DNA of 64,000 nt from positions 3,544-67,543 of the forward strand of contig JACQDT010000001.1 in assembly GCA_016200965.1 (NCBI GenBank). The letters are read 5' to 3'. The DNA comes from Candidatus Azambacteria bacterium. GTDB taxonomy: Bacteria; Patescibacteriota; Minisyncoccia; GWC2-36-17; WO2-46-25. Every line of letters begins with the position of its first letter. Positions within the stretch are counted from its first letter, which is position 1. The notes below the pieces were generated by a model. It searched no databases. It was given only the letters and a program-made list of their open reading frames with translations, and was not told where the DNA came from. This document shows, piece after piece, positions 1 to 64,000 of the stretch. The translations under genes and the position numbers were made by a program.

Positions 1-107
1 GCGTTTCTGCGCTGATGCGCATCGTAGAGACCTTCCCCTTTTCATCAAGAGAAAACGCGGGAAACTCTTTATGGATAGCCTGTATTGTTGCTTGGAGTGT
101 CGGCATG

Positions 108-1049
108 TTATTTTCTCTTAGCTTTTGTTTTGGTCGTTTTTCGTTTTTTGCTTTGCATTTTTAGTTTCTGGTTGACCCATTCATGGTCGTGCCCGCTCAC
201 ATCCGCCACGCTCAAACCCTGCCGTGCCAGCAGTTTTTCGTTGAATGCGTAATCCTCGCGAAGTAACCGTGCGCCATCGGCAAGTCCCGCACTTTCCAAA
301 TGGTTTTTAAGCGCCAGCAGGTCTTTGGGCAAGCAGAACCCGCCAAAACCCCGGTAGCCGCCGTGCGCGACGTCCAGATGCGAGTCGCCGATGCGGGAGT
401 CCGCCGACATCCCCGCGCGGACGTTTTCATAATCGGCCCCCATGGTATCGGCAAGGCCGGCCAATATGTTCGCAAAATTGATCTTGCGCGCAAAATGCGC
501 GTTGCCGCCGTATTTGATGATCTCCGCTTCCGTCGCCGTGATCATGACTTGTCCGTAGGTGTTCACACCCCACGGCGACATGAACGGCGCCTTGGGCAGG
601 AGCGAAAGCACGGGATGCGCCGCATCGATGCTTTGCGCCGTAAACCCGACTATCTGGCGGTCCGGCTTCATGAAATCTTCCCACGCCTTGCATTCGGTCA
701 AAAACTCGGGATTGAACAAGACCTTATGTCGGGGATATTTTTTCTGGAAATGCTCCGTAGTCCCCGGCGGTACGGTCGATTTCAAAACGACGATCTTTTC
801 GCCTTGTATGCCCGCGAACGCGTGTTCCACCGCAGAAAGATCCGCGGAGCCGTCTGTGCCTCCGGGCGTGGGCACCGAAATGAAAATGATATCCGCTTTA
901 TTGATGTCGTCGCCGTATCCTTTTTTCTGATCGATGTCGAACAGGTGTAGTTGCTTTCCCCTGACGTATCCTTTTTCTTCGAAATAACGCTTCAGCGGCG
1001 TGCCGACCATACCGATGCCGATGATCCCGATGGTGTGTTTGTCATTCAT
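108..1049 (-). CDS. nucleotide-sugar dehydrogenase (UDP-glucose/GDP-mannose 6-dehydrogenase family), short form with Lys-rich C-terminal tail
   Basis: N-terminal Rossmann GIIGIGMVG. NPEFLTE and GGFCLPKD catalytic-Cys motifs typical of the family. Confidence 0.6.
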   Translation of the reverse strand: MNDKHTIGIIGIGMVGTPLKRYFEEKGYVRGKQLHLFDIDQKKGYGDDINKADIIFISVPTPGGTDGSADLSAVEHAFAGIQGEKIVVLKSTVPPGTTEHFQKKYPRHKVLFNPEFLTECKAWEDFMKPDRQIVGFTAQSIDAAHPVLSLLPKAPFMSPWGVNTYGQVMITATEAEIIKYGGNAHFARKINFANILAGLADTMGADYENVRAGMSADSRIGDSHLDVAHGGYRGFGGFCLPKDLLALKNHLESAGLADGARLLREDYAFNEKLLARQGLSVADVSGHDHEWVNQKLKMQSKKRKTTKTKAKRK

Positions 1050-1059
1050 GAACGATGCA

Positions 1060-2523
1060 TTATTGTAATATATTCCTGATCTGTTCGAGTAATGTGGAAA
1101 ACTCGCCGGGCAAAAATATGCCTAGTCCGACAATCACGGCGAGATTGAAAAAAATTGGCGCCACCATGAAACGATTCACTTCCCCGGGCTTTGTGCCTTC
1201 AGGCGGATCGCCAAACAACATGCGGTTCACATGATAGAAAAAACCGGCAAATACCACGACAAAAAGAAGTAATACAGATGCTGCGATCCATGCGTATGCG
1301 CCCGCAAATCCGCCGGCAAGAATTAAAAGCTCGCTGAAAAATATTGAAAACGGCGGCAAACCTACAATCGCCACAAGTCCGAAAATAAAGAGAAGTGAGG
1401 TAACTGGAATAATCCTGATCATCCCGCTCACTCGTGCAATGGCGCCGGTATGATATTTTAAAAGGATATTGCCGGCCGTGAAAAAAAGCATGGATTTAGT
1501 CATAGCGTGATTGAACACATGCCAGAGCGCGCCCAGCACCGAGAGAGGATGTCCGAATCCGATGCCGAGCGTGATAATCCCCATATGCTCAATGCTTGAA
1601 TATGCGAACAGACGCTTGTACTTGCGTGCTACAAGAATAATGAAACTCGCAATAAAAATCGATATGAATCCGAAAATAACAAACAGCGTATTCGTGAAAT
1701 GCTGGTTGCCGAGCGCATCATCCGTGATCACCTTAAATCGTAAAATGCTATACAATGCAACGTTCAGTAAAACACCGGACATCAGCGCCGAAATAGGCGT
1801 CGGTGCGCGGCCATGAGCGTCAGGAAGCCACGTATGAAAGGGAGCTAAACCGACCTTTGTTCCATAACCGACAAAAATAAAAATAAAGGCAATTTTAATC
1901 AATTCGGGATCTAAATGAGATGAGATCCCCAAAACCAACGAAGACCATAGTAATACATCGGAGACATTCGCTCCGGTCCTCAATGAAGCATAATACACCA
2001 AGATAGTCCCAAAGAGCGCAAGCGTAATGCCGACTGTGCAAATAATGAGATACTTCCACGCCGCCTCGATCGTTTTTTCGTTATTATAAAAACTAATGAG
2101 AAAAGCGGTCGCGAGCGTCGTGCCTTCTATGGCAACCCACATCACCGCAAGATTGTTAGAAAGCAGAGCGAGCAACATCGTGCAGATGAAAAGCTGGGTG
2201 AGCGCGTAATATTGCCGGACGCGACGCATACCGATAATACCGCTTTTGAACTCCTCGCCGATATAACCGACGGAATACAAAATCGCAATAAAGGCGACCA
2301 AACTTACTATACCGACAAGATATGCCGACAGGGCGTCCGCCATGAGCATTTTCCCCGGAGAAAATATCGCCCCCCCATGTTCAACCTGTGTCAACAACAC
2401 GAATGAAAGCAGAGTGACGATGCCTTGCGCAATCACATTGGACACCTCTATATTCCTTTTATTTTTCAAAAGGAACGAGGCAATCGCGGTAAGAAAAGGG
2501 ATAATAAGGATGGTAGATAACAT
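1060..2523 (-). CDS. complex I / hydrogenase-4 antiporter-like membrane subunit (NuoN/HyfF-like)
   Basis: Polytopic membrane protein. Hallmark GLAPFHTWLPDAHGRAPTPISALMSG motif of the NuoL/M/N-MrpD family. Confidence 0.7.
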   Translation of the reverse strand: MLSTILIIPFLTAIASFLLKNKRNIEVSNVIAQGIVTLLSFVLLTQVEHGGAIFSPGKMLMADALSAYLVGIVSLVAFIAILYSVGYIGEEFKSGIIGMRRVRQYYALTQLFICTMLLALLSNNLAVMWVAIEGTTLATAFLISFYNNEKTIEAAWKYLIICTVGITLALFGTILVYYASLRTGANVSDVLLWSSLVLGISSHLDPELIKIAFIFIFVGYGTKVGLAPFHTWLPDAHGRAPTPISALMSGVLLNVALYSILRFKVITDDALGNQHFTNTLFVIFGFISIFIASFIILVARKYKRLFAYSSIEHMGIITLGIGFGHPLSVLGALWHVFNHAMTKSMLFFTAGNILLKYHTGAIARVSGMIRIIPVTSLLFIFGLVAIVGLPPFSIFFSELLILAGGFAGAYAWIAASVLLLFVVVFAGFFYHVNRMLFGDPPEGTKPGEVNRFMVAPIFFNLAVIVGLGIFLPGEFSTLLEQIRNILQ

Positions 2524-2524
2524 A

Positions 2525-3196
2525 TTATTCTTTATTTTCCTGAAGCTGGCTTACGTTAATATGATGGAACGTTTGATTAATCTTGAAAAGAAAAATACCC
2601 ATAATCAGAAGCGCAACCAGTACGTCGAACGAGATACTCACTTCAATGAAAAACGGGATGCCAAATGTCGTGATGCTTGCCAGAAAAAAAAGACTGTTTT
2701 CCATGAACAAAAATCCGAGCATTTGTGTAAGCGCTTTCGTGCGGGAAATCATGATAAAAAATCCGATGAGCATCATCGCAAGCGCCATGGTAAGCGCTGC
2801 CTGAGAAAACGGCGCACCGGTCGGGAATACGCGATGCGTTATATAAAACGAGAATACGGTAAGCGCTCCCGCGATCAAAAGAGAACTGGAGGTATTGATA
2901 TAAAATTGCACCTCCCGGTTGACCTTGATCTCTTTGATAAGCCAAAAAAGCATCCCCGGTATCAAACCGACCTTTAACATCAGCGTAAGCAAAAAACCGA
3001 TGTACAGATGCGGCTCATGCATCCCAAAAGCGACAACCGCCATTACCAAACTCAGAAAAAACGAATGGATAATAAATAAATTAATGCAGGCATGCATCCC
3101 TTTTTGGGTCAACACAAGCAATGAGCTCACCAGCATAATGCCGGCGAGAATATTGACAATATGCGCGATGGAGGGGAAAAGAATGTTTGTTTCCAT
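2525..3196 (-). CDS. hydrogenase-4 component E-like small membrane subunit (HyfE/NuoK-like)
   Basis: About 220-aa hydrophobic protein lying between the NuoH-like and NuoN-like genes. Size and position match HyfE. Confidence 0.45.
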   Translation of the reverse strand: METNILFPSIAHIVNILAGIMLVSSLLVLTQKGMHACINLFIIHSFFLSLVMAVVAFGMHEPHLYIGFLLTLMLKVGLIPGMLFWLIKEIKVNREVQFYINTSSSLLIAGALTVFSFYITHRVFPTGAPFSQAALTMALAMMLIGFFIMISRTKALTQMLGFLFMENSLFFLASITTFGIPFFIEVSISFDVLVALLIMGIFLFKINQTFHHINVSQLQENKE

Positions 3197-3201
3197 AGAT
3201 A

Positions 3202-4158
3202 TTACACGAAAAAGCTTGAAATAAGCGCGATAAGCGCAAGCACGAAAGCGATGCCAAGAAAATCAGGCAAACGGAAAAGACGCAGCTTCGCGATGCTGTT
3301 TTCAATGAAAGCGATTACGCATACTGCGATAGAAACCTTGACCACAAGAAGAAATATCGCAAGCATGGCGGACGAAAACGTAAATTCCGCCATCAACCCG
3401 AACGGGAAAAAAATATTCACCAAAAGAACGAGAAAGATGGTCAGTTTGAGCGCCGCCGCCCATTCAATAAGCGCGAGCTGACGCCCGGAATATTCTAAAA
3501 TCATCGCTTCATGTACCATGGTCAGTTCAAGATGCGTTGCCGGATTGTCCACCGGTATGCGTTTATTTTCGGCAAGCAACACGATAAAAAACGCAGCAAA
3601 GGCAAATATATTACTAAGAAGGAAAAGGGAGCCCGGTTCGGCGAGCCCGTGTGAAATGATATTGCTTAAATTCGTCGATCCGCCTGCGCGCGCAACGGCA
3701 AAAATGGCAAGCATCATTGCCGGCTCGGAAAGCGAGTATATCATCACTTCCCTGCTTGACCCCATGCCTCCGAACGCCGATCCCGCATCAAGCCCCGCAA
3801 GCACCATAAAAAATGTTGCAAGCGCAAAAAGATAAATGATTAAAATAATATCGGCGGCGCTTCCAAGGGGCGAGAAGCTGAAAAGTACCGGAACAAAAAG
3901 CGCAACGCCCGCCGCCGCGCCGAAAATGATCCATGGCGCGATGCGAAATATAAATGACGTGTGTTCCGATATCACGGATTCCTTCCGGAAAAGCTTGAAT
4001 GCGTCGTAATACCCCTGCAAGAGCGGCGGACCGACCCTGTTTTGAAGGCGCGCCTTGATTTTCTTGATGGTCATACGCACCAGCGGAGCCGCGGCGATGA
4101 GCATGCCCGCCTGGAAAAAAACGATGCCCGCATATGAAAAAAGTATCGTGGTATCCAT
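3202..4158 (-). CDS. NuoH / HycD / HyfC-like membrane subunit
   Basis: 318-aa polytopic protein with complex I subunit 1 / formate hydrogenlyase subunit 4 architecture; translationally adjacent to its neighbours. Confidence 0.65.
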   Translation of the reverse strand: MDTTILFSYAGIVFFQAGMLIAAAPLVRMTIKKIKARLQNRVGPPLLQGYYDAFKLFRKESVISEHTSFIFRIAPWIIFGAAAGVALFVPVLFSFSPLGSAADIILIIYLFALATFFMVLAGLDAGSAFGGMGSSREVMIYSLSEPAMMLAIFAVARAGGSTNLSNIISHGLAEPGSLFLLSNIFAFAAFFIVLLAENKRIPVDNPATHLELTMVHEAMILEYSGRQLALIEWAAALKLTIFLVLLVNIFFPFGLMAEFTFSSAMLAIFLLVVKVSIAVCVIAFIENSIAKLRLFRLPDFLGIAFVLALIALISSFFV

Positions 4159-4164
4159 AACGAT

Positions 4165-6180
4165 CTATACAAAAACAAAAAGCAACACTAACAGAGCGAT
4201 AAAGATATAGCTCAAATACACATTAATGTTGCCGCCCTGTATTTTTCTCATACTATTGCCCAAGGCAATCATCGCGTTGATAAACGGTTCATAGAGATAC
4301 CGCTCAAAAAGCGGCTCTATTTTTTCTTCGTAGCGCACCGCGGTTACTAAATACTGCGAGCCCTTCAATGTTTCGCGTTCAATGTTGTGCGTGGGGCGAT
4401 ACAAGCCGGAAAAGATGAGTTTAAATGGCATTGCAAAACTGCTTGCGGTATATTCCATCTTTGATTCTACAACCCGACCGCACGCCCAAGTGGGCGCCGA
4501 GCGCTTTCTATGCCTACCCCATATCATAAACATCAACAGCATGCCTGTGGCGATTATGCCGCCGACAAGCGCGATGACCGTAAAAGGAGAAATACGAGTT
4601 GGAAAGGACTGTGCCGGCATAATTGAAAACCAACTTGATACAATGGGATGCCCGAGATGAAGCCCTTCAACGATCGGCATAAACAGCGAAAAACCGATTC
4701 CCGGAATCACTCCCAACGCCACGCACGCGCACGCAAGAAATGCCATGCTTACCACCATGGGCTTACCGGCCTCATGCGCCTCCGAGGCTTCTTTGCTTCG
4801 CGGGAGCGCACAAAACACAATACCATATACCTTCGCAAAACACGCAAGCGCAAGCGCTCCGGTCAGCGCGAGAAGCGCCACAGAGATGCTCACCCCTATT
4901 TTAACCGCAATACTGTCGATCATGAGATTATAAAAAAGCCCTTGGAACACAAGCCATTCGGACACAAAACCATTCAACGGCGGGAGACCGGAAATCGCCA
5001 TCGCGCCGATAAGGAAAAAAACGGCAGTAAAAGGCATATATCTCGCCAGTCCGCCCATTCGTTCCATGTCATTACTGCGCATTATTTTTTGAACCGATCC
5101 GGCGCCTAAAAAGAGCAGGGTCTTGAATATGCTGTGGTTAAGCACATGGTAGAGCGCGGCGATAAGCCCAAGTCCAACAAACGTATATAGACCAAAGGCC
5201 TGAAAAAGGAGCGCCGAACCGATACCGATTAAAATAATCCCTATGTTCTCCACGCTATGATACGCTAAAAGACGCTTAAGATTATGTTCCATGAGCGCGT
5301 ACAACACGCCCATGATGGCGGACACGACTCCCACCGCAAGCACGAGCACCCCCCACCACCATACGGTGTGCGCGCCCAACAGATCGAACGCAAACCGCAC
5401 GATGCCGTATATCGCGATTTTAATCATCGTGCCCGACATAAGCGCGGAGATATGCGTTGGAGCCGCGGGGTGCGCCTCCGGGAGCCAAATGTGGTGCGGT
5501 ACCACTCCTGCCTTCGTGCTGAAACCGATGAACGCAAGTATGAAAATAAGGTTCTGTAGCCAAGGGAACATCCCGCCGCTTTGCAGGCGGAAATCGGAAA
5601 ACTGGAACGATCCTGTTTCTCTGAATAAAAGAAGAAACGCTATCACTAAAAGCGCCGTGCCAAAATGCGTCATTACCGCATACAAAAATCCTGCCCGCAA
5701 TGAACTTTCCTTTTTATACTCGTATGTAACTAAAAAGTAGGATACCACCGACATCAATTCCCATGCCGCAAGGAATACGATCATGTTATCGGCCGCCACC
5801 ACCAGCACCATGGAACAAATGAATGTATTATAAAGAAATCCTAATAAACCCATTGGATATGTCTTCTCATATTGAGATACATATTCAACCGCATATAAGG
5901 AAACTACAAAACCCGTGCCGCATACCAATAAAATAAAAAATGCACTGAGCGCATCCACAGAAAATACTACCGATGCAATTGAAAAAAGATGCCAGGATGA
6001 AAACTGGAACGTCTGATGAGATGCAAAAACAGAAAGCGCGAAAAGAATACCCGTCAGCGAGGCGCACATCGCTATAGTATGAGCGGCTATTTTGGCAATA
6101 TGGGGCGTGCGCCAAAATACGAAGCCCGAAAGCGCTCCCAGTAAAAACAAAAAAAGTGTGGCAAAAAAAAGAATGCCCAT
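4165..6180 (-). CDS. NuoL / HyfB-like large antiporter-type membrane subunit
   Basis: 671 aa, the same size as HyfB. Contains the HHIWLPEAHPAAPTHISALMSG motif. Confidence 0.7.
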   Translation of the reverse strand: MGILFFATLFLFLLGALSGFVFWRTPHIAKIAAHTIAMCASLTGILFALSVFASHQTFQFSSWHLFSIASVVFSVDALSAFFILLVCGTGFVVSLYAVEYVSQYEKTYPMGLLGFLYNTFICSMVLVVAADNMIVFLAAWELMSVVSYFLVTYEYKKESSLRAGFLYAVMTHFGTALLVIAFLLLFRETGSFQFSDFRLQSGGMFPWLQNLIFILAFIGFSTKAGVVPHHIWLPEAHPAAPTHISALMSGTMIKIAIYGIVRFAFDLLGAHTVWWWGVLVLAVGVVSAIMGVLYALMEHNLKRLLAYHSVENIGIILIGIGSALLFQAFGLYTFVGLGLIAALYHVLNHSIFKTLLFLGAGSVQKIMRSNDMERMGGLARYMPFTAVFFLIGAMAISGLPPLNGFVSEWLVFQGLFYNLMIDSIAVKIGVSISVALLALTGALALACFAKVYGIVFCALPRSKEASEAHEAGKPMVVSMAFLACACVALGVIPGIGFSLFMPIVEGLHLGHPIVSSWFSIMPAQSFPTRISPFTVIALVGGIIATGMLLMFMIWGRHRKRSAPTWACGRVVESKMEYTASSFAMPFKLIFSGLYRPTHNIERETLKGSQYLVTAVRYEEKIEPLFERYLYEPFINAMIALGNSMRKIQGGNINVYLSYIFIALLVLLFVFV

Positions 6181-6195
6181 GATATATCCCGCGTG

Positions 6196-6738
6196 TTACG
6201 CTGTTCCTTGATTATTTTTTGATTCAAGCGCGTGCAAAATGCCGGCAAGGATTGCCCGCGGTGTCGGTGGACAACCGCGGATATACACATCTACTGGAAT
6301 CACTTTATCCACTCCGTCCAGCGTCGCATAACTTCCCTTGTAGATGCCCCCATCGCACGCGCAAGAGCCGCATGCAATAACTATTTTCGGATCGGGCGTC
6401 GCTTCGTATGTCCTGAGCACCGCGTCTTTAAGCGCGCGCGTGACCGGCCCGGTGACCAACAACGCATCCGCATGACGCGGAGAAGCAACAATGGAAATTC
6501 CGAATCGCTCCATATCATAATAGGCATTGGCTAGCGCATTGATCTCTATCTCGCACGCATTGCACGATCCCGCACTCACTTGCCGTATTGCAAGCGATCT
6601 TCCAAAAAGTTTTTTGATATGCGCATTCAATTTCTTTCCTATTATCTGAACATCCTCCGGCTGAAATAGCTTCGTGATCTTTTCAGTTTTCAGAGTTATG
6701 GCCCCTGTTTTAATAATTTTTCGGTACAAATCAAGCAT
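6196..6738 (-). CDS. group-4 [NiFe]-hydrogenase small subunit / NuoB-like 20-kDa Fe-S subunit
   Basis: GSCNACEIE (HycG/EchC-type CxxCE), GSCACDGG and IRGCPPTP motifs that ligate the proximal 4Fe-4S cluster. First gene of the minus-strand operon. Confidence 0.8.
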   Translation of the reverse strand: MLDLYRKIIKTGAITLKTEKITKLFQPEDVQIIGKKLNAHIKKLFGRSLAIRQVSAGSCNACEIEINALANAYYDMERFGISIVASPRHADALLVTGPVTRALKDAVLRTYEATPDPKIVIACGSCACDGGIYKGSYATLDGVDKVIPVDVYIRGCPPTPRAILAGILHALESKNNQGTA

Positions 6739-6820
6739 ATTTTAGAAAACGAATATCCGCATAAAAATGCGGAACGTATTGAATATATCACGAAGTATGT
6801 ATCCTACTCCTGCTGGAATT

Positions 6821-6856
6821 TGAAAGTCAAGCCAAAATAGTGGACAATTCTGAATG
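6821..6856 (+). promoter_or_regulatory. candidate sigma70 promoter for rpmE (TGGACA, 17-bp spacer, TATAAT)
   Basis: The sequence gtggacaattctgaatgtatgcgctataatgg lies about 12 nt upstream of the rpmE start codon. Confidence 0.4.
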
Positions 6857-6867
6857 TATGCGCTATA

Positions 6868-7110
6868 ATGGAAAACATGAAAAAAGACATTCATCCCCAG
6901 TATTTTCAGGCCGCGGTAACGTGTGCCTGCGGCAACACGTTCAAAACCGGCTCCACGATGAGCGAAATCAACGTGGAAATTTGCAGCAACTGCCATCCGT
7001 TTTACACCGGCAAACAGAAGCTCGTCGACACCACCGGTCGCGTGGAGAAATTCAATAAAAGAGTCGCCGCACGCGCCGCGAAAAACGCACCAAAGACCAA
7101 AAAGAAGTGA
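6868..7110 (+). CDS. rpmE: 50S ribosomal protein L31
   Basis: MKKDIHPQY ... CxxC ... [18 protein letters not shown] ... GRVEKFNKR, the canonical L31 sequence. Ends in TGA. Confidence 0.9.
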
Positions 7111-8156
7111 ATGAGCGACTTGAAGCCCTGAAAATCGAGCATCGCGATATCGGCCAACAGCTCACCGTGCGTGAAGCTGTTTTTGATTTGAAAGCCCAGC
7201 GCACGCTTGCCAAGCGCCACGCTGAACTGGGAGAGATCATAGAAAAATACGAACGGCTTGAAAACATAAAAAAAGAAATTGCCGATAATGAAGACATTTT
7301 AAAAACCGAAAAAGACGCGGCAATGATCGCGCTTGCGCAGGAAGAACTGGCAAGAAACCATAAAAAGGAAGCAACCATTGAAGAAGAGATCGCTGACTTT
7401 CTCTCTCCGAGCACCCACGGCACATACAAGCATGCCATCGTGGAAATCAGAGCGGGTACGGGCGGAGAGGAAGCGGCGTTATTCGCGGCGCAATTGTACC
7501 GTATGTACACCAGATACGCGCATAATCGCGGATGGAAAGCGGCGCTCATCGACTCCAGCCAGACCCCTCTGGGAGGATTCAAGGAAGTGGTCTTTGAACT
7601 TTCCGGAGCGCGGGTATACGCCGACATGCGCTTTGAAAGTGGCGTGCACCGCGTCCAGCGGATACCGGAAACGGAAAAACAGGGGCGTATCCATACGTCC
7701 ACCGTTTCGGTCGCCGTCCTGCCGGAAGTCGAGGAAAGCGAAATAACCATAAACCCGTCTGATTTACGAGTGGAAACCTACCGCGCCGGCGGCCCGGGCG
7801 GCCAAAATGTCAATAAAGTAGAAACGGCGGTCAGGGTCATTCACATTCCTACCGGCACCGTAGTCGCCTCCCAAGAAGAGCGCTCCCAGGCGCGCAACCG
7901 AGAAAAGGCCCTCCAGATCCTTCAATCAAAGCTCATACAGGCACAGGAAGAAAAAGCGCAAAAAGAACAAGGGCAGATGCGCAAAGAGCAGATCGGCACG
8001 GGAGACCGCTCAGAAAAAATCAGAACATATAATTACCCTCAGGACCGGGTGACGGATCACCGCATCAAGAAAAGCTGGTACAATATTCCGAGCATCATCG
8101 AAGGAAATATGGGAGAAATAATCGAGGAGCTGAAAAAACAAATAGCGGATAGCTAA
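7107..8156 (+). CDS. prfA: peptide chain release factor 1
   Basis: [20 protein letters not shown] (GGQ motif) and a [15 protein letters not shown] PxT-type tripeptide region. GTG start overlaps the rpmE stop. Confidence 0.9.
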
Positions 8157-8171
8157 TGGTAAATGGCAGTA

Positions 8172-9527
8172 TTATAAGCTATTCGCTCCGCCTGAACGCG
8201 CTCCTATTCCTTCAAGCACGTCGATCTGCCCTTGATAATATTCCGCCCAGTCCATCACATTGTTAGCATAGATCTGGGAAACCCTTTTTTTATAATTGCC
8301 TCCGCCGAGATATTTTGCGGCGGCGGTGTGTTCGTCTTTATATGCATGGCTTCCCGCGCCGTTGCCAACAAGCTTCAGGCCGGAAGCGATAAACGCATCC
8401 TCGATGCTCCATGGCGAAGGAGGATTATGCCCGGTCAGCGCCGCGACCTGATGTTCATACGCCGACCATGTGGACGGGATGAATTGCGCCGCCCCCATCG
8501 CGCCGCCCCATCCGTAATACGGGTGCTTGGATACTGGCATAGTATCGGGATCAAGACCGAGTTTCTGTGTGAGTTGTAAAAATATCGGGCGCTCCGCCGG
8601 CTTCATGTCTTTGCGCCATGATCCCCCGCCGACATAGGTGCCAAGCCGCGATTCCACCTGGAATATGGCGAGCAGAAAAGCAGGCCGCACGCCTGTTTTC
8701 TGGCCCGTAAATAATGCTTTCTCTATCGCCTCCCCAAGCGACATGGACACCCCGACGCTTTCCAAAGTGAAAAGCTGTTGGCGTATCATCACTGCATCTT
8801 TCTTTGATTTCTTCAATCCCTCCTGAAAGAGTTTTTCCTGACCTTTTGTTTGTTCAAGGAGGGTTGATTTTTCGCTTTGCTTCTTTTCAAGCGTTTGCTT
8901 CTGCAGAGTGGAGAGATTTTTCAGCCGCACCATGTCATCCTTTTTATCTTCAAGATCGGACCGATCACTTTCAAGATCTTTTCTTATGTCATCTATGTGC
9001 ATGATGAATTCATTCACGTCGCGCTGAATATTTTGAAGGCCGCGCACATGATTGAAGAGATCGGAGAGATTCCCTCCGAAAAACAATGCGCCAACCCAAT
9101 TCACGCCGTCATACTTGTTGAGCTCCTGTAATGAAGCCGCGAGGAGCATTTTCTTTTCTTTCAGCTTATTTTCCAGTCCGCCTATCTCTCCGTTCTTTTC
9201 CTTGATTTCCTGCGCGATTTCGCGCAAATTCAGATCAATCTCTCTGATCTGAAGCTTCTGCTTTTCCATTTCTTTATTCAAAATGCTGATTTCCCGCGTA
9301 AGCGATTTCTGATCCGCTTTCGCCCCTTCAATGCCGTTTTCAAGCTCGGTTATCTGATTCTGCACGTCTTGCAGTTGATTTCTCAGCTCTTCTTTCGTAA
9401 TCGCGGCATCACCGATCTGCGCGCGCGCAGAAACAGCGGGCAACGCCGCCGCATACGCAAAAAAAATAAAAACAAAAACAAAAAGCCCTTCGCACAGCAC
9501 GACAAGGACTTTTTGAGACAGGTTCAT
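8172..9527 (-). CDS. secreted coiled-coil protein with C-terminal lytic-transglycosylase (MltB/SLT-like) domain
   Basis: Signal-peptide-like N-terminus, then about 200 aa of heptad-rich coiled coil. C-terminal VESRLG ... GAAQFIPSTW motif as in MltB-type transglycosylases. Confidence 0.5.
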   Translation of the reverse strand: MNLSQKVLVVLCEGLFVFVFIFFAYAAALPAVSARAQIGDAAITKEELRNQLQDVQNQITELENGIEGAKADQKSLTREISILNKEMEKQKLQIREIDLNLREIAQEIKEKNGEIGGLENKLKEKKMLLAASLQELNKYDGVNWVGALFFGGNLSDLFNHVRGLQNIQRDVNEFIMHIDDIRKDLESDRSDLEDKKDDMVRLKNLSTLQKQTLEKKQSEKSTLLEQTKGQEKLFQEGLKKSKKDAVMIRQQLFTLESVGVSMSLGEAIEKALFTGQKTGVRPAFLLAIFQVESRLGTYVGGGSWRKDMKPAERPIFLQLTQKLGLDPDTMPVSKHPYYGWGGAMGAAQFIPSTWSAYEHQVAALTGHNPPSPWSIEDAFIASGLKLVGNGAGSHAYKDEHTAAAKYLGGGNYKKRVSQIYANNVMDWAEYYQGQIDVLEGIGARSGGANSL

Positions 9528-10228
9528 TATTTCTCCGGCTTCTTTTCTGACTTCTTTTCCGGCTCTTTTTCCGCCGCTTTGGCCACATCGCGTTCTTTCT
9601 TCTTTTCCTCGGTTTCCACCTTCACTTCATCCACCTTCATCACTACTTCCTGTTTGCGCGATTCCAGCTCTGCTTCCATGCGCGGCGGCATCGCTTTGGC
9701 GATGATTTCTTTCGGGTCGCCGAACACCTTCACGCCGTGCGGGATCTTCAGATCCCCGAGCACAATCGTATCGCTGAATGTTTTAAGCGACGAAATATCA
9801 ACTACAACCTCGCGCGGCAGATCTTTGGGTAGCGCTTCAACCTCAATTTTATGCACGTTCCTGACCAGCACTCCGCCAGACGATTTCACCGCTTCGGATT
9901 CTCCGTGAAACACCAACGGAATATGCGTCTTGATTTTCTGATCTTTTTTCACTTCGTAAAAATCAACGTGAGTGATATCACCCTTCAACGGGTCAAGCGA
10001 GACGTCATGGATCAGCACGCTCCTCTGGCCGTCTTCCCCGTTAATATGCAAATCAAGCAGGGTGGTTTCCCCGGCCGATTTATACGCCTTGGCGAACGTT
10101 TTCCCGTCAAGTTTCAAACTGACGTTTTTTATGTTATGGCCGTATAGTACCGCCGGAATGTTTCCCGCTTTTCGGACATGATTCGCTTTTTCAGCGGATG
10201 TTCTGGTATGCGCGATGAGTTTTGTCAT
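9527..10228 (-). CDS. rplY: 50S ribosomal protein L25 / general stress protein Ctc with Lys/Glu-rich tail
   Basis: KANHVRKAGNIPAVLYG ... LKLDG pattern of L25/Ctc. Long charged C-terminal extension. Confidence 0.8.
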   Translation of the reverse strand: MTKLIAHTRTSAEKANHVRKAGNIPAVLYGHNIKNVSLKLDGKTFAKAYKSAGETTLLDLHINGEDGQRSVLIHDVSLDPLKGDITHVDFYEVKKDQKIKTHIPLVFHGESEAVKSSGGVLVRNVHKIEVEALPKDLPREVVVDISSLKTFSDTIVLGDLKIPHGVKVFGDPKEIIAKAMPPRMEAELESRKQEVVMKVDEVKVETEEKKKERDVAKAAEKEPEKKSEKKPEK

Positions 10229-10241
10229 ATGCGGTTATTCG

Positions 10242-10541
10242 TTATTTGTTTTCCAAAAAGGCGTGGATGTCAAGCACATCATCATGCGTAAGCGCCGCTT
10301 TGCGCTTGACCATTTCAAGATCCTTTTCCTGGATATCCGTCAAGACGCCTACCGTGGTCACCATCCCGCCTTCAAGCGAAGATACGGTGAACATAAGCGA
10401 ACTGAGGCATGAAACGCATGTCACACAGCATAATGCGTATGCATCGTTTTTGTCAATGATTGCAAGCCCTTCGTCCCGCAGTTTTTTGCGGCATACGGGA
10501 CATACTCCCAAAAACACGGTGTGTGCGCTTTTACGCTTCAT
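10242..10541 (-). CDS. hypothetical Cys-rich small protein
   Basis: ORF with CPVC and CCVTCVSC clusters. Start trimmed to an internal Met to avoid overlap with the upstream dehydrogenase gene. No recognisable family. Confidence 0.3.
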   Translation of the reverse strand: MKRKSAHTVFLGVCPVCRKKLRDEGLAIIDKNDAYALCCVTCVSCLSSLMFTVSSLEGGMVTTVGVLTDIQEKDLEMVKRKAALTHDDVLDIHAFLENK

Positions 10542-10551
10542 ATGGGCCTGT

Positions 10552-11520
10552 TTAAAGCTTATTGGGGGGCACTCTGCCCTCCAGCGCCTCAATGATGTTC
10601 AATGCGGCAAGTTCAGCCATCTTTCCCCGCGTTTCTTCGGTCGCAGAAGCAATATGGGGCGTGAGTACCGCGTTTGGCAGATCCGCAAGTCCCGGCGCAA
10701 GCGACGGCTCGTTCTCATACACGTCCAGCGCGGCTCCTTTTATCATTCCCTCTTTCAATGCGCGCACGAGCGCTTGCTCGTCCACGATGGGTCCGCGGGA
10801 CGTGTTGACCAGATACGCGGTTTTTTTCATCATGGCAAACTCATTTGTGCCTATCAAATACTTCGTGGCGGGAAGAAGCGGCACGTGAATGGATATGAAG
10901 TCCGATTCTTTCAAAAGCGTCGGCAGATCAACGTATCGCGCCCCGTATTCTTTTTCAAATTCGGCGTTGGGCTTCGGATCGTAATACAACACCTTCATGC
11001 CGAATCCCTTCGCCGCATGATGCGCCACGCGCGACCCTATTCTGCCCAATCCCACCACGCCAAGCGTTTTGCCCGACACATCTGAACCCAAAAGAAGCAT
11101 GGGGGCCCATCCTTTGTAGTTCCCCGCGCGCGTATACGCGTCCGCTTCCGCGATCCGATGCGCGGCGGCAAGGATAAGCGCGAACGTATGCTCGGCAACG
11201 GTGTTGGTCAGCACGCCGGGCGTGTTGGTAACGGTCATGCCACGCTGTTTCGCCGCGTCCAAGTTGATATTGTCGAATCCGACCGCATAATTCGCGAATA
11301 TTTTACACTGCGCTCCCGCCGCTTCAAATACCGCGTCGTCTATCTTATCGGTTAAAAGGCACAGTACCGCGTCATAGCTTTTCCCTTTAAGCGCAACTAT
11401 AAGCTCCTCTTTTGTGAGTACGCCGTCTTTCCCGCTCACCGTCACGTTGTATCCTTTCCCTTCAAGCGCGCGTATCCCCGGTTCCGGAATGCGTCTTGTT
11501 ATAAAAATATGTTGTTGCAT
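10552..11520 (-). CDS. D-isomer-specific 2-hydroxyacid dehydrogenase (glyoxylate/hydroxypyruvate reductase-like)
   Basis: NAD-binding GVVGLGRIGSRVA and catalytic-domain architecture of the D-2-hydroxyacid dehydrogenase family. Confidence 0.8.
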   Translation of the reverse strand: MQQHIFITRRIPEPGIRALEGKGYNVTVSGKDGVLTKEELIVALKGKSYDAVLCLLTDKIDDAVFEAAGAQCKIFANYAVGFDNINLDAAKQRGMTVTNTPGVLTNTVAEHTFALILAAAHRIAEADAYTRAGNYKGWAPMLLLGSDVSGKTLGVVGLGRIGSRVAHHAAKGFGMKVLYYDPKPNAEFEKEYGARYVDLPTLLKESDFISIHVPLLPATKYLIGTNEFAMMKKTAYLVNTSRGPIVDEQALVRALKEGMIKGAALDVYENEPSLAPGLADLPNAVLTPHIASATEETRGKMAELAALNIIEALEGRVPPNKL

Positions 11521-11600
11521 ATATGCAGTGTATCATGACGCATATCATCAGGCAACATTACCCTGTTCATCTGCATTATTTATGATATGATTGCTGTACT

Positions 11601-12977
11601 ATGACGCTCGGACGAAGAAGAATGTATTTTTTTCTGCTGGTAGCCGTGTTTTTTATCGCGGCGCCGGCGGTTATTTTGTATTCCCAAGGATACACGCTTG
11701 ACCTAAACAATTTTTCGCTCAAAAAAACAGGGGCTATTTTTTTGAGCACGAGCCCGAAAGGAGTGCGGATATTCGTAGACAACCTGCTCGCCGCCTCCAC
11801 GAGCGACATCATTTTCTCGCAAGGAAAACTACTCTCTCACATGGCGCCCAAAGAATACGATGTGAGAATTGAAAAAGAAGCGTATTCCCCGTGGGATAAA
11901 AAGCTTGAAGTGAAACCGCAGCTCGTCACCGAAGCGCGTAATATATTTCTCGTGCCGCAGCGCCCCCTGCCTTTGACAATCGAAAAAAAAGTAAGCGACG
12001 TCATCATCTCCGATTCCAACGCCATGATCGCGTACGTGAAGACGGACGGCGCCGCGATTTTTGACGTATCCTCGCCAAAAATAATCCCGCTGGCCGCACA
12101 GCCGGGAGAAAAAGTGGGAAACGTGCGTTTCGGCGCGGATGAAAATTACCTCGTCGTTGAAAGTTTTTTGAACAACCGCGTGAGAAAATATCTCCTGAAC
12201 GTCGCATCGGGAGAAACCACCCAGATCAGCGAGGATAACAATGAACAATTCATAAAAATCCGCCAATATCCCGCGGGAGAACCGAAAATCATTGCCCTTT
12301 CCTCAAATCGAGAACTCTATTTCATGGATACACGCTCCCAACAAGAAAAAACAACCATTGCGACCAATATAAGCAACTTTGAGCTCTTTGGCGATAAAAT
12401 ACTGTACGCGACGGTTGCACCGACCGTATTTTATGAAAAAGATCTCGTGAGTGGAAAAACAGAACAGCTTAATCAAACCCCTGTTGTACAGTTTGATTTT
12501 TCTTCAAAAATACTGAGATCGCGCGGCGGCTTTGTAGCGTTCATTGATAACGAACAATCGCTCTTTATATACAATCAGGAAGAAAAAATATTCCATCTCA
12601 TCGCAAAGAATGTCCTGAGCGCAATTTTTTCCGACGATGATAAAAAACTAATGTGGCAGAATAAAAATGAGATCTATATATACTACCTGAAAGATATCGT
12701 AATACATCCGCAAAAAGCGGCAGGAGAGATAGAACTCATCACGCGCTTTTCAAAGCCCGTAGGCGCGATTGCGTGGTTTTCATACGACAACGAGCATATT
12801 CTCTTTGCGGCGGACGAAAAACTGAAACTCATAGAACTTGACGGAAGAGATAAAAGAAATGTATACGACATCGCTGAGGTAAAAAAGCCGGTAAAGATCA
12901 TATATAACGATTTTGACGATTTCATTTACTTCCTTGACGGACAGACATTCAAAAAAATCACGCTGATAAAAAACTGA
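11601..12977 (+). CDS. membrane-anchored hypothetical protein with PEGA-like domain and beta-propeller-like repeats
   Basis: N-terminal TM helix. A GVRIFVDN ... YDVRIEKEAY segment resembles a PEGA domain. The repetitive C-terminal region is TolB-like. Confidence 0.4.
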   Translation: MTLGRRRMYFFLLVAVFFIAAPAVILYSQGYTLDLNNFSLKKTGAIFLSTSPKGVRIFVDNLLAASTSDIIFSQGKLLSHMAPKEYDVRIEKEAYSPWDKKLEVKPQLVTEARNIFLVPQRPLPLTIEKKVSDVIISDSNAMIAYVKTDGAAIFDVSSPKIIPLAAQPGEKVGNVRFGADENYLVVESFLNNRVRKYLLNVASGETTQISEDNNEQFIKIRQYPAGEPKIIALSSNRELYFMDTRSQQEKTTIATNISNFELFGDKILYATVAPTVFYEKDLVSGKTEQLNQTPVVQFDFSSKILRSRGGFVAFIDNEQSLFIYNQEEKIFHLIAKNVLSAIFSDDDKKLMWQNKNEIYIYYLKDIVIHPQKAAGEIELITRFSKPVGAIAWFSYDNEHILFAADEKLKLIELDGRDKRNVYDIAEVKKPVKIIYNDFDDFIYFLDGQTFKKITLIKN

Positions 12978-12978
12978 A

Positions 12979-13002
12979 GAAAAGCCCCCGAGCGGGGGCT
13001 TT
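12979..13002. terminator. bidirectional rho-independent terminator (aaaaGCCCCCgagcGGGGGCtttt)
   Basis: Perfect 6-bp GC stem with A and T runs, between convergent genes. Confidence 0.55.
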
Positions 13003-13018
13003 TGACTAGATCTTAAAA

Positions 13019-13552
13019 TTACCGTTTTGACCACCGTGGGGCTTTGCGCGCTTTCTTCAAACCGTATTTCTTCGTTTCTTTCATCCTTGCATCGCGCTTC
13101 AAATAAAGCGCCCGCTTGAGCCGTTTGCGGAAATCGGGGTTGAATGCCACGAGCGCCCGTGCGATGCCGTGGCGTATCGCCTCCGCTTGCGCGTGTATTC
13201 CTCCCCCTTGAACGAACGCGGACACGCGCATCCGCTCAACGCTTTTCATTTTCACTAAAGGCGCGTTCACAATCCTCTGCAAACTTTCTCCGGGGAAATA
13301 ACTTGCGCATTCTTTGCCATTTATCGTGATGCCGGTTCCTTTTGTGTAAATCCGCACGCGTGCATGCGCGGTTTTCCTTCTTCCTATGCCTTCAAAATAA
13401 CGATCTGATTTTGTTTCTTTTACGCCCCCCGCTTCAACAACGGGCGCCGGAATCATTTCTTCCGCCACCTCATGTGCCACGCTCTCGGCAACGAGAGGCG
13501 CTTTTTGTTTTTTTATCTTTTCTCCTTTTGGTTTTGTCGTTTTTGCTGTCAT
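13019..13552 (-). CDS. rpsI: 30S ribosomal protein S9 with N-terminal extension
   Basis: GRRKTAHARVRI ... LKRDARMKETKKYGLKKARKAPRWSKR C-terminus typical of S9. Confidence 0.9.
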   Translation of the reverse strand: MTAKTTKPKGEKIKKQKAPLVAESVAHEVAEEMIPAPVVEAGGVKETKSDRYFEGIGRRKTAHARVRIYTKGTGITINGKECASYFPGESLQRIVNAPLVKMKSVERMRVSAFVQGGGIHAQAEAIRHGIARALVAFNPDFRKRLKRALYLKRDARMKETKKYGLKKARKAPRWSKR

Positions 13553-13557
13553 AAAAA

Positions 13558-13929
13558 CTATTTAATCTCTTTTCTGTGCGTAAACAATCTCTTCATGGCA
13601 AGCGGACGTAATTTATTTTTAGGCAACATGCCGTATACCGCTCTGTAGAGTGCGTCTCCTGGGTCTTTTTCCATAACATCTTCCAGCTTTGTTTCCTTCA
13701 AACCCCCGGGATAGCCGGAATAATGATAATACTTTTTCTGCGCGAGTTTGTCTCCCGTCAACTTCATTTCCCCGACGTTAAAAACATGCACGATGTCTTT
13801 ACTGTCTATATGGCGTTGAAAATCGGCGCTCGCTTTTCCGCGCAAAAGCATGGCAACCTCAGATGCCAATCTGCCCAGTGCCTTGCCGTTCGCGTCGATT
13901 TTATATACCGTTCGTTCTCTTTTGATCAT
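13558..13929 (-). CDS. rplM: 50S ribosomal protein L13
   Basis: Canonical L13 sequence (LGRLASEVA ... KLTGDKLAQKKYYHYSGYPGG). Adjacent to rpsI. Confidence 0.9.
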   Translation of the reverse strand: MIKRERTVYKIDANGKALGRLASEVAMLLRGKASADFQRHIDSKDIVHVFNVGEMKLTGDKLAQKKYYHYSGYPGGLKETKLEDVMEKDPGDALYRAVYGMLPKNKLRPLAMKRLFTHRKEIK

Positions 13930-13931
13930 AC

Positions 13932-14279
13932 CTATATGAATTCAATTTGCGCCATGTGCGAGCCGTCCGATCTGCGCTGTCCCAATTTGATAATCCGCGT
14001 ATAGCCGCCTTTTCTTTCTTTGTATTTGGGAGCGATTTCATCAAACAGCTTTTGCGCGACATGTGCCGCGAGCGTTTTTCTGATGAATCTAACCGTGGTC
14101 AGAGATTTCACTCTTGCCTTTGAAACCATTTTTTCGATGGACGGGCGAAGTTCTTTCGCCTTTGCTTCGGTCGTGCGAATGCGATCATGTAAAATAAGTG
14201 CGGTTGCGAGCGACTTCATCAGCGCCTTTCGCTGGCCGGTTTCTCTGTGAAATTTTCTTGCTTTCTTTAAATGCCTCAT
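13932..14279 (-). CDS. rplQ: 50S ribosomal protein L17
   Basis: MRHLKKARKFHRETGQRKAL ... RTTEAKAKELR, the canonical L17 N-terminus. Downstream of rpoA. Confidence 0.9.
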   Translation of the reverse strand: MRHLKKARKFHRETGQRKALMKSLATALILHDRIRTTEAKAKELRPSIEKMVSKARVKSLTTVRFIRKTLAAHVAQKLFDEIAPKYKERKGGYTRIIKLGQRRSDGSHMAQIEFI

Positions 14280-14283
14280 ACCA

Positions 14284-15231
14284 TTACTTTTCTTTCAGCG
14301 ACAATCCCGCTTTTTTCAGCGCCTTTTTTATTTCCGTGACCCCTTTTACTCCTATGCCTTCAAAGGCAAGGATTTCATCTTCTGTTTTACTCGTCAAATC
14401 CTCTGCGCCAGTTATTCCCGCCGCCGCAAGCGCATTGGCAACTCTTGCCGACAAGCCAAGATAAGAAAGCGCCGAGCCGATCTTTTCTGTCTCGCCTTCC
14501 GCTTGGCTTTTTTTAGACGCGGACAGAAATTCTTTTTCCGCATCGGAAGAAGTAAGCTCCTGGAACTGCTCCACCACTATCCGCGCGGCTTTCAAGAATG
14601 CTTCCTCCGGATCGATCGTACCATCGGTCTCAATTGAAAAACGCACGCGGTCAAAATCCGTCCTCTCGCCTACGCGCATATTTTCCACATCATAGTTTAT
14701 TTTTCTGATGGGAGTAAAAATGGCGTCCAGGGCCATCGTGCCGACTTCAAGTTTTTCTTTTTTTCTCGTTTCAACGGGCACATAGCCAAACCCCTTTTCT
14801 ACGGTCATCTCAACCTCAAATACTGATTTTTTATCGCTTAACGTCGCGATGTGCAAAGAAGGATTCACTATTTCCACCTGGCTGGGTCCTTCAACATCTT
14901 TTCCGGAAACCTTCCGCTCGCCATGCGTCTTTATATATATTTTTTGCGGCTCATCGGAGTGCACGCGAAGCCGCAACTGTTTCAAATTCAAAAGAATTTG
15001 CACCACATCTTCCATGACGCCCGGCACGGTTGAAAATTCATGCGAGACCCCCTTTATCTTCACCAAAGTGACCGCGGCGCCTTCAAGGGACGACAGTAAA
15101 ACGCGGCGAAGCGTATTCCCCACGGTCATTCCGTATCCGGGATACAGATTCTCGACTTCGATGACCGCCCTGAAACCGTTTTTTTCAACACACAGGGGCT
15201 TTTTTGGCAAAGGTATTGGCATGGTACGCAA
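14284..15231 (-). CDS. rpoA: DNA-directed RNA polymerase subunit alpha
   Basis: GYGMTVGNTLRRVLLSSLEGAA N-terminal domain and C-terminal alpha-CTD. The TTG start at 15231 may really be the ATG at 15222. Confidence 0.9.
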   Translation of the reverse strand: MRTMPIPLPKKPLCVEKNGFRAVIEVENLYPGYGMTVGNTLRRVLLSSLEGAAVTLVKIKGVSHEFSTVPGVMEDVVQILLNLKQLRLRVHSDEPQKIYIKTHGERKVSGKDVEGPSQVEIVNPSLHIATLSDKKSVFEVEMTVEKGFGYVPVETRKKEKLEVGTMALDAIFTPIRKINYDVENMRVGERTDFDRVRFSIETDGTIDPEEAFLKAARIVVEQFQELTSSDAEKEFLSASKKSQAEGETEKIGSALSYLGLSARVANALAAAGITGAEDLTSKTEDEILAFEGIGVKGVTEIKKALKKAGLSLKEK

Positions 15232-15254
15232 AAAAATTAATGGTTATGTTATTA

Positions 15255-15756
15255 TTATCGCGAATAAAATTCCACAATACGCTGCATATTGAACGGGAGA
15301 TCAAGCTCTTCGCCTTCCGGCATCCGTTTTACCGTTGCCTTCAAGGTTTCCTTATTCAATTCCAGCCATGTATGAAGGCACATTTACGCGCCGGCCGTTG
15401 ACGGTCAGATGGCCGTGGCCGACCATCTGGTGCGCCTGACTGCGCGAACTTGAAAATCCAAGCCGATACGCCGCGTTGTCAAGCCGCGTCTCCAAAAGAC
15501 GGCCAAGCACCGTCGCGGTCATGCTCTTGCTTTTTGCCGCCATGTCAAAATACTTTCTGAACTGCCGCTCGCGCAGACCGTAGGTCCGTTTCACCTTCTG
15601 CTTTTCCGCAAGCTGAAGCGCGAATTCAGATACCCCCCTGCGATACGATTTTCCGTGCTGTCCCGGCGGATACGCGCGTTTTTTCAGCGCGCACGTTACC
15701 TTGCCGCACACCGATACTCCGAGCCGCCTGCACATTTTACATGTTGATTTGACCAT
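15255..15756 (-). CDS. rpsD: 30S ribosomal protein S4, apparently frameshifted near 15352-15365
   Basis: The N-terminal 134 aa (CRRLGVS ... GHGHLTVNGRRVNVPSY) end at a TAA. The S4 C-terminus (LELNKETLKATVKRMPEGEELDLPFNMQRIVEFYSR) continues in the +1 frame to 15255. Confidence 0.7.
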
Positions 15757-15765
15757 AAGTAGCGT

Positions 15766-16215
15766 TTAGACCCTTCTTACTTTAGGCGGACGACAGCCGT
15801 TATGCGGAATAGGAGTCACATCGGAAACAGAAAGCACGTTCAGCGCGTTGGCGATCGTGCGTACCGCGGATTCGCGCCCCGACCCGATTCCTTTCACATA
15901 CACCACCACGTCCTGCAATCCTGATTTTTTCACCTTTTCCATCACCGTTTCCACTACGCGCGTCGCGGCATACGGAGTCGCTTTTTTCGCTCCCTTGAAT
16001 CCGAGCGCACCCGCCGACGCCCAGGCAAGCACATTGCCATGATCATCGGCGACAGAAACAATGGTATTGTTATAGGTCGCCTGCACATGCGCCTGCCCCG
16101 CCTTTGTGGAACGCTTCGCCGAAGAAACGGAAATCTTTTTTTCCGCGGTTTCTTGTTCGGTGGTTTCCCGAATCATTTCCTCATCCTTTTGTGTAAGCAC
16201 CTTTTTCTTTCCCAT
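15766..16215 (-). CDS. rpsK: 30S ribosomal protein S11
   Basis: ATYNNTIVSVADDHGNVLAWASAG ... NGCRPPKVRRV, the canonical S11 sequence. Confidence 0.9.
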   Translation of the reverse strand: MGKKKVLTQKDEEMIRETTEQETAEKKISVSSAKRSTKAGQAHVQATYNNTIVSVADDHGNVLAWASAGALGFKGAKKATPYAATRVVETVMEKVKKSGLQDVVVYVKGIGSGRESAVRTIANALNVLSVSDVTPIPHNGCRPPKVRRV

Positions 16216-16217
16216 GC

Positions 16218-16555
16218 CAATGTGATTTAAGATTTATGAGCTCAATGCGAAGTAAATCTTAAATCACATTGAGCACCCCGCTCCATTTTTGCCTTTGCAT
16301 ATCGCGCGAAGTGCGCATGCCGGACCCCGAAGCAGAACCTGCGGTTCGCTACAGGGCAGGTAGGTATGAACTGCGCAATGGGGTGCCTGCCCCGTAGTGA
16401 GCTGTGCTCTACTACCGGGGAAGCGCTTCGCCCAAAACGGAGTGTGGCTATTCGCCACTCGCGCTTCGCTTGTTATTCTGTTGCAAAAATGGGGCGGGGT
16501 AAGGTTTTCTAGTCCCAATCAGAACGCTCAAAGCAATAAGCATTCTGATTGGGAC
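16218..16555. other. GC-rich structured non-coding insert between rpsM and rpsK, bracketed by perfect hairpins (possible ncRNA, regulatory leader or MITE)
   Basis: A 19-bp perfect inverted repeat at 16218-16236 / 16253-16271 lies 2 nt from the rpsK start codon. A 13-bp perfect inverted repeat sits at 16512-16524 / 16543-16555. Several internal stems such as gggcagg/cctgccc and gaagcgc/gcgcttc. Confidence 0.45.
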
Positions 16556-16563
16556 GAAAGCCC

Positions 16564-16950
16564 TTATTTCTTATCCAGCGCCCTTCTTCCCGATCCGGCG
16601 GTTTTGCGCACATTACCTCTGCGCGTGCGTGAATTGGTCTTTGTCCGCTGGCCGCGCACGGGCAGGCCTTTCATGTGCCGAATGCCCCGATATGATTTGA
16701 TGTCTTTCAACCGCTTGATATGAAACATCACGTCCCGTTTCAAATCGCCTTCTATCTTATAATTTTTTTCTATCACTTCCTTGATACGGTTGATCTCGTC
16801 GGAGGTAAGCTGCGCAGCTCGTTTGTTGACATCCACCCGCGCCTGCCCGAGCACAAATTTCGCGCGCGAAGGACCGATGCCGTATATATACGTCAGTGCA
16901 ATCTCGGCTCTTTTTTTATCAGGAATATTTACTCCCACGATGCGTGCCAT
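16564..16950 (-). CDS. rpsM: 30S ribosomal protein S13
   Basis: MARIVGVNIP ... IYGIG ... RGIRH ... LPVRGQRTKTN, the canonical S13 sequence. Confidence 0.9.
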   Translation of the reverse strand: MARIVGVNIPDKKRAEIALTYIYGIGPSRAKFVLGQARVDVNKRAAQLTSDEINRIKEVIEKNYKIEGDLKRDVMFHIKRLKDIKSYRGIRHMKGLPVRGQRTKTNSRTRRGNVRKTAGSGRRALDKK

Positions 16951-16951
16951 A

Positions 16952-17065
16952 TTATTTCTGCCGCTGTTTATGTTTTGGATTCTCGCACGTCACAAGAATA
17001 CGTCCGCGCCTGCGGACGGTCTTGCATTTCATACATATCTTTTTTACCGACGACCTGATTTTCAT
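16952..17065 (-). CDS. rpmJ: 50S ribosomal protein L36 (38 aa; not in supplied ORF track)
   Basis: Translates as [37 protein letters not shown]. Sits between infA and rpsM as expected. Confidence 0.85.
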
Positions 17066-17141
17066 TACAGACAAAATCCAGAAGCAAAAAAGCAAAGGCG
17101 AAATCCGCTCCGGATTCTGCTTTCTCGCTTCTGGATTCTAT

Positions 17142-17363
17142 TTATTGTTTAGTCCTTAACACGATCCTTCCTTTCGTGTGATCGTACGGAGTCATCTCCA
17201 CCACCACCTTGTCTCCCGGCAGTACCTTGATAAAATGAAGCCGCATTTTTCCCGCCAAGTGAGCGAAAATCAGGGTCCCGTCGTCGTCAAGTTTCACGCG
17301 AAACGTAGCATTGGGCAAATTTTCCTGAACTATCCCTTCCCTCCGAAGATTCTCATTTGGCAT
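17142..17363 (-). CDS. infA: translation initiation factor IF-1
   Basis: [33 protein letters not shown] ... [16 protein letters not shown], the canonical S1-like IF-1 sequence. Confidence 0.9.
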
Positions 17364-17406
17364 AACTATCCTCTATTTGTAACAAAATAATAAAAAGAAG
17401 TCAATA

Positions 17407-19026
17407 CTACATCCCCTGGACTGTCACGGTGATTCTCTTGGGGTTATCGGGCGCAAGCGAGATCCAAAAAGGCCAAAAAGTGACTTCCGCGCTTTCTACC
17501 GCCTCATTTTCACGCAATATTCGCTTTATTTCGTCTTCCCCTTTGCCCGCAAGCTGCGCCTGTATTTGTTCTTGCTTGACCGCGCCCGCCGCAAGTTCAT
17601 TGACCTTCACCGTGAAACTCAACGCGGTTTTTCCCGAATTCATCGTTTCATCCGCATACGAAACGACTCTGGTGCCCGGCACCGTTTTTTGCGTATCAAG
17701 CAATCTGCGGACTAAGTGATCCTCCGCCAGCGCGGCGACGTCGCTCTCCGAAAACGCGAACACTTCATATGCCGCCTTCAGGCGCGCTTTGAATTTTCCG
17801 CCCGCGTCGGGAGTGTCGGCGGAAAAATCAGGCGTTCCCTGCGTGCGCGCCCCTGCAAGCACCACGAGTCCTTTGCCGATGTTCGCATTGATATATTCCT
17901 GCGTCTGGGCGGCAAGCTTTTCCGAAAGCGCCGCTTTTGCTTTTTCCAAATCATCCGCCGTCGCCGCGAAACTTCCTCCCGTTCCCCCGCCCGTCATCGG
18001 CTTTGACGATTTCGCGCGAAATCCGGTGAACTTCGGCGTACCTGCAAATCCCGGAATGGTAAAATCGGACGGGCCGATGTTGTGCGCCGCGCCCGCCTGA
18101 TCCGCGATTATTGCCGCCGTGACCATGCCCGGGGAAACAACTTTACCGTCTTTGATCGTCGCGCCCGGTACGACGACGCCGTTTTTCAGACGAAATACGT
18201 TACCGTCTTTCGCCGTAAAGCGCGTGCTTTTCACCAGCGTCTGGGAGTTGCTTGAAAACTCGTTGTATACGGTCAGCTCACCCTCCGCTTTTGTCTCTTG
18301 ATTGTTTTTGCTCGATGCGGTGAATTCGCCCTCCGCCGTTTTTTCCGTTTGTATGCTTTGTCCGGGGATGCGCGCCTTGCCGACATCAATAGCCGAAAGC
18401 TTGCTGTCGGCAACGGCTTGAAAATCAAACCGCACGGTCTCTTTTTTGGGCACGATGACAACCGACAAACGCGGAGAAAGCGCATAAAAACCGGCGCCTG
18501 CCGCCACCCCGGCGGCGATGAAGGAAAGGGTGATGAATTTCCAACTGAATGCAATGCCGCTGTGCGGCTCAATCTCCTCGCCGCGCAGCATGTTCCGTTC
18601 CGTGAGCGTGACACGCGACGCTTCAGGAGCAATGGTTTTCCGGAATACCGTAGGCGCATGAGCGTCGCGTCGCATCACCCGCACATTGATCTCCTCCGGC
18701 TCGTCCTCCGCCGGCGCATCTTCTATAACCGACACCGGCGCGGCGGCGTGCTCTTCTTCGGCTTCCAGTTCCTCAACGCTTATCTCAAGTGAATCCATGC
18801 TTGCGTTTTTTGCGGCATCAAGCACGTTCCGGTCAAGAGATGCAATGACGATATTCTTCCCAAGCGCGACCGCTTCGCGGCGCAAAAGCTTGATATTGAC
18901 CGCGTCGATAAAAAGCGCGGGATTGCGGTCGGCGGCAATGTAAATTGTATTCTCCTCCGTATTTTCCATCCTGTCGATCAAATACGCGATACTCTCGTCG
19001 GGATGGATGTATAAAATTTTTCTCAT
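17407..19026 (-). CDS. hypothetical membrane-anchored protein (lineage-specific)
   Basis: Long ORF with an internal TM segment and an Ala/Gly-rich extracytoplasmic region. Start placed at the MRKILYIHPDE Met to minimise overlap. Confidence 0.4.
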   Translation of the reverse strand: MRKILYIHPDESIAYLIDRMENTEENTIYIAADRNPALFIDAVNIKLLRREAVALGKNIVIASLDRNVLDAAKNASMDSLEISVEELEAEEEHAAAPVSVIEDAPAEDEPEEINVRVMRRDAHAPTVFRKTIAPEASRVTLTERNMLRGEEIEPHSGIAFSWKFITLSFIAAGVAAGAGFYALSPRLSVVIVPKKETVRFDFQAVADSKLSAIDVGKARIPGQSIQTEKTAEGEFTASSKNNQETKAEGELTVYNEFSSNSQTLVKSTRFTAKDGNVFRLKNGVVVPGATIKDGKVVSPGMVTAAIIADQAGAAHNIGPSDFTIPGFAGTPKFTGFRAKSSKPMTGGGTGGSFAATADDLEKAKAALSEKLAAQTQEYINANIGKGLVVLAGARTQGTPDFSADTPDAGGKFKARLKAAYEVFAFSESDVAALAEDHLVRRLLDTQKTVPGTRVVSYADETMNSGKTALSFTVKVNELAAGAVKQEQIQAQLAGKGEDEIKRILRENEAVESAEVTFWPFWISLAPDNPKRITVTVQGM

Positions 19027-20171
19027 GAAGAAAGGTATTCCAATATGCAATCGTCAAAAACCGTTTCGCGGCGTTCTCTTTTATCATCTGCTACAATGCG
19101 TACGCGTACATTGCCGTCATACGACGACTGCTCCGCTCTCTGCGTTCGCGGGTTGCGTTCAAGGGGCAGTCCGGCAAGCCATGTTTCGTCGCGAAGCGCG
19201 TCGTATGCCTCCGGAGCATATTCCGACGCCACTACCCACACGTTGCCCGGCAATAAATTCGTTTTGTCTATCTGTGAAATCGCCGTAACCACTCCTTGCG
19301 CTATGTTGCGCGCCGCCGCAACGATCGTTTCTTTTATTTTTTCCGCTATCCAGGCATTAAGCGCGCCGCCTCGAAACGCATCAAGCATGCTCCGCGCTTC
19401 TTCTTTACCCACTGCGTGCGCCCGTGCCAGTTCTTCAATAAGTATACCATAACCGGCGCGAACAACGCCAATCCCCGCAATTTTTTTTGCGCGCACAACA
19501 ATAATATCGGTTTCATTTTCAAAAATTGCGGCCAATATCGCGCTGTCATTTCCCGTGAAAACCGTTTTCCATTCCGCTAAAGCACAGCGCACGTCCGTCA
19601 TTCCCGCGCATCGCATGCCTAAAGCGGAAGCGAATTCATCAAAAGCGCGTACCAGCGACTTTCCACACGCGATGCTCACTATATCCGCGGTTACTTCTTT
19701 TCCATTTAAACCAACCGCGTCGGGAACCGCAAAACCGTCTACCCAAAAACGCTGGGGGATATTGCGGAATTCGGACGCGGACGCTTCGTTTTCCTTTCCG
19801 TACCATTTTGAAGTGACCGCCTCCACTTCTTCTTTGGTTATTTTCTTTTCCTTATCCTGGCGTATTCCCTTCGCCTGCGCGAATGAAAACATCCCCGTGC
19901 CCCCCGAAAGCGCGACGATAAAATCTTTCGCCCCACTTTTTGATTCCTTGGAAAGCGCCTGCAGGGCCTTTTCGCAATTGAGTATTATTTTTTCTGCGGC
20001 AAAATCCCCTTCGGACACCTCGCTCTCCTGTTTTTCGCTCCCGCGCTCCACTACCACCACCCGGTCGCCTTCCTTTTTCACCACCATGGCGACAATGTTG
20101 TCCGTATACACGACAAACACCACCGCCCGTGAGTAGTCCTTAAAAAAATCTCCTTTCACAAGAAATGACAT
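19023..20171 (-). CDS. hypothetical protein, possibly actin-like ATPase fold (FtsA/PilM-like); carries one 42-bp repeat insertion
   Basis: N-terminal VVFVVYTDNIVAMVV and IVALSGGTG segments resemble ASKHA-fold proteins. A 14-aa NPRTQRAEQSSYDG insert sits near the C-terminus. Confidence 0.35.
   Translation of the reverse strand: MSFLVKGDFFKDYSRAVVFVVYTDNIVAMVVKKEGDRVVVVERGSEKQESEVSEGDFAAEKIILNCEKALQALSKESKSGAKDFIVALSGGTGMFSFAQAKGIRQDKEKKITKEEVEAVTSKWYGKENEASASEFRNIPQRFWVDGFAVPDAVGLNGKEVTADIVSIACGKSLVRAFDEFASALGMRCAGMTDVRCALAEWKTVFTGNDSAILAAIFENETDIIVVRAKKIAGIGVVRAGYGILIEELARAHAVGKEEARSMLDAFRGGALNAWIAEKIKETIVAAARNIAQGVVTAISQIDKTNLLPGNVWVVASEYAPEAYDALRDETWLAGLPLERNPRTQRAEQSSYDGNVRVRIVADDKRERRETVFDDCILEYLSS
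19116..19157 (+). repeat. 42-bp intragenic repeat unit, copy 1
   Basis: gtcatacgacgactgctccgctctctgcgttcgcgggttgc, in frame within the 19023..20171 ORF. Confidence 0.9.
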
Positions 20172-20239
20172 GATATCAGTATATCACGAGGAATAAAAAA
20201 GACGCCATAGAAAACCATAATGGTGCATAAAAACAATAA

Positions 20240-20275
20240 TTTGTCATTTTACCCCGATCGGGGTAAAATGACAAA
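20240..20275. repeat. 36-bp perfect palindrome tttgtcattttaccccgatcggggtaaaatgacaaa
   Basis: Exact self-complementary sequence in an intergenic region. Could be a terminator or an operator. Confidence 0.6.
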
Positions 20276-20332
20276 ATTGTAATACACGAAAAAAAACGAA
20301 AAATAACCAAAAAGAAATAACCGGAAAAATGA

Positions 20333-20363
20333 AAAGCCGGTTACTCGTTCGAGCAACCGGCTT
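20333..20363 (-). terminator. rho-independent terminator downstream of the 20396..21793 gene
   Basis: On the minus strand, the stem aagccggttgctcgaacgagtaaccggctt is followed by a T-rich run. Confidence 0.5.
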
Positions 20364-20395
20364 TCACCATTCAATTCAGCGGTTTGACCGCCACA

Positions 20396-21793
20396 TCACT
20401 TTTTAGGAGGAGCGGGAACCGCCTCCGGCGGTTTGTTGATGTGCAACGTAAAGTGCGGAAAAACAGAACGCGCTTCGGCGTCAAGAAAAAAACGGAGAGC
20501 GTCTTCAAGCGCAACGCGCTGTTTTGCCACCAGATCCGCATCAAAAAGCAGATCGGCGGTGCTGTGCTTGACGTTCAGCTTGCCGTTAAGCTGGCCAAAA
20601 CGCTCGTTCAGCTTCGGGCCCAGCGCGGCATCAAGGGCTTTATCAATCCCCCGATCAAGCTGTTCTTTATCTTTCCACGCCTGCCACACGGAGATGAAAT
20701 CCTCCTTTTTTTTCATCATCCGATAATCCACCGTGACGGGCAGTGCAATTCTCCGCGCTCCGTCAATGAACGTGAACGTTTTTGGAAAAGAACCGTCAAC
20801 AGGCACGCCCGGCACGACCCGATACCGGAAGTGATTGATAGTGTTTTTCTCCCAGGTGAGAAAGTGGTCGCCTATTTTAAGCGGCAAGCGGGCCACAAAC
20901 TCCCCCGACTTCCGGTCAACAAGCACCGCATGGTCTTCTACGGGATTCTTTTCGTAGACACTTAAAGGAATCCAGAACGAAAGCGAAGCATACAGCACCA
21001 TCACTGCAATCACGCAAGCGCTTGTCCGCCAATAAAGGTTCCTCCTGCTATTTGCCCGCAAGCCAAACATGAGGAAGCACGCGACCACCACAGAAGCAAG
21101 AGTGGAAAGAAACAAACCGATCGCGCCCGAGATTCGCCAGTTGAAAATCCAATACCAGACGATCTCGGCAAGGCATCCGATGAGCAGAGTGAAATCGCGC
21201 GCCGTTTCAATCCTGTTTTGGTTTCTTTGTATCCACGGAGCAAGAAACCGAAGCATCCTTGATCCTTGACGCCAGAACGCGCCGACTGCCCGGCCTATTG
21301 CTCCCCCTATCTGGCTCACCGCTCTCCGCATTGATTTTTGCGCTTCCTTTGCCCAGCTTGTCGCTTCGTTGAACTCTCGTTCAACCTGCACAATACTGCA
21401 TGCGTTTCCCGAAAGCAGAAGCGACATCACCGGCCACAGCTTTGTTTGAAGCGGTTTCTGGGCATAGCCGTCAATGCGAAAGCTCTCTTTACAATACTCG
21501 GACTCGCCGGAAGCCAAATGATAGAGCGTCACGCCGAGCCGCCGGAACGATTCCCGCAAATCGGGGACCCCGTTTTTTGCCTCAAAGCGGATCTTCCTTC
21601 CGCGATGAATCTCAATGCGGTTCGGCGGAAACGATACGTATTCCCCCTTCTGGGCACCTTTGGCGCATTCATTCAGAAGAACCTTTGCTACGGCAATCAG
21701 CTCTTTCTCGTCCATCACGAGTTGTTTCCTCTGTTCGGCCATTGTGTAACCCCCTTTCCTTTGAGTGTAGTGCATGAAATTCTCAACGTGCAT
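20396..21793 (-). CDS. membrane protein with C-terminal SPFH/band-7-like region (hypothetical)
   Basis: Central TM segments. C-terminal VTVDYRMMKKKEDFISVW region with a charged coiled-coil tail, reminiscent of SPFH proteins. Confidence 0.35.
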   Translation of the reverse strand: MHVENFMHYTQRKGGYTMAEQRKQLVMDEKELIAVAKVLLNECAKGAQKGEYVSFPPNRIEIHRGRKIRFEAKNGVPDLRESFRRLGVTLYHLASGESEYCKESFRIDGYAQKPLQTKLWPVMSLLLSGNACSIVQVEREFNEATSWAKEAQKSMRRAVSQIGGAIGRAVGAFWRQGSRMLRFLAPWIQRNQNRIETARDFTLLIGCLAEIVWYWIFNWRISGAIGLFLSTLASVVVACFLMFGLRANSRRNLYWRTSACVIAVMVLYASLSFWIPLSVYEKNPVEDHAVLVDRKSGEFVARLPLKIGDHFLTWEKNTINHFRYRVVPGVPVDGSFPKTFTFIDGARRIALPVTVDYRMMKKKEDFISVWQAWKDKEQLDRGIDKALDAALGPKLNERFGQLNGKLNVKHSTADLLFDADLVAKQRVALEDALRFFLDAEARSVFPHFTLHINKPPEAVPAPPKK

Positions 21794-21805
21794 TCCTTCT
21801 CGCTC

Positions 21806-21915
21806 CGTCTGTCCCTTCCGAGATCGGATCTCGGAAAACGACAGGCGGACTGAAAAGGAGACAGCGGAGCGAGGGGCGTTTAGCCGGACGCTCCGCTGTC
21901 CCAGATGTTAGGCGT
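21806..21915 (-). terminator. nested hairpins downstream of the AAA+ operon (probable terminator)
   Basis: Inverted repeats ctcgctccgtctgtc / gacagcggagcgag and the palindrome ccgagatcggatctcgg, followed on the minus strand by a T-rich tract. Confidence 0.4.
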
Positions 21916-21922
21916 GTGTTAC

Positions 21923-24346
21923 TTACGCCTCGTGCTTTGGTGTTTTATGCGCAAACTGCAAGTCGGGAAAGACCGCCGGCTGATTGGGAACGCTCCCCCT
22001 CAACCGCGTCTCTGCGGCAGAAAGAATATCCCGCCAGTGCGGGGGCCGCAATCGCTTTGAGCTCCCCTTGATGGCAAGAATGATCTGCCGGTCAATCTCC
22101 GCATGGCTGTTTCCTTCCCAATCGTCAAGCGCCTGCAAAAGGTGGGCTTTTTTGACTTGTTCGGCGCCTTCCCGGCCGGCGTATTTATCGGCCTCAAGCA
22201 CCATCCACTCAATGTCCGCGCCCGTACAGTATACTTTCTCCGCCGCACTTTTGGCATACGGCGAGAAGTCGGCAATGTCGGTCGGTATCTCGTACCGCTT
22301 AAACATCACCTCAAAGATGCTCCGCAACTCTTCTTCCGAAGGGAGCACGAACGGAATGTTGTCGTCCGTACGGCCTTTGCGTTTGTAGGCGGCGTCAATG
22401 AGGTCGTCGCGGTTTGATATCCGCACCCAGACGACTTTCCCTCTGCGCTTGGGGTCCGAGCAGAATTGAAATTTCATCTGCCGCAGACGGTTGGAAACCC
22501 CGGAATCGCCGTTGGGTACGTCGCGCGGACTTTCGGACTGATCCGCTTCATCCTCCACGACAATCACCGGCGCAAGATCGTCCAGCGCGGCAAGCATTGC
22601 CGCCATGGTCCGTTCCGACTCCCCCACCCACATGGTGCGCGGGTTTGCAATCTCCACGAAATTGAACCCGCACTCATAGGCCCAACACTCAAAGAGAAAG
22701 GTCTTGCCTGTCCCCGGAGGCCCCGCGGCAAGCATTCCCATCGGCACGCGGCGCGTCATTCCTTTGAGCAGGTAATCGCGTACTTCGTGTAAATACGCTT
22801 TCACATTCTCTTTGCCGCCGAAATACCGAAAGCCGAACTGGGGCGTCTTTACCTTGATCCGCTCGCCGAATTCCGCTTCAAGCGCTTCCTGTTTGCGTCT
22901 TTTGACAAGCGAGAGGTCAAGCGTGGTGTTGCGCGCTTTTGCAAGCGCGTACACCCCGTCAATCTGGCGCAACGATAAGCCGCCGGTGATTCTCCCAAGC
23001 GACTCTGCGTCAAGCCCCTGATCAAGCGATACCCCGTTGCCCTCAATCAGCGTGTGCCAGCGCAGGGTGCGCTCCGTATCTTTTGGTTTGGAAATCCGAA
23101 TGGCAACGGCGCCCGACTGTGCCGAGCGTATGCTTTCGGCCACATCGGCAAGGTGAGGAGTCACTAAGATCACAGTGTTCCCGGCCTCCTTGATTCTCTT
23201 ATCCCGCGCCCATCGCTCAAGCGTTTCAATCTGCGCGCGCTCTCCCGCGGCAAGTCCGCTTGAGAACGCAGGCGCGATGTTGTGCGCAAAATCAATCACC
23301 AGCGCTTTTTTCAAACTGCCGTCCTTTCCGGTATCATCGGTCAATACCTGTTCCAGTAAAGGGAGCATCTTGTCCGGCGTTTTGCCGCCGGTAAGCTGGT
23401 CAAGCGGCGCAGTCATCATTGACTGTTGAAATCCTTGCGCCGCCTTCTGGACCGCGCTTGTTTGTGCTGTTTGAGAAGCGGCGGCAGGAACTCCGGCGCC
23501 GCAATACTGTTGGCGGAACTGTTTTTCCTTTTCCGCGTCGGCAAACTGCACGCCCGCGGAGATGGAATAAAACAACACCATTCTCTGCTCAAACACCTCG
23601 GCGAGGTATTGATACAAAGAAAGATGCGTTCCTTTCTGGCTCCTCTGGAGGTCGTACACGTTCCCCCACAGAATGAACAGATGGGCAACGCCTGCCTGAT
23701 ATCGCAGGACAAGCTCTTTGAGCCACTCCGGCATCTCGTCGTTCACGGCTATCACCTCCTCCTTTGTTGAAGCGATTGGTTTTTCCGGCTCTTGCGAGAT
23801 CGCGGACGCCTCTGGGTTAACCCCTGCGGTCTGAACCCCTCCTATGAGCTCAAGATCATCCATAGCGCACCACCATCGGGCATTGGACTCGGTCTTACAG
23901 CTTTGCGGATACCATGGTTTTGCCCACGTATTTGCACCACTGGTACCGTCACCGTCGTGACCATCTCTGAAATCCTCAAACTCCGCAAGAAAAATCTGCG
24001 AAGTTAGAGTGTCTGATGGATTTAACACCACAACCGTTCCTGTCTTGCCTTTTGGTTCGCTCGCGACAGCTCTCACTCGGTCGCCCACTTTGAACTTCAA
24101 GCCGGGCCGCTCAAGAAGAATGAGGTTGTCGGAGTTGGTAGCGTGCAGAGAATTTGATTTTCCAATCACCGTTCCCCACAGTTTGTTGTTTTCAAACCCC
24201 TCCACGCGCACCCGTTCTGCATGCCATCGACTAGAAGAGGGATTCTGTTGATCATCAGTAATCACATCACCCGATCTGAACCCCCACAGCTCGCCTTCTG
24301 TTTCAACTACATATTCACCGTCAGTGGCAACAATTTTTTTCTTCAT
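21923..24346 (-). CDS. large AAA+ ATPase: unknown N-terminal domains plus a classic-clade AAA module
   Basis: Walker A GPPGTGKT, Walker B IVVEDEAD, and sensor SNRDDLIDAAYKRKGRTD. A degenerate AAA-like segment lies upstream. AGGAGG SD; start overlaps the preceding ORF (ATGA). Confidence 0.7.
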   Translation of the reverse strand: MKKKIVATDGEYVVETEGELWGFRSGDVITDDQQNPSSSRWHAERVRVEGFENNKLWGTVIGKSNSLHATNSDNLILLERPGLKFKVGDRVRAVASEPKGKTGTVVVLNPSDTLTSQIFLAEFEDFRDGHDGDGTSGANTWAKPWYPQSCKTESNARWWCAMDDLELIGGVQTAGVNPEASAISQEPEKPIASTKEEVIAVNDEMPEWLKELVLRYQAGVAHLFILWGNVYDLQRSQKGTHLSLYQYLAEVFEQRMVLFYSISAGVQFADAEKEKQFRQQYCGAGVPAAASQTAQTSAVQKAAQGFQQSMMTAPLDQLTGGKTPDKMLPLLEQVLTDDTGKDGSLKKALVIDFAHNIAPAFSSGLAAGERAQIETLERWARDKRIKEAGNTVILVTPHLADVAESIRSAQSGAVAIRISKPKDTERTLRWHTLIEGNGVSLDQGLDAESLGRITGGLSLRQIDGVYALAKARNTTLDLSLVKRRKQEALEAEFGERIKVKTPQFGFRYFGGKENVKAYLHEVRDYLLKGMTRRVPMGMLAAGPPGTGKTFLFECWAYECGFNFVEIANPRTMWVGESERTMAAMLAALDDLAPVIVVEDEADQSESPRDVPNGDSGVSNRLRQMKFQFCSDPKRRGKVVWVRISNRDDLIDAAYKRKGRTDDNIPFVLPSEEELRSIFEVMFKRYEIPTDIADFSPYAKSAAEKVYCTGADIEWMVLEADKYAGREGAEQVKKAHLLQALDDWEGNSHAEIDRQIILAIKGSSKRLRPPHWRDILSAAETRLRGSVPNQPAVFPDLQFAHKTPKHEA

Positions 24347-24645
24347 TTATCTTCCTCCTTTGCTGTGTGCTGGCGGTGGGCAATGGGAGAGCAATGGTAG
24401 CACTCATGTTCCTGCTTCATCTCTTTATCCCATCCGCCTTCTCCCTTTTTCACCGCGCCTGCGCCAAGCGCTCCTAAAAGAAGCGCCATGATCATGTGGT
24501 CGTCGCTTTTTTCATCCGGCGAGTCGTTGACTACGGTCACCTCACCGCCAAACACCACAAGACCCACATATTTAGGCGCGGTGCTTTTCTCTTTCCGCAT
24601 GGCTTTGAACTTCCGCTTCGCTTTTGCTATCGCTCTGCTGGACAT
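24343..24645 (-). CDS. hypothetical small protein (operon member, translationally coupled to the AAA+ gene)
   Basis: Its stop overlaps the AAA+ start. A GGGGGTGAG SD-like sequence precedes the start. Overlaps the preceding 68-aa ORF by 74 nt, so the true start is uncertain. Confidence 0.3.
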   Translation of the reverse strand: MSSRAIAKAKRKFKAMRKEKSTAPKYVGLVVFGGEVTVVNDSPDEKSDDHMIMALLLGALGAGAVKKGEGGWDKEMKQEHECYHCSPIAHRQHTAKEEDK

Positions 24646-24778
24646 CGGTTCTCACCCCCATTTTCGCCAAAAGCAACCGGATGACTTCTTCTTCATCCGA
24701 ACAGGTATCCCCCGGAAAGCCCTCAAAAAAGTCAACCGAGAGCTTTCCCTTCTCAACGCTCACCACTATTTTTCTCAT
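24572..24778 (-). CDS. small protein with DUF2997-like pattern (M-KIVV-V-G-V-FEGF-G-C)
   Basis: The pattern MRKIVVSVEKGKLSVDFFEGFPGDTCSDEEEVIRLLLAKMG resembles that family from memory. Start overlaps the stop of the upstream ORF. Confidence 0.3.
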   Translation of the reverse strand: MRKIVVSVEKGKLSVDFFEGFPGDTCSDEEEVIRLLLAKMGVRTDVQQSDSKSEAEVQSHAEREKHRA

Positions 24779-25302
24779 TGGGCCACCCCCACTATGTTCA
24801 CCACCTGCTTTTTTTCGCCGGTTTCCGGATCGTCAACCACGCTCGTATGCGTGTCTACTTTGTAGCCGATGATGGAAAGAATCGTTTTTGCGGTCTCCTG
24901 CAGGAATACATCCTGAAACAGCCCTTGCAGACGCTTGATCTCCGCTTGCCACCCCGAACGATACTCGTCGGCGATGAATTTCACCGTGCCCTTTGCATCA
25001 ACCGCAATACCCATGCCGTTTGGAAGCGCATCGGTTTTTATCGCGCCGATGATGTCCAAGCCCTCATGGCTTTTGTACTGGGTCTTGCCGTAATAGTCGG
25101 TGATGGTCTTGTCCATCCGTATCCCGCCATCGGCTTTGAGCTTCTCAATCGCGTTTTGGACGCACTCCTTGATGATGGGAACAGTGTCCATGTCTTTGAT
25201 CCACTTGGCAAGCGCGGGATTGCGTCCGGCCAGTTTTTCGAGCATATCACTCAAGATATGCGGCACCACCAGTTGAGTCGTCAATACCACTACTTTGCAC
25301 AT
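24775..25302 (-). CDS. hypothetical protein, first gene of the AAA+ operon (DUF1257-like N-terminus?)
   Basis: Perfect AGGAGG SD 5 nt upstream of the MCKVVVLTTQ start. Confidence 0.4.
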   Translation of the reverse strand: MCKVVVLTTQLVVPHILSDMLEKLAGRNPALAKWIKDMDTVPIIKECVQNAIEKLKADGGIRMDKTITDYYGKTQYKSHEGLDIIGAIKTDALPNGMGIAVDAKGTVKFIADEYRSGWQAEIKRLQGLFQDVFLQETAKTILSIIGYKVDTHTSVVDDPETGEKKQVVNIVGVAQ

Positions 25303-25477
25303 GAGTGCCTCCTTCTGTGTGTGTTGCGTTGGTTTTTGGCTTAGATGAGCCCTTTTTTTCTGGTCATAAAACACCAATTTTCAAGGAACTATCCCCAATT
25401 TTTCTCCTTTTTCTATTCGTTCACAGCGTCTCAATCCTTGTGAGAATATATATCACATTGGCCATTATCTGTCAACC

Positions 25478-25586
25478 CCGTTAGAAGCTTTAAAATTGTT
25501 CATTGAATAACTTGAGAGTAAGCCGTTAAGGCGGCTTCGCCTTACATTGAATCTTAAAAATTGCTTTTCTATGAGCTTCTAACTGG
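25478..25586. repeat. imperfect long inverted repeat with central hairpin aaggcggcttcgcctt, spanning the alaS 3' end
   Basis: ttagaagct at 25481-25489 pairs with agcttctaa at 25575-25583. Internal ttaaaattg / caatttttaa pairing and a central GC hairpin. Confidence 0.4.
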
Positions 25587-27458
25587 GTCAACCGTCGCGC
25601 GGATGCGGCGGACGCCTGCGGAAGACGCTTCTTCTTTAAGAATCTTAAATGTACCGACTTCTTTTGTGTTGGAAACATGCGGGCCGCCGCAGAGTTCTTT
25701 TGAAAAATCTCCCGCGGAGTACACTTTTACCGTTTTCCCGTATTTTTCCTTTTGGAACATAAGCGCGCCGACTTTTTCGGCTTCATCTATCGGCATTTCT
25801 CTGCACACCATCGGCAGTTCTTTTTGTATCTGTTCATTTACGATATCTTCCGTTTTTTTCTTCTCTTCGTCCGTCATTTTCTGCGGATGAGAGAAGTCAA
25901 ACCGCAAACGCTCCGCCGTGATGTCGGACCCTTTCTGATGCACGTGGTCACCCAGCACCTTGCGCAGCGCCGCCTGCAGAAGATGCGTCGCCGTATGCAG
26001 GCGCGTGACCTTCTTTAATTCTTCCTCATCGGCCGCCTTCAACTCTCCCGTCTGCAACATCAACCCATGCCTGCCGAACTTTTTTTCTGAACCTACGCGA
26101 GAAATCTCTTGATGTTTTTTGTATTCTTCCTGAAATTCCTGTTCATTTATGATATTTCCTTTTTCTTTTGCGAGATCCTGAAGAATCTCAAAAGGAAAAC
26201 CTTGACTTTGGTATAAATAAAATGCTTCTTTCCCGGAGATCTCCCATCGTCCCTCAAACTCCTTAAGACCTTTTTCTAAAACAACATTAAAACTATCAAA
26301 TTCTGATTTAAGTTCTGCTATAATAATTGATTGGTGTCTATTAAGCTCTGAATAATAGTTGCCGTAATAATGAATAAGATTGGAAACAAAATTATTAAGT
26401 TGTTTTTGAGAGATGGACAATTTTTTCATGTGTACCCCCAACCTTCTTATTAAACGCCGCAATATATAACCTGCGTCTTTATTAGAGGGCTTTATTCCTG
26501 CGGCAAGTAAAAACACGGATGCCCTGAGATGGTCGGCAATAATACGTCCGCTCCGCGTAGTTAACACTACTGAATCGGACTCAAATACAGGTTCTGGAGT
26601 TAATTGAGAAAAGGATCTCAATACAGAGGATTCAAGAGGCACTCCCGGAAAAGATGTTTTAAACACATCCGTATCAAACACCGTTGCAACGCCTTGCAAG
26701 ACCATCGCGATGCGCTCAAGCCCCATGCCGGTATCTACGTTTTTCTGCGCAAGCGGCGTATACGCATAGCCACCCTTACCATCTGGTTTCTTCTCGTATT
26801 CCATGAACACGTTGTTCCAAATCTCCACAAATCGCCCGCACTCGCAGTTCACATGGCATTGCTTGCCAAATGCCGTATCGTGTTCTTTCCCCGTGTCATA
26901 AAAAATCTCCGTGTCTGGCCCGCACGGTCCCGCTCCGGCAAGCTCCCACCAGTTCTTTTTTTTCGGATAGGTTGCAATGCGTCCGTTCGCCACGCTTGCC
27001 TCCATGCCCGCGCTTTTAAACGCACGCACCCAATGCCCGATGGATTCATCGTCGCGTGGAATATCCATTCCCTTATCCTCAAACACCGTCACATAGAGTT
27101 TTTTAGGATCAATGCCAAACCATTTTTTTGAAGTCAAAAGTTCAAAACTCCACTCAATCGCCTCTTTTTTGAAATAATCCCCGAGCGACCAATTACCGAG
27201 CATTTCAAAAAAAGTGAGGTGACGGTTGTCGCCTACTTCCAAAATATCGTCCGTGCGGAGGCATTTTTGGGAATCGGCAAGCCGCGTGCCTTGCGAGTGC
27301 TTTTTTTCCCCCATCAGATACGGCACGAGCGGCTGCATGCCGGCAGTCACGAACAGCACCGTTTTATCGTCGGGAATAAGCGACGCCGAAGGAATGATCG
27401 CGTGCCCCTTTTCCCTGAAAAAATCCAGAAATTTCTGCCTGACTTCGTTCAATGTCAT
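25569..27458 (-). CDS. alaS: alanine--tRNA ligase, short form lacking the C-terminal C-Ala/DHHA1 domain
   Basis: N-terminal catalytic-domain motifs (FLDFFREKGH, FVTAGMQPL, FEMLGNWSLGDY) and the editing-domain HTATHLL ... GGPHVSNT motif. Start placed at MTLNEVRQKF. Confidence 0.85.
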   Translation of the reverse strand: MTLNEVRQKFLDFFREKGHAIIPSASLIPDDKTVLFVTAGMQPLVPYLMGEKKHSQGTRLADSQKCLRTDDILEVGDNRHLTFFEMLGNWSLGDYFKKEAIEWSFELLTSKKWFGIDPKKLYVTVFEDKGMDIPRDDESIGHWVRAFKSAGMEASVANGRIATYPKKKNWWELAGAGPCGPDTEIFYDTGKEHDTAFGKQCHVNCECGRFVEIWNNVFMEYEKKPDGKGGYAYTPLAQKNVDTGMGLERIAMVLQGVATVFDTDVFKTSFPGVPLESSVLRSFSQLTPEPVFESDSVVLTTRSGRIIADHLRASVFLLAAGIKPSNKDAGYILRRLIRRLGVHMKKLSISQKQLNNFVSNLIHYYGNYYSELNRHQSIIIAELKSEFDSFNVVLEKGLKEFEGRWEISGKEAFYLYQSQGFPFEILQDLAKEKGNIINEQEFQEEYKKHQEISRVGSEKKFGRHGLMLQTGELKAADEEELKKVTRLHTATHLLQAALRKVLGDHVHQKGSDITAERLRFDFSHPQKMTDEEKKKTEDIVNEQIQKELPMVCREMPIDEAEKVGALMFQKEKYGKTVKVYSAGDFSKELCGGPHVSNTKEVGTFKILKEEASSAGVRRIRATVDPVRSS

Positions 27459-27550
27459 TTCTCTATAGTAGTAAACTCTGTGCGTTATTGCAATGAAAAA
27501 ACCGCCGCAACACATGTTCTGTTGCGGCGATTTTTCATTGTGACCGCCTC

Positions 27551-27799
27551 TTAAAAGTGCAGCCTCCAATTCGAGAGGTGAATCACCTTACATGATTTGC
27601 ATGAAGCGATTGCCTCGCGAATGCGCTGGAGCTCCTTTTCATCCTCCGCCAGTATGCCGACCTGCGGCACCCCGTAATCCCTTTCAAGCTTTGCAAGTGT
27701 CGCACAATCCTGTTCGGTGATACATACATGCCGCTGCTCCTGCTGGGCCTGGCTTGCCATGATTACCACCCCCCTTCCTGATTGTTTCAGTTGTACCAC
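27551..27799 (-). CDS. hypothetical small protein
   Basis: 82-aa ORF between mnmA and alaS on the same strand. No recognisable motif. Confidence 0.25.
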   Translation of the reverse strand: MVQLKQSGRGVVIMASQAQQEQRHVCITEQDCATLAKLERDYGVPQVGILAEDEKELQRIREAIASCKSCKVIHLSNWRLHF

Positions 27800-27814
27800 C
27801 TACAGCCATAATTA

Positions 27815-28969
27815 TCAATGGCTTTCATCATGAACGATTACGCCTCCGCCAAGCACTGCATCGTCGTCATACGACGACTGCTCCGCTCTCTGCGTTCGCG
27901 GGTTGCCGTCATACGACGACTGCTCCGCTCTCTGCGTTCGCGGGTTGCCGTCATAAAACACAATGGACTGGCCGGGGGTCACCGCGCGCTGGGGTTCGTC
28001 AAATATCACGTGAAGCGCGGCGTCAACGAAGCATTTCTGCAACGGCTGGCGATATCGGATGCGCGCTTCACAACGTAATGGAAACTGCGGCGCGGTTCCC
28101 GATATCCAACTTACACCCCGCGCAATCAATTCGGTCTTATACAAATCGCCTTCTTTTATGTTTTCCGCAACATACAGCGTGTTATGCGCGAGATCTTTTT
28201 GGGCGACGTAATACGCCGTGCCTCCGCCGGGAGAGCCGATGCCATGACGCTGGCCAATGGTGTAAAACACCGCTCCCTGATGCTTGCCCACCTGCTTTCC
28301 CGCCGCAGTCAGCACCGGCCCCGGCTGGGCGGCGATTTGGCTTTTTAGAAAATCAAACACCTCCAGTTCACCCACGAAGCATACCCCCTGGCTTTCCTTT
28401 CTGTTGGCGTTTGACAAGCCGAATTCCCGCGCGAGCTCGCGCACATGCGACTTAATAAAACCGCCTATGGGAAAAAGCACATGCGCTAATTTTTTTTGTG
28501 TCAGTGTCCACAAAAAATATGACTGGTCTTTGTTCTTGTCCATGCCGGCAAATAACGAGTAGCCGCCAGCAAGTAGTTGAGTGCGCGCATAGTGCCCCGT
28601 TGCAATAAAATCCGCTCCCATTGAAAGCGCGCGGTCAAGAAAAATACCGAACTTGATTTCTTTATTGCACATCACATCGGGATTGGGCGTGATTCCTTCA
28701 CGGTACGAAGAGACCATGTAGTCCACGACTTTCTTTTTGTATTCCTCCTGGACATCCCATGTATAAAAAGGAATGCCAAGCACGGCGGCCGCCTTGCGCG
28801 CCTCTTCCTGGTCCGCGACCCACGGGCACATCGTCTTGTCCTTGAAGAACCGGCTGTCAGACCAGCCCTTCATGAATACGCCCGTAACGTCATATCCTTC
28901 TTTTTTCAGCAATGCCGCCGCGACGGAACTGTCCACGCCGCCGGACATCGCAACGAATATTTTTTGCAT
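27815..28969 (-). CDS. mnmA: tRNA-specific 2-thiouridylase MnmA, carrying two tandem 14-aa repeat insertions near the C-terminus
   Basis: PP-loop AMSGGVDSSVAA, plus the MnmA core and C-terminal beta-barrel. The sequence IVFYDG-[NPRTQRAEQSSYDG x2]-D-AVLGGGVI shows the insert. Confidence 0.85.
   Translation of the reverse strand: MQKIFVAMSGGVDSSVAAALLKKEGYDVTGVFMKGWSDSRFFKDKTMCPWVADQEEARKAAAVLGIPFYTWDVQEEYKKKVVDYMVSSYREGITPNPDVMCNKEIKFGIFLDRALSMGADFIATGHYARTQLLAGGYSLFAGMDKNKDQSYFLWTLTQKKLAHVLFPIGGFIKSHVRELAREFGLSNANRKESQGVCFVGELEVFDFLKSQIAAQPGPVLTAAGKQVGKHQGAVFYTIGQRHGIGSPGGGTAYYVAQKDLAHNTLYVAENIKEGDLYKTELIARGVSWISGTAPQFPLRCEARIRYRQPLQKCFVDAALHVIFDEPQRAVTPGQSIVFYDGNPRTQRAEQSSYDGNPRTQRAEQSSYDDDAVLGGGVIVHDESH
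27866..27949 (+). repeat. two tandem 42-bp intragenic repeat units, copies 2 and 3
   Basis: Two exact consecutive units, followed by a partial gtcata. In frame in mnmA. Confidence 0.9.
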
Positions 28970-29742
28970 ACCAAGTATATCAACTTCCAGAGCTCAACGC
29001 TTTCCGGCTGGATTTTGCGAAGCGTATGCTAATGATTTTGTGACTGTGTAGTGTTTTCATAAGGTATATAAGGCGTTGGGCGGCATGCGGTGTTCTTCTC
29101 TGTATTGCCATGACGAGCAACACGCGAACATACTGCTTTTTTGTTTTCAGTATGCGCTGCGCGGCATGGAGAGAAGAACACGCTGGAAGTTGTATTACTG
29201 GGCATAATCTTTTTATAAACCGAATGGCGTGAAAAGTCAAAAGCCATAAGGCAAAAAGAAGACCGGGAACTTTTTAGTCCCCGGCCTCTTTAAAATAATG
29301 TACTGCTATAAGTACGGGTTCCTCTGAGTGCTATCCGAGATCATCGGGGCTACGTCAGAGAGCCGCCATTGATATCCCAGCAATGATGTCCTATCGCCGG
29401 AAGATCCGCAAAGCTGATCGTCGCAAGCGCTATTTCCCTTCCGCCACGCCACACTGGCTATTGGCAGTTAGGACTATTACTCGGCTTATCCCATCGCCCC
29501 GGCCCCTTCATCAGGAACCGTTACGAAAGCAAAGTATCTCGCAAGGATCGAACTACCGGCTATGGCTGTACGCTCAATGTGCCTTTTGCAAAACAACCAG
29601 CGTTTCAGCCCACAGCTATATGAAGTAAAACCATTTTACCCAATGGCAAAAAAGTGTCAACGGCATAGTTTTCCACAGATGTGGATAACTACATTCTCCA
29701 CCCGCTAACATATTGCAAAAAAGCTGATAATCATGTAACATT

Positions 29743-30285
29743 TTGATGATTTTGGCGTCTTTACTAGCGCATGGAACCATGGCACATGACCCGAAGGAAT
29801 TCATCGACCTGTACGACCGTCACAGCGACGCGGTGTATCGCTTCATATTGTTTAAAGTGAGCGACCGCGAAGCCGCCTGGGATTTGACGCAGGATTGTTT
29901 TACAAAAACGTGGGAATACTGGCGCAGCGAAAAAGGAAGCGTATCCAATCAAAAGGCGTTCCTGTTCACTGTCGCCCGTAATCTTGTCATCGATCACTGG
30001 CGCGCCAGAGCGCGGACGCAGACCGTCAGTTTGGACGTGGACACGATAGATATTGCCGAGAAAGGTAACGGCACGCACGACCGGCTCGTCTTGAAAGATG
30101 AAACGCAATCGGTCATGAAACTCATCGGGAATCTGCCCGAAAGCGACCGCGAGATGCTGACGCTCCGCTACACCGAAGAACTTTCCTTTAAAGAGATCGC
30201 AAAGGTCACGGGAAAAAGCATTATCGCGGCGCGGGTGCACGCCCATCGCGCGCTTGGAAAGCTCAAACGAATGATCACGCCGTAA
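29743..30285 (+). CDS. RNA polymerase sigma factor, ECF (sigma-70 group 4) family
   Basis: Region 2 (DLTQDCFTKTWEYW) and region 4 (LTLRYTEELSFKEIAKVTGKSIIAARVHAHRALGKL). The real start may be the internal MAHDPKEF. Confidence 0.8.
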   Translation: MMILASLLAHGTMAHDPKEFIDLYDRHSDAVYRFILFKVSDREAAWDLTQDCFTKTWEYWRSEKGSVSNQKAFLFTVARNLVIDHWRARARTQTVSLDVDTIDIAEKGNGTHDRLVLKDETQSVMKLIGNLPESDREMLTLRYTEELSFKEIAKVTGKSIIAARVHAHRALGKLKRMITP

Positions 30286-30291
30286 ATAAAA

Positions 30292-31317
30292 ATGAAACAC
30301 CATCTTATCCGCATCCTGCATATCCTCCGCCACATCACGCCCGACGCAAAACAAAAGGCGGAATTTCGCCATGCGCTTGTGTTGCGCGTGCACGCAGATA
30401 CCGCGCACGAAAGAATGTCGCGGCGCGCAAAACCCTCATCCGTATTCTCGTTTTTCCGTCTTGCGCCCACTACGGCGGGCGTGATCGCCGCGGCTGTTAT
30501 CCTCGGAACCGGCGGCGTATCGTTTGCGGCCCAGAACGCGCTCCCGGGAGAACGCCTCTATCCCGTAAAGCTCGCGACGGAAAGAGCGCGCCTTGCCATG
30601 GTTGGCGACAAAGCAGAAAAAACAAAATTACGCCTCACTTTTGCTTCCCGCCGCCTTGATGAGGTGGATAAACTCATAGAAAAAAACGGAAACCAAAACG
30701 TAAACGCCGATGCCGCGCTCGCGCAATACGAGAAGGCGCTCAGCGAGAGCGAAAGCGCGCTTGAAGAAAATCAAGAAAAAGCATCCGAGATAGCGATAGC
30801 GATCAATGATGCCGCGGAGATACACCAGCGCGTCATCCAAAAACTCTCCGATAAGATAGAAAAACTGCCCTCCGCGGCGTCGCTTAAAGAACCCCTTGAA
30901 AATGCGCGGGAAAAAACGGAGGAAAGGGAAAACAGCGCGCTTATCGCCATTGTGTCTGCGACCTCCACGCAACCGGATCTTATTCCGGAAAGATTCGTGA
31001 AAAAATCCCGTGAGAAAGTACAAAAACGGGAACGGAACCTGCGCGAGGCGGCTCTTTCCGTTGAAAAAGCGATGTTAGAAGGCCGGGATGTGAAAGGTGC
31101 TGATGAAAAAATCAAAAACGCTCAATCCATCATCGACCGCGCGAGAGAAGATCTTGATAGAGGGGAAATCCGCGCCTCGCTGGAACAATCAATGGAAGCG
31201 GAGAAAATTACAAAAGAAATAAGAAGGTTTGAACGCAAGCGAGAGAGAGAAAAGGAGCGGGAAGAAAAAGAGACGGAATCTCGACGCAACGAAGATGCTC
31301 TTGATGAGAAGCATTAG
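30292..31317 (+). CDS. putative anti-sigma factor: membrane-spanning, with long charged coiled-coil extracytoplasmic domain (DUF5667-like)
   Basis: Immediately downstream of the ECF sigma gene. One TM helix (VIAAAVILGTGGVSFAA), then about 250 aa rich in E, K and R. Confidence 0.45.
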   Translation: MKHHLIRILHILRHITPDAKQKAEFRHALVLRVHADTAHERMSRRAKPSSVFSFFRLAPTTAGVIAAAVILGTGGVSFAAQNALPGERLYPVKLATERARLAMVGDKAEKTKLRLTFASRRLDEVDKLIEKNGNQNVNADAALAQYEKALSESESALEENQEKASEIAIAINDAAEIHQRVIQKLSDKIEKLPSAASLKEPLENAREKTEERENSALIAIVSATSTQPDLIPERFVKKSREKVQKRERNLREAALSVEKAMLEGRDVKGADEKIKNAQSIIDRAREDLDRGEIRASLEQSMEAEKITKEIRRFERKREREKEREEKETESRRNEDALDEKH

Positions 31318-32414
31318 CCGAATGTGAATGTAAACGCTTCAAGGCCGGGACTTTCCACAATCATTTCGAGTGTGTGCTCACCGTATTCCATATCCGCAAC
31401 GAGCTGATACAGTTCCTCGCCTTGCACAAATTTTGTGCCTTGAGATGTGCCGTCTTTAAAAATCTCAACCGTCACCCCGCCCTTCGCGTTCGCCACGAAA
31501 TAGACATTCTTTGCCTGATAGCGAAAGATAATTTTTGCGCCTGCGCTCCGGTTCTTCGCAAATTCATCCAAAAACTCCCACTCCCCCGTCAGGTACAGAG
31601 TATTCGTTTTGACGCGCTGCGGCTGCTCGAGCGTCTGCACGCCCTGCGTACCCGAATCCCCATTCCCAAGATAGGTGTTGCGCGCGGCGCCGAAATAGAT
31701 TTCGGGACTGCGCTCAAGCGAAAAGTCAACGTCCGCAACGCCCGTCGGTTTTGAAACATCTTTTGCAATTTCTCCCTCTACGCCGAGTACCGTCATGCGC
31801 TCTTCTAAAAGTTTTTGAATTTTCTGCTCCGTCTCTTCGTACGCTCCCTCGCCGGCGTGATCATACACAATATAGCCATCTATATCGATCAAATACTTTC
31901 TCGGCCAGAATCGGTTTTGATACGCATTCCATGTGGAAAAATCGTTATCAAGTACCACCGGATATTTGATTCCCAATCTCTTTGTCGCATCGAGAACATT
32001 TTGATAATTCTTTTCAAACTCAAACTCCGGCGTATGCATGCCGATAATAACGAAACCCTTGTCCTTATATTTTTCGTACCACGCGTTGAGATACGGCGTG
32101 GTCCTTTGGCAATTGATACAACTGTATGTCCAGAAGTCAACGAGAACCACTTTCTTTCCGATGAACTCCCCGATCGTAATCGGCTTTCCATCTGTGTTAA
32201 TAAAGCCATCGGGTGTCGTGATCTCTTTTGCAACCGGATAGCGATTTTGCTTTTCCTGCCTGCCGGCAGATAGGTCTTCTTTATGCACGGCTGTTTTTAC
32301 CTCTACCGTTCCCCCGATTATGGCGCGGGGAGGTTTTTGCGCGTTCAAATACACAATCGCGGCAATAACGACGCCGACAAGAGCGAATAACATTAACGTC
32401 TTTTTCGAAGTCAT
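31314..32414 (-). CDS. TlpA/ResA-like thiol-disulfide oxidoreductase with C-terminal extension
   Basis: N-terminal signal anchor. Thioredoxin fold with WTYSCINCQ (CxxC). Confidence 0.6.
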   Translation of the reverse strand: MTSKKTLMLFALVGVVIAAIVYLNAQKPPRAIIGGTVEVKTAVHKEDLSAGRQEKQNRYPVAKEITTPDGFINTDGKPITIGEFIGKKVVLVDFWTYSCINCQRTTPYLNAWYEKYKDKGFVIIGMHTPEFEFEKNYQNVLDATKRLGIKYPVVLDNDFSTWNAYQNRFWPRKYLIDIDGYIVYDHAGEGAYEETEQKIQKLLEERMTVLGVEGEIAKDVSKPTGVADVDFSLERSPEIYFGAARNTYLGNGDSGTQGVQTLEQPQRVKTNTLYLTGEWEFLDEFAKNRSAGAKIIFRYQAKNVYFVANAKGGVTVEIFKDGTSQGTKFVQGEELYQLVADMEYGEHTLEMIVESPGLEAFTFTFG

Positions 32415-32427
32415 CGGATTAAATGGT

Positions 32428-32500
32428 TTCTTTCTTTACCCCGTTAGTGATCCGCCCTGCCAAAGGCACGGCGTCAGCCGCCTCGGGGCGGCTTATCACT
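32428..32500. repeat. long hairpin overlapping the ccdA 3' end and the ccdA-tlpA intergenic gap
   Basis: ccccgttagtgatccgcc pairs with ggcggcttatcactaacgggg: a 13-bp perfect stem plus a 5-bp extension. Confidence 0.5.
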
Positions 32501-33271
32501 AACGGGGTTTACCGCGGTGGAAGCAAGATAGGAAAGAAACCCGGGGATAAGCGGCAACATACAGGGACTTAAGAATGATCCAACCCCGGCAAGAAACGAA
32601 ACTATGAAGTTAAAAATCGTCAGCGAGCTGATACCCTCGCCGATTGAGGTTACTAAATTCAGAGAAAGAAGAATATCGGTAAGAAACTGAAGATTTGCGA
32701 TACGGGAGAGAGTTCCTGTAAAAACAAACACGCCCATTGCGATGAGCACTGCCCCGAAAAAATACTGAAAGTAGAGAAGCTTCTTGCCCAAACGATTGAT
32801 GAGCGCCTGGGCCTGGTTCGTGAAAAGCCCGACCAAAAGGAATGGAATGCCGATTCCGAGCGTATAGGCGAAAAGCAGGAAAAACGCGCTCGATGCCGCT
32901 GTACTCGCAAGCGCCAAAATTGCGCCGAGCGCCACAGAAACGCACGGCGTCCAGCCAACGGCAAAGGCCGCGCCGAACACAAACGACGTCAGGTAGTGCG
33001 AATGGAACCGGCGCTTGACCGTGACGGTATGGCCGCGCTTCAGAAACGCCGGCGTAAAAAATCCAAGCAGAAAAAATCCGAACAGAATAATGATCACGCC
33101 GCCGATTCGGCCCAGCCATTCCTGAACCGTGTAGGAAGCGCTTGAAAGGACCGTCTGTAGCAGAACGCCGACCAGCGAGAATACGAGTGAAAAGCCCAGC
33201 ACAAAGAAAACGCTTGAGAGGAAAATGCTCCAATCGCGGCCGGGTTTTTCAGAAGACACTATTTGATCCAT
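32474..33271 (-). CDS. ccdA: cytochrome c-type biogenesis protein CcdA (DsbD transmembrane domain)
   Basis: FLAGVGSFLSPCMLPLIPGFLS and a second Cys-containing TM motif. Six or more TM helices. Confidence 0.8.
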   Translation of the reverse strand: MDQIVSSEKPGRDWSIFLSSVFFVLGFSLVFSLVGVLLQTVLSSASYTVQEWLGRIGGVIIILFGFFLLGFFTPAFLKRGHTVTVKRRFHSHYLTSFVFGAAFAVGWTPCVSVALGAILALASTAASSAFFLLFAYTLGIGIPFLLVGLFTNQAQALINRLGKKLLYFQYFFGAVLIAMGVFVFTGTLSRIANLQFLTDILLSLNLVTSIGEGISSLTIFNFIVSFLAGVGSFLSPCMLPLIPGFLSYLASTAVNPVSDKPPRGG

Positions 33272-33280
33272 GGGCTTGGT

Positions 33281-33880
33281 TTATCGAGCAATTGCTTTGT
33301 TAATTTCAGAAAGATACCGATCCTTTGACCATGAATCAGGCGCTTTTAGAATCTGCGTTCCTTTTTTCAGAAACACTTTCGTGTGCTGATAAGGAATGCC
33401 AAACGCCCGCGCAAGATTTTTTTCGTCGGCATCGGTGTCCGAATCGTTGTAGTTGACACGAAAGCCAATCACCTTGTCTGTGGTCAGCTCATTGAACGCA
33501 GACTGCATGACGGGAAACTCAAGCCGGCAAATCGGGCACCAGTTGGCATAGAAATACAGGACGATGAGCTTATCCGACGCTTTTGCCACGTCATAGTCCG
33601 GCTTGTTAAAATCAAGCACAAGCGCAGAAACTCCAGCCAAGATTTCTCCGGAGTATTTCACCATTGTCTCGTTCTTGCTCTCCAACGCTAAAGCTGTGGG
33701 GGACTTCTTTTCCATAGCTTCTCTGGCCATCCGGGCTTTCTCTTGCAAGGTGAAGGCTTTTTGGGATTGGAGAGCATAGAAGGCGGCACCCGCTATCACG
33801 AAGATCAAAACGATAATCGCAAGGTGTGCCAACAGCGCTATCCCCTGTGACGCATTATTCTTTTGCAATTTATTGACCAA
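33281..33880 (-). CDS. membrane-anchored thioredoxin-like protein (WCPIC active site)
   Basis: YFYANWCPICRLEFP thioredoxin motif. Paralogue of the upstream gene. Confidence 0.65.
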   Translation of the reverse strand: MVNKLQKNNASQGIALLAHLAIIVLIFVIAGAAFYALQSQKAFTLQEKARMAREAMEKKSPTALALESKNETMVKYSGEILAGVSALVLDFNKPDYDVAKASDKLIVLYFYANWCPICRLEFPVMQSAFNELTTDKVIGFRVNYNDSDTDADEKNLARAFGIPYQHTKVFLKKGTQILKAPDSWSKDRYLSEINKAIAR

Positions 33881-34619
33881 TCGCTTTGTTTATCTCCGTA
33901 AGGTAGCGTGCCTTATCCCATCCGTCGGGCGCTTTCAGAATTTGCTTTCCACTCTTCAGAAACACTTTCGTGTGCTGATAAGGAACGCCGAACTCGCGCG
34001 CGAGGTCTTTCTCATTGCTGTCGGTTTCGTTGTCGTTGTAACTGACCCGGAAAGCCACCACTTTATCCGTCGTCAGTTCGTTAAACGCCGCCTGCATCTG
34101 TGGGAATTCCGCTTTACAAATCGGGCACCAGTTGGCGTAGAAGTAAAGCACCACCAACTTGTCAGACGCTTTTGCGGCGTCGTAGTCCGGCTTGTTGAAA
34201 TCAAGAAGCGGCGCGGACTTTCCCGCAAGCACCGTGCCGGAGAACTTCAGCATCGCGGCTTCTGGCTTGACCATAGTTCCGTCGGGCTTAATCATTGTTC
34301 CATCGGGTTTGATCATCGTCCCATCAGGTTTCACCATGGTTCCATCTGGCTTAACAATGGTTCCGTCTGGTTTGACCATCGTGCCGTCTGTCTTAACCAT
34401 AGTGCCGTCGGGCTTAACCATTGTGCCGTCGGCTTTGACCACGGTGCCATCCGATAATGTCTTCTCACCTGTGGGCGCTTGCGGCGCTTGCGTGGTTGGG
34501 GCCGGTGACGGCTGTGTACGCGTGGCGAAATATCCGACTCCGGCAATGACCGCTAGAAGAGCAACTATTGCGATAATGATAGGCATCGCAAACCCTTTTT
34601 CTGCATTATTATTTTTCAT
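33870..34619 (-). CDS. membrane-anchored thioredoxin-like protein with nine PDGTMVK heptad repeats
   Basis: YFYANWCPICKAEFP motif. N-terminal signal anchor, then nine consecutive DGT(M/V/I)(V/I)K(P/A/T) heptads. Confidence 0.65.
   Translation of the reverse strand: MKNNNAEKGFAMPIIIAIVALLAVIAGVGYFATRTQPSPAPTTQAPQAPTGEKTLSDGTVVKADGTMVKPDGTMVKTDGTMVKPDGTIVKPDGTMVKPDGTMIKPDGTMIKPDGTMVKPEAAMLKFSGTVLAGKSAPLLDFNKPDYDAAKASDKLVVLYFYANWCPICKAEFPQMQAAFNELTTDKVVAFRVSYNDNETDSNEKDLAREFGVPYQHTKVFLKSGKQILKAPDGWDKARYLTEINKAIGQ
34263..34451 (-). repeat. nine 21-bp tandem repeats encoding the DGTMVKP heptads
   Basis: Direct repeats of ggcttaaccat(a/t)gtgccgtc-like units, visible in the DNA. Confidence 0.8.
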
Positions 34620-34681
34620 AAATGATATGAGTTAATCTTTAATCTGTGACCTTTACTCCAATATACACCGCGCAACAATAA

Positions 34682-34701
34682 ATGTAAAACTTACTTTACA
34701 T
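34682..34701. promoter_or_regulatory. palindromic operator ATGTAAAACTTACTTTACAT overlapping a TTTACA -35 element (minus-strand promoter of the thioredoxin-ccdA operon)
   Basis: Inverted repeat ATGTAAA/TTTACAT. On the minus strand, TTTACA, a 17-nt spacer and TATATT follow. The same architecture recurs at 35382-35401. Confidence 0.5.
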
Positions 34702-34786
34702 ATGCCTGTGGACAAAGCGGTTTCAAGGAAGGAGAAAGAGGCGGCGCGCGCCGCCTCTTCAATCTCCCCGCAATACTTTGTCAGAG

Positions 34787-35311
34787 TTAAAAAGCTCCGG
34801 CAACTGCAATTGCGGCAGGAAGCCCGCCGACCGGAGACGGCGTCAGGCCATTGATAGTGTCTTCAACCAACACCACGACAAGGTTTACACCCGCAGGCCC
34901 GAGGGTTATCGGGGATCCAGCGTTTGGACCCGTGGTAAATCCCGTGGCGCGAAACCGCATCTCGCCGTTGCCGCCATCGGAAAAGATAATACTGCCCTCG
35001 TTCGCCAGCGCCCCCAAAAAGGCCTTATCGCCGGTATCTGTGCGCACGAACCAAACACCGTAGAAGTGTCCCGAACCAAACAGTTGCGGAGGCAACTTTT
35101 CCGCTTTCACTTTCCCGGTCAATACCGTTCCTTCAAGCGCAATTTTTGCTTCTCCTGTTGCAGCCGGAGCAGCACCTCCCGGGACTGAAGCAAGATCCAC
35201 ATGAATCCCTGCCGCATAGGTGATCCCGAAAAGCAATCCAAACAGCGCGATCGAGGTTCCAAGAAATATCACTCCATAGGACGAATTCTTTATTTGTTGC
35301 GTCAAGTACAT
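34787..35311 (-). CDS. secreted hypothetical protein (Gly/Ala-rich, beta-rich)
   Basis: Signal-anchor N-terminus. No recognisable catalytic motif. Preceded by the duplicated operator/promoter. Confidence 0.4.
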   Translation of the reverse strand: MYLTQQIKNSSYGVIFLGTSIALFGLLFGITYAAGIHVDLASVPGGAAPAATGEAKIALEGTVLTGKVKAEKLPPQLFGSGHFYGVWFVRTDTGDKAFLGALANEGSIIFSDGGNGEMRFRATGFTTGPNAGSPITLGPAGVNLVVVLVEDTINGLTPSPVGGLPAAIAVAGAF

Positions 35312-35381
35312 AGCCTATAGTGTTTTAGTAAGTTACCAATACTCGACCTTTACTAAAACAGTGTATACACAACCACAACAA

Positions 35382-35401
35382 ATGTAAAGTTGACTTTACA
35401 T
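35382..35401. promoter_or_regulatory. second copy of the palindromic operator ATGTAAAGTTGACTTTACAT, with downstream conserved CCTTGTGGATAA box
   Basis: Shares a roughly 70-nt conserved architecture with 34650-34720: cctttact ... tatacac ... ATGTAAAG..CTTTACAT ... CCTGTGGA.AA. Confidence 0.5.
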
Positions 35402-35423
35402 TCCTTGTGGATAACTTTACACT

Positions 35424-35669
35424 TTATTCTGCCAGGGCACTGTCCAATTTCTGTTTATCAAATCCCAGGATAGTAACTCTTGATCCATCGTCTTTGGTCA
35501 TGACCGTAAACGGCACTCCCATTTGTCCTGACTCGGCTATCATTTCTTCAATGGCTTTCGGATCCTTGTCAACATAGATTTCCTCAAACGGTATTCCCTT
35601 GGACCCTAGGTATTCCGCTTCCATTTTGCAGTACGGACGGGTTGTTGTTTTGTATATTTTTATTGTCAT
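35424..35669 (-). CDS. glutaredoxin-fold small protein with single active-site Cys (RPYC)
   Basis: 81 aa. KIYKTTTRPYCKMEAEYL ... GVPFTV glutaredoxin/NrdH-like fold, with the first Cys of CPYC replaced by Arg. Confidence 0.55.
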   Translation of the reverse strand: MTIKIYKTTTRPYCKMEAEYLGSKGIPFEEIYVDKDPKAIEEMIAESGQMGVPFTVMTKDDGSRVTILGFDKQKLDSALAE

Positions 35670-35691
35670 ATAAAAAGGTTGGTTCTTTTTG

Positions 35692-36057
35692 TTAATATTT
35701 CACTCGACCGTAAAGTAACCCGACAATTTTTGCCAAAATCATTACCCCTAATGTAACCGCGAGCCAAGCATCAAGTTCGTGTCTAAAGCTTTGAATGATA
35801 ATAGCGGTTACCAGCGTAGCCGTGCCGGCCAGAAAAGCAATGCGACCCGCCATCATTTTATGAAGACCTTCTCTCTCGTCTTTTGCGTTCTCTCTCCAAA
35901 TGAAGCTTGCAAACAGACTGAAGAGCACCACCAATCCCAGCACCATCATCATCAATAAAATGGGGGGCATCCAAAGCTCAAAGGGATTGAGGAATAAAAC
36001 GAGCAATGCGATCAGTACCCCAGACACAATGATTTCTTGCAAAAAGTTATTTTTCAT
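35692..36057 (-). CDS. small 3-4 TM membrane protein, co-transcribed with the XRE regulator
   Basis: Hydrophobic 121-aa ORF overlapping the stop of the upstream HTH gene. Classic pairing of an XRE regulator with a small membrane protein. Confidence 0.4.
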
Positions 36058-36295
36058 ATTTGATAGAGAAAATTTCTTCTACAGATATTGGTTTTTTTCC
36101 ACCGGAGGCGGATCCGCCTTCGGCGGAGAAAAACTTTGCCATTTTAAGCGCCAAAAGCACCAAGGGAGTGTAATTCCCCTTCTCAATCGCGATAATTGTC
36201 TGGCGCGTTACGCCAACCGCATGGGCCAACTCTTCTTGGGTGATGCCGGTTTTTGTTCGTAATTCGTACACCTGATTCTTGATAATTTCTTTCAT
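36047..36295 (-). CDS. XRE-family helix-turn-helix transcriptional regulator
   Basis: [45 protein letters not shown] is a YozG/Cro-C1-type HTH. The C-terminus contains the in-frame palindromic element that encodes [10 protein letters not shown]. Confidence 0.75.
36099..36126. repeat. 28-bp GC-rich near-perfect palindrome ccaccggaggcggatccgccttcggcgg, in frame inside the XRE regulator gene
   Basis: Self-complementary around a central GGATCC. Second copy at 38018-38045. Confidence 0.8.
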
Positions 36296-36358
36296 ACATA
36301 TACTGATATGGTGCAGTATACATACTGAATGGTCAGAATGTCAAACATGCTTTACATC

Positions 36359-36387
36359 TTGACAGCAGATATTGGCAAAACTATACT
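36359..36387 (+). promoter_or_regulatory. sigma70-type promoter for arsR (TTGACA, 17-bp spacer, TATACT) embedded in the inverted repeat TGTCAA-N14-TTGACA
   Basis: Consensus -35 and near-consensus -10 about 35 nt upstream of the ArsR start. The -35 forms an inverted repeat with TGTCAA at 36339. Confidence 0.5.
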
Positions 36388-36420
36388 ATTAAGTAGTTTC
36401 ATAATTACTTAAGTATCACT

Positions 36421-36744
36421 ATGTTAACCAAAAAGCAAATAACCGAAGTCAAAGCGGGGCTGGGGACCAACACCGCCGGCTTTCCCTTGGTATTTGCGGC
36501 GCTCGGCGATTCCCGCCGATTCCATATCTTCAGATTACTTATGAAACATCATGATATCTGTGTGACCGATGTCGCCCGCGTGTTTGGCATGAGCGTCTCC
36601 GCCGCCTCGCAACAGCTGCGCGTGCTTGAACGGGTCGGCCTCGTGCTAAAAACGCGGATGGGCCAGATGGTGTGCTATGAGATCAATCAAGAAAATATCA
36701 TCGCGAAACAATTGGTCGCATTATTAAAAAAGTCAGATAAATGA
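36421..36744 (+). CDS. ArsR/SmtB-family metalloregulatory transcriptional repressor
   Basis: HIFRLLMKHHDICVTDVARVFGMSVSAASQQLRVLERVGLV winged-helix HTH typical of ArsR. Confidence 0.8.
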   Translation: MLTKKQITEVKAGLGTNTAGFPLVFAALGDSRRFHIFRLLMKHHDICVTDVARVFGMSVSAASQQLRVLERVGLVLKTRMGQMVCYEINQENIIAKQLVALLKKSDK

Positions 36745-37121
36745 ATAATTTTTTCAAAAAGACGGCAATAAGGTTCGCGCCGATTTTAGGCGCAGGAGCC
36801 ATAGGGGTCTGCCCGCTTTGTTGGATTGGCTCGGCATCGCTTCTCACCTATCTGGGGCTCGGTGCGCTTATCCCGTATTGGCGCTGGATCGGTTTTAGCC
36901 TCATCGCCCTGGGAGCGGCCGGGTTCCTCCTTGATTATCGCTCCCACAGAAATCCTTACCCGCTTATATCTCTTGCCCTCGGGGCGATGCTTCTCTATGT
37001 CGGCCGGTATGTATTTTTGAGCACGTGGGGCGCATGGCAAATTTGGGGGCCAGGTGCAGCGCTGATCATTGCAGCCGTTGTGTATAACAAATGGCTCTTT
37101 AGAAAACCGAGGACGATATGA
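36741..37121 (+). CDS. small membrane protein with CPLC motif in first TM helix (MerT/MerF-like metal-binding?)
   Basis: 4-TM 126-aa ORF overlapping the arsR stop. GVCPLCW motif at the TM1 entrance. Confidence 0.35.
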   Translation: MNNFFKKTAIRFAPILGAGAIGVCPLCWIGSASLLTYLGLGALIPYWRWIGFSLIALGAAGFLLDYRSHRNPYPLISLALGAMLLYVGRYVFLSTWGAWQIWGPGAALIIAAVVYNKWLFRKPRTI

Positions 37122-38143
37122 ATCTCCCAAAGCCAGCATCCATAATCATAGGGGGATTGTTCATTGCAGTCTTGGGATATTCCGTTTTGTCGCGCACTCT
37201 GTTCCAGAACGACTTTCCCATGCCGCAAGGCGGAGAAACCAAAAAAGAAACAAAGGGAATTATGATAACGGACGGCGTGAAACATAGCGTGCCGCTTGAT
37301 GAAATCATCGGAGGCGGCCCTTCAAAAGACGGCATACCGTCCATTGATAAGCCAAAGTTTGTTGTTCTTGCGGAAGCCAACTCGTTCTTGAAGGACTCCG
37401 AGCCGGGCATTGCGTTAGAGATGGGCGGCGTGAGCCGATTTTATCCGTTCCAAATTCTCGTGTGGCATGAAATTGTGAATGACACGATTGGCGGCACGCG
37501 CGTGCTGGTAACCTATTGCCCTTTGTGTCTTTCGGGAATTGTCTTTGATCCGGCAGTAAATGGCGAGCGCGTCGAATTCGGCACTTCGGGTAAATTATGG
37601 AATTCCAATTTAGTCATGTATGACCGCAAGACCGATTCGTTATGGTCGCAAATTTTGGGTGAAGCGATTGTCGGAGAGATGACGGGCATGAAGCTCGCGG
37701 TTCTCCCGTCCGACATGATCCGCTTCGGAGATTTCAAAAAATTGCATCCTGAGGGCAGCGTTCTTTCCCGCGACACGGGTACAACGCGCTTCTACGGCCA
37801 AGACCCGTACGGCGATTACTACACGACCCCGGGAACTTATTTCCCGGTCGGCAAAAAGGATGCCCGTCTTAATGAAAAAGATTTTGTCCTTGGCGTTGTC
37901 GTCAATGGAAAAGCAAAAGCATATTGGCCGGAAGCGGTGAAAAAAGCCGGCGAGGTAACGGATCGGTTTGAAGGAAAAGATATCGTTGCGCGATACGAAA
38001 AAGAGGTTGACGCGGTGCGTCTTTTTTCCGCCGAAGGCGGATCCGCCTCTGGCGGAGAGAAGAAATTAGTACGCATCAATTCATTCGGCGCGTTCTGGTT
38101 TTCCTGGGTTGCCGCGCATCCGGAGACGGAGTTGTACAAATGA
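37118..38143 (+). CDS. DUF3179-family secreted protein
   Basis: N-terminal signal anchor. YCPLC ... WNSNLVMYDRKTDSLWSQ pattern characteristic of DUF3179. The C-terminus contains the in-frame palindromic element encoding [10 protein letters not shown]. Confidence 0.55.
   Translation: MNLPKPASIIIGGLFIAVLGYSVLSRTLFQNDFPMPQGGETKKETKGIMITDGVKHSVPLDEIIGGGPSKDGIPSIDKPKFVVLAEANSFLKDSEPGIALEMGGVSRFYPFQILVWHEIVNDTIGGTRVLVTYCPLCLSGIVFDPAVNGERVEFGTSGKLWNSNLVMYDRKTDSLWSQILGEAIVGEMTGMKLAVLPSDMIRFGDFKKLHPEGSVLSRDTGTTRFYGQDPYGDYYTTPGTYFPVGKKDARLNEKDFVLGVVVNGKAKAYWPEAVKKAGEVTDRFEGKDIVARYEKEVDAVRLFSAEGGSASGGEKKLVRINSFGAFWFSWVAAHPETELYK
38018..38045. repeat. 28-bp GC-rich palindrome ccgccgaaggcggatccgcctctggcgg, in frame inside the DUF3179 gene
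   Basis: Near-identical to the element at 36099-36126 in reverse-complement-equivalent form. Encodes the same [10 protein letters not shown] peptide. Confidence 0.8.
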
Positions 38144-38147
38144 GAAT

Positions 38148-38393
38148 ATGAGAATCATCATTTACACAAAAACGGGGTGTCCGTGGGCGCGAGAGGTGAT
38201 GGATTTTCTGACGAAGCGTGGCATCGTGTTCGAAGAGCGGAACATGCTTGAACATCCGGAGTATCAAAAAGAAGCGCTGGATAAGTCGGGTCAATGGAAA
38301 TCCCCCACGTTGGACATTGACGGGCACATCCTTCCCGATTCGGATGCGGCGCAGGTTGAGGAATATCTTGATAAAAAGGTCGAAAAAAATTAA
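38148..38393 (+). CDS. glutaredoxin-fold small protein with single active-site Cys (CPWA)
   Basis: MRIIIYTKTGCPWAREVMDFL ... GQWKSPTLDIDG glutaredoxin fold, with the second Cys of CPYC replaced by Ala. Start trimmed to the internal Met. Confidence 0.55.
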   Translation: MRIIIYTKTGCPWAREVMDFLTKRGIVFEERNMLEHPEYQKEALDKSGQWKSPTLDIDGHILPDSDAAQVEEYLDKKVEKN

Positions 38394-38420
38394 TAAAATA
38401 ACTTAATCAAACAATACAAT

Positions 38421-38582
38421 ATGGATCAAAAAGACAGCAAAACAACCTGCATGGCATGTGCCTGCCCATGCGAAATGCATAAAGAGCACAATCATCCGGT
38501 TGAAAAGAAAGAGGCAAAGGTGTGCACAATGTGCGGTCACGAGCACAAAGCCGATGGCTCGTGCGATTGCGGCTGCAAGTAA
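38421..38582 (+). CDS. 53-aa Cys/His-rich metallothionein-like peptide (not in ORF track)
   Basis: MDQKDSKTTCMACACPCEMHKEHNHPVEKKEAKVCTMCGHEHKADGSCDCGCK has 9 Cys and 5 His in CxC/CxxC clusters. Sits in the metal/redox island. Confidence 0.5.
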   Translation: MDQKDSKTTCMACACPCEMHKEHNHPVEKKEAKVCTMCGHEHKADGSCDCGCK

Positions 38583-38591
38583 TCACCGATC

Positions 38592-39116
38592 ATGAATAGG
38601 GTTTTACCCATCATTATCGGAGTTTTGATTGTCGGGGGCGTGGGTTGGCTGGTAGTTTCCAGCCGCAACGCCCCCGAACGATCAAACCAGCAAGCGGAGT
38701 CAGAGAAAGCGCCGGATTTTAATCTCAAAGATTATAGTGGCAATACAGTGAGGATTGCGGATTTTCAGGGCAAACCGCTGGTGATAAACTCCTGGGCGGC
38801 ATGGTGCTCATTCTGCCGCAAAGAGCTCGTTGATTTTGTAACGGTTCAGAAAGAATTCGGCGACCGAGTCATTATTATTGCGGTTGACCGCGCCGAATCG
38901 CTCACCGTGGCAAAAAAATACACCGATGAACTCGGCGTAACCAATGGAATGTTGTTCTTGCTTGACCCTACCGATCCTTTTTTTCAATCTATCGGCGGGT
39001 TTTCAATGCCGGAAACAATTTTTGCTGATGCGAAAGGCACTATCGTATTCCATAAAAGAGGACCGATGAATGTTCAGGAAATGCGCGAGAAAATTCAACA
39101 GCTTTTATCGCGATAG
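38592..39116 (+). CDS. TlpA/ResA-like thiol-disulfide oxidoreductase
   Basis: Signal anchor plus thioredoxin fold with WAAWCSFCRKE (CxxC). Confidence 0.7.
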   Translation: MNRVLPIIIGVLIVGGVGWLVVSSRNAPERSNQQAESEKAPDFNLKDYSGNTVRIADFQGKPLVINSWAAWCSFCRKELVDFVTVQKEFGDRVIIIAVDRAESLTVAKKYTDELGVTNGMLFLLDPTDPFFQSIGGFSMPETIFADAKGTIVFHKRGPMNVQEMREKIQQLLSR

Positions 39117-39120
39117 ATAA

Positions 39121-39876
39121 ATGGACATTTCTCTCATCATCCCCGCGTTCATTGCCGGCGTTCTCACATTCCTTGCGCCATGCACACTTCCCTTGGTGCC
39201 GGGTTATCTGGGATTTATCAGCGGCGTTTCCATCAATGACCTCGAAGATCCGCAAAAATCCGCATCAGCTCGCAGAAAAATTTTTTTGAATGGACTTTTG
39301 TTTGTTGTCGGTTTCAGTTTTATTTTTATACTGCTTGGCAGCCTTTTTGGTCTGGGCGGCTCCGCTCTTGTTCACTATCGGATTTGGCTCTCGCGAATCG
39401 GCGGTATTTTCGTAATACTTTTTGGGCTTTTTATGATCGGAGTTTTGCGGCTGCCATTTTTGAATGTTGAAAAAAATATCAGAGCAATTATGGCGTTGAA
39501 GCCGGGCAATCCGGCAAGTTCTCTCATTTTCGGAGCAACATTTGCTTTTGGCTGGACCCCCTGCGTGGGACCTATTCTTGGTTCAATCCTGACGCTTGCC
39601 GCGGCGTCTGCAACAGTCGGCCAAGGAGCCTTTCTTCTTTCTATTTTCTCATTTGGCCTTGCGGCGCCCTTTCTCCTTATCGCCGCGGGTATCGGTTCCG
39701 CGTCTTCCTACATCACGAAGTTGAGCGGGTACCTTACTGTTGTTTCGGTGATCGGAGGGATATTCCTCATTTTCCTCGGCACTTTGCTTCTGACCAATAA
39801 GTTTGGCGTATGGATTGCATACTTCTACCAATGGTTCAGTTTTATAAACTATGATAGTTTGTTATATTACTTGTAA
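39121..39876 (+). CDS. ccdA: cytochrome c-type biogenesis protein CcdA, second copy
   Basis: FLAPCTLPLVPGYLGFISG and GWTPCVGPILGSIL motifs. Paired with the upstream TlpA-like gene. Confidence 0.8.
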   Translation: MDISLIIPAFIAGVLTFLAPCTLPLVPGYLGFISGVSINDLEDPQKSASARRKIFLNGLLFVVGFSFIFILLGSLFGLGGSALVHYRIWLSRIGGIFVILFGLFMIGVLRLPFLNVEKNIRAIMALKPGNPASSLIFGATFAFGWTPCVGPILGSILTLAAASATVGQGAFLLSIFSFGLAAPFLLIAAGIGSASSYITKLSGYLTVVSVIGGIFLIFLGTLLLTNKFGVWIAYFYQWFSFINYDSLLYYL

Positions 39877-39878
39877 TT

Positions 39879-40052
39879 ATGGTTAGGGTCATACAACAAA
39901 ACGAAAAAATACTATACCAGTGTGGGGAGTGTGGTTTCCACTATAAAGATCAAACACAAGCGGAAAAATGTGAGGCGTGGTGCAAAGAGCATCACAGTTG
40001 CAACATTGAGATCATCGCTCACGCAGTAGAAAATACGAAAAACAAGCAGTAG
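39879..40052 (+). CDS. 57-aa putative zinc-ribbon protein
   Basis: MVRVIQQNEKILYQCGECGFHYKDQTQAEKCEAWCKEHHSC has a CxxC...CxxxC arrangement. Starts 2 nt after the ccdA stop. Confidence 0.35.
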   Translation: MVRVIQQNEKILYQCGECGFHYKDQTQAEKCEAWCKEHHSCNIEIIAHAVENTKNKQ

Positions 40053-40064
40053 GTTCTCCTAAAA

Positions 40065-40574
40065 CTATTCAACGACGAGCTTCCCCACCATCCCCTGCTG
40101 GCGATGCTGGCCGACACTGCAATAATATTCGAAGGTGCCCGCCTTATCGGCGGTGAATTCCACGCTTGAGGACTTCCCTGCCTCAACCTGCGGTGCCTGC
40201 GCGTTGAACCCGTCCACCACCCAATCATGCGGCCATCCGCCCGCGTTGGTGAAATTAATCCTCACTTTATCGCCTTTTTTTACCCTGATCTCCGACGGGG
40301 TGAACGAGAAATTCTGCCCGCTGACACTGAACGTCTTCACTGCTCCCATCATACCCGCGCCCATCATCATTGAACCATCCGGCATCATGTGCGTGCCGAC
40401 GCCGCTTTCTTTCATCATATTCCCCATATCATGCGCAACGCTTCCTGGCTCAACGGCACCGCCTGATGTTATCGGCTTTTGAACGGGCTGCGGCAATGCC
40501 GCGGAACTAAAGTAATATATCCCTCCGGCAACTATCACCCCCGACATAACAAGCGCAAAAATCCCTTTTGACAT
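40065..40574 (-). CDS. cupredoxin (plastocyanin/azurin-like blue copper protein) with Met/His-rich N-terminal region
   Basis: Type-1 Cu ligands: H in GWPHDW, and C/H/M in YYCSVGQHRQQGM. Met-rich HDMGNMMKESGVGTHMMPDGSMMMGAGMMG segment. Signal anchor. Confidence 0.7.
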   Translation of the reverse strand: MSKGIFALVMSGVIVAGGIYYFSSAALPQPVQKPITSGGAVEPGSVAHDMGNMMKESGVGTHMMPDGSMMMGAGMMGAVKTFSVSGQNFSFTPSEIRVKKGDKVRINFTNAGGWPHDWVVDGFNAQAPQVEAGKSSSVEFTADKAGTFEYYCSVGQHRQQGMVGKLVVE

Positions 40575-40593
40575 AATAATGTTGTTTTAATAA

Positions 40594-41625
40594 TTACTTG
40601 AAATACGCGGTGAAATCCAATACCAGTAGCACAAACCAGCCGATGAGCAATATCAGCCAGCCAAAAATCAGCACGATCTCCATCCGCTTATTGAACGACA
40701 GCGCAAAATTTTCCGACGCCATATTATAGATATCCTCAAGCGTTTCGAACTTCTCCTTGATATTGCGCCGCCATTCGTCAAGATGGAACTTTTTTTCAAC
40801 CAGATCAAACACTTTCGCCGAATACCAGTCGCCGATGAGCTTCACGTTCCGATCAACCGCTTCAAACTCGATGATGGAACGGGAGCGCGCGTAGATCATC
40901 TTCCGCACGACTTCTTTCATTTCGCCGCCTTTAAATACGCTGAATCGCTGTTTGTGATGCGTGTGCAATAATCTGGATAATTTGTTCAGCCGACGGTCAA
41001 GCTCAAAATCCAATATGCGATAGCGCAGGAGCTGATAATTCCCGATTTCCAGAAGCTCGATCGTTTCTTCAAACGCCCCGCTTGAGTCAAAGATGAACGC
41101 GCCGTCCCAGTCCACCATCAGCAAGTCATTCTTGCCATATTTAATGCTCGCCTCCAGGGTGCGCGCGATCTCCTTTTCGTCCAGCGGCTCTTTTTCGCTC
41201 TTCACCAGCGCGGCGATGAGCGGCGCGTGCGTAAAGAATTTCTCCGGCTCGCCCGCATACTGCGACACGCAAAACATCCCGTATTCTTCCTCAAAATCCT
41301 TATAGGTATCGTAGCGCTTCAGTATCTCGCGCGAAGCGACTATCATCTTTTCTTTTAGATCAAGCATGTCCCATTGGAACATGTCCCCCGTGTCTGCCGT
41401 GCCTTCCACGAAAATGATGTTCTGCGGATAGCCCTTGGTCACGAATGTTATTTCTCTCCCGTCAATGATCTGCTTTGTCTGCCCTATCATCTTCTGTTCG
41501 GGAATAGCGCCCACGTACGCGGGCGCGCTGCGCACTTCCTTCACCTCTCCCGGCGCAACAACGCCGCCAAAGCTTTCTTTGGTTTCGGTCATCAGCATCG
41601 TCACGATTTTCCCGGGGATTGGCAT
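40594..41625 (-). CDS. hypothetical protein with C-terminal TM anchor
   Basis: 343-aa ORF upstream of, and co-oriented with, the cupredoxin gene. No recognisable motif. Confidence 0.35.
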   Translation of the reverse strand: MPIPGKIVTMLMTETKESFGGVVAPGEVKEVRSAPAYVGAIPEQKMIGQTKQIIDGREITFVTKGYPQNIIFVEGTADTGDMFQWDMLDLKEKMIVASREILKRYDTYKDFEEEYGMFCVSQYAGEPEKFFTHAPLIAALVKSEKEPLDEKEIARTLEASIKYGKNDLLMVDWDGAFIFDSSGAFEETIELLEIGNYQLLRYRILDFELDRRLNKLSRLLHTHHKQRFSVFKGGEMKEVVRKMIYARSRSIIEFEAVDRNVKLIGDWYSAKVFDLVEKKFHLDEWRRNIKEKFETLEDIYNMASENFALSFNKRMEIVLIFGWLILLIGWFVLLVLDFTAYFK

Positions 41626-41652
41626 ATTTTTATCTGCGCCTATCTATGTATA

Positions 41653-43227
41653 TTAAACTGTTCTTTTGATGTAACGCAACCCCACGAAAAAAATACCGAT
41701 GATTCCTAAAATAAAAAGGTACGTGTTCCACGGAAACGCGTGTGCCGCAAGCGCCACGGGCGCCTGTTTTTCGTCTCGCGCTTCTTTGGCGGTGGATGCG
41801 ACCGTTGTCTCGCTTCCTTCGCTTTTTGCCTCCGCCGGCGCCACAACATCTTGAAACTGCGGCGCGGGCGCCACGGTCGGTTTTTTGATTTCTATCGCGG
41901 AAACCGGAGAAGAAGAAATTCCGCCGGCTGGCTCTTGCGCGGAAAGAAACATATTTGTTCCGCCCGGCGTGGGGCTTTGTGTCCATACGAATCGTTCGTC
42001 ATACGACGACTGCTCCGCTCTCTGCGTTCGCGGGTTGCCGTCATCGGCGCGCGCGACCGACCAGCACATCTTTGCATTTTCATATGTAACCTCATGCGCC
42101 GTCTGGCCTGTCGGATATGATAATACAACATGCCCCGACAAAGGAAATGTTATCTTGAGCGTGTCTCCGGAAAACACGAGAAATCCGCCGCCCGCGATGA
42201 ATGTATGTTCCGGAACACGAAACATCGCGGCGGACCCGCCTATTCCTATGCTCCATCCGGATAAATCCGCAAACGAATCGCTTGTATTATACAATTCAAG
42301 CCACTGCCCGCCGCTTTCAGATGAAGGAAGAAATTCGGAAATAACGACGCTCTGCGCGTATATGGTCGCCTCTATTTGATCCTGACTTGAGTGCGAGCCG
42401 TCCGATACCGTCAGCACCGCGACATACTTCCCCGGAAACTGATACCGATGCATGGTCGTTTTTCCTTCGGCAACATTCCCGTCGCCGAAATTCCATGAAA
42501 ACGCGAGTAAACCGGCGCCCGTTGATCGTGAGGCGTCAAATGAAACCGCATCTCCCGCAACAGCGACGATATTGGCGCCCGCATCAGCAACAATGGTATT
42601 TTGGGAAGCGGCGGAAGCACCCGACGGTTGCGCCGTCGTCTGGGACGAAGAAGACGGAGAAACACCTGCCCCGCTGTTTGGCGCGCGAGGCGTGCCATGT
42701 ATCGGATTGCCTTTCACATCCATCCCGTTTTGTGCCGTTCCGTCATTCGTATGCCATCCTTGCGCGTCTTTTTCCATTGACGCGTAATCGGGCGAAGCGG
42801 ACCCCGCGGGCCAACCGGAGGAAAAATCTATATTGTCCACAACGTTTCCCGCGTTATCTTTCAGCACTACATGCTCTCCGGAATTATTCAATCCGCTCCC
42901 CCCAAATGAGCCCGTCTCATCGGCGGGAACATCTGCGATGACGGTGTCATCGGTCCGTTCAATAAGATAATATCCGTTCGCGGATATTTTTTTCGTCAAC
43001 GCAATGACAAGCGTGCTCCCGCCCGCCTCGTACAGTCCCCAACCCGCAAGATCAATTTCGGCGTTCGTCGCATTTTTCAGTTCCACCCATTCATCGGCGC
43101 TGTTGGCTTTTGTCCCCATCCACCCAACTTCGTTTATCACCACATCGCCCGCGCCCGCGGCAAACACATATAAAGGGATGCTCCACACAACAAGCAACGC
43201 CTGAAAAAGAATTCTTGCGATTCGCAT
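41653..43227 (-). CDS. secreted protein with two lamin-tail domains and a PKD domain; carries one 42-bp repeat insertion
   Basis: Lamin-tail-domain signatures VVINEVGWMG ... DEWVELKN ... DLAGWGL and VVISEFLPS ... QWLELYN ... DLSGWSI. PKD-like FSWNFGDGNVAEG. DDG-NPRTQRAEQSSYD-ERF insert. Confidence 0.6.
   Translation of the reverse strand: MRIARILFQALLVVWSIPLYVFAAGAGDVVINEVGWMGTKANSADEWVELKNATNAEIDLAGWGLYEAGGSTLVIALTKKISANGYYLIERTDDTVIADVPADETGSFGGSGLNNSGEHVVLKDNAGNVVDNIDFSSGWPAGSASPDYASMEKDAQGWHTNDGTAQNGMDVKGNPIHGTPRAPNSGAGVSPSSSSQTTAQPSGASAASQNTIVADAGANIVAVAGDAVSFDASRSTGAGLLAFSWNFGDGNVAEGKTTMHRYQFPGKYVAVLTVSDGSHSSQDQIEATIYAQSVVISEFLPSSESGGQWLELYNTSDSFADLSGWSIGIGGSAAMFRVPEHTFIAGGGFLVFSGDTLKITFPLSGHVVLSYPTGQTAHEVTYENAKMCWSVARADDGNPRTQRAEQSSYDERFVWTQSPTPGGTNMFLSAQEPAGGISSSPVSAIEIKKPTVAPAPQFQDVVAPAEAKSEGSETTVASTAKEARDEKQAPVALAAHAFPWNTYLFILGIIGIFFVGLRYIKRTV
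41998..42039 (+). repeat. 42-bp intragenic repeat unit, copy 4
   Basis: Exact unit followed by a partial gtcatc. In frame in the lamin-tail-domain gene. Confidence 0.9.
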
Positions 43228-43308
43228 ATCGCCAATGTTACCACAAAAGGAAAACGAAAGACCAGAGCGCCGCGGCGCTCTGGTCTTTCACCGGAATATC
43301 AGCTCCGT

Positions 43309-44040
43309 TCAGGAATCTTTGGATGCTAATTTCTTTACTGCAACGTAGAGTCCTCCACCCACAAGAAGCATGATAGCAAACCCAACAACTATCGCAACAA
43401 GGGTGCTGTCGGTGCCGAGAGTCAGAACGCTTGCAGCCAGAAACAGCGCGGGGCGCTGTGGCAGTTCCGGAGCCGGCTCGCCTGCCGTTACTGCCACGAC
43501 GGGTAGTGGCTTTTCGGTCACGACGACGCCTGGTTGCGACTCCCCACTTCCCACAACAGGCAATTCCGCGCTTGCCCCTGCCTCTCCGCTCGTGGCAAGA
43601 GGGGAAAACAGTGCGGGTGATGTTTCGGCGGGCTGAGAAGAAGCGGGGGCTTGTACCGCAGGCGGCGCCGGAGTAACTTCCGTCACGGGAGCAGGTTGCG
43701 TAACGAAACTATACTCTGAAGCGTCGAGAATCTCGTTTGAGATAAGCCGGAAGTAATAGAGCATCGCCGGCGTAAGCCCATTGACAGTCACGCTGTGATG
43801 CGTCACCCCGCTCGGGTCAAATGTTGAAGTGGAAAACGCATAGCCGTAATTCGGGCCAACCGAGCTTGTGCTATGCGCCGCGGTGTCGTACACCACGCGG
43901 CTGGTGGAATTGTAGTTCGTGCTCCATGTTACGGTCGCAGTATTATCTGTGGTCGTCGCGGAATCCTCAATGGTTGAAAACGCATAGCCATAATTGGGCG
44001 CGTCGCCTAAAACCGGATGTGAAACAATATCATAAATCAC
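43309..44040 (-). CDS. cell-surface protein fragment (C-terminal part of adhesin-like gene; FN3-like repeats, TM anchor)
   Basis: Repeated SRV(I/V)YD ... GPNYGYAFST modules and a C-terminal TM helix. Same reading frame as 44068..45018, separated from it only by one TGA. Confidence 0.5.
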   Translation of the reverse strand: MIYDIVSHPVLGDAPNYGYAFSTIEDSATTTDNTATVTWSTNYNSTSRVVYDTAAHSTSSVGPNYGYAFSTSTFDPSGVTHHSVTVNGLTPAMLYYFRLISNEILDASEYSFVTQPAPVTEVTPAPPAVQAPASSQPAETSPALFSPLATSGEAGASAELPVVGSGESQPGVVVTEKPLPVVAVTAGEPAPELPQRPALFLAASVLTLGTDSTLVAIVVGFAIMLLVGGGLYVAVKKLASKDS

Positions 44041-44067
44041 ACGGCTTGTATCGGAAAAGTCCGTTGT

Positions 44068-45018
44068 TCACGTAATAACGGTTGAGGTTTGCTCCGCTCC
44101 CGCCGCCGCCTCTTGGCTGATGACGAGCAGTTTATGATTGCCGAAGTCAACGCCGTTGATTACATCTCCCAGATGGACAGTAATGGGGTCCGAGCTAGAC
44201 GCCGTTTGTGTCCAGCCACTTTGCGGGACCTCACGAACATTATACGTTCCCACCGATAAACCGGAAAATGTATAATTACCGCTTTCGTCCGTCGTGGTTG
44301 CTGTTTCGCCTTCGGTGAATATTCCATCGTCATTAGCATCAAAATAAATAGTCCACCCCGCAATCCCCGGATCACTTTCATCCTTAACGCCATCACCATC
44401 TTGGTCGTTGAACTTCGTACCAGAAATTGTTCCCGGCTGATCATCATTGGTAATAGTGCAAAGAGCCGTCTGGCCAAGCGCGAGAGCAACCGTACTGGTT
44501 GCAGTTTGTGTACCCGTACCGGTACAAACCCAATCGCTTGCCGCGTAGCCGGCGGGGCCTGATTCGGAAAGCGTGTACGTGCCAGCGGAAAACGTCGCAT
44601 CGCTGGAAGTCGCGCCCGCTCCTGAAATTGAAGTCGGACCGGTTGCCGTCAGCGTCCAGTCGGTGGTCGTTGCCGCGCCGCCGTTGTCGTTCACCACGAC
44701 TTTATTAAGCGTAAGCGAAGGCGTGATGTCGTCGTTGGTGATAGTGCAGGTTTTATTTTGACCAGCCGTCAGTGTGATAGTGCCATTGGCGGCGCAATCA
44801 CCGCTGATGGTTCCCGTGTAGCCAGCTTGTGAGGTCTCGGAGACGGTGTGAAGGTCTGCCGATGTCGTGCTCGCCACGCCGCTTGTGACGGAGAAGCCGT
44901 CAATGAAAAGAGGAAAGTCGGCAACGACTTTCGTGCCGCCGTTGTCGTTGACAACAATTTTGGTGACGGTAAGCGTGGCGGTGGTTGGAGCCGCTTTAAG
45001 AGCAACCTGCTGCGCCAC
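44068..45018 (-). CDS. cell-surface adhesin-like protein fragment (central part; DUF11 and SdrD-B/Cna-B-like repeats)
   Basis: Repeated TLT(V)TK(I/V)VVNDNGG ... CTITNDD modules. KFNDQDGDGVKDESDPGIAGWTIY SdrD-B-like segment. The ORF stays open upstream to 45345 with no start codon. Confidence 0.5.
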   Translation of the reverse strand: MAQQVALKAAPTTATLTVTKIVVNDNGGTKVVADFPLFIDGFSVTSGVASTTSADLHTVSETSQAGYTGTISGDCAANGTITLTAGQNKTCTITNDDITPSLTLNKVVVNDNGGAATTTDWTLTATGPTSISGAGATSSDATFSAGTYTLSESGPAGYAASDWVCTGTGTQTATSTVALALGQTALCTITNDDQPGTISGTKFNDQDGDGVKDESDPGIAGWTIYFDANDDGIFTEGETATTTDESGNYTFSGLSVGTYNVREVPQSGWTQTASSSDPITVHLGDVINGVDFGNHKLLVISQEAAAGAEQTSTVIT

Positions 45019-45295
45019 CCACTTATCAACGCCACCGCTGGTTAGAGAACTTTTTGTACCAGTCGCGCCAACGACTGCTTGTGTGTAGTCATCTGCAGTT
45101 GTGGCTGGCTTACCACCAGCATTCGCAAGATCATAACGTTCAGAGGCTCCAGCGACTATAGCGAATGTATCAGAACTTTCCTCCGCAAAAAATACAACTA
45201 CAAGATCATTAGCTTGAGTCGTTGTTATTGAAGGAGCTAAGGGAGTATCAGTATTACCAGTATTTCCATCATCAGCATCAATGGGACTAGAAGTA

Positions 45296-45670
45296 TCAAC
45301 TCCAGCGTAACGGATAATGCCTCCTGCCGGCTGGCGGAGTAATGGTCACATCGCTACCTTTATCGACAGCAATGCCAGCAATTAGAAAGTCACCAGAAAC
45401 GGTTAAAGAAGGTTTACTAATGACAAGAGTGGTCGCTCCGCCAGACGCGTTTGCGGCTGATTCAACTGAACCGAAACTTATCGCCGCAAAAACAGGCGAA
45501 ACAGAAGCCGGCAAAAAAGCCATGGTGGACAACACCATCGCCGCGATAACCCATGCCGAAAGGAGCGGGGTCAGCAACGCGCTTTGTTGCTTCGCGTATC
45601 CACGCAGACCTCCGGAAAAAATCCGCAAGAATTTTCCCTGCCTATGCTTTTTGTATACTCTTTTTGGCAT
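45296..45670 (-). CDS. cell-surface adhesin-like protein fragment (N-terminal signal-anchor part)
   Basis: Signal anchor LLTPLLSAWVIAAMVLSTMAF. The C-terminal 17 codons overlap the -1 frame that continues into 44068..45018. Confidence 0.45.
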   Translation of the reverse strand: MPKRVYKKHRQGKFLRIFSGGLRGYAKQQSALLTPLLSAWVIAAMVLSTMAFLPASVSPVFAAISFGSVESAANASGGATTLVISKPSLTVSGDFLIAGIAVDKGSDVTITPPAGRRHYPLRWS

Positions 45671-45723
45671 ATAATCTATTTAATTAAACATTAAAAACGT
45701 GAAAAAGTCAACATTACAGGGTA

Positions 45724-46527
45724 TTGACAAGATTATTGCTATGGTGTATAATTTGTTTTGTTACAATGTTTTTTGACAAACCAATAACCACACTCACAAA
45801 GGAGGGAACTGTGAAAAACGCCAAGAAAACAGCGAGAAAAAGCGTTATCGGAATACTGCTTTTCCTGATCGTCTTTTCGTCCGGATCGGTCACGGCCCTG
45901 CTCATGTCGGAACGGCTGGCTAAAACCTCCATCCCGACAATCGCTCCGAGCGTCATTCCCAACGCCTCCCCCATTCCCGGGGCGCTAGTGGCGGAGAGGG
46001 TAACTCCTCTTCCAACACCGCCGGCCGCCGAAGAAAAGTCCGAGGTGAAGACCGTGAAAGTAAAAACGTACTACATGGTTCAACCGTACGATTCCATCAA
46101 TGGGATCGCCGCGAAGTACGGCGTACTCCCCTGGCAACTGCGGGAGGTAAACGGGATGAAGCCGGGAGTGATCATTCACCCCCTGCAGAAGCTTGTTATC
46201 CCCGATGTGAAATGGAAATCGCGCAAGTACATCGGAAAAGCATCCTGGTACGGAGGCCGAGACAACGGAAAGCCGATGGCAAATGCTGAAATATTCAACC
46301 AGCATGAGATCTTGATTGCCCATCGCACGCTACCGTTCGGAACAAAAGTACGCGTGACGAATTTGATAAACAGCACATCAATCGTCACGATCGTGAAAGA
46401 CCGCGGCCCCTACCCGCAAAAAAACGAAAAGTACACGCGGGAAATCGACCTCTCCTACGGCGCCGCCAAAGCGCTCGGCGCAGTGAAAGCGGGAGTGATT
46501 CCCGTTGAGATCACAATCCTTTCGTGA
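45724..46527 (+). CDS. LysM-domain / RlpA-like (double-psi beta-barrel) peptidoglycan-binding lytic transglycosylase-like protein
   Basis: LysM: YMVQPYDSINGIAAKYGV ... LREVNG. RlpA/3D DPBB: GKASWYGG ... IAHRTLPFGTKVRVTN ... VKDRGPY. Confidence 0.7.
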   Translation: MTRLLLWCIICFVTMFFDKPITTLTKEGTVKNAKKTARKSVIGILLFLIVFSSGSVTALLMSERLAKTSIPTIAPSVIPNASPIPGALVAERVTPLPTPPAAEEKSEVKTVKVKTYYMVQPYDSINGIAAKYGVLPWQLREVNGMKPGVIIHPLQKLVIPDVKWKSRKYIGKASWYGGRDNGKPMANAEIFNQHEILIAHRTLPFGTKVRVTNLINSTSIVTIVKDRGPYPQKNEKYTREIDLSYGAAKALGAVKAGVIPVEITILS

Positions 46528-46549
46528 GTGTGGAGAATGAATAAAAAGA

Positions 46550-46587
46550 AAACTGCGACCCCACAACATCGGGCCGCAGTTTTTTTA
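46550..46587. terminator. bidirectional rho-independent terminator (aaaaCTGCGACCCC..GGGCCGCAGttttttt)
   Basis: 9-bp stem with one mismatch, flanked by A and T runs, between convergent genes. Confidence 0.55.
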
Positions 46588-46607
46588 TTATCGTTTTATT
46601 ATTACTA

Positions 46608-47024
46608 TTATCTCCTTACTTTTGATTCAACAAGGACAAGCCGCCGTTCAAGTGCGGCAAATTCATCGTAGTCGACTTTTTTCTTGAGACCGCCCTTGAT
46701 AAATTCAACATCGGTTTTAATGATTTCAACATCGGTTTTGGTAGTCGCGATATCCACCTTCATCACTTCAATGTCTTCTTTCATTGATCCGATCATTTCA
46801 GTATGTGCATTGAGGGTCTCCGTGTGCGAATCAAGGGTCTCCGTGTGCGAATCAAGGGTCTCTTTGATCCTTCCAATGTCTTTTTTTATGTCCACGTATT
46901 GTTCAGCGACAATTTTGACTTGATTTTTAAAGTCCTCGCTTAAAGTGCTTATGTGTCTTTTCACATCTTTGTTGTATTCCTTCAGTATGGTTTTTATTTT
47001 CGGATCGCTTGTCTGTTTCTTCAT
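46608..47024 (-). CDS. hypothetical coiled-coil protein with ETLDSHT repeats
   Basis: 138-aa charged, heptad-rich ORF. Direct repeat ETLDSHTETLDSHTETLNAHTE. Confidence 0.35.
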   Translation of the reverse strand: MKKQTSDPKIKTILKEYNKDVKRHISTLSEDFKNQVKIVAEQYVDIKKDIGRIKETLDSHTETLDSHTETLNAHTEMIGSMKEDIEVMKVDIATTKTDVEIIKTDVEFIKGGLKKKVDYDEFAALERRLVLVESKVRR

Positions 47025-47083
47025 GTGCCTATTTTATCACGCTGAAAAATCGGAAGTCAAATTCAAATGTGTATATCAGATTT

Positions 47084-48337
47084 TTACCTCCCGAACGGAC
47101 GGTGGGCGCGGGGTTGGAAGCGCCAGCCGCCGCCGCGAGTTGACCCGCGGTGGGCGCGGGGCGCGGGGCGCGAAAATTCCGAAAGCGACACATGCGGCAG
47201 ATCCGGGTGCTTGGCCACCGGCAATGATTTGCGGATGAGGCGTTCTATGGCGTGCACTTCACTGCCTTCGTCTGGCATGGCGAACGTGATGGCGTGGCCT
47301 TCCGCGCCGGCGCGCGCCGTGCGGCCGATGCGGTGCACGTAATCATCCGAGGATGAGGGAAGATCGTAGTTCAGCACGAGCTCAATGCCCTTCACATCAA
47401 TGCCGCGCGAGGCGATGTCTGTCGCAACCAGCACGCGGTACTTTCCGAATTTGAATCCGTCCAGCGCTTCTCTGCGCTGAGAAAGCGAGCGGTTGGAATG
47501 GATCTCCGCGACGCGGATGTTCAGCCCTCTGATGTACTGCGTCACTTTCCGCGCGCCGTGTTTTGTGCGCGTGAATACGAGCGTCGGACCCTGATACGTT
47601 TCAAGGAGTTTTGCGAGCAGGGTTGCCTTCTGGTCGCGCGAGACGATGAAAAGCTCCTGCGTAACGCGCTCGGCGGTCGTGCCCGTCGGCGCGATTTCCA
47701 CCCGCGTGGGCAGTTTCATGTGCGTTGCCGCCATCTTCATGATCTCCGAAGGCATCGTGGCGGAAAAAAGCATGGTCTGGCGTTCTCTGGGAAGCGCGTT
47801 TAAAATTCTTTGGATCTGGGGCATAAAACCCATATCAAGCATGCGGTCCGCCTCGTCAAGAACAAGGATGGACACGCCGTCCAAACGCACATTCCTTTGT
47901 TCCATATGATCAATAAGCCGTCCGGGAGTCGCGACGATAACGTGCGGCCTCCGCGCAAGCGCCTGTTTCTGCGGCCACAAAGAAGTGCCGCCGATGAGCA
48001 CCGCCGTGCGAAGCCCGAGGGTCCCGCCGACTTTCCGCAAGGCCTCTTCCACCTGCAAAGCAAGCTCGCGCGTGGGGAGCACCACAAGCCCCTGCCCTTT
48101 CCCGCGCGACAAATGCTGGATCATGGGAATGCCGAACGCGAGCGTTTTTCCCGTACCCGTTTGCGCGATGCCCACCACGTCTTTCCCCTGAATCGCCGAA
48201 GGGATCGCCTGCGCCTGAATGGGAGTGGGCGTTTTAAAGCGAAGCTTCTCCAAAATTTCCAAAATCGCCGGGGCGATGCCCAGACCGTAAAAACCATTAG
48301 CGATATTTTGTTCGGGATGTTGCTGTCCGGTTATCAT
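47084..48337 (-). CDS. DEAD-box ATP-dependent RNA helicase with Arg/Gly-rich C-terminal tail
   Basis: Q-motif. AQTGTGKT (motif I), DEAD (VLDEADRMLDMGF), SAT, and HRIGRTARAG (motif VI). Confidence 0.85.
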   Translation of the reverse strand: MITGQQHPEQNIANGFYGLGIAPAILEILEKLRFKTPTPIQAQAIPSAIQGKDVVGIAQTGTGKTLAFGIPMIQHLSRGKGQGLVVLPTRELALQVEEALRKVGGTLGLRTAVLIGGTSLWPQKQALARRPHVIVATPGRLIDHMEQRNVRLDGVSILVLDEADRMLDMGFMPQIQRILNALPRERQTMLFSATMPSEIMKMAATHMKLPTRVEIAPTGTTAERVTQELFIVSRDQKATLLAKLLETYQGPTLVFTRTKHGARKVTQYIRGLNIRVAEIHSNRSLSQRREALDGFKFGKYRVLVATDIASRGIDVKGIELVLNYDLPSSSDDYVHRIGRTARAGAEGHAITFAMPDEGSEVHAIERLIRKSLPVAKHPDLPHVSLSEFSRPAPRAHRGSTRGGGWRFQPRAHRPFGR

Positions 48338-48387
48338 AATGAAGCACTATGACAGCAATGCCTGAAAAAGTAAAGCGAAAACAAGTA

Positions 48388-50517
48388 TTATTTGCTTAAT
48401 AATGGCTCAACGCGCTTCAACAGCGTCGCGTTCGTTGCCACAATAATAGAAGAAGCCGACATAAGGAGCGCGGAGATCTCCGGCCGAAGCGACCAGCCCA
48501 GCGAGGTGTAAAATACGCCCGCCGCGACGGGGATCGCGAGCACGTTGTAGATCGTCGCCCAAAAGAGGTTCTGTTTCATTTTGGCGACCGTGGCTTTGCT
48601 TAGGCGGATTGCCGCCACGATGTCGTACGGGTCCGACTTCATCAGCACGATATTTGCCGTTTCTATGGCGACGTCGGTGCCCGCGCCGATGGCGATGCCG
48701 ATGTCGGCCTGGGCAAGCGCGGGCGCGTCATTAATGCCGTCGCCCACCATCGCGGTGAATTTTCCTTCTTGCTGCAATTTCTTCACGTAATCCGCCTTGT
48801 CGTGCGGAAGCACCTGCGCGAAAAATCTAGTGATACCCAGCTCGTCGGCGACCGCGCGCGCCACCTGTTCGTGGTCGCCGGTGATCATCGCGACTTCAGG
48901 TCCAAGCGCTTGTAACGCCGCAATGGTCTTTTTCGCGCTTGGACGCAAGGCATCGCGTATCGCGATTACTCCCACCGCTTTTCCGTCAATCGCGACGATG
49001 CTGAGCGGGTTGCCGTCATACGACGACTGCTCCGCTCTCTGGGTTCGCGGGTTGCCGTCATACGACGACTGCTCCGCTCTCTGGGTTCGCGGGTTGCCCT
49101 CAAGAAGCGCACGATCAATCTCCGCCTGGACGGGCGCGGTGTCAATCCTGTTTTGCGCCATCAGCTTTGTTGTGCCGACGATCACCGTCCTGCCGTCAAC
49201 TTTGGCGCGGATGCCGAGCCCGCCGAGCGCCTCAAATTTTTCCACGCGCCCGAGGGTCTTTATGTTTCTTTTTTTGGCTTCCTTTAAAATCGCGGCGCTG
49301 ACGGGATGATTCGAGCCCAGCGAAGCGGAGGCGGCGTGCGCGAGCACGGCCTCGTCCGAAAACCTTCGCGTGCCGCTCACCCGAGTAATCGCCGGCTTTC
49401 CCTCGGTAAGCGTGCCGGTTTTATCCAGCACGATCGCGGTAAGCCGCGACGTATTTTCAAGCGTTGCGGCATCTTTAATGAGAATATTATGCCTCGCGCC
49501 GATGCCGGTCCCGACCGCGACGGCGGTGGGAGTAGCAAGCCCCAGCGCGTCGGGACACGCGATGACAACGGTAGAAATGGCAAGGGTGAGCGACGCGATC
49601 AGCGTTGCGCCGGCAATGACATACCAGCCCAAAAAGGTCGCGATGCCGGCGCCCACGGCAAGCACGACAAGCCATGCCGCCGCCCGATCGGCGATGCGCT
49701 GGCCGGGCGCTTTTGAGTTCTGCGCCGTTTCCACGAGCTTAATGATCTGCGCGAGCACCGTTTCCGAGCCGACAGCCATCGCCCGGAATTTCACCATACC
49801 TGTCAGATTAACCGACCCGCCGACGACTTTCGCGGCTATGGTTTTCACAACCGGCATGGACTCTCCCGTCACGAGGGATTCATCGATTGAAGATTCTCCT
49901 TCAGTAATCTCGCCGTCCACCGGTACTTTATCGCCCGGTCGGAGCACCACAATATCACCGCGGATGATTTCCGCGCTTGCGATGCCCGTCTCTTTCCCGC
50001 CGCGGATAACATTGGCCTTCGATGGCACGAGGTCAAAAAGCGCGCGCAGGGCGTCGGACGTACCGCGCCGCGACTTCATCTCCATCCAGTGGCCGAATAG
50101 CACGAATGTCACCAGCATCGCCGCCGCTTCATAAAATGCTTCCCCGTTGCCTTTAAAAGCAAGCGCGATACTGCCCGCATATGCGGCCAAAACGCCGGTG
50201 GCGATAAGCACCGCCATATTGAGCGTGCGCGCCTTGAGCGAATAATATGTCCCCGTGATGAAAATGGAACCGGTCCAGAACACGATCGGCGTCGTCAAAA
50301 GAAAAAGAAGCCAGTTTTTCGGAATCGGCGATGGGAGCGAAACGCCAAAAAGCATTTCCCCCATCTGCGAATACAACACGATGGGAACGGTGAGCGCGAA
50401 CGAAATGAAAAATCGCCGGCGCATATCCGTTTCCATTTCCTTTGCCATCTGCGGGTTCGTCATCGCCGCTTCATGATCGCGATGGCTCACTGTATGCATA
50501 TGATGCTCGTGTTCCAT
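48388..50517 (-). CDS. heavy-metal-translocating P1B-type ATPase with His-rich N-terminus; carries two tandem 14-aa repeat insertions
   Basis: DKTGTLT, TGDHE and GDGINDAP motifs. TM metal site reads IACPDALGLATP (CPD rather than CPC). N-terminus MEHEHHMHTVSHRDHE. ALLEG-[NPRTQRAEQSSYDG x2]-NPLSIVAIDG shows the insert. Confidence 0.85.
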   Translation of the reverse strand: MEHEHHMHTVSHRDHEAAMTNPQMAKEMETDMRRRFFISFALTVPIVLYSQMGEMLFGVSLPSPIPKNWLLFLLTTPIVFWTGSIFITGTYYSLKARTLNMAVLIATGVLAAYAGSIALAFKGNGEAFYEAAAMLVTFVLFGHWMEMKSRRGTSDALRALFDLVPSKANVIRGGKETGIASAEIIRGDIVVLRPGDKVPVDGEITEGESSIDESLVTGESMPVVKTIAAKVVGGSVNLTGMVKFRAMAVGSETVLAQIIKLVETAQNSKAPGQRIADRAAAWLVVLAVGAGIATFLGWYVIAGATLIASLTLAISTVVIACPDALGLATPTAVAVGTGIGARHNILIKDAATLENTSRLTAIVLDKTGTLTEGKPAITRVSGTRRFSDEAVLAHAASASLGSNHPVSAAILKEAKKRNIKTLGRVEKFEALGGLGIRAKVDGRTVIVGTTKLMAQNRIDTAPVQAEIDRALLEGNPRTQRAEQSSYDGNPRTQRAEQSSYDGNPLSIVAIDGKAVGVIAIRDALRPSAKKTIAALQALGPEVAMITGDHEQVARAVADELGITRFFAQVLPHDKADYVKKLQQEGKFTAMVGDGINDAPALAQADIGIAIGAGTDVAIETANIVLMKSDPYDIVAAIRLSKATVAKMKQNLFWATIYNVLAIPVAAGVFYTSLGWSLRPEISALLMSASSIIVATNATLLKRVEPLLSK
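49015..49098 (+). repeat. two tandem 42-bp intragenic repeat units, copies 5 and 6 (ctctgGgttcgc variant)
   Basis: Two consecutive units in frame in the P-type ATPase gene. Preceded by gagcgggttgcc, which resembles a partial unit end. Confidence 0.9.
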
Positions 50518-50595
50518 GCCTCAATTTTAGCAAAGATATAAAAAATATGACACAGAATAGACAATAAAAACCCTTTATGGGAATATGCTATCAGA

Positions 50596-53500
50596 ATGCC
50601 CACCTTTGAAGAACGGTTCAATAAACTGAATGAGGGGCAACGAAAGGCCGTCCAAGCCATCGAGGGGCCTGTCCTTGTCATCGCCGGCCCGGGAAGCGGC
50701 AAGACGGAAATACTCGGCCTTCGCGTGGCCAATATCCTGAAAAAAACGGACACCCATCCGGGCAGCATCTTGTGCCTCACCTTCACGGATTCCGCCGCGG
50801 CAAACATGCGCGAGCGGCTTTCCGGCCTCATCGGGAGCGACGCCTACCGCGTCGTCATTGCCACGTTCCACAGTTTCAGTACCGACATCATCAACCGCTT
50901 CCCTGAATATTTTTACAACGGCGCGGCGTTCTCTCCCGCCGACGAGCTTACGCAAATGGAAATCCTTGAAGGCATATTCAAGGAATTGCCGTACGACAAT
51001 CCCTTGCGCACACAACACCCCGTGCAAGGATTCACCTATCTGGGAAGCGCGCGCAAATCGATCAGCCAGCTTAAAAAAGCCGGCATCGGCCTGGATGCGT
51101 TCGCGCGCGTTTTGAAATCAAACGCGCACGCCATCGGCGGAATAAACAAAAAGATGGAAATATTTGACGCGCGCATGAGCATGAAACAGATTGCCGCCAT
51201 CCGCGAATGCGCGGCGCAGCTTGACGTGTCTGCGCAAGAATCCGCGCTGAAAGAATACGCGCCGCTTGCGCACGCGGTCGCGCGCTCTCTTGAAGAAGCC
51301 GTTTCTTTAGCAGGAGAACAAGATACAATCGCGCCGCTATCCAGGTGGAAATCCGACTGGGTAAAAAAGAATGATGATATGCGTGTCTTTAAAGATACGA
51401 TGTACATGGAGAAGCTTTCCGCGCTTGCTGACGTTTATAACACATACCTGACCCGTATGCATGAGCGCGGGTATTACGATTTCGACGACATGCTTTTGAA
51501 CGTCCTTGAAGCGCTTGAACGCAACAGCGCGCTTCGCTATGAACTGCAGGAGCGGTATCAATACATTCTTGTGGATGAATTTCAGGACACCAACGATGCC
51601 CAGATGAAGCTGATCTCTTTTTTGACCGACGCCCGGGTGCACGAAGGGCGGCCCAACATCATGGTGGTGGGAGACGACGACCAGGCGGTGTATAAATTCC
51701 AGGGGGCTGAAATTTCAAACATCCTTGAGTTTCAAAGGCGATATCGCGACCCCGAGATCATCACGCTCACGCATAATTACCGCTCGCGCCAGGATATTTT
51801 AGACCTTGCCCGCCATATCATCCTGAAAGGAACGGAGCGGCTTGAACGGCGCATCGCCGGCCTTCGCAAAGATCTCGTCGCGGCGGGAAACAATATAAAA
51901 GAGGGTGCGATTGCAAGCCGCGTGTTCCCCTCAAGCGCGCACGAACGCCACTTTATAGGAAAAGAAATAAAAAAACTCATTGAAGGCGGCGCCAAGCCCG
52001 ACCACATAGTCGTTATCGCGCGACACCACCGCGACCTTGAAGCGCTTCTGCCGTACTTCGCCGCATCGGGCATTCCCGTCGCCTATGAACGCCAGCGCAA
52101 CGTGCTTCACGAGCCGCATGTGTACCAGATAATCCAAATCGCCAGATTCATATCTTCGCTCGCGCGGAAAAATCGCGCCGAAGCGGACGAATATCTTCCC
52201 GAAATTTTGAGCTTTCCTTTCTGGGGACTTGAGCGCAACACCATATGGGAGCTTTCCGCTTCGGCGGGGGCGCGAGGGGCGTTGTGGCTTGAAACGATGA
52301 TGCATCACACGGACGCGCGTTTGCGAAGCATAGCCGATCTTTTCCTTAACCTTGCTTTGCGCGCACAACACGAACCGGCCGAATACGTGCTTGACGCGAT
52401 CATCGGCTCGCCGTCATACGACGACCGCTCCGCTCTCTGGGTTCGCGGGTCGCATGAGAACGCCATGGAGGGCGGGGCCGTAAGCCCGTTTCGCGAATAT
52501 TACTTCGGCAAAGAGAAATTCGCGCGCGACAAAGCGACGTATCTTTCGTTCCTTTCCGGCCTGCACGCGTTCGTGCGGGCGCTTCGCGAATACAAGCAGG
52601 GACGATTTTTGAAGATAGACGATCTCGTTGCGTTCGTGGATATGCACGAAAAAAATAACATGCCCATCACCGACCAGAGCCCGTTCGTCGCCGCCGACAA
52701 GGCAGTGCATCTGCTTTCCGCCCATAAGGCAAAGGGGCTTGAATTTGAAACGGTGTTTGTCCTTTCCTGCCAAGACAACATATGGGCGGGGTCGCCGCGT
52801 GGATCCATGCTTCCCTTCCCCATGAACCTGCCCATCGCCCCCGCCGGCGACACCATGGACGACCAGCTCCGGCTTTTTTACGTCGCGCTCACGCGGGCGA
52901 AACACAACCTATACCTCACTTCATTTGAAAAAATGGAAAACGGAAAAAGCTCGGCGCGACTGCGCTTCCTTATAGAGGAGGAAGGCGGCCACATGAAAAC
53001 AAACGTCAAAGCGGCATTGGCGCCTGCGCCCGAAGAAAAAGAAGATACGCCCGAGCCGACCGACATCTTTTCGGCAGGGTGGGAACAGTACAACCGCGGC
53101 CCTCGTATCGCCGACGAAGAAGCGCTTTTGCGCGCGCTCGTGAAGGACTATCAAATGAGCGTGACACATCTGAATAATTTCCTGAACGTGAAAAAAGGCG
53201 GTCCGCAGGCATTTTTGGAACAAAATCTTCTGCGGTTCCCTCAGGCAAAAACGCCGTCTTTATCCTACGGCTCGGCGATGCACAAAGCGATCGAGCTTTT
53301 GTATCTCCGCTTCAAAAAAGAAGGAGTGCTTCCACCGCCGGAGCATCTGACGCAAGCATTTGAACGCGCGCTTGAAATGCAGCGCCTCGCCAAAGATGAC
53401 TTTATGAAATATCTCGCTCAGGGAAAAAACGCTCTTACGAAATTTTACGAAATGAAAAAAGAACGATTTTCCCAAAGCGACCTGGTGGAAGTCAATTTCA

Positions 53501-53940
53501 AAAATCAGGGCGTGCTGGTGGGCGAGGCGCACTTGACGGGCAAACTTGATAAGATGGTATTTAAAAGCGCGAATGAAATAGTGGTACACGATTTCAAAAC
53601 AGGAAACCCCGCCGACGAATGGGAGGGCGAGGGCGTGTACGAAAAAATAAAACTGCACAATTACAAGCGGCAGCTGGTATTTTACAAACTGCTTGTGGAA
53701 TACTCGCGCGATTTTTCGGAGAGATACGCCGTCCATAGAGGCGTGCTGGAATTTTTGGAACCCTATCATGGGAAAATCATCGACCTGCCGCTTGAGATAA
53801 GCGGCGAGGACGTGAAACGAACGACCGCGCTTATCGGGGTCGTCTACAAAAAGATCCTGTCGCTTGATTTCCACGATATCTCAAAATACTCCAAGGACCT
53901 CGCCGGCACGCTTGAGTTCGAAGAAGATTTGTTGAAATAA
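50596..53940 (+). CDS. UvrD/PcrA-family ATP-dependent DNA helicase fused to C-terminal PD-(D/E)xK RecB-like nuclease domain; carries one repeat insertion
   Basis: Helicase motif I VIAGPGSGKTE and UvrD motifs through VDEFQDTN. C-terminal GKLDKM ... VVHDFKTG nuclease motif. SPSYDDRSALWVRGS insert, which is the repeat unit read in the opposite orientation. Confidence 0.8.
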   Translation: MPTFEERFNKLNEGQRKAVQAIEGPVLVIAGPGSGKTEILGLRVANILKKTDTHPGSILCLTFTDSAAANMRERLSGLIGSDAYRVVIATFHSFSTDIINRFPEYFYNGAAFSPADELTQMEILEGIFKELPYDNPLRTQHPVQGFTYLGSARKSISQLKKAGIGLDAFARVLKSNAHAIGGINKKMEIFDARMSMKQIAAIRECAAQLDVSAQESALKEYAPLAHAVARSLEEAVSLAGEQDTIAPLSRWKSDWVKKNDDMRVFKDTMYMEKLSALADVYNTYLTRMHERGYYDFDDMLLNVLEALERNSALRYELQERYQYILVDEFQDTNDAQMKLISFLTDARVHEGRPNIMVVGDDDQAVYKFQGAEISNILEFQRRYRDPEIITLTHNYRSRQDILDLARHIILKGTERLERRIAGLRKDLVAAGNNIKEGAIASRVFPSSAHERHFIGKEIKKLIEGGAKPDHIVVIARHHRDLEALLPYFAASGIPVAYERQRNVLHEPHVYQIIQIARFISSLARKNRAEADEYLPEILSFPFWGLERNTIWELSASAGARGALWLETMMHHTDARLRSIADLFLNLALRAQHEPAEYVLDAIIGSPSYDDRSALWVRGSHENAMEGGAVSPFREYYFGKEKFARDKATYLSFLSGLHAFVRALREYKQGRFLKIDDLVAFVDMHEKNNMPITDQSPFVAADKAVHLLSAHKAKGLEFETVFVLSCQDNIWAGSPRGSMLPFPMNLPIAPAGDTMDDQLRLFYVALTRAKHNLYLTSFEKMENGKSSARLRFLIEEEGGHMKTNVKAALAPAPEEKEDTPEPTDIFSAGWEQYNRGPRIADEEALLRALVKDYQMSVTHLNNFLNVKKGGPQAFLEQNLLRFPQAKTPSLSYGSAMHKAIELLYLRFKKEGVLPPPEHLTQAFERALEMQRLAKDDFMKYLAQGKNALTKFYEMKKERFSQSDLVEVNFKNQGVLVGEAHLTGKLDKMVFKSANEIVVHDFKTGNPADEWEGEGVYEKIKLHNYKRQLVFYKLLVEYSRDFSERYAVHRGVLEFLEPYHGKIIDLPLEISGEDVKRTTALIGVVYKKILSLDFHDISKYSKDLAGTLEFEEDLLK
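52413..52453 (+). repeat. 42-bp intragenic repeat unit, copy 7 (diverged: gaccgctcc, gggtcgc)
   Basis: In frame in the UvrD-like gene. This is the only copy whose unit orientation matches the host gene strand. Confidence 0.85.
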
Positions 53941-53944
53941 AACG

Positions 53945-53969
53945 CGAGCCCCTTTTGTTAAGGGGCTCG
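53945..53969. terminator. rho-independent terminator hairpin GAGCCCCTTttgttAAGGGGCTC
   Basis: Perfect 9-bp stem immediately after the helicase stop. Also serves the convergent 53974 gene. Confidence 0.55.
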
Positions 53970-53973
53970 TTAT

Positions 53974-54255
53974 TCAGAAAAGGGATCTTTTTCTGAACGG
54001 GGGGAGAACCGTGCGGACTATATTGTGCAAAGTGTCGTATAGAATCCGGACGGTGACGTTATCCAAACTCACTTCCCATTCGGTAATCCGCCTGCTGCGC
54101 CGGCGGATAAAATTTCCATCGCCGCGCTGGATCTTCCGCGAAAAATTCTTTATTTGTTCTTTTGTGAATGTGAGACCATACCGAAGGATCCCTCTTTTTG
54201 CGATATGCCGCATGACTCTTCTTGCCCCGAAAGTTCTATTTCTCCGCATGCTCAC
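53974..54255 (-). CDS. hypothetical basic protein (weak RelE/YoeB-like C-terminal motif)
   Basis: 93-aa ORF, very Arg/Lys-rich. RRITEWEVSLDNVTVRILYDT resembles the RRITEEHRLVY core of YoeB/RelE toxins. No antitoxin partner evident. Confidence 0.25.
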   Translation of the reverse strand: MSMRRNRTFGARRVMRHIAKRGILRYGLTFTKEQIKNFSRKIQRGDGNFIRRRSRRITEWEVSLDNVTVRILYDTLHNIVRTVLPPFRKRSLF

Positions 54256-54332
54256 ACCTCCTCTCCAATTCTCTAATGTAATGACTGATCCATATTACCA
54301 TGTGCGCATTCATAAATCAATGGACATAATAT

Positions 54333-55295
54333 TTATTTTTCACTCTGTATCTTGTTCAGGATTTTCTTGACCTCTTCCAAGCTGTCCGAATCGTGAATAG
54401 AAATGGCAATGGCTTTTTTGTTCAATTTTTTCAAAATGGCGATCTTTCTTTTCAATTCTTTCGGTGCCACCATATCGCTTTTGGTAAAAAATACGTATTC
54501 GGACTTCTCTCCCAATTCCTTGCTATACGTTTCCAGCTCTTTTCTGATGATGCGCCAGTCGCGCGCGCAATCTTCCGATTCCGCAGACACAAGATGAAAG
54601 ATGATTTTCGTCCGCTCAATGTGCTTGAGGAATTTTATCCCAAGGCCCTTGCCGCCCGACGCTCCTTCAATGAGTCCAGGAATATCGGCTAAAATCAATT
54701 CAAAATACGCGCCCAGAGACGGCTCAAGCGTCGTAAAAGGATAATTGGCGACTTTACTCTGCGCGCCGGTCAGCTCATTGAGCAAACTGGATTTCCCCGC
54801 GTTGGGCAAGCCGACAAGACCGACATCGGCGATGAGTTTTAACTCAAGCCGCAGAACGTATTCTTCCCCAGGTGTGCCCCTCTGAAACTGCATCGGAGTG
54901 GTGTTTCTCGGCGATCTGAATTTAAAATTCCCTTTGCCGCCAAACCCCCCGCTCGCCGCCAAGATACGCTCTTTCGTTTTTACTATTTCTTTTTGCTCGC
55001 CTGTATCTGTGTTGCGTATGACAGTCCCCACCGGAATTTTCAAAATAAGGTCCGGCACATCCGCGCCGTCCATGAACTGACCCCTCCCATCCGCGCCGTT
55101 TTTTGTGAGAAACTCTTTTTTATGTTTGAACTGCGAAAGAGCGCTGAGATCGGAAACCCCTTCAAAATAAATATCGCCGCCTTTGCCGCCATCACCGCCG
55201 CACGGACCTAAGCTCATTTTATTCTTGTTGAACGCGGCTTTTCCCGCCCCTCCGTCCCCCGCCTTTATCCTGATGGTGATATCGTCGATAAGCAT
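54333..55295 (-). CDS. obg: GTPase Obg (N-terminal Obg fold plus G domain; no C-terminal TGS/OCT domain)
   Basis: Obg glycine-rich N-domain (GDGGAGKAAF, GGDGGKGGDIY). G1 GLPNAGKSSL, G3 DIPG, and NKxD-like motifs. Confidence 0.85.
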   Translation of the reverse strand: MLIDDITIRIKAGDGGAGKAAFNKNKMSLGPCGGDGGKGGDIYFEGVSDLSALSQFKHKKEFLTKNGADGRGQFMDGADVPDLILKIPVGTVIRNTDTGEQKEIVKTKERILAASGGFGGKGNFKFRSPRNTTPMQFQRGTPGEEYVLRLELKLIADVGLVGLPNAGKSSLLNELTGAQSKVANYPFTTLEPSLGAYFELILADIPGLIEGASGGKGLGIKFLKHIERTKIIFHLVSAESEDCARDWRIIRKELETYSKELGEKSEYVFFTKSDMVAPKELKRKIAILKKLNKKAIAISIHDSDSLEEVKKILNKIQSEK

Positions 55296-55389
55296 AGTTG
55301 TTGTTTAACGGCAGGCACATATGCACCAAATCGCTTGTATGGCGCGTAACATACAGTATAATGATATCGTCTACATAAGCAAGCAACCT

Positions 55390-55938
55390 ATGAGAAAATT
55401 TTTCCTGTCATCTTCTGTCATCGCGCTTTTTGCCTTGTACGTGTTATTTCCGCGTCCGCGGGCCGAAGATACGCACGCCATCATACCTTCTCTTGCAAAT
55501 GAAAATAAAAAACAAAGCCGCCCTGTCGCCGGCATACCGGCGACAATAACGCCCCCGAACATTCTTGCGCCGACCCAGGTTCCCGTGCAGGCGCCAAAAC
55601 CAAAACCGGCACCGACTCCTGCGCGTGTGATAGCAAAAAATAAACCGCTTTTTAAAGACGGGGAATATGTCGGCAATGTCGCCGACGCCTATTACGGATA
55701 CATACAAGTGAAAGCCGTCATTGAAAACGGGAAAATCACCGATGTGCAGTTTCTGGAATATCCCAACGACAGAAGGACCTCCATCGCGATCAATACCGAG
55801 GCGATGCCGCTTCTGAAAATGGAAGCGATCCGCGCGCAAAACGCGCAGGTAAATATTATTTCTGGAGCGACCGACAGCAGTATTGCCTTCAGAGAATCAT
55901 TGGCATATGCGCTGACACAAGCAAAAAACCAAACATGA
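55390..55938 (+). CDS. FMN-binding domain lipoprotein/secreted protein (PplA/NqrC/RnfG-type flavinylation substrate)
   Basis: Signal anchor. FMN_bind-type domain (YVGNVADAYYGYIQVKAVIENGKITDVQFLEYP ... ISGATDSS, with the flavinylated S/T motif). Confidence 0.6.
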   Translation: MRKFFLSSSVIALFALYVLFPRPRAEDTHAIIPSLANENKKQSRPVAGIPATITPPNILAPTQVPVQAPKPKPAPTPARVIAKNKPLFKDGEYVGNVADAYYGYIQVKAVIENGKITDVQFLEYPNDRRTSIAINTEAMPLLKMEAIRAQNAQVNIISGATDSSIAFRESLAYALTQAKNQT

Positions 55939-56687
55939 CTGAAACAAGAACGCTTATGGGAATGACGATAACCGTAGAGATTGCGGACACCTCCGCAAGT
56001 AAAGACATCTTGGACGAGGTGTTTGCTTTTTTTGAATATGTGGACGCAACATTCAGCACCTATAAAGACACAAGCGAGATAACGCGCATAAATAAAAAAG
56101 AGTTGCGGCCGGCCGATTACGGCGAAGACATGAAAACGGTCCTTGCATTGTCCGAACAGACAAAAAAAGAAACAAACGGATATTTTGACATCATCGCCCC
56201 AGACGGCACCTACGACCCTTCCGGCCTGGTGAAAGGATGGGCGATATATCGCGCGGCGCAGTTGCTCGAACAACGCGGCATGAAACATTTTTATGTGAAT
56301 GCGGGAGGAGACATCCAGACCCGCGGGAAAAACAATGCGGGAGAAAAATGGAGCGTGGGCATTAAAAATCCGTTCAATACAAAAGAAATAGTAAAAACGG
56401 TCTTTCTGCAAAACGAGGGGGTAGCGACATCGGGAACTTACCTGCGCGGACAGCATATTTGGAATCCGAAAAAAAGGAGCGAGGCGCTTACGGAAATCGT
56501 GAGCATCACCGTCATCGGGCCGAATGTATATGAAGCCGACCGGTTTGCAACCGCTGCGTTCGCGATGGGCAAAGACGGCATCGGCTTCATCGAAAAATTA
56601 AGCGGCTTTGAAGGATATCAAATTGATAAAAACGGCATGGCCACGATGACAAGCGGCTTTGAAGAATACACCAACGCACATGCTTAA
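55935..56687 (+). CDS. apbE: FAD:protein FMN transferase (ApbE family)
   Basis: ApbE fold motifs: LMGMTITVEI, DPSGLVKGWAIYRAA, GGDIQTRG, SGTY. Overlaps the upstream stop (ATGA). Confidence 0.8.
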   Translation: MTETRTLMGMTITVEIADTSASKDILDEVFAFFEYVDATFSTYKDTSEITRINKKELRPADYGEDMKTVLALSEQTKKETNGYFDIIAPDGTYDPSGLVKGWAIYRAAQLLEQRGMKHFYVNAGGDIQTRGKNNAGEKWSVGIKNPFNTKEIVKTVFLQNEGVATSGTYLRGQHIWNPKKRSEALTEIVSITVIGPNVYEADRFATAAFAMGKDGIGFIEKLSGFEGYQIDKNGMATMTSGFEEYTNAHA

Positions 56688-58209
56688 TATGGCAGACAAT
56701 TTCCTGAATCAGATAACGATGTATCGGCTGGTCCTGTATTATTTGGCGTTTCTTTTAATCGTCGCCATAGCGCTTGGCACGGTGGGATGGTTGCCGTATC
56801 ATCCTATTTCTCTTGCCGGTTCAGCGCTCATCCTGCTTGCCGCATGCTGGATCACCAATATGATCTTTGCACATGTATTTGAAGCGCAAACGAACGTGGA
56901 ATCGGCATACATCACCGCGCTCATTTTGGCGCTCATCATCACGCCGCCGCTGTTCACCAATTTTTCGGGAAGCATTCCGTTTCTCATATGGGTATCGGTA
57001 TGGGCGATGGCGTCAAAATACATGTTCGCGATAGGCAAAAAACACATCTTCAACCCCGCCGCATTCGCAGTGGCGCTGACCGCCGCTTCCATCGACCAGT
57101 CCGCAAGCTGGTGGATCGGCACTCTTTCCATGATGCCTTTTGTCATCATAGGCGGACTGCTTGTGGTGAAAAAAATATTGCGAAGCGGTCTTGTGTTCGG
57201 ATTTTTAACCGGCGCGATGGTTTCCATTTTGGGATTTGCAATGCTACGAGGATCGAATCTGTTAGCAATCGCCGGAAAATCGCTTTTTGAATCTCCCCTG
57301 CTATTTTTTGCTTTCATCATGATCACCGAACCGCTCACCACGCCGCCGACAAAAAAGCTCCAAGTCCTTTACGGCACCCTGGTGGGACTGCTCTTTGCTC
57401 CCGCAGTACATGTCGGATCGCTTTATTTTACCCCTGAACTTGCATTGCTTGCGGGAAATATTTTTTCATATGCGGTAAGTCCGAAAAGAAAGCATGTATT
57501 GCGACTCAAAGAAAAAATAAATACCGCGACAGATACATGGGATTTTATATTTCACCCCGATAAAAAAGTGGCATTCCGTCCCGGACAGTATATGGAATGG
57601 ACGCTCGGGCACGCCCGCCCCGACAACAGGGGTAACCGGCGGTACTTCACCGTCGCGTCTTCTCCCACGGAAAAAGAAGTGCGGCTTGGAATCAAGTTTT
57701 ACCCTCACTCAAGCAGTTTCAAAAAATCGCTGATGGCTCTGGACCCCGGCGACACCATATCCGCCTCTCAGCTTGCGGGTGACTTCGTCCTGCCCACAGA
57801 CAAAACGAAAAAACTGGTTTTTATCGCAGGGGGGATCGGCGTCACACCCTTTCGGAGCATAGTGAAATATCTTCTGGACGCCAATGAAAAAAGACAGATA
57901 ACCGTACTGTATTCAAATAAAACACCCGCAGACATCGCGTATAAAGACGTGTTTGACGAGGCAGAAAAACAGCTTGCGATAAAAACGGTCTATGCAATCA
58001 CCGATGGCGGAACGGTTCCACCTTCATGGCGGGCGCGATTGGGTTTTATCACGCCACGCATGATAGCCGAAGAAGTCCCCGACTACAAAGAAAGATTCTT
58101 CTATATATCCGGTCCCCACGCAATGGTGGTTGCGTTCAAAAAAACGTTACGAAACATGGGAATTCCCCGAAAACGGATCAAAACGGATTTCTTCCCCGGA
58201 TTCGTTTAA
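56659..58209 (+). CDS. polytopic membrane protein fused to C-terminal FNR-like FAD/NAD(P)H oxidoreductase domain
   Basis: About 280 aa with 7-8 TM helices, then RPGQYMEW ... RRYFTVASSP (FAD RxYS motif) and VFIAGGIGVTPFRSIV (NAD-binding). Confidence 0.6.
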   Translation: MKNTPTHMLNMADNFLNQITMYRLVLYYLAFLLIVAIALGTVGWLPYHPISLAGSALILLAACWITNMIFAHVFEAQTNVESAYITALILALIITPPLFTNFSGSIPFLIWVSVWAMASKYMFAIGKKHIFNPAAFAVALTAASIDQSASWWIGTLSMMPFVIIGGLLVVKKILRSGLVFGFLTGAMVSILGFAMLRGSNLLAIAGKSLFESPLLFFAFIMITEPLTTPPTKKLQVLYGTLVGLLFAPAVHVGSLYFTPELALLAGNIFSYAVSPKRKHVLRLKEKINTATDTWDFIFHPDKKVAFRPGQYMEWTLGHARPDNRGNRRYFTVASSPTEKEVRLGIKFYPHSSSFKKSLMALDPGDTISASQLAGDFVLPTDKTKKLVFIAGGIGVTPFRSIVKYLLDANEKRQITVLYSNKTPADIAYKDVFDEAEKQLAIKTVYAITDGGTVPPSWRARLGFITPRMIAEEVPDYKERFFYISGPHAMVVAFKKTLRNMGIPRKRIKTDFFPGFV

Positions 58210-58573
58210 ACCCCATTCTCATTTTTATATTCCGAATTTTTGAACACGGGCGCCAAAGAGATTCTTTTACGTATGTTACCTTCCTATCAAGGGGCGTATC
58301 GGCGGAGGTGTTGATGACATTGTGCGTACTGCCCGCCGGCACAATGACGGCATCGCCATCTCCGATCACATGATCCGTGCCGTCGACAATCACCTTACCC
58401 TCTCCTGACTCAAAACGGAAGAATTGATCCACCGTATGCGCTTCTGTGCCGATCTCTTCCCCGGGCTTTAAGCGCATGGCAACCAGCTGGCTATGCCGTG
58501 CCGTATACAATACCCGCCGATAATCCGTATTTTTTCTCGTCTCATCTTCGATGTGTCCGAAATATCCTTTCAT
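58178..58573 (-). CDS. cupin-domain protein
   Basis: Cupin_2-type motifs GEEIGTEAHTVDQFFRFESGEG ... GDGDAVIVPAGSTHNVIN. Confidence 0.6.
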   Translation of the reverse strand: MKGYFGHIEDETRKNTDYRRVLYTARHSQLVAMRLKPGEEIGTEAHTVDQFFRFESGEGKVIVDGTDHVIGDGDAVIVPAGSTHNVINTSADTPLDRKVTYVKESLWRPCSKIRNIKMRMGFKRIRGRNPF

Positions 58574-58640
58574 ATGATTAAAGCGGATTTAATGATATTA
58601 TTTTTGTGGTCTTTCTTTTTGTTATATTAGCATTTATTGC

Positions 58641-59491
58641 ATGAAACAGGAAACTAAAAACACGCCTCCGCAGAACATATGGGACCTGGCGGTCATCGGC
58701 GGAGGGCCGGCTGGCATGATGGCGGCCTCGCGCGCGGCCGAGTGTGGCGCGAAAGTCGTTTTGCTCGAAAAAAACGATACGCTCGGCAAAAAGCTTCTCA
58801 TCACCGGCGGAGGCAGGTGCAACGTCACCAACGCGGAATTCGACACGCGAAAATTTCTCTCAAAATTCAAGGGAAACGATAAATTCCTCTTCTCGGCGTT
58901 TTCGCAACGGGGCGTCAAAGAAACGCTGGATTTTTTCCACGCGCACGATATGCCCACCAAAGTGGAAGCGGAAAACCGCGTATTCCCCAAAAGCAACAGC
59001 GCCAAATCGGTGTGGGACGTGCTCGCGCGCTCCATGAAAGACAACGGCGTAACACTCCTTTCGCGTTCCCCTGTCGCTGGATTTGTTAAAAAAGGAAACG
59101 AGATACTGGCCGTGCGTTGTGCGGATGGAAAAGAAATAAAAGCCAAAGCGTTCGTGCTGGCAACCGGCGGCATGTCGCGCCCCGAAACCGGCTCCACGGG
59201 CGACGGATTCGTGTGGCTGAAAAAATCGGGCATACCGTCATTGCGTCGGACCCGGCTTTGGTGCCTGTTGCGGTCAAAGACGCCTGGGTCAAAAAACTCC
59301 AGGGCGTCAGCGTGCCCCGCGTCAAAATAACCCTGTTTCAAAACGGTCAAAAGCAAGACGTAAGTGAAGGCAACCCGCGAGCCCGGAGAGCGGAGCAGTC
59401 GTCGTATGACGACAAAATATTGTCCTTGTCCCAATTTCCTGTCCCGATTTCCGCGCCAAACCTTGGCCGGGCGGACTCTCAATTCGTATGA
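58641..59491 (+). pseudogene. HI0933-like FAD-dependent oxidoreductase (aminoacetone oxidase family), frameshifted near 59230 and truncated after a degenerate repeat copy
   Basis: GGGPAGMMAA Rossmann fold, GGGRCNVTN, and GSTGDGF-VW-AEKIGHTVIASDPALVPV. The family consensus is recovered only by joining two frames (one G missing in gtgtggctg). Ends about 115 aa short of family length. Confidence 0.55.
59369..59410 (-). repeat. 42-bp repeat unit, copy 8, reverse orientation and degenerate (encodes GNPRARRAEQSSYD)
   Basis: ggcaacccgcgagcccggagagcggagcagtcgtcgtatgac. Lies just before the premature stop of the HI0933-like gene. Confidence 0.8.
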
Positions 59492-59595
59492 GCCGAAAGG
59501 GTCTTGAAAAGCCGTAGTCGTTCAATGCAACCGATCTGAAATCAGTATACCAAAACCTCCTTTATTAAAAAATGAATTTTTGCTAAAGTAAGGTC

Positions 59596-61524
59596 ATGGA
59601 AAAGTATCCGTTACACCTCAAAAATCCCGAATTGCAAACATCACCTGAAGTGCAACGGGCCGTTGAGCGTGAGGAGCAGAAAACGGGGGAAAAGGTGCCC
59701 AATGACCCGGCCGAGCGCATTGAGGCCTATCTTAAACGACTCGAAAAGTTGGTTCTTGATCCAAAAAAAGAACAAGAGAGCAAAGCCATGCGAGATGTTG
59801 AACATACAGAGCGTCCGCGAGCACTGTCGCTTTTACGCGAGATGATTTTAAACGAATATGTGCGCCCAAATAAAGAACAGATGGCACAAGGCGCAGCTCG
59901 GGTTGAACAACGTGCCGCTCGACAAATGGGTATTCAGGCCGAATACAACGACGAAACGCTTGAACATCGAGGCGAGATAGCCGTCGGCGATCTTGAAAGC
60001 TCGCTCGATGAATGGATAAAGTATCTTTCTGACCCAAACGAGCCATACCCGACATGGTTCCGTTATTACGCCTTTAGGAACATTCTTAACCTTGGAGAAT
60101 ACGACAAAGACAAACAGGAATTTCCGAAGCGTTCAAAAGGCACCTTCAAACTCTTTCCGGATATTGACCGCGGGGCGTTAGCTTATGTGGAGGAGATAAT
60201 GACTGCCACACAGGACGATACAGTCTTGGCGCGAGTGCGTGAATCTCAAAAAGAATTTGGTACACCTGAAGCTGACATGTGGACACCTCAAAAAGCACAG
60301 AATTTTGTAAAAATGTCTTTTGCAAAGCAATATGCGAAAGGTATCGAAGCACAGGGAACGATTACGCCGGAACTTCGCGCAGAAACACAAGGTGAGTGGG
60401 TGCATTTTCACCAAAACGACAACCCAAAAATCCTCTGGAAATCACTTCAAAATAAAGGAACAGCATGGTGCACAAGGGGATATCCAACCGCAGAAACACA
60501 GCTCAAGGGCGGAGACTTTTATGTATATTACACACTAGATGCTACGGGAAAGCCAACAATTCCTCGTATTGCTATCCGTATGGAGGGTCAAAATAAAATC
60601 GCCGAGGATCCTCGGGGTGTATTTGACTCTCAACAGAATCTTGAACCAAACATGGTAGATATTTTAGACGAGAAACTCAAAGAATTCGGAGGAGAGGCGG
60701 ACGCATACCGCAAGAAAAGCGAGGACATGCGAATGCTCACCGCTCTTGAGAAAAAGCGTGAGAACGAGGAAGCGTTCACCAAGGATGATCTTATTTTGCT
60801 GTATGAAATCAATGGAACTATCGAAGGATTCGGATATCAGAAAGACCCTCGCATCGCGGAACTCCGACAAGGCAGAAATGCCGAGGAGGATATGCTCGTC
60901 ATATTTGAATGCGCGAGAGACGAGATCGCTCACGTGCCGAGCCAAATACAGTCAAACACCAAAGCGTATGTCGGCCAACTCGAGCCGGGCATATTCCGGA
61001 GACTGCCGGAAAATCTTGAGCACGTTTATACCTCGTTTCCCGATAAGAAAATTCGCAGAGAAAATGTTGAGATAGGAGGCAAGTCGGCCGAGCAGTTGAT
61101 ATCTGAAATGCAAGCGGCTGGCATCAACATTTCCGACTACGCAAAATCAATGCTCAAAAATAGGGAGTTCGTGCCGGGAAAAAATCCGGAGGAAGCGACA
61201 CTCATCAGACTTACCGTAGCCGATCTCGGATTCAAGAGCAGCGCCACGACTGACCAAATTTATGAACGCGCTCAAATTCTCGGACTGGAACTGTGTCCTG
61301 CCGATACTGGTCCAAACTATCGTTTGAGGTATCGAAACCAACCCTTAAATGAATGGATTTATATGAGCATGAAGCAAATCGCCGGCTCTGACGGCGGCCC
61401 GAGCGTCTTCGAGCTGGTTCGCAACGACGGCGGTTTGTGGCTGGACGGCCATTGGGCGGGACCCGACGGCGAGTGGGGTCCGGGCCGCGAGTTCGTGTTC
61501 CGTCTCCGCAAGTCTGAATCTTAA
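59596..61524 (+). CDS. hypothetical 642-aa protein (orphan; no recognisable domain)
   Basis: Long uninterrupted ORF with coding-like composition. GC-rich Gly/Pro/Trp-rich C-terminus (GPDGEWGPGREF). Confidence 0.45.
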   Translation: MEKYPLHLKNPELQTSPEVQRAVEREEQKTGEKVPNDPAERIEAYLKRLEKLVLDPKKEQESKAMRDVEHTERPRALSLLREMILNEYVRPNKEQMAQGAARVEQRAARQMGIQAEYNDETLEHRGEIAVGDLESSLDEWIKYLSDPNEPYPTWFRYYAFRNILNLGEYDKDKQEFPKRSKGTFKLFPDIDRGALAYVEEIMTATQDDTVLARVRESQKEFGTPEADMWTPQKAQNFVKMSFAKQYAKGIEAQGTITPELRAETQGEWVHFHQNDNPKILWKSLQNKGTAWCTRGYPTAETQLKGGDFYVYYTLDATGKPTIPRIAIRMEGQNKIAEDPRGVFDSQQNLEPNMVDILDEKLKEFGGEADAYRKKSEDMRMLTALEKKRENEEAFTKDDLILLYEINGTIEGFGYQKDPRIAELRQGRNAEEDMLVIFECARDEIAHVPSQIQSNTKAYVGQLEPGIFRRLPENLEHVYTSFPDKKIRRENVEIGGKSAEQLISEMQAAGINISDYAKSMLKNREFVPGKNPEEATLIRLTVADLGFKSSATTDQIYERAQILGLELCPADTGPNYRLRYRNQPLNEWIYMSMKQIAGSDGGPSVFELVRNDGGLWLDGHWAGPDGEWGPGREFVFRLRKSES

Positions 61525-61701
61525 ATCTTTTGTCTCTTTATAATTATAGAGAATCGTTGTATCGATGGCTTTTCTATCTTTCGGAGAGAGAATAACGATA
61601 GGACACACTTCGATGACGTCGCCCTTTTTGAACGGTTGCGCCGCAAAAACTCCGCGCCCTTTTTGAGAAACTTTTTGAATGAGGAGCTTGGATTGCGGCA
61701 T
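61525..61701 (-). CDS. SET-domain-like N-terminal fragment (possible gene remnant)
   Basis: KVSQKGRGVFAAQPFKKGDVIEVCPIVIL matches the G-x-G-VFA ... KGD-I SET N-terminal signature. The rest of ORF 61345..61701 overlaps the plus-strand gene and lacks NHS/ELxFDY motifs. Confidence 0.25.
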
Positions 61702-61879
61702 TTGTATTTGAAGCTTTACTGTAAAGAATTTACTTGACTAGGACTCCTTGGTCTGGTAGTATGTCACTATCACCAACGGAAAAGATCACCCCTTAAGGTT
61801 TTGTCCTTACGGGGCCTTTTCTTTTTTATGAAAATCTTTTTGCATGGCTCTATCTTAACACTATTCACTTTTTTATACA

Positions 61880-63331
61880 TTATTTCTCCAGATCAAGCAC
61901 TTCGTCAATGCGGATTTTTTTCACAAATTCGGGAACGTGGCTGACCAGAATCATCGCGCCCTGATACGCGTTCAGCGCGTCGGCGATGAGCGGAATATGG
62001 CGAAAATTGATATGGTTGGTCGGCTCGTCCAAGATAAGAAGCCCCGGCTTTTGCAAAACGAGCCGCGTGAAGGCGACCAATCCCTTTTGCCCTTCCGAGA
62101 GCGCCCCGATTTTCGTGCCCATACTCTCCGCGCCGATAAGAAACCCCGCGGCCGTGGACCGCAGGTTGTGTTCATTTTGCTTATCCATCGCAGAAAAAAG
62201 AGAATCATACACCGTATCGTCAAAATTAAGCGTTGAGAAATCCTGGCGGTAATATCCAATGCGCACGCCTTCGGCTATCGTAGCCCCACTTGCGTGTCCC
62301 GAAGCCAGTGCTTCCAAAAGCGTGCTTTTGCCTATGCCGTTGGGACCGGAAAGCAGAAGATGCGTATTTTTCTTCAGCGAAATCTTCGCCGCGTGCGTTA
62401 CCGATTTATAGTTTTTCAGCGTGGTATAGGAAGTAATGCGCACGATTTCTCCCGTCAAATCCTCCTGAACGGGTATCGTGAAAGGGCGGATGGTTTTGTC
62501 TTCTTTTCGCACGTCGACTTTCGCCGCTTCAAGCTCCTCGGCTTTGTCGCGCATGCGCTTTGCCACCATCCGCATCTTTCCGCCTTTGTGCGCGAAAAAA
62601 TTCGCCTTGTCTTTGTTTTCCTGTATCTCTTTTGCGAGCTGTGCGTTCTTGCTGTTTTCTTTTTCTATGCGCAACGTTATGTCTTTCACCACATCAAAAT
62701 AATTCCCCGCGTATTGCTCTATCTTTTTAGTGAACACGTCAAGATACAGCACGCCGTCGGTGAATGCATTCAGAAAACCCGCGTCATGGGAAATGACAAT
62801 GACCGTCTTTTCGTATTTCTTGAGAAAATCAGTCAGATGCGCGATCCCCGCCTTGTCCAGATTATTCGTCGGCTCGTCAAGAAGTAAAATATCCGGATTT
62901 TGGATAAGCGCGGACGCGAGTAAAAGCCGCGCCTGCTGGCCGCCCGAAAACGACTTGATGACTTTATCGTACGGCGCCGAGAGATGCACCACTTCCAACA
63001 CCGCCTCTATCCTCGGGTCTATGTCATACACTTTCGCCGCAAAGCATTTCTCAAAAAATGCTCTCACTGTCAGATGCATTTGATCGCGCGGGATCGCCTG
63101 GCGCGCCGTCGCAACGGAAAAATCGTCATCAATACTCGCCTTGCCCGAGTCGGGATGAATCGCTTTCGTGATTAAGGAAAATAGCGTGCTTTTCCCAGCG
63201 CCGTTTTGCCCCATGAGCGCGATCTTCATCCCGCCGCGCACCGAAAAACTCACCTCATGCAAAATGGGCTTGGTGTGTCCGTATTCAAAAGACACTTCAT
63301 CAAATCGTATGACGATTTCGTCGCGCGACAT
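61880..63331 (-). CDS. ABC-F family ATPase (tandem ABC domains, no TM domain; EttA/Uup/YheS-like)
   Basis: Two Walker A motifs (GQNGAGKST, GPNGIGKST). Two signature motifs (LSGGQQARLLLA, LSEGQKGLVAF). Two Walker B motifs (ILLLDEPTN, LLILDEPTN). Start set at MSRDEIVIRFDEV. Confidence 0.8.
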   Translation of the reverse strand: MSRDEIVIRFDEVSFEYGHTKPILHEVSFSVRGGMKIALMGQNGAGKSTLFSLITKAIHPDSGKASIDDDFSVATARQAIPRDQMHLTVRAFFEKCFAAKVYDIDPRIEAVLEVVHLSAPYDKVIKSFSGGQQARLLLASALIQNPDILLLDEPTNNLDKAGIAHLTDFLKKYEKTVIVISHDAGFLNAFTDGVLYLDVFTKKIEQYAGNYFDVVKDITLRIEKENSKNAQLAKEIQENKDKANFFAHKGGKMRMVAKRMRDKAEELEAAKVDVRKEDKTIRPFTIPVQEDLTGEIVRITSYTTLKNYKSVTHAAKISLKKNTHLLLSGPNGIGKSTLLEALASGHASGATIAEGVRIGYYRQDFSTLNFDDTVYDSLFSAMDKQNEHNLRSTAAGFLIGAESMGTKIGALSEGQKGLVAFTRLVLQKPGLLILDEPTNHINFRHIPLIADALNAYQGAMILVSHVPEFVKKIRIDEVLDLEK

Positions 63332-63380
63332 CTCCACACAGTACCTTATCTCATCAAAAATGGGAAGTGGTCCGCTTGCC

Positions 63381-63422
63381 GTCATACGACGACTGCTCCG
63401 CTCTCTGCGTTCGCGGGTTGCG
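63381..63422 (+). repeat. 42-bp repeat unit, copy 9, in the 5' leader of the ABC-F gene and abutting the palindromic element
   Basis: An exact unit, preceded by tccgcttgcc. Confidence 0.9.
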
Positions 63423-63425
63423 CAC

Positions 63426-63727
63426 ACGCAAACGGCGGTTTCACTTTCTCAAAGAAAAGCGTCGCGAGGCCGAAGCGGGCAGGGTGCTCCCGCGCTCCCT
63501 TCGGTCCGTCAACCCGCTCGGGCGTTCCAGCGACACCCTCGCTTTTCTCCGCTGACGGCGAGGTTTTGGCAGGCGGATTATACCAAAACCACCCAGCTCG
63601 CCTGCTTAAGAAGATTTCCTGACCGAAGGGAGCGCGGGAGCGAGCGGAGGCCGACGCCGAGCATTGATTTTCTCGCTGGGAAAATCAATGCGTCTTTTCG
63701 TGGGAAAGTGAAACCGCCGTTTGCGTT
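63426..63727. repeat. ~300-bp MITE-like palindromic element with 23-bp perfect terminal inverted repeats
   Basis: acgcaaacggcggtttcactttc at 63426-63448 pairs with gaaagtgaaaccgccgtttgcgt at 63705-63727. Nested internal inverted repeat ctcccgcgctcccttcggtc / gaccgaagggagcgcgggag. Confidence 0.6.
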
Positions 63728-63730
63728 TAT

Positions 63731-63991
63731 CTAAAACATCTTCTTACCTGCTCGCGCCAAACTGAGTTTTTTCTCCCTGCGCCAGCTCTTGATTTCGGCT
63801 TCCCGCCGCCGCGCCGCCGAGAATGTTTTCGCCGTTTCCGAATAGACAAGCTTCACCGGACGTCTGATTTTCGTGTAATGCGCCCCCGCCTTCGCGCTAT
63901 TGTGCTGTGCAATTCTCTTTGCCAGATCGTTCGTGGAGCCGACATACAAAGTCCCGTCGGCGCATTTGAGCATATAGACGAAGTGGGTCAT
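63731..63991 (-). CDS. GIY-YIG nuclease superfamily protein (UPF0213/YhbQ-like)
   Basis: [28 protein letters not shown] carries the GIY ... YIG motifs, with a conserved Arg and Glu (REAEIK). Confidence 0.75.
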
Positions 63992-64000
63992 TGCTAATTG

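Follow-up and report, generated by a model that had tools for sequence, protein, structure and literature searches.

A conserved five-gene unit of Candidatus Azambacteria encodes a Cdc48-like tandem AAA+ ATPase, three small proteins and a sensor-like membrane protein

A 64,000-nt stretch of DNA from Candidatus Azambacteria (hereafter the window) contains a real and conserved five-gene unit, in which an unfolding-type motor is encoded together with three small proteins and a sensor-like protein, a combination that suggests an uncharacterised targeting machine. Reading of the sequence placed the five ORFs, g1 to g5 in the order of their transcription, on the minus strand. An earlier note on this DNA had raised the co-occurrence of the first four genes in other genomes, and the order g1-g2-g3-AAA indeed recurs in all eight distinct CPR lineages examined, which argues that the arrangement is not due to chance. 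A gene with the g5-type N-domain follows the cassette directly in six of these lineages, and in the other two, L006 and L097 (Falkowbacteria-like), an unrelated small membrane protein takes its place. In this regard, g5 should not be regarded as a separate neighbour, as initially done, but as a fifth member of the unit, modular and conserved together with the rest.

The anatomy of the locus bears out a translationally coupled operon with the large tandem-AAA ATPase at its end. A tentative promoter-like site lies upstream of g1 (25447..25475, minus strand), where direct reading gives TTGACA (25475-25470), 17 nt and TATATA (25452-25447); it is absent from the consensus scan list because the scan demands a T as the sixth base of the -10 hexamer. 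The perfect AGGAGG SD ascribed to g1 was found at 25313-25308 (spacer of 5 nt), and the AGGAGG of g4 (24359-24354) is, as had been claimed, embedded in the 3′ end of g3, 7 nt ahead of the AAA start. ATGA-type overlaps, proposed for all the junctions, join the g1 stop with the g2 start (24778-24775) and the g3 stop with the g4 start (24346-24343), but not g2 with g3, where the g2 end (24572) and the g3 ATG (24645) overlap by 74 nt. An alternative in-frame ATG at 24600 would reduce this overlap to 29 nt, and since the same 29 nt are found in the orthologous loci L002 and L099, the start of g3 is uncertain. A strong intrinsic-terminator-like hairpin (20332..20365, minus strand; 15-bp stem plus T run) marks the end of the unit after g5. 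The five genes include no protease, nuclease or other effector. They lie between MnmA and AlaRS at one end and an FtsA-like gene at the other, and the sister-lineage neighbourhoods are composed of ribosomal/SecY/Adk/Map or FtsA/FtsZ genes. The GC content is 0.49-0.56 over the cassette region versus 0.45-0.59 over the remaining window. The host is a tiny symbiotic-type bacterium of the Patescibacteria/CPR, and the unit is chromosomal.

The first gene, g1 (24775..25302, minus strand; 175 aa), encodes a divergent DUF1257 (Ycf35-superfamily) protein whose core spans residues ~46-175, preceded by an N-terminal extension of ~45 aa. The DUF1257-like character suspected for it holds only by way of profile matches and transitive links: Pfam does not match g1 directly, its close homologues carry a Pfam domain in 0 of 36 clusters, the g1 profile search reaches ~130-aa proteins that exceed the DUF1257 gathering score, and hhalign pairs g1 with DUF1257 at a probability of 99.8% (E 1.5e-27). 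The next gene, g2 (24572..24778, minus strand; 68 aa), belongs to the DUF2997 family, as also proposed, with PF11211 matched by two of six g2 orthologues (best E 1.7e-6) and DUF2997 listed at locus L006 in the precomputed annotation too; the orthologue alignment reveals an invariant F-x-x-F-x-G-x-x-C pattern (F18, F21, G23, C26). The third product, g3 (24343..24645, minus strand), recognised by ORF reading and a g3 HMM, is a mini-protein of 100 aa, or 85 aa from the ATG at 24600. Its relatives end in [W/P]-C-G-COOH in 8/10 cases, whereas the window copy replaces the family WCG end with a His/Cys-rich tail of ~30 aa, HECYHCSPIAHRQH. The HMM finds an orthologue at seven of the eight CPR loci and additionally matches L091 and L096; at the eighth locus, L008, the orthologue was found only by reading the spacer, and a 41-aa protein of L092 was assigned to the family by eye, from its -WCG end. 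The relation of g3 to DUF2997 was not significant (hhalign probability 10%).

The motor, g4 (21923..24346, minus strand), is a type-II AAA+ ATPase of 807 aa, with a Pfam AAA match at residues 538-666 (6.2e-20) and an AlphaFold model (mean pLDDT 78.8) whose best structural matches are the D1-D2 regions of p97, Cdc48 and NVL, in keeping with the degenerate AAA-like segment followed by a canonical classic-clade module that was first described. Its orthologues fall into 21 clusters, every source-named one labelled CPR, and it scores 88 with the NCBIfam CDC48 model, whose cut-off is 803. Residues 1-170 (23837..24346, minus strand) form an all-beta N-terminal module of small SH3/Tudor-like barrels, judging from secondary structure and a local pLDDT of ~90, with sub-threshold SH3_12 and PHROG matches; the alignment shows it only in 'long' orthologues, the ~600-aa forms being devoid of it. 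From there on, the region 200-785 aligns as a whole onto p97/Cdc48 D1D2 constructs, the D1 alpha/beta fold together with D2 covering ~600 columns (TM up to 0.58). The first ATPase fold (D1, residues ~200-480; 22907..23749, minus strand) is dead: it carries FILWGNVYD at the Walker A place and LVIDFAHNIAP at the Walker B place, and shows no sequence match to any AAA model. The D2 module (residues ~485-785; 21992..22894, minus strand) contains the GPPGTGKT (Walker A) and VVEDEAD (Walker B, D599-E600) signatures formerly attributed to it, and also the SRH arginines (Arg fingers R656/R659), a M-W-V-G-E-S-E pore loop, sensor-1 N645 and a C-terminal helical extension; its catalytic, sensor-1, Arg-finger and pore-loop residues are invariant in the orthologue alignment. 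Profile searches against the PDB gave VAT, Cdc48 and p97 as best matches, mainly via D2 (6e-55). Judged by its residues, D2 is a complete p97/Cdc48-D2-like motor with an aromatic pore loop.

Strong hairpins do lie between g4 and g5, as had been noted. RNA folding of this spacer (21794..21922, minus strand) predicts two very stable stem-loops (132 nt folded, -70.4 kcal/mol, z = -8.1), the first with a perfect 12-bp stem (21860-21871/21889-21900) followed by a U-rich tract, and the second including a perfect palindrome (21816-21836). The two-hairpin layout is present in 4/4 other lineages with a spacer of at least 130 nt (z -4.7 to -7.5), and double changes affect 11 of 26 consensus pairs in what is a poor alignment.

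The last gene, g5 (20396..21742, minus strand), encodes a modular membrane protein. The ORF of 465 aa originally reported for it, which reaches 21793, is real, but its length gives way to a 448-aa form favoured by the NCBI call (P0023, ATG 21742), a better SD and the N-termini of the orthologues. A conserved N-domain (residues ~10-130; 21353..21715, minus strand), which contains LGVTLYHLASGESEY, appears kinase C-lobe-like and lacks catalytic motifs. Three hydrophobic helices follow (residues ~183-263; 20954..21196, minus strand), placed by hydropathy and helix prediction at 183-202 (weak), 203-230 and 240-263, and the positive-inside reading of an Arg-rich loop would give an N-in, C-out topology. 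The C-terminal beta-then-long-helix domain (residues 264-448; 20399..20953, minus strand), kept in L004 and P0024, is possibly SPFH/FliL-like: the SPFH-like C-terminus of the first reading retains a weak structural hint, since Foldseek ranks stomatin SPFH (E 0.064) and the periplasmic domain of FliL highest for its low-confidence model, but g5 has no Band_7 Pfam match. The g5 model is weak overall (pLDDT 52.8, built on a two-sequence alignment), and no sequence support was found for its kinase-like and SPFH-like assignments. The orthologues in L007 and L008 offer a different panorama, with a VR at their 3′ end, a TR 560-620 nt downstream, and bAvd and RVT_1 after the TR. Mismatches between VR and TR fall at TR adenines in 15/16 and 15/19 cases, respectively, a pattern indicating that the C-module of g5 orthologues is hypermutated by a diversity-generating retroelement (DGR) in sister lineages. 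No DGR was seen with the window copy in its 64 kb, nor detected nearby in at least four further cassette-bearing lineages.

We tentatively favour, at slightly less than an even chance, a sensor-coupled AAA+ remodelling machine, with functional coupling inferred from gene order. Here, g4 would act as a hexameric protein unfoldase or segregase, and g1, g2 and g3 as its dedicated cofactors or regulators, like Ufd1-Npl4 or p47 for Cdc48, their conserved cysteines perhaps serving as a metal or redox switch. The receptor choosing what the motor acts on would be g5, whose constant kinase-C-lobe-like (pseudokinase-type) N-domain may dock to the ATPase complex, leaving recognition to the interchangeable C-terminal module. 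In sister lineages, this would be a cytoplasmic, DGR-hypermutated programmable binder; in the window, a membrane anchor of three helices, bearing a possibly SPFH/FliL-like domain that faces outwards, would tether the machine to the membrane and couple it to an envelope-side signal or client. The ratio of g5 to ATPase expression is probably set by the conserved hairpin pair. The coupling of an AAA protein with a sensor has an independent precedent in the AAA-CLec fusions of CPR (Paul et al. 2017, cited in PMC10907252). On the other hand, the motor seems able to work without these partners, as no DUF1257, DUF2997 or g5 was found within 5-7 kb of full-length AAA relatives in Desulfobaccales, Methylomirabilota, Acidobacteria, Armatimonadota and Paenibacillaceae megaplasmids. 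PspA-like genes adjoin the distant AAA relatives L020 and L021.

Outside CPR, the DUF1257-DUF2997-AAA order occurs on three Nostoc plasmids, two of them with a small third-position gene unrelated to g3. The three families are also found together on a viral contig (L100, IMG/VR) and on virus-like contigs (L092-95) that carry LAGLIDADG and STIV_B116-like genes and, in one case, a SAVED gene. A collection of 50,697 phage records gave no matches past generic AAA similarity. The cassette is therefore annotated elsewhere yet uncharacterised, and the system once put forward as undescribed has an annotated precedent in Nostoc, although no component has an experimentally assigned function. Such plasmid and viral relatives, together with the DGR-diversified g5 orthologues, might point to a sensor-NTPase system for anti-virus defence or conflict, where g5, diversified in sisters like the 'antigen sensors' of multicellular bacteria, senses the invader, the AAA+ protein is an ATP-dependent switch or threshold device, and growth arrest comes about through the small Cys-bearing proteins as effectors or adaptors. 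Weak PADLOC matches of the AAA module to IetA and TRIP13 go in the same direction, as do two analogies, the ternary MoxR-vWA-FGS/DGR systems (PMC7159879) and the STAND, kinase and AAA sensors targeted by DGRs (PMC10907252). However, PADLOC gives nothing for g1, g2, g3 and g5, its g4 matches amount to generic AAA similarity, no effector domain is recognisable, and the cassette, apparently inherited vertically across CPR lineages, sits in conserved housekeeping synteny and not in a variable defence island. The defence reading advanced at first finds no support in PADLOC or in the neighbourhood, and a conflict role, which the DGR link and the relatives on plasmids and viral contigs would allow, seems rather unlikely.

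The same housekeeping neighbourhood and vertical conservation would suit a housekeeping module for proteostasis or for quality control at the membrane, along the lines of FtsH-HflK/C or Cdc48-adaptor systems, with the ATPase extracting or unfolding damaged membrane-site proteins, g5 as an SPFH-type scaffold, and the small proteins as stress- or redox-sensing regulators, a set-up akin to the stress-induced Ycf46 AAA operon of Synechocystis. The membrane anchor of g5 with its weak SPFH/FliL-like hint, the PspA-like genes mentioned above, the cyanobacterial grouping of ferredoxin Fed7 with DUF2997 and DUF1257 (ycf35) (PMC4284462) and the response of slr0373-0374-0376 to many stresses (PMC7496141) are all consistent with it. 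Nevertheless, we consider it unlikely, given that a protease partner or domain is not encoded, SPFH lacks HMM support, and the soluble DGR-hypermutated binder at the g5 position of sisters is hard to reconcile with a generic scaffold. A domesticated phage or plasmid remnant, originally devoted to element replication, assembly or host takeover and with g5 as an incidental neighbour, recalls the Nostoc cassettes, carried by conjugative plasmids amid many small hypothetical genes, and the viral and virus-like contigs, but is very improbable: CPR cassettes occupy syntenic chromosomal sites where no integrase, repeats or break in composition is seen, six of eight lineages conserve the g5 N-domain alongside them, and the phage collection offers just generic AAA similarity. 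Finally, it is hardly credible that g4 is a dedicated chaperone or quality-control device unfolding or clearing misfolded DGR-mutated g5 variants, for although the AAA gene directly adjoins DGR targets in three lineages and fused AAA-CLec targets are reported in CPR (PMC10907252), the cassette lacks a detectable nearby DGR in the window and the other lineages already cited, and the g5 proteins of the window and of L004 do not belong to the CLec type.

Among known systems, the cassettes of the Nostoc plasmids (Nostoc sp. PCC 7120 pCC7120alpha, NC_003276 37622-40199; N. punctiforme pNPUN01; Nostoc NIES-3756) share with the window the order DUF1257, DUF2997, (small ORF), AAA and the tight or overlapping junctions. 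Their ~540-aa AAA protein aligns with g4 over D2 and the C-terminal extension (27.6% identity over 359 aa, E 2.7e-16), including a common G-D-[ST]-G-V-S-x-R segment that Ycf46 presumably has as well (GDSG[TV]SxR). Unlike the chromosomal window unit, the Nostoc cassettes are plasmid-borne, Pfam recognises their DUF1257 and DUF2997 proteins as canonical members but, owing to divergence, does not directly match g1 and g2, their 85-aa third ORF has no WCG end and is unmatched by g3 HMMs, and a WGR-domain gene comes next in place of a g5-type gene. As for Cdc48/p97/VAT, g4 resembles them in its tandem ATPase folds, Arg fingers, structure, D2 sequence and expected reliance on small adaptors. Its pore loop, TMWVGESE, is comparable to TMWFGESE in p97 D2. 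In contrast, D1 of g4 has lost Walker A and Walker B, the Cdc48-type N-domain is absent or replaced by SH3-like barrels, and the partners are DUF1257 and DUF2997 instead of UBX, Ufd1 and Npl4.

The Ycf46 operon of cyanobacteria and plastids can be likened to the window unit by description, Ycf46 being a single-active-module AAA protein in a three-gene operon of unknown function (slr0373-slr0374-slr0376; PMC7496141). In the Fed7 cluster of cyanobacteria, the DUF1257 (ycf35) and DUF2997 genes are adjacent (PMC4284462), but a ferredoxin is present and the AAA absent, unlike in the window. With respect to NTPase-coupled DGR sensors (PMC7159879, PMC10907252), the ATPase and the target are here separate genes, g4 is classic-clade and Cdc48-like instead of MoxR or STAND, and the three small DUF proteins are extra. 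N-terminal kinase-type domains are known on DGR targets (PMC5758913, PMC10907252), although the kinase-like part of g5 is a C-lobe-only pseudodomain. The window copy has no DGR, and a membrane/SPFH-like module replaces the DGR-variable (CLec-type) domain, whereas the sister lineages, like those sensors, have a DGR-hypermutated C-domain genetically coupled to an AAA+ NTPase.

The unit is a genuine and conserved one, to which the searched literature assigns no function. All five open reading frames (ORFs) named in the earlier note are present on the minus strand of the window: those for a 175-aa DUF1257-like protein (g1, 25302-24775), a 68-aa DUF2997-like protein (g2), a 100-aa mini-protein (g3) and an 807-aa AAA+ ATPase (g4), which make up the cassette, and a downstream one for a membrane protein (g5). 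Reading of the sequence places the Shine-Dalgarno site (SD) AGGAGG 5 nt upstream of g1, and the SD of g4 is, as had been described, embedded in the preceding gene (AGGAGG, 24359-24354, within the end of g3). The ATGA-type junctions ascribed to the whole operon occur at g1/g2 and g3/g4 but not at g2/g3, where the overlap is 74 nt; if g3 begins at the in-frame ATG at 24600 this overlap becomes 29 nt, the same as in the orthologous loci L002 and L099. In the case of g5 the ORF of 465 aa exists, but a protein of 448 aa starting at the ATG at 21742 is more likely, because this start has a better SD and agrees with both the NCBI annotation and the N-termini of the orthologues. A strong terminator is found 3' of g5.

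Repetitive features also occur in the window. Between g5 and the FtsA-like gene there is a perfect 18+18-nt palindrome at 20240-20275 (TTTGTCATTTTACCCCGA/TCGGGGTAAAATGACAAA) with promoter-like hexamers on both strands. Moreover, a 40-nt repeat core (AACCCGCGAACGCAGAGAGCGGAGCAGTCGTCGTATGACG) is found nine times in the window against zero copies expected, eight of them on the minus strand (19115-19154, 27865-27904, 27907-27946, 41997-42036, 49014-49053, 49056-49095, 52412-52451 and 63380-63419) and one on the plus strand (59372-59411), with two sites being tandem pairs of 42-nt period. As 42 is divisible by three, the reading frame is kept; at the two sites checked, one at the C-terminus of the MnmA-like gene and one at that of the FtsA-like ORF 19023-20171, the repeat lies within the ORF and its in-frame reading is NPRTQRAEQSSYDG. 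It has the look of a mini-repeat that invades ORFs and calls to mind the Rickettsia palindromic elements.

[quoted passage not shown] Housekeeping genes flank the cassette (a ribosomal-protein/SecY/Adk/Map cluster, FtsA and FtsZ, MnmA and AlaRS), with a synteny that is shared in part with the window. The combination of small proteins with an AAA+ ATPase had suggested a defence or quality-control system to the earlier note. A conflict or defence system is a reading that this housekeeping neighbourhood makes unlikely and to which PADLOC-DB 2.0 gives no support, with weak generic-AAA similarity on g4 only (IetA, 8.8e-7; TRIP13, 1e-4) and nothing relevant for g1, g2, g3 or g5, the single match of g1 being a spurious sub-threshold one to SspC (E 0.0086).

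None of the three small proteins has a useful direct match in Pfam, NCBIfam, PADLOC or PHROGs. The family model of DUF1257 (PF06868, Ycf35), to which g1 had been likened, matches neither the window protein nor any of six orthologues, even at E <= 1, but profile methods uphold the likeness. A profile built from 19 g1 sequences gave 143 matches among 1.84 billion representative proteins, including the ~130-aa proteins P0096, P0098 and P0107 (E 5e-10 to 3e-8), which exceed the DUF1257 gathering score of 22.2 bits with 27.0, 29.7 and 24.4 bits, respectively, and the profile-profile comparison (hhalign) of g1 residues 46-175 with DUF1257 reached a probability of 99.8% (E 1.5e-27). Both results identify g1, at the level of profiles, as a divergent DUF1257 with an N-terminal extension of ~45 aa. 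Through an ATGA overlap it adjoins the DUF2997-like gene g2, the usual neighbour of DUF1257 in cyanobacteria, where DUF2997 and DUF1257 (ycf35) are paired next to Fed7 (PMC4284462), and this pairing is also seen on Nostoc plasmids. A sub-threshold Pfam match to XPC-binding (Rad23) on g1 residues 14-36 was obtained for five of six orthologues (best E 4e-4), in all five on the same short helical stretch, and was judged probably spurious.

A similar situation is found for g2, which itself has no match to DUF2997 (PF11211); two of its six close orthologues (42-57% identical) do match, with a best E of 1.7e-6, and the precomputed annotation of locus L006 lists DUF2997 as weak. The protein fits the form of this family (about 65 aa, an N-terminal beta-hairpin and a G-F-x-G-x-x-C motif), its residues F18, F21, G23 and C26 (F-x-x-F-x-G-x-x-C) are invariant in the g2 alignment (A2), and the motif is shared with the DUF2997-matching proteins of contigs L092 and L096 and with the Nostoc protein, so that the proposed DUF2997 likeness holds by signature motif and orthologues but not by a direct match of the window protein. 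Members of the g3 family show a basic N-terminus, a beta-hairpin and a helix, and end exactly in [W/P]-C-G in eight out of ten cases; the window g3 has lost this ending and carries a His/Cys-rich extension in its place. A second DUF2997 paralogue was considered for g3 and not supported (hhalign probability 10%, not significant).

The ATPase g4 shows 100% identity to an NCBI protein of Candidatus Azambacteria (Patescibacteria/CPR), the source of the window. Pfam AAA (PF00004) matches g4 residues 538-666 with 72.4 bits (cut-off 21.2), and the GPPGTGKT motif, D599-E600, N645 (sensor 1), R656/R659 (SRH) and the pore loop M-W-V-G-E-S-E show little or no variation among 18 orthologues, in full agreement with the canonical classic-clade module previously read in it. 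When the family profile was compared with PDB sequences, VAT, Cdc48 and p97 were the closest, mainly through their D2 modules (6e-55). The AlphaFold model of g4 (pLDDT 78.8) has an all-beta module at residues 1-170 and an alpha/beta domain at 200-480 in addition to the AAA module, and Foldseek aligned ~600 columns of it on the D1-D2 ATPase-fold domains of p97, Cdc48 and NVL (TM up to 0.58). From this alignment the first half of g4 is predicted to be a degenerate D1, with FILWGNVYD at the Walker A position and LVIDFAHNIAP at that of Walker B, which gives a structural identity to the degenerate AAA-like segment suspected in the N-terminal half. The orthologues of ~600 aa in the g4 alignment (A3) lack the N-terminal beta module. 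A Cdc48 orthologue was ruled out, because TIGR01243 (NCBIfam, CDC48) scores 88 bits on g4, far below its cut-off of 802.65, and matches only D2. No Ycf46-specific model appeared among the matches from the libraries searched with g4, and the JGI label 'SpoVK/Ycf46/Vps4 family' on the related protein P0019 is a generic COG name.

Two distant full-length relatives of g4 (30% identity), from an unclassified bacterial MAG (L020) and from Armatimonadota (L021), have PspA/IM30-like genes directly upstream (L020 4651-5403; L021 6144-6959), an adjacency that hints at a membrane-stress context for this ATPase branch. In the megaplasmid of Paenibacillus polymyxa SC2 (L126) a 60-aa ORF (4207-4389), SH3-like by eye, sits just upstream of an ATPase relative, an arrangement reminiscent of the window ATPase, where such SH3-like barrels are fused to the N-terminus.

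The hairpin structures reported between g4 and g5 correspond to a pair of highly stable hairpins (-70.4 kcal/mol, z -8.1), a layout present in all four other lineages with long spacers (z -4.7 to -7.5), where a terminator-like stem with its U-tract is followed by a second stem that uses the U-tract, with some compensatory changes. No Rfam family matched in 20100-25700. Partial termination or processing in this spacer may tune the expression of g5 relative to the ATPase. The earlier note had regarded g5 as a separate gene, a view that the comparison of loci overturns, as its N-domain (~120 aa) is homologous to that of the gene directly downstream of AAA in L002, L004, L007, L008 and L099, and such an N-domain gene lies beside AAA in six of the eight CPR lineages, the window included. 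Judged from these neighbourhoods, g5 is best taken as part of the unit.

The architecture of g5 is modular. Its model is poor overall (pLDDT 52.8) and better for the N-domain (~70-78), which in the prediction matches the protein-kinase domain. The Pkinase HMM gave no match for seven family members at E <= 5, nor was any PDB kinase found by profile; the N-lobe and the catalytic motifs (Gly-rich loop, VAIK Lys, HRD Asp and DFG Asp) are absent, and the catalytic positions read YVSFPPN and IRFEA, with no conserved Asp. The N-domain is thus best described as a predicted kinase C-lobe-like pseudodomain. The window g5, that of L004 and the related protein P0024 have in common three hydrophobic helices and an Arg-rich loop, for which an N-in/C-out topology is probable, and a C-terminal domain that differs from that of other orthologues (see below). 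The SPFH-like nature once given to this C-terminus is not sustained by the Band_7 HMM, and at the level of the fold the top Foldseek matches in the PDB, stomatin SPFH (E 0.064, TM 0.40) and FliL, are sub-significant (E 0.06-0.4), none reaching E <= 1e-3 in a region of pLDDT ~30-70; no Pfam family was found at E <= 0.1, and nothing relevant in NCBIfam, PADLOC or PHROGs. A role of the unit in membrane proteostasis, another possible reading, is distinctly unlikely.

In sister lineages, the partner gene is linked to diversity-generating retroelements (DGRs). The 3' end of the g5 orthologue in L007 and L008 is a DGR variable repeat (VR), with a 120-127-nt repeat 560-620 nt downstream, VR-TR (template repeat) mismatches that fall at template adenines in 15/16 and 15/19 cases, and bAvd and an RVT_1 reverse transcriptase (RT) after the repeat. 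In L002, RT and Avd adjoin the g5 orthologue; a search for a TR matching the 3' end of g5 gave nothing in L002 or in L099. A tblastn search of the 64 kb of the window detected neither RT nor Avd, and its g5 does not qualify as a DGR variable protein. The DGR-type orthologues, from which the window-type C-terminus differs, lack any hydrophobic segment and are therefore presumably cytoplasmic. The cassette is directly followed by a complete DGR (Avd, TR and RT) in L001-L003 (5148-10344; in L002, the TR was not found), L007 (5132-11125) and L008/L009, and in L001-L003 this block comes directly after the ribosomal-protein/SecY/Adk/Map operon, a position that may be related to the remark that ribosomal protein genes are among the components of some CPR DGRs (PMC5758913). 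The g5 orthologue of L099 (10398-12104) shows three ~65-aa N-terminal repeats (DNA repeat starts at 10404, 10611 and 10803), then the kinase-like domain and a CLec-like C-terminus, with no DGR or TR in the 14.5 kb of this locus. There is a resemblance between the repeat motif (...RV...ENP...WLEP) and an insert of the ATPase orthologue P0003, with no BLAST similarity, and BLAST likewise found none between these repeats and the N-terminal barrels of g4.

The core cassette is already annotated elsewhere. Three Nostoc plasmids carry genes annotated as DUF1257, DUF2997, (small ORF) and AAA family ATPase, followed in 3/3 examined by a WGR-domain gene (L128 7965-8510; L129 9887-10381; L130 6469-7029); in Nostoc NIES-3756 there are two copies of DUF1257, and the insertion of an IS701 transposase separates DUF2997 from the small ORF. 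A bona fide DUF1257 (1.7e-13) is encoded on the IMG/VR contig L100, together with a DUF2997-like ORF and an AAA that shares the D1 and D2 hallmarks, and the virus-like contigs L092-L095 have genes for an AAA, a DUF1257-like protein, DUF2997 and a protein of 41 aa with a WCG end. In the latter contigs the AAA gene comes first in the cassette, and further genes specify a KH-domain protein, a LAGLIDADG endonuclease, an ABC-type ATPase (AAA_21) and a STIV_B116-like protein, with a SAVED-domain gene in L095. Full-length AAA relatives lacking the cassette partners occur in Desulfobaccales, Methylomirabilota, Acidobacteria, Armatimonadota and Paenibacillaceae megaplasmids, and HMMs built from CPR sequences (g1, g2, g3 and g5 N-domain) detected no partners near the AAA relatives of other phyla, in 26 viral contigs or in the Paenibacillaceae megaplasmids, L100 being the exception. 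A tblastn search of 50,697 phage records with the L100 and window ATPases gave nothing, or generic AAA matches only. That the unit is a domesticated mobile-element module is highly improbable.

In the favoured reading of the unit, g4 would work as a hexameric unfoldase, its small partners g1-g3 would be cofactors or regulators, and g5 would set target choice or activation. As a long shot, the DUF1257-DUF2997-Cys-tail-AAA cassette of CPR, cyanobacterial plasmids and viruses could represent a class of programmable protein-remodelling system that has gone unrecognised, in which a g5 receptor with a membrane-sensing or DGR-rewritten recognition module hands captured targets to a Cdc48-like unfoldase, and the Trp-Cys-Gly-COOH mini-protein serves as a redox/metal latch or as a tag that is used covalently. 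If this long shot is true, it would be an adaptive 'antibody-plus-segregase' device for prokaryotes with tiny genomes, and would give a first function to Ycf35/DUF1257 and DUF2997, both conserved in cyanobacteria (Ycf35 also in algal plastid genomes) and with no function assigned in the searched literature naming either family. The locus shows that DUF1257 and DUF2997 accompany one particular Cdc48-like AAA+ motor in hosts very distant from each other, and that in CPR a modular, putative receptor, a target of DGR hypermutation in sister lineages, is attached to the unit. Two questions are in this way connected, the role of the abundant CPR DGR targets and that of DUF1257/DUF2997, and both are testable, with the cassette present on plasmid alpha of Nostoc sp. 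PCC 7120 (WP_010999603 to WP_010999606), a strain amenable to genetics, and with all parts small enough for reconstitution and complex prediction.

Among known systems, the Cdc48/p97/VAT family has the tandem ATPase-fold domains also predicted in the model of g4, whereas the D1 of g4 lacks Walker A and B, and a different all-beta module, or none, stands in place of the Cdc48-type N-domain. The operon of the Ycf46 AAA is stress-induced and of unknown function (PMC7496141). In the programmable-remodelling reading, the role of the Trp-Cys-Gly-COOH mini-protein would be analogous to that of Pup and ubiquitin-like modifiers, with no homology to them. The CPR-specific partner of the cassette is pseudokinase-like, swaps modules and is sometimes hypermutated by a DGR, and its coupling to the cassette appears to be undescribed in the searched literature; kinase-CLec DGR targets are known (PMC5758913, PMC10907252), fused AAA-CLec targets have been reported from CPR (PMC10907252), and the coupling of an AAA protein to a sensor has a precedent in the MoxR-vWA-FGS ternary systems with DGRs of other bacteria (PMC7159879).

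Follow-up and report, generated by a model that had tools for sequence, protein, structure and literature searches.

Two divergent operons, lying back-to-back and each carrying a CcdA gene, probably constitute the Patescibacteria version of a CcdA/DsbD-type reductive pathway that supplies envelope thiol enzymes, and the CcdA of one of them (32474-33271) is an exact circular permutant in which the first transmembrane helix, TM1, is now C-terminal. Apart from this permuted CcdA and a 53-aa Cys/His-rich protein that has no family, the locus appears mostly ordinary. It belongs to a MAG of an uncultured groundwater Candidatus Azambacteria (Patescibacteria/CPR) and was analysed within a 64-kb stretch of DNA, referred to here as the window. 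The genes are given below in operon order, with the evidence for each assignment in brackets.

Operon A:
36047-36295, minus strand: XRE/HTH_3 regulator, first gene (Pfam HTH_3)
35692-36057, minus strand: 121-aa membrane protein, conserved XRE partner (synteny)
35424-35669, minus strand: YruB-type glutaredoxin-like protein, cytoplasmic, active site RPYC (Pfam Glutaredoxin)
34787-35311, minus strand: exported or anchored 174-aa protein, lineage-specific to operon A here (no family)
33870-34619, minus strand: membrane-anchored thioredoxin-like protein (WCPIC), paralogue B (Pfam Thioredoxin and DUF6799)
33281-33880, minus strand: membrane-anchored thioredoxin-like protein (WCPIC), paralogue A (Pfam Thioredoxin/AhpC-TSA)
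32474-33271, minus strand: circularly permuted CcdA, DsbD_TM (BLASTP, Pfam, phmmer, AF2, Foldseek)
32495-32605, minus strand: relocated TM1' segment, aa 223-259, FLSPCMLPLIPGFLSYL, now C-terminal in the permuted CcdA (BLASTP, phmmer)
31314-32414, minus strand: DipZ-C-like reductase, membrane-anchored, last gene, active site CINC (Pfam Redoxin and Thioredoxin_10)

Operon B:
36421-36744, plus strand: ArsR-family regulator, first gene (Pfam HTH_5)
36741-37121, plus strand: 126-aa membrane protein with CPLC in the first helix, weakly MerC-like (Pfam, synteny)
37118-38143, plus strand: membrane-anchored DUF3179 protein, YCPLC (Pfam DUF3179, E 5e-91)
38148-38393, plus strand: monothiol glutaredoxin-like protein, cytoplasmic, CPWA (Pfam Glutaredoxin)
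38421-38582, plus strand: 53-aa Cys/His-rich cytoplasmic protein (24 homologues, fixed synteny, dN/dS)
38592-39116, plus strand: TlpA/ResA-like reductase, membrane-anchored, WCSFC (Pfam Redoxin/AhpC-TSA)
39121-39876, plus strand: canonical CcdA, TM1 Cys in APC and TM4 Cys in WTPC (Pfam DsbD_TM)
39879-40052, plus strand: 57-aa DUF7128 zinc-ribbon-like protein (Pfam, synteny)

A 125-bp control region is common to both operons, each of which has one regulator, and according to the ORF coordinates the intergenic gaps or overlaps do not exceed 27 nt throughout operon B and are short for most, not all, genes of operon A. ORF calls and Pfam place all genes listed in the preliminary description at or near the positions it gave, and the Pfam domains bear out its thiol-redox cluster with two CcdA/TlpA-type modules. 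Its term "island" does not hold in the sense of horizontal transfer, as GC (0.47-0.51 across the region) is not distinct; this is instead a conserved gene cluster. The order XRE-membrane protein-glutaredoxin-(DUF7128)-thioredoxin-CcdA-DipZ-C is also found in L011, L013-L018, L023, L025, L032 and L038, and the order ArsR-...-DUF3179-...-Cys/His-rich protein-TlpA-CcdA-DUF7128 in L001, L003-L006 and L052, the two modules being adjacent or fused into one in L001, L003, L009, L017 and L025. As other CPR genomes show these gene orders at more than 20 independent loci, the clustering is above chance.

The helices of the permuted CcdA follow the order TM2-3-4-5-6-TM1', with redox cysteines C110 (WTPC) and C237 (SPC). 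BLASTP against CcdA2 aligns residues 8-185 with 42-225 and 223-259 with 7-43, the Pfam profile is matched from 33 to 215 and then, by the C-terminus, on positions 5-35, and phmmer pairs residues 223-256 of the protein with 6-39 of 5vkv and 18-191 with 41-206. The canonical CcdA of operon B covers the DsbD_TM profile unbroken (4-215). The AF2 model of the permuted protein is a helical bundle of moderate confidence (pLDDT 81.6) whose best Foldseek match is again 5vkv. Residues S235, P236, C237, L239 and P243 are invariant across 32 permuted homologues and, since both catalytic cysteines are kept, the protein is presumed functional. The CcdA gene had been recognised previously and its permutation overlooked; no earlier report of a circularly permuted CcdA was found in the literature searched.

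That the permutation stems from misassembly or faulty gene calling, or marks a decaying pseudogene, is hardly credible and already contradicted. The NCBI annotation is inconsistent ("sulfite exporter TauE/SafE" or CcdA) and the partner glutaredoxin is mutated in this species, but the permuted order is shared by hundreds of independent assemblies, every one of the 120 best database matches (66-100% identity; Azam-, Taylor-, Kaiser- and Sungbacteria) runs collinear with it, neither Cys motif varies in the alignment, a second, 99%-identical MAG keeps the permuted gene and a helical bundle is predicted. Furthermore, among the 150 best 50%-cluster representatives the permuted order occurs in at least 14, some of them from MAGs that bear the labels "archaeon" and "Dehalococcoidia", and these clusters are diverse (34-47% identical).

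Canonical-order CcdA orthologues, 55-59% identical, fill the same slot of operon A in L001, L016, L017, L032 and L038. In a neighbour-joining tree built on the TM2-6 core (181 columns; deep branches weak), the CPR permuted clade received a bootstrap of 100% and was sister to these canonical operon-A orthologues with 63% support, P0275 (permuted) and P0222 (canonical) were paired at 100%, and monophyly of all permuted sequences was obtained in none of 200 replicates. Judged from this evidence, permuted CcdA is conserved across the CPR and originated at least twice. In both permuted lineages the TM6-TM1' linker aligns with the canonical C-terminal tail and then with the canonical N-terminus, and the permutant of operon A would most likely have arisen by tandem duplication, fusion and then end-trimming. 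Canonical CcdA-DipZ-C fusions exist (P0173, P0180, P0181), therefore the canonical C-terminus faces outside; both termini of the permuted CcdA are predicted to be cytoplasmic.

In the proposed pathway, electrons from a cytoplasmic thioredoxin-fold donor would cross via the CcdA cysteine pair, the donor being, we infer, the operon-encoded YruB-type glutaredoxin-like protein, reduced in turn by thioredoxin reductase. They would then reach anchored extracytoplasmic thioredoxin-fold reductases (the DipZ-C-like protein and the two WCPIC thioredoxins in operon A, the TlpA-like protein in operon B), which would hold the cysteines of envelope proteins reduced. This direction of electron flow, with its donors and substrates, is a model; as read from the sequences, an N-terminal hydrophobic anchor is present in the DipZ-C-like reductase, both thioredoxins, the TlpA-like, DUF3179 and cupredoxin proteins, and lacking in both glutaredoxins, the 53-aa protein and DUF7128. 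Operon A is probably a split DipZ: its last gene always lies after the CcdA gene in related loci, and the product matches M. tuberculosis DipZ (2hyx/5cyy) over residues 55-366 (phmmer E about 1e-59). A candidate substrate is DUF3179, whose C134-P-L-C137 is invariant among orthologues and is probably redox-active, because the family is counted among the UxxC/T selenoprotein families (PMC9312934). Across its full 64 kb the window has no gene for thioredoxin reductase, thioredoxin, MsrA/B, DsbA or SOD, so that the donor and substrates are not defined locally; a thioredoxin-reductase-like gene lies within operon B of L004, L005 and L052.

The putative donor of operon A lacks the N-terminal (nucleophilic) cysteine here, and this dedicated glutaredoxin step is probably broken or rewired in this species. 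The protein scores 69 bits against TIGR02196, below cut-off, and the Arg codon of RPYC (CGT, 35637-35639) is a single transition from Cys TGT. The substitution recurs in three more independent assemblies of this species and is therefore real; by comparison with the related loci it is private to the species: both cysteines are kept in 40 of the 40 fetched (39 CPYC/CSWC, one CSYC). The CPWA protein, whose true ATG is at 38148 and not 38109, falls in a conserved monothiol clade with the active site C-[PGHA]-W-[AGRT] in 21 homologues; in other loci the gene stands alone beside Msr genes, and in L052 it adjoins a normal dithiol CGYC glutaredoxin. The two proteins had been proposed to form a complementary split relay, an idea that finds no support on either side: the RPYC state is species-private, members of the CPWA clade are found with no partner of that kind, and the two genes here lie in different operons.

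The 53-aa ORF had been suggested as a metallothionein gene. It is a real gene, its position upstream of TlpA-CcdA being fixed in related loci and its dN/dS 0.02-0.14 where dS is not saturated; on sequence evidence it is conserved under purifying selection and lies outside every described family, with no match in Pfam, NCBIfam or PDB. The protein has nine Cys, five His and no aromatic residues, with a core module CxxCGHEHx3Gx-CxCxC; the Cys pattern is invariant across the 24 homologues, which are modular, with one or two modules. As the AF2 fold is of low confidence (pLDDT 58), metal binding is argued from composition. The metallothionein assignment thus survives in part: the composition is metallothionein-like and the operon is headed by ArsR, but the protein belongs to no known metallothionein family, and it is most likely a small metal-binding protein, either metallothionein-like or of a zinc-knuckle type.

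Spelled out, the reading in the preliminary description combines this peptide, as a Cu/Zn metallothionein, with the split or heterodimeric relay and the P1B ATPase at 48388, as metal exporter, into copper homeostasis. A further gene bears on this:
40065-40574, minus strand: type-1 cupredoxin, membrane-anchored, with a linker rich in Met and His (Pfam Cupredoxin_1/Copper-bind)
Its ligands H...C...H...M are legible in the sequence; the Met/His-rich stretch exists, but it lies ahead of the domain, at residues about 47-78, and is not the tail described. The adjoining cupredoxin, the metallothionein-like composition of the peptide and its ArsR-operon setting, and the ATPase motifs (DKTGT, HP, a CPx-like motif in TM6 and an N-terminus rich in His and Met) all favour copper, as does L008, where genes for DsbA, a cupredoxin and an HMA-bearing P-type ATPase lie 5-9 kb upstream of operon A. 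We nevertheless consider this reading distinctly improbable, since the relay lacks support, the cupredoxin gene is convergent with operon B and not part of it, with no orthologue adjoining the cluster in related loci, and the ATPase lies 8 kb off, beyond five unrelated genes including those for a surface protein and a helicase.

It is rather unlikely that operon B serves mainly in soft-metal (Hg/Cd/Zn/As-type) or reactive-sulfur detoxification, in the manner of SmtB-SmtA or of mer and BigR-type operons, where an ArsR-family thiol sensor would govern an importer of MerC/MerT type, a Cys-rich sink in the cytoplasm and thiol reductases. ArsR leads the operon everywhere (eight loci), but its two invariant cysteines, C47 and C85, match no characterised metal-site motif in the alignment, which also counts against copper. 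The CPLC membrane protein has an 80%-identical orthologue in L001/L002 and a Pfam MerT protein at the equivalent place in L005, but its MerC match is under threshold (24.8 bits, cut-off 27.6), and MerA, MerP and ArsB/C are absent. Operon-B relatives also carry genes for MerT, DsrE, DoxX, a phosphatase-fold protein and a pyridine-nucleotide disulfide reductase, the first four of which would be compatible with a role in metal or sulfur stress as well, and the Cys/His-rich protein is modular like metallothioneins; the constant core of the operon, however, is TlpA-CcdA-DUF3179, a disulfide-reduction module. The classical CcdA and ResA role, in which both modules would serve cytochrome c maturation (System II), is suggested by the database annotation "cytochrome c biogenesis protein CcdA" and by ResA being among the structural relatives of the thioredoxin-fold partners. 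It is very improbable, given that none of the more than 20 loci has a ResB/ResC-type or haem-handling neighbour gene, that the CcdA partners are DipZ-like and DUF3179, and that CPR bacteria, to our knowledge, generally lack respiratory chains. As the phylum of Candidatus Azambacteria, so far as we know, is generally also without c-type cytochromes, the role would lie in maintaining the redox state of the envelope and not in cytochrome maturation.

Among the remaining genes of the proposed envelope reductive pathway, the WCPIC paralogues share 74-75% DNA identity. The linker of paralogue B consists of DGTMVKP heptads, encoded by 21-nt tandem repeats (34225-34472) that vary in number (291 aa in a 99%-identical strain versus 249 aa here), and its orthologue is found in operon A of related loci. 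The 121-aa membrane protein has no significant Pfam/NCBIfam family, and its orthologues adjoin XRE in at least 13 loci; the 174-aa exported protein has no Pfam or NCBIfam match and, by tblastn against other loci, matches only in the conspecific L175-L177. In operon B, orthologues of the TlpA/ResA-like reductase occur in eight loci, and those of the canonical CcdA are 62-83% identical in operon B of other loci. The 57-aa protein scores just under the DUF7128 cut-off (24.3 bits, cut-off 25.7), and its homologues, found beside CcdA genes of either operon type at more than 10 loci, are a recurrent companion of these.

The XRE and DUF3179 genes were correctly listed before, but it was overlooked that a 30-nt palindromic double-hairpin element is inserted in-frame in both, at 36098-36127 (10 residues; four orthologues lack it) and at 38027-38056 (likewise missing from orthologues). 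A second repeat, of 42 nt, was overlooked too and also lies inside genes within the window. The 30-nt element itself is found in MAGs of many phyla.

ORF listing together with Pfam and NCBIfam scans confirmed the presence of every gene named in the preliminary description, which had read this part of the window as a copper and thiol-redox island; the thiol-redox cluster and the reality of a small Cys-rich gene hold up, while the copper island and a proposed glutaredoxin relay turned out to be wrong or unproven. Proteins of a Candidatus Azambacteria MAG match the 53-aa ORF and CcdA1 with 100% identity, which places the window in a Patescibacteria/CPR bacterium. The genes form two divergent units, operon A on the minus strand and operon B on the plus strand, with 125 bp between them (36296-36420) and with intergenic gaps of 27 nt or less within operon B.

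Genes of the two divergent units, each in order of transcription
36047-36295, minus, operon A: XRE regulator
minus, operon A: 121-aa membrane protein
35424-35669, minus, operon A: glutaredoxin-like protein with an RPYC active site
minus, operon A: 174-aa exported protein, no family
minus, operon A: two WCPIC thioredoxin-like paralogues, DNA identity about 75%
32474-33271, minus, operon A: CcdA1
31314-32414, minus, operon A (last gene): Redoxin and Thioredoxin_10 protein, DipZ-C-like
36421-36744, plus, operon B (first gene): ArsR regulator
plus, operon B: CPLC membrane protein, MerC match under threshold
plus, operon B: DUF3179 protein
38148 (true start) to 38393, plus, operon B: glutaredoxin-like protein with a CPWA active site
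plus, operon B: 53-aa Cys/His-rich ORF
plus, operon B: TlpA-like Redoxin
plus, operon B: canonical CcdA2
39879-40052, plus, operon B (last gene): DUF7128 protein

As read from the sequences, N-terminal hydrophobic anchors are carried by the thioredoxin-fold proteins, DUF3179 and a neighbouring cupredoxin, and are absent from both glutaredoxins, the 53-aa protein and DUF7128. Homologous loci (L001 and so on) fetched via homologues and mapped by tblastn establish both units as conserved CPR operons: the order XRE, membrane protein, glutaredoxin, (DUF7128), thioredoxin, CcdA, DipZ-C-like recurs in at least 11 metagenomic loci, and the order ArsR, (glutaredoxin), (Redoxin), DUF3179, further genes, Cys-rich protein, TlpA, CcdA, DUF7128 in L001, L003-L006 and L052, with DoxX, MerT, a phosphatase-fold protein and a thioredoxin-reductase-like flavoprotein as optional members of operon B. 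In L001, L003, L009, L017 and L025 the two units adjoin or are merged. A horizontally acquired "island" finds no support, there being no compositional shift and the GC content being unremarkable. Genes for local donors or substrates (TrxR, Msr, SOD, DsbA, DoxX, MerT) were sought across the window and none was found, and Rfam yielded only chance matches to structured RNAs or riboswitches in the region. The cluster is recognisable as a reductive pathway of the CcdA/TlpA/DipZ type, which is already a known kind of system; CPR bacteria are host-attached and generally lack respiration, and what the cluster mainly adds is how they may keep surface cysteines reduced.

Two minor features of operon A may be mentioned here. 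The linker of the second WCPIC thioredoxin (33870-34619) contains a tandem repeat of the heptad DGTMVKP (21 nt; 34225-34472), the copy number of which differs between 99.2%-identical strains, the protein having 249 aa here and 291 aa in GCA_016178885.1 (L175 4051-4926). The end of the operon overlaps by 4 nt with a convergent pair of genes (29743-31317, plus strand) encoding an ECF-type sigma factor and then a DUF5667 protein, possibly an anti-sigma factor.

The valuable part of the region, and one that is worth experimental follow-up, is a circularly permuted, recurrently evolved CcdA. Both CcdA proteins match DsbD_TM (PF02683) with scores of 57.0 bits (CcdA1) and 55.3 bits (CcdA2) at a gathering cut-off of 27.1, and the canonical TM1-TM6 helix order is present in CcdA2 and absent in CcdA1, whose Pfam match starts only at profile position 33 and which has a TM1-like motif, FLSPCMLPLIPGFLSYL, at its C-terminus. 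In BLASTP, residues 8-185 of CcdA1 correspond to 42-225 of CcdA2 and residues 223-259 to 7-43 (E 4e-10); phmmer against the solved Thermus thermophilus CcdA (5VKV) pairs CcdA1 223-256 with 6-39 and 18-191 with 41-206; and when CcdA1 was artificially re-permuted, Pfam profile positions 5-215 were matched in one piece. These three results make CcdA1 an exact circular permutant, in which TM1 has been moved behind TM6 and is connected to it by a linker of about 30 residues.

The fold of the T. thermophilus CcdA/DsbD-beta family, with xPC in TM1 and WxPC in TM4, is shared by both CcdAs: the membrane cysteines of CcdA1 are C237 (SPC) and C110 (WTPC), both motifs being invariant in 32 permuted homologues, and the motifs of CcdA2 are APC and WTPC. 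The AF2 model of CcdA1 is a confident helical bundle (pLDDT 81.6, pTM 0.77), for which 5VKV is the best PDB match. CcdA1 aligns with 5VKV over all six helices but differs from it in having TM1 after TM6 and both termini predicted to be cytoplasmic; its charges would fit the positive-inside rule if this topology is assumed, with the 186-213 linker outside.

Collinearity with the permuted order extends to all of the 120 best database matches (Azam-, Taylor-, Kaiser- and Sungbacteria; 66-100% identity). When representatives of 50%-identity clusters were searched exhaustively, at least 14 of the best 150 proved to stand for permuted clusters, with identities of 34-47%, and some of these distant clusters are labelled "archaeon" or "Dehalococcoidia". 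Databases name the permuted proteins as ordinary CcdA or as TauE/SafE, an inconsistency that the permutation explains. No description of a permuted CcdA or DsbD was found in the literature searched, and to our knowledge natural circular permutants among multi-pass membrane proteins are rare.

With regard to the origin of the permutation, a canonical-order CcdA, 55-59% identical, fills the same operon slot in L001, L016, L017, L032 and L038. Neighbour-joining on the TM2-6 core (57 sequences and 181 columns, with 200 bootstraps) gave the CPR permuted clade 100% support and placed it as sister to these canonical operon-A orthologues with 63% support; another permuted homologue, P0275, pairs with the canonical P0222 (65% identical) with 100% support. 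All permutants were united in 0 of the 200 replicates, which, together with the pairing of P0275 and P0222, indicates at least two independent permutation events, as far as the tree of this core can tell. The TM6-TM1' linker of either lineage aligns first with the C-terminal tail of canonical CcdA and then with its N-terminus, the pattern left by a tandem duplication whose copies were fused and trimmed at the ends. Duplication intermediates with seven or twelve TM helices were also considered; the long matches examined (P0276, P0307, P0211, P0268 and P0287) were all permuted proteins with loop insertions or thioredoxin-domain fusions, and none was an intermediate.

CcdA consists of two inverted three-helix repeats, each with a single catalytic cysteine, and its presumed mode of action is alternating access. 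The permutant, in which the first repeat is split and rejoined via an outside linker, offers a natural test of which connections such a mechanism requires. Canonical, permuted and fused (DipZ) forms appear to alternate in one operon slot, which would make this slot a worked example of how permutations evolve.

The fused form is exemplified by three close homologues (P0173, P0180 and P0181), in which a canonical CcdA is joined to the DipZ-C part. In the window this part is encoded by 31314-32414, the product of which combines an extracytoplasmic thioredoxin-fold CxxC domain with a Thioredoxin_10 domain (Pfam Redoxin and Thioredoxin_10, 96 bits) and matches the periplasmic thioredoxin plus C-terminal domain of Mycobacterium tuberculosis DipZ (Rv2874; 2HYX/5CYY) at E ~1e-59; in related loci its gene always lies directly after the CcdA gene. 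The DipZ match and the fused homologues lead us to regard operon A as a split DipZ. In M. tuberculosis the membrane and soluble halves are in one polypeptide, whereas here they are separate genes (32474-33271 and 31314-32414), and the soluble half is anchored by an N-terminal segment of its own. Because of its permutation, the membrane half could not be fused at its C-terminus to a domain lying outside.

In Streptococcus pneumoniae, CcdA1-Etrx1 and CcdA2-Etrx2 feed MsrAB2, and Bacillus subtilis has CcdA-ResA/StoA. These systems resemble the present one, as it is proposed to work, in having two lines of CcdA paralogues that each supply thioredoxin-fold reductases anchored at the surface, and in being concerned with envelope repair, and Etrx structures (4hqz, 2yp6, 4hqs) are among the PDB matches. 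Unlike the pneumococcal system, the window contains no Msr gene; unlike both the Etrx and ResA systems, the partners here include DUF3179, the DipZ-C-like protein and small Cys-rich cytoplasmic proteins, and the regulators of the operons are of the XRE and ArsR families. DUF3179 is among the families listed as UxxC/T selenoproteins (PMC9312934); this implies that its invariant CPLC is redox-active and makes the protein a candidate for a substrate, or a partner, of the TlpA-like reductase.

The two glutaredoxin-like proteins were described in the preliminary description as complementary halves of a split relay, RPYC having kept only the C-terminal and CPWA only the N-terminal cysteine. Both are small glutaredoxin-fold proteins that match Pfam Glutaredoxin and score best against the YruB/NrdH type (TIGR02196, TIGR02194), though below the cut-offs (for TIGR02196, 69.1 bits for RPYC and 40.0 bits for CPWA against 88.55). 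In contrast with this dithiol type, which has CxxC at the N-terminus of helix 1, RPYC lacks the N-terminal cysteine and the CPWA clade the C-terminal one; nor is the latter a class II monothiol glutaredoxin, since CGFS is absent and its active site is C-[PGHA]-W-[AGRT] in the 21 sequences of the clade. The operon-A orthologue retains both cysteines in all 40 related loci fetched (39 with CPYC or CSWC, one with CSYC), and the CGT codon of RPYC is one transition away from TGT. A sequencing or assembly error is contradicted by the identical protein in three other assemblies, that of a 99.2%-identical MAG and two from independent read sets; the allele is genuine and is confined to the Azambacteria species of the window. 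Members of the CPWA clade, for their part, are conserved in other contexts: alone beside MsrA/MsrB genes in L051 and L053, and in L052 within operon B together with a normal CGYC glutaredoxin. With RPYC confined to one species and the CPWA clade found elsewhere, the complementarity would be a coincidence, and on these alignments we reject the split relay. In most genomes the operon-A glutaredoxin plausibly serves as a cytoplasmic electron donor dedicated to CcdA, a step that has probably been disabled or rewired in the species of the window.

MsrB and/or MsrA genes lie within 8 kb of the monothiol clade in 3 of 3 contexts (L051 619-1029, L052 3611-5674, L053 7158-7903), which hints that this clade serves methionine sulfoxide reductases. 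Its CPWG and CPWR members have an extra cysteine before the cis-proline (KCPT), which may be an alternative resolving cysteine; the CPWA members have KSPT.

The 53-aa ORF of operon B, for which a bacterial metallothionein had been suggested, is a real conserved gene. Across its 24 homologues the cysteines are fully or almost fully conserved. Non-synonymous divergence (dN) amounts to 0.007-0.2, with synonymous divergence ranging from 0.34 to saturation (dN/dS 0.02-0.14 where computable), and the position of the gene in related loci is always just upstream of the TlpA-CcdA pair. With 9 Cys (17%), 5 His (9%) and no F, W or Y, it falls within the generic definition of a metallothionein as a small, Cys-rich protein without aromatics and with conserved CxC/CxxC clusters. 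A core module, CxxCGHEHx3GxCxCxC, occurs once in L052, twice in L005, and in the window together with an N-terminal module, CxxCxCPCEMHKEHNH. It has in common with SmtA/BmtA (Metallothio_Pro, with the ArsR-family regulator SmtB) and MymT the small size, CxC/CxxC clusters and modular duplication, and with SmtA/BmtA also the location under an ArsR-family regulator, but it has its own cysteine pattern, CxxCxCxC...CxxCGHEH...CxCxC, and is always found within a TlpA-CcdA operon. Membership of a described family, SmtA/BmtA (PF02069) included, found no support: there was no match in Pfam at E<=0.01 or in NCBIfam at E<=0.1, and a profile search of the PDB returned only a rubredoxin knuckle at E 0.7. 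The AF2 model (pLDDT 58, no secondary structure) is compatible with metal-dependent folding and is no evidence for it. "Metallothionein-like" is therefore a fair term for the composition and the ArsR context, metal binding being a prediction from the sequence, and the protein defines a small new Cys/His-rich family tied to CcdA operons.

A second conserved small Cys-rich companion of CcdA, predicted to be cytoplasmic from its lack of an N-terminal anchor, is the zinc-ribbon-like DUF7128 protein, which adjoins CcdA genes in both operon types, sometimes with two copies per locus (39879-40052 in the window; 7711-7869 and 9256-9375 in L005; also L011, L014, L015, L025 and L038).

The proposal of copper homeostasis fared less well. 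The cupredoxin does have an intact type-1 site, with His, Cys, His and Met ligands readable as WPH...YYCSVGQH...GM (Cupredoxin_1 50.3 bits, Copper-bind 46.2 bits), but its gene runs convergently to operon B, and the other loci have no counterpart in synteny with it. The P-type ATPase gene at 48388, assigned to the same physiology, is 8 kb distant, with LTD/PKD, SpaA-like, LysM and DEAD-helicase genes in between, and is neither co-operonic nor syntenic, a P-type ATPase being found within 10 kb of the cluster only in L008 among the related loci. The ArsR protein is recognised by its HTH_5 winged helix (33.9 bits against 22) and has no recognisable metal site: comparison by eye with motifs of the literature found no alpha3 CVC, alpha3N or alpha5 His/Asp/Glu site and no alpha5 His motif. 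Only two cysteines, C47 (CVTDVA) and C85 (VCYE), are invariant in the alignment of its family; a possible role is that of a thiol-disulfide switch, in place of metal sensing. MerC (PF03203) matches the CPLC membrane protein, with CPLC in the first helix, at 24.8 bits against a cut-off of 27.6. The ATPase itself (48388-50517, minus strand) has DKTGT and HP motifs, a His/Met-rich N-terminus and no HMA domain, and its TM6 motif, ACPDALGLATP, contains an unusual CPD rather than CPC or CPH.

Two genes of the cluster carry a 30-nt double hairpin, TCCGCC-NNN-GGCGGA-TCCGCC-NNN-GGCGGA: the XRE gene at 36098-36127 and the DUF3179 gene at 38027-38056. The insertion is in-frame and absent from the XRE and DUF3179 orthologues; the element is also present in L001 (10082-10111 and 11647-11676), including its 53-aa gene, and missing from the 53-aa gene of the near-identical L003. 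It comprises ten codons that give the same S-A-x-G-G-S-A-x-G-G peptide on either strand, and could thus settle in coding genes as a harmless linker. In GTDB species representatives at least 119 stretches were found (L054-L172), compared with about 0.002-0.004 expected by chance, and the copies have unrelated flanks, fixed stems and variable loops. Among the matches listed, the hosts belong to Patescibacteria, Omnitrophota, Lentisphaerae, Kiritimatiellae, Planctomycetes, Chloroflexota and others, all genomes are MAGs, including long-read assemblies, and out of 130 sites, 58 fall within long open frames that read the SAxGGSAxGG phase, with 11 in the other two phases.

A phage origin is disfavoured, only 2 matches having been found in IMG/VR, and the literature searched held no relevant paper on this sequence or on palindromic in-frame elements in Patescibacteria. 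The closest parallels are Rickettsia palindromic elements (RPEs), selfish palindromic repeats of about 100-150 nt located in-frame in protein genes, and REP/BIME elements. Like RPEs, the 30-nt element is palindromic, preserves the frame and adds a short, presumably tolerated peptide; unlike RPEs, it has 30 nt, encodes a Gly/Ser/Ala-rich peptide on either strand and occurs in MAGs of many phyla instead of one genus. We know of no associated transposase. The element may belong to a mobile mini-element spread across more than ten phyla of uncultured bacteria, and should palindromic insertions of this in-frame type prove mobile between phyla, they would represent a new kind of selfish DNA that shapes the proteins of these organisms. 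The insertions merit a study of their own. That the region documents two apparently undescribed phenomena, namely a CcdA permuted at least twice in nature yet still functional and a cross-phylum in-frame insertion element of 30 nt, perhaps mobile, is put forward here tentatively, as possible rather than probable.

Another repeat, a 42-nt unit (GACGGCAACCCGCGAACGCAGAGAGCGGAGCAGTCGTCGTAT on the coding strand), occurs in eight copies inside six genes of the window (19116-19154, 27866-27946 with two copies, 41998-42036, 49015-49095 with two copies, 52408-52458 and 63381-63419). It had no match in IMG/VR and none in the literature searched, and neither repeat had a match in Rfam. The host genes encode an MnmA-like protein, an LTD/PKD surface protein, the P-type ATPase, a UvrD-like helicase and two other proteins. 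Seven copies, two tandem pairs among them, lie in five minus-strand genes in a single phase and are read as DGNPRTQRAEQSSY; the eighth, in the plus-strand gene of the UvrD-like helicase, is read on the other strand and gives a different peptide. Two of the copies fall within the nucleotide-binding domain of the P-type ATPase.

Follow-up and report, generated by a model that had tools for sequence, protein, structure and literature searches.

In the window, which is the whole 64-kb stretch of DNA analyzed here, we focused on a minus-strand region that encodes an 82-aa regulator of the XRE/HTH_3 type (36047-36295), a 121-aa membrane protein with four predicted transmembrane (TM) helices (35692-36057), and an 81-aa glutaredoxin-like protein (35424-35669; Pfam Glutaredoxin, E = 2.7e-10), whose gene closes the XRE operon in this lineage. 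These genes are followed on the same strand by a gene for a 174-aa secreted or membrane-anchored beta-sandwich protein (34787-35311), whose terminator is a GC-rich perfect hairpin (12+12) and then a U-rich tract (34736-34759, minus strand). Beyond it lies an operon (31314-34619, minus strand; Pfam assignments) for two membrane-anchored thioredoxin-like proteins (249 and 199 aa), a CcdA/DsbD_TM protein (265 aa), and a protein with Redoxin and Thioredoxin_10 domains (366 aa). An arsR gene (36421-36744) is divergent from the XRE gene.

Three palindromes overlap minus-strand promoters

A first-pass annotation had described a shared architecture of about 70 nt at 34650-34720 and 35345-35420, and alignment of the two regions (modules A and B) confirmed it. 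Each module holds a palindrome, a promoter, and a DnaA-box-like element, and the proposed duplication of the module is supported. We scanned the window with the pattern ATGTAAAGNNNNCTTTACAT, allowing up to 3 mismatches, with shuffled sequences (n = 100) as the control. The palindrome ATGTAAAG-N4-CTTTACAT occurs in 3 copies in 64 kb, compared to 0.23 expected, and the copies span 1.7 kb; 3 matches were found in 1 of 100 shuffles. All three sites are intergenic, with none inside a gene, and a degenerate consensus (at least 13 of 16 positions) again returned just these three. On the minus strand, the operator palindrome of module A (ATGTAAAGtaagTTTTACAT, 34682-34701, 15/16) has 1 mismatch to ATGTAAAGNNNNCTTTACAT, that of module B (ATGTAAAGtcaaCTTTACAT, 35382-35401, a perfect 8-N4-8) has none, and the palindrome at the promoter of the XRE gene (site C; ATGTAAAGcatgTTTGACAT, 36338-36357), a proposed autoregulatory site, has 2. 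The palindrome of module B aligns with the orthologous modules of related loci L118, L002, and L017, and an additional TGTAAAG half-site (35415-35421, minus strand) lies 21 nt upstream of its distal half-site.

Every palindrome overlaps the -35 element of a sigma-70-type promoter on the minus strand, and our promoter scan placed the -35 hexamer inside the promoter-proximal half-site at all three. The promoters score 9 to 11 of 12 against the sigma-70 hexamers, with spacers of 17 to 18 nt. In module A (34660-34688; 10/12), a TTTACA -35 (34688-34683) is followed at 17 nt by a TATATT -10 (34665-34660), as originally read. In module B (35360-35388), the -35 TTTACA (35388-35383) was also retained, but TACACT (35365-35360) with a 17-nt spacer is a better -10 than the TATACA at 15 nt given previously. 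The XRE promoter (36315-36344; 11/12) has its -35 TTGACA (36344-36339) inside the operator, an 18-nt spacer, and a TATACT -10 (36320-36315). Our analysis supports modules A and B as promoter-operator modules in which a palindrome of dimeric-repressor size overlaps the -35, and as the predicted drivers of the thioredoxin/CcdA operon (module A) and the secreted-protein gene (174 aa; module B). The TGTCAA/TTGACA repeat at the arsR promoter had been taken for a different element. It is instead the third copy of the operator (ATGTCAAAcatgCTTTACAT) and serves the XRE promoter. The XRE and arsR promoters diverge here with their -35 hexamers, TGTCAA and TTGACA, back to back, and the palindrome stops 1 nt short of the arsR -35.

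The palindrome is conserved next to the XRE and membrane-protein genes

We compared the region with 80 XRE-anchored loci from Patescibacteria genomes and 120 metagenome contigs, a set whose taxonomic breadth is approximate because some record titles name non-Patescibacteria (e.g., "Gammaproteobacteria"). The 80 XRE-anchored loci contain 125 palindrome sites, compared to 1 in shuffled DNA, and the sites occupy two fixed positions: about 60 nt upstream of XRE orthologs (55 sites at 20 to 120 nt) and directly after the membrane-protein gene. The palindrome adjoins the XRE and membrane-protein pair in 77/80 genome loci. When metagenomes were searched with the motif as the anchor, XRE and membrane genes lay directly upstream in 83/98 matches, XRE lay directly downstream in at least 7 further matches, and thioredoxin, CcdA, or Redoxin genes lay downstream in 87/93. 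The gene that follows the site at orthologous loci encodes a Thioredoxin protein in 48/62 cases, and the next one a DsbD_TM protein in 35/52, often fused to Redoxin or Thioredoxin_10. The arrangement of an XRE-membrane pair, an operator-promoter, and a thioredoxin/CcdA operon is conserved across Patescibacteria. Very divergent lineages keep the association with XRE despite rearrangements, which leave the site on either side of the gene or 1.5 to 3.6 kb from it. Genes for MsrA and an NDH-2-like oxidoreductase, both redox genes, are further predicted targets, and the order XRE-membrane-glutaredoxin-module-thioredoxin recurs in 12 metagenome loci.

The consensus of these sites is aATGT(A/C)AAGT-NN-ACTT(G/T)ACATt. 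Its half-sites are fixed and its central bases vary, which fits recognition by a protein. The promoter layout is conserved as well. TTGACA stands at the -35 position in 45 of the 54 orthologous autoregulatory sites, the distal half-site is TGTAAAG at 60 of the 63 target promoters, and a -10 matching at least 4 of 6 positions follows at 16 to 18 nt in 62 of these 63; the weaker TTTACA serves as the -35 in 25. A second operator covers the -10/+1 region in loci L052, L058, and L061 to L063. The "cctttact" box noted previously is common to modules A and B; as a conserved element, however, "cctttact / AAAGGTC" was rejected, being found at 6/122 sites (about twice chance) and confined to the closest relatives.

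The target of module B, the 174-aa protein, has no Pfam match. None of the 200 related loci encodes a homolog, and the homologs present elsewhere (about 60% identity) lie in unrelated gene contexts with neither the XRE pair nor the palindrome, so we rejected it as a recurrent member of the regulon. Its AF2 model has a pLDDT of 86.9. We also rejected its assignment as a Cu,Zn superoxide dismutase, since the fold matches are weak (E = 5e-3, TM 0.4 to 0.47) and conserved His ligands are missing. The gene was probably acquired by horizontal transfer.

The XRE regulator and its proposed membrane partner

The first-pass annotation had named ArsR or XRE as the regulator and expected a winged-helix repressor. 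XRE at 36047-36295 was upheld, and ArsR was not: an ArsR homolog is present in 1/80 XRE-anchored and 1/120 motif-anchored loci. We assigned XRE as the regulator because the palindrome adjoins XRE and membrane-protein pairs while ArsR is nearly absent. The assigned protein belongs to HTH_3, the Cro/C1 type, rather than to the winged-helix class (PF01381, E = 7e-12, 45.6 bits versus a cutoff of 23). It has 3166 homologs. Among its best phmmer matches in the PDB is CylR2 (1utx, E = 7.3e-7), and BLASTP aligned 54 aa of its HTH with Enterococcus faecalis CylR2 at 44% identity (E = 4e-13). The XRE protein of the window carries a 12-aa in-frame insert that is absent from its 70-aa orthologs.

In 78/80 loci the membrane-protein gene directly follows XRE; here and in most loci, the two reading frames overlap by 11 nt. 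The partner has a conserved charged loop, W(R/K)E..DERE..H(R/K)..AGR, and invariant residues E56, D60, E61, D96, and K110. Searches of Pfam and NCBIfam returned no family above threshold; the sub-threshold Pfam matches were DUF3180, DUF2157, DUF6773, and SdpI (E = 0.006 to 0.04 for SdpI). The partner did not match DUF2178, though three homologs carry a precomputed PF09946 tag. Homology to CylR1 was not supported (hhalign probability 2.2%, E = 0.022), the alignment being limited to a few residues, "F..KDER", that follow a TM helix. Conserved cysteines are present in neither XRE nor the partner, and the XRE protein of the window is cysteine free. Classical thiol sensing by the pair is therefore unlikely.

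A DnaA-box-like element and a hairpin accompany the proposed operators

The CC(T)TGTGGA(C/T)AA box of the earlier description is present in both modules, and it is the reverse complement of a DnaA-box-like element, TTATCCACA or TTGTCCACA. On the minus strand, module B has an exact TTATCCACA 4 nt upstream of its palindrome (35406-35414), and module A has TTGTCCACA, with 1 mismatch, 5 nt upstream (34707-34715); TTGTCCACA recurs as a variant among orthologous modules. In the comparison set, TGTGGATAA is a conserved DnaA-box-like element that flanks the palindrome at target promoters only. With up to 1 mismatch, it lies 3 to 8 nt upstream of 36/63 target sites and 0/54 autoregulatory sites, compared to 0.46% of random positions; it is absent from the other 27/63 target sites. 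The element varies mainly at positions 1 and 3, and its TCCACA is nearly invariant. The 9-mer TTATCCACA equals the classical DnaA-box consensus (in degenerate form, TTWTNCACA) and in this resembles the boxes of DnaA-regulated promoters. Unlike them, it is here a single box, at a near-fixed 4 to 7 nt from the operator of another factor and at envelope redox genes. A second factor, in the simplest case DnaA, probably binds the box. The 64-kb window contains neither oriC nor dnaA. Elsewhere in related loci, TTATCCACA has few intergenic occurrences, and a pair of copies upstream of ECF sigma genes is not conserved in loci L165 and L024.

Module B also has an extended, terminator-like hairpin (35373-35410, minus strand; RNA fold) around its operator at the end of the XRE-membrane-glutaredoxin operon. 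The stem lies directly after the glutaredoxin stop codon and folds at -27.2 kcal/mol (z = -6.7); the inverted repeat here has 36-nt arms. The tract that follows it, UUGUGUAUACACUGUUUU, is just moderately U rich; clearer U-tracts are present at the orthologous loci L070, L064, and L042. The hairpin flanks covary at orthologous target sites only. Where the module is directly 3' of the XRE operon, the extended covarying stem and T-run probably also terminate that operon. A search of the modules against Rfam gave only sub-threshold, irrelevant matches and no known RNA family.

Discussion

The three palindromes are best explained, as a whole and with good probability, as operators of the CylR2-like XRE repressor encoded at 36047-36295. 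Under this explanation, an XRE dimer would bind aATGTAAAGT-NN-ACTT(G/T)ACATt. Because the -35 of a strong sigma-70-type promoter lies within the promoter-proximal half-site, XRE binding is predicted to block RNA polymerase, and the position of the operator thus points to repression. Site C would control the XRE operon (XRE, the 4-TM membrane protein, and glutaredoxin), the operator of module A the membrane-anchored thioredoxin/CcdA/DipZ-like operon, and that of module B the 174-aa secreted protein, whose gene would have been captured by an extra module copy specific to this genome. By analogy with CylR1/CylR2, the translationally coupled partner may relay an envelope signal, probably oxidative or thiol stress, via its conserved cytoplasmic loop and so free the repressor.

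In SdpR/SdpI of Bacillus subtilis, an autorepressor and a polytopic membrane protein share one autoregulated operon, and SdpI sequesters SdpR at the membrane upon signal. By analogy, we consider membrane sequestration of the repressor in the style of SdpR/SdpI the most likely mechanism here. SdpR is an ArsR-family winged-helix protein and SdpI is an immunity protein; the regulator here is instead of the XRE type, and SdpI has more TM helices than the partner. In phage-type Cro/CI (434 and P22) and SinR-type XRE repressors, operators overlap promoter elements. The system proposed here shares with them an HTH_3 dimer, a short palindrome with half-site centers about one helical turn apart, and repression by promoter occlusion together with negative autoregulation. 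It differs in that the regulator has no oligomerization or sensor domain beyond a short tail, in its proposed dependence on a membrane partner, and in the -35 hexamer that is built into the half-site.

CylR2 is reported to be a homodimer that binds and represses the cytolysin promoter, with induction requiring the membrane protein CylR1 (PMC3709268, PMC5454873). Like CylR2 (66 aa), the orthologs of the regulator here (70 aa) are single-domain HTH_3 proteins, in the range of about 66 to 82 aa, and like the CylR1/CylR2 pair, regulator and small polytopic membrane protein share a transcript, with no kinase or phosphorelay. In the cyl promoter region, TTTTGTCAAGTG-T-CACTTGACAAAA contains a near-identical inverted repeat, TGTCAAGT-N3-ACTTGACA, which we take to be the site bound by CylR2. 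Both repeats lie in a promoter region, and the cyl half-site TGTCAAGT resembles TGT(A/C)AAGT here, with half-sites spaced by 3 nt in cyl and by 2 nt here. The systems also differ in several respects. The partner here (121 aa, 4 TM helices) is larger than CylR1 (94 aa, 3 TM helices), and the two proteins are not significantly similar. The gene order, regulator then membrane protein, is reversed relative to cylR1-cylR2. The targets here are thioredoxin/CcdA/DipZ-like envelope redox genes rather than a lanthipeptide toxin; a peptide signal encoded close by is absent, and the loci showed no lanthipeptide genes. Finally, the system here is chromosomal and conserved across the phylum, whereas CylR1/CylR2 is found on a plasmid or pathogenicity island.

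Could XRE bind the palindrome and activate rather than repress? With its center some 40 bp ahead of the predicted start, the palindrome has the position at which class II activators sit, and the weaker TTTACA -35 of 25/63 target sites would leave room for such a role, as would the precedent of GakR, an XRE-type protein reported to be a positive regulator despite a promoter-overlapping repeat. However, the near-consensus -35 and -10 elements at 17 to 18 nt imply that no activator is needed. The same layout at the promoter of XRE itself fits negative autoregulation, second operators cover the -10/+1 region in several loci, and the homolog CylR2 is a repressor (PMC3709268). We consider activation unlikely.

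It is very unlikely that the palindromes are terminator hairpins with no dedicated regulator, whose 3' arm happens to hold the next -35. At module B and many orthologous sites, T-runs do follow long hairpins (z = -3.7 to -6.7), and the flanks covary. The core half-sites, though, are fixed in sequence and do not covary. The same core is found upstream of XRE, where there is nothing to terminate and the flanks show no extra pairing. Module A keeps the core although it lacks an extended hairpin (z = -0.1) and a separate GC-rich terminator precedes it. The half-site, moreover, agrees with the repeat found in the cyl promoter of the homologous CylR2 system.

Binding of the palindrome by the divergently encoded ArsR-family protein is extremely improbable: arsR does adjoin site C, but its homologs are missing from nearly all loci that have the palindrome, a co-occurrence pattern on which we rejected it, and arsR has an inverted repeat of its own (10-N4-10, 36389-36412) between its -10 and start codon. 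Equally improbable is an unlinked global factor, with XRE adjacency reflecting conserved synteny, an idea that draws on XRE binding being a prediction and on the DnaA-box-like element, which points to another factor probably acting here, but that is opposed by the persistence of the XRE association through divergent lineages and rearrangements, the resemblance of the operator to the repeat of the XRE homolog CylR2, and the lack of palindrome sites elsewhere in the 64-kb window.

Repression by XRE can be extended to a joint reading that takes in kinase-less phylum-wide signaling by XRE and the 4-TM protein, cysteine-free sensing, DnaA co-regulation, and an operator hairpin that acts as a terminator; taken all together, we regard it as doubtful. 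The pair would then be a distant functional cousin of CylR1/CylR2. The partner might sense oxidative damage to the envelope, e.g., via a near-invariant methionine in its extracytoplasmic WMP motif, and its DERE loop might free or sequester the repressor. DnaA at the adjacent box could tie envelope thiol repair to the replication state, and the operator hairpin could double as terminator of the regulator operon.

Patescibacteria (CPR) combine tiny genomes with a small set of regulators, and to our knowledge regulons with a defined operator have hardly ever been described in this group. Our full-text literature search found no description of the present one; the regulon seems undescribed and the type of switch familiar. 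The regulator, operator, promoter layout, and target genes are now defined computationally across many CPR classes, the targets being extracytoplasmic thioredoxin, CcdA/DipZ, and sometimes MsrA or glutaredoxin. Oligonucleotides and purified 70-aa proteins would now allow a direct test of how CPR control envelope redox repair. The DnaA-box-like element beside the target operators offers a further, unexpected lead. The loci also supply hundreds of natural pairs of a CylR2-like repressor and a membrane partner, usable for coevolution analysis or complex prediction, and such pairs offer a route to how CylR1-type membrane proteins signal to CylR2-type repressors. On the sequence evidence, a palindrome-binding repressor appears to toggle cell-envelope thiol-repair genes phylum-wide in these ultrasmall bacteria.

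A third copy of the palindrome lies between XRE and arsR

Two regions of the window, modules A and B, had been described in the first-pass annotation as sharing a ~70-nt promoter-operator architecture in which a TTTACA -35 overlaps a palindrome; alignment confirmed the shared architecture, and a promoter scan found the overlapping -35 in both. When up to 3 mismatches to ATGTAAAGNNNNCTTTACAT were allowed, the 64-kb window contained three sites, A (34682-34701, 1 mismatch), B (35382-35401, perfect match) and C (36338-36357, 2 mismatches), compared to 0.23 expected; three sites were reached in 1 of 100 shuffles. All are intergenic and span less than 1.7 kb, and a degenerate consensus (≥13/16) returned no further site in the window. 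On the minus strand, each site holds a -35 hexamer inside the promoter-proximal half-site, followed by a 17- to 18-nt spacer and a -10: TTTACA-17-TATATT (A), TTTACA-17-TACACT (B) and TTGACA-18-TATACT (C). What had been taken at the arsR promoter for a distinct TGTCAA/TTGACA repeat accompanied by a half-site is site C, the palindrome's third copy. The TGTCAA and TTGACA seen there are -35 hexamers placed back to back, one from each of two divergent promoters: that of XRE on the minus strand and that of arsR on the plus strand (TTGACA-17-TATACT, 36359-36387). The initial observation is therefore confirmed and extended to a third site, and its interpretation is in part supported.

Pfam searches gave the minus-strand order as site C, an XRE regulator (HTH_3, 82 aa; 36047-36295), a protein with four transmembrane (4-TM) helices (121 aa; 35692-36057) whose gene overlaps the 3' end of XRE by 11 nt, a glutaredoxin-like protein (81 aa) and module B. 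The 174-aa secreted protein gene (34787-35311), a GC-rich hairpin (34736-34759) and module A follow, and then two membrane-anchored thioredoxin-like proteins, CcdA/DsbD_TM and a Redoxin + Thioredoxin_10 protein. The first thioredoxin-like protein (33870-34619, minus) carries about nine tandem 7-residue DGT(M/I)VKP units (Pfam DUF6799; ~34200-34440) between its membrane anchor and thioredoxin domain. A 16-nt inverted repeat (88%), TATAGTGTTTTAGTAA/TTACTAAAACAGTGTA (35316-35331/35350-35365), joins the module B -10 region to the stretch just before the 174-aa gene start codon, with one arm mostly upstream of the predicted transcription start.

A metal/redox cluster at 36421-40574 begins on the plus strand with ArsR, a MerC-like protein, DUF3179, a second glutaredoxin, a 53-aa Cys/His-rich peptide (38421-38582) and another Redoxin-CcdA pair (38592-39876), and also includes DUF7128 and, on the minus strand, a cupredoxin (40065-40574). 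The window scan placed no XRE palindrome at these genes, so the genome has two CcdA/thioredoxin systems that are paralogous but differently controlled. Proteins 99-100% identical to ones encoded here bear names that identify the organism as a Candidatus Azambacteria MAG (Patescibacteria).

Co-occurrence links the palindrome to the XRE-membrane protein pair

Which regulator binds the palindrome had been left open between ArsR and XRE, both encoded nearby. In 80 genome loci encoding XRE relatives (773 kb), most carry ATGT(A/C)AAG-N4-(C/T)TTGACAT followed by a -10 within 130 nt upstream of XRE. At ≥14/16, the consensus occurs at 125 sites versus 1 in shuffled sequence. Fifty-five of the 125 lie 20-120 nt upstream of XRE, and most of the rest, usually 16/16 matches, occupy a second fixed position ~560-660 nt beyond the start of XRE, directly 3' of a conserved ~121-aa membrane-protein gene. 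This gene follows XRE in 78/80 loci, mostly overlapping its stop by 11 nt. By tblastn, thioredoxin-like genes are present in 57/80 loci and Redoxin/DipZ-like genes in 66/80. At the downstream site, the gene that comes next encodes a thioredoxin domain in 48/62 cases and DsbD_TM in 8/62; the one after it encodes DsbD_TM in 35/52, frequently as a fusion with Redoxin + Thioredoxin_10. Three loci have MsrA as a divergent target.

An independent, motif-anchored scan of metagenome contigs with TCCACA-N4-7-ATGTAAAG-N4-CTTKACAT matched at least 120 contigs. Among the matches listed, XRE and membrane-protein genes lay directly upstream on the same strand in 83 of the 98 with ≥700 nt of upstream sequence, XRE lay directly downstream in at least 7 more, and Trx/CcdA/Redoxin genes followed in 87 of the 93 with enough downstream sequence. 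An ArsR homolog was found in 1/80 genome loci (tblastn) and once among the listed metagenome matches, which rules out ArsR as owner of the palindrome. These co-occurrences in both sets assign the palindrome to the XRE-membrane protein pair. ArsR has a candidate operator of its own, judged from sequence: a 10-N4-10 inverted repeat, TTAAGTAGTT/AATTACTTAA (36389-36412), separate from the XRE palindrome and located between the arsR -10 and start codon.

We have high confidence that palindromes A, B and C are operators of the CylR2-like XRE protein, and less in which way it regulates, which signal it answers to, whether DnaA binds and whether the module acts as a terminator.

XRE resembles the repressor CylR2

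CylR2 of Enterococcus faecalis was among the best matches of XRE to solved structures (E 7.3e-7), with 44% pairwise identity over 54 residues (E 4e-13). CylR2 is a 66-aa HTH protein whose homodimer binds and represses the cytolysin promoter; induction by the CylLS'' peptide needs CylR1, a small membrane protein co-transcribed with CylR2, and the mechanism of CylR1-to-CylR2 transmission is not known (PMC3709268, PMC5454873). For comparison, we used the cyl locus of an E. faecalis plasmid. The half-site TGTCAAGT in its intergenic promoter region closely resembles the Patescibacteria logo aATGTAAAGT-NN-ACTT(G/T)ACATt, which has TGTCAAG variants, and the half-site spacings differ by 1 bp. The cyl region contains TTTTGTCAAGTG-T-CACTTGACAAAA; Rumpel et al. 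2004 reportedly found CylR2 to bind this repeat.

An XRE dimer operator overlapping a promoter, autoregulation and a CylR2-type repressor with a membrane partner are all well known. However, homology of the partner here to CylR1 was not detected (hhalign probability 2%); the partner fits none of the curated families searched, has four TM helices and is encoded in the reverse gene order. The targets also differ from the cytolysin system, being extracytoplasmic thiol-disulfide and methionine-sulfoxide repair functions, as do the DnaA-box-like co-element, the overlap of terminator and operator, and the breadth, which covers many Patescibacteria classes by record titles, some of them unreliable. 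In full-text literature searches, neither an account of the regulon nor a paper that connects CylR2 with Patescibacteria turned up.

A GC-rich palindromic element with core GGCGGATCCGCC and CCGCCGAAG-type arms lies in frame in two unrelated window genes, XRE (36099-36133) and DUF3179 (38021-38055), adding a 10-residue stretch and (K/E)K to each protein; 70-aa XRE orthologs do without it. The core recurs with the same 10-residue reading inside a Trx-like gene at two related loci, L003 (2924) and L199 (2821), and at the position of the window insert, an XRE ortholog from Parcubacteria carries SAKGGSASSGKK. The element resembles the in-frame Rickettsia palindromic elements.

Operator layout suggests repression and autoregulation

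We compared target sites, before predicted target genes, with autoregulatory sites upstream of XRE. In 62/63 target sites, a -10 matching at ≥4/6 lies 16-18 nt from the -35, so the operator's placement with respect to near-consensus promoter elements is conserved. Both half-sites are fixed in sequence and the central bases vary. The distal half is almost always TGTAAAG; the proximal half contains TTGACA at 45/54 autoregulatory sites, and TTGACA (35) or TTTACA (25) at the 63 target sites. We read this pattern as a trade-off in which operator symmetry is balanced against -35 strength.

XRE bound at the operator would occlude the -35 and repress transcription, and at site C it would exert negative autoregulation. 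This reading is favored because the promoters need no activator, XRE's own promoter shares the layout, a second full operator covers the -10/+1 region upstream of XRE in five loci (L052, L058, L061-L063), and CylR2 is a repressor. In one clade (L040, L048, L049, L050, L064; ~5975-5995), an unspaced palindrome, ATGTAAACTTACAT, lies over the XRE -10 in addition to the -35 operator.

By analogy with CylR1, the membrane partner may relay a signal to XRE. The positive-inside rule places its conserved charged loop, W(R/K)E..DERE..H(R/K)..AGR, in the cytoplasm and its NPFxxWMP and HxLDPW loops outward, as predicted topology. Classical thiol sensing by either protein is unlikely because neither has a conserved cysteine; the nature of the regulon suggests envelope oxidative or thiol stress as the signal.

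A DnaA-box-like element and a terminator-like hairpin occur at target operators

The flank reported as CC(T)TGTGGA(C/T)AA is present, and on the coding strand it reads as a DnaA-box consensus, TTATCCACA in module B and TTGTCCACA in module A. In the related loci, 36/63 target operators are preceded at 3-8 nt by such a box (≤1 mismatch), compared to 0/54 autoregulatory operators and 0.46% of random positions. Of 30 perfect boxes in the 773 kb, 18 adjoin a palindrome, and positions 1 and 3 account for most of the variation. The box is probably bound by a second factor, for which DnaA is the simplest candidate. Elsewhere in the window, an inverted pair of DnaA-box-like 9-mers, TTTTCCACA-ga-TGTGGATAA (29669-29688), lies ~55-75 nt upstream of an ECF sigma factor gene (29743, plus), which precedes a gene for a putative anti-sigma protein (DUF5667) and converges on the thioredoxin operon; in L165 and L024, the regions before the sigma homologs do not conserve the pair.

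At target sites directly after the XRE operon, complementary flanks prolong the palindrome and a T-run follows. The flanks vary between genomes (aaacaa/ttgttt, aaatac/gtattt, gtgcgac/gtcgc), and at least 5 extra contiguous pairs occur at 12/63 target sites versus 0/54 autoregulatory sites. Because the core is fixed while the flanks pair but differ, the core appears protein-constrained and the flanks structure-constrained. The predicted RNA fold of module B is strong (-27.2 kcal/mol, z = -6.7), and folds with U-tracts are predicted in L064 (z = -6.4), L042 (-4.4) and L070 (-3.7). Module A has no extra structure (z = -0.1) and a separate GC-rich terminator upstream. The module directly after the regulator operon probably also terminates that operon.

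The module was duplicated around a secreted-protein gene

In 12 loci of close relatives among the matches listed (e.g., L118), the order is XRE-membrane-Grx-[module]-Trx; by comparison, an insertion after Grx in the window places the 174-aa gene, the GC terminator and a second module ahead of the thioredoxin operon. A joint alignment of modules A and B and the single modules of L118, L002 and L017 covers the box, the palindrome, the -10 and a leader that is weakly conserved. Other lineages have extra modules before other redox genes (L043, L075 and L158, the last before an NDH-2-like oxidoreductase gene).

The 174-aa protein has no Pfam match, ~160 homologs and none in the 80 XRE loci (tblastn). 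The homologs examined (L201-L204, ~60% identity) lie beside OmpR/HisKA two-component systems, bufferin BufA1/MbnB genes, OsmC and a DM13-domain protein, in contexts from which the XRE pair and palindrome are absent, which points to horizontal transfer of the gene into Azambacteria and its later capture under a duplicated module. These neighbors hint at a possible metal or oxidative-stress role. Structure prediction for the 174-aa protein gave a beta-sandwich (pLDDT 86.9) with only weak Cu,Zn-SOD-like matches, in which conserved metal ligands were not found.

The regulatory logic of the XRE-palindrome system is itself ordinary, but the system defines a phylum-wide CPR regulon, and the still unsolved problem of CylR1/CylR2 signaling can be approached with the large natural data set of its XRE-partner pairs.
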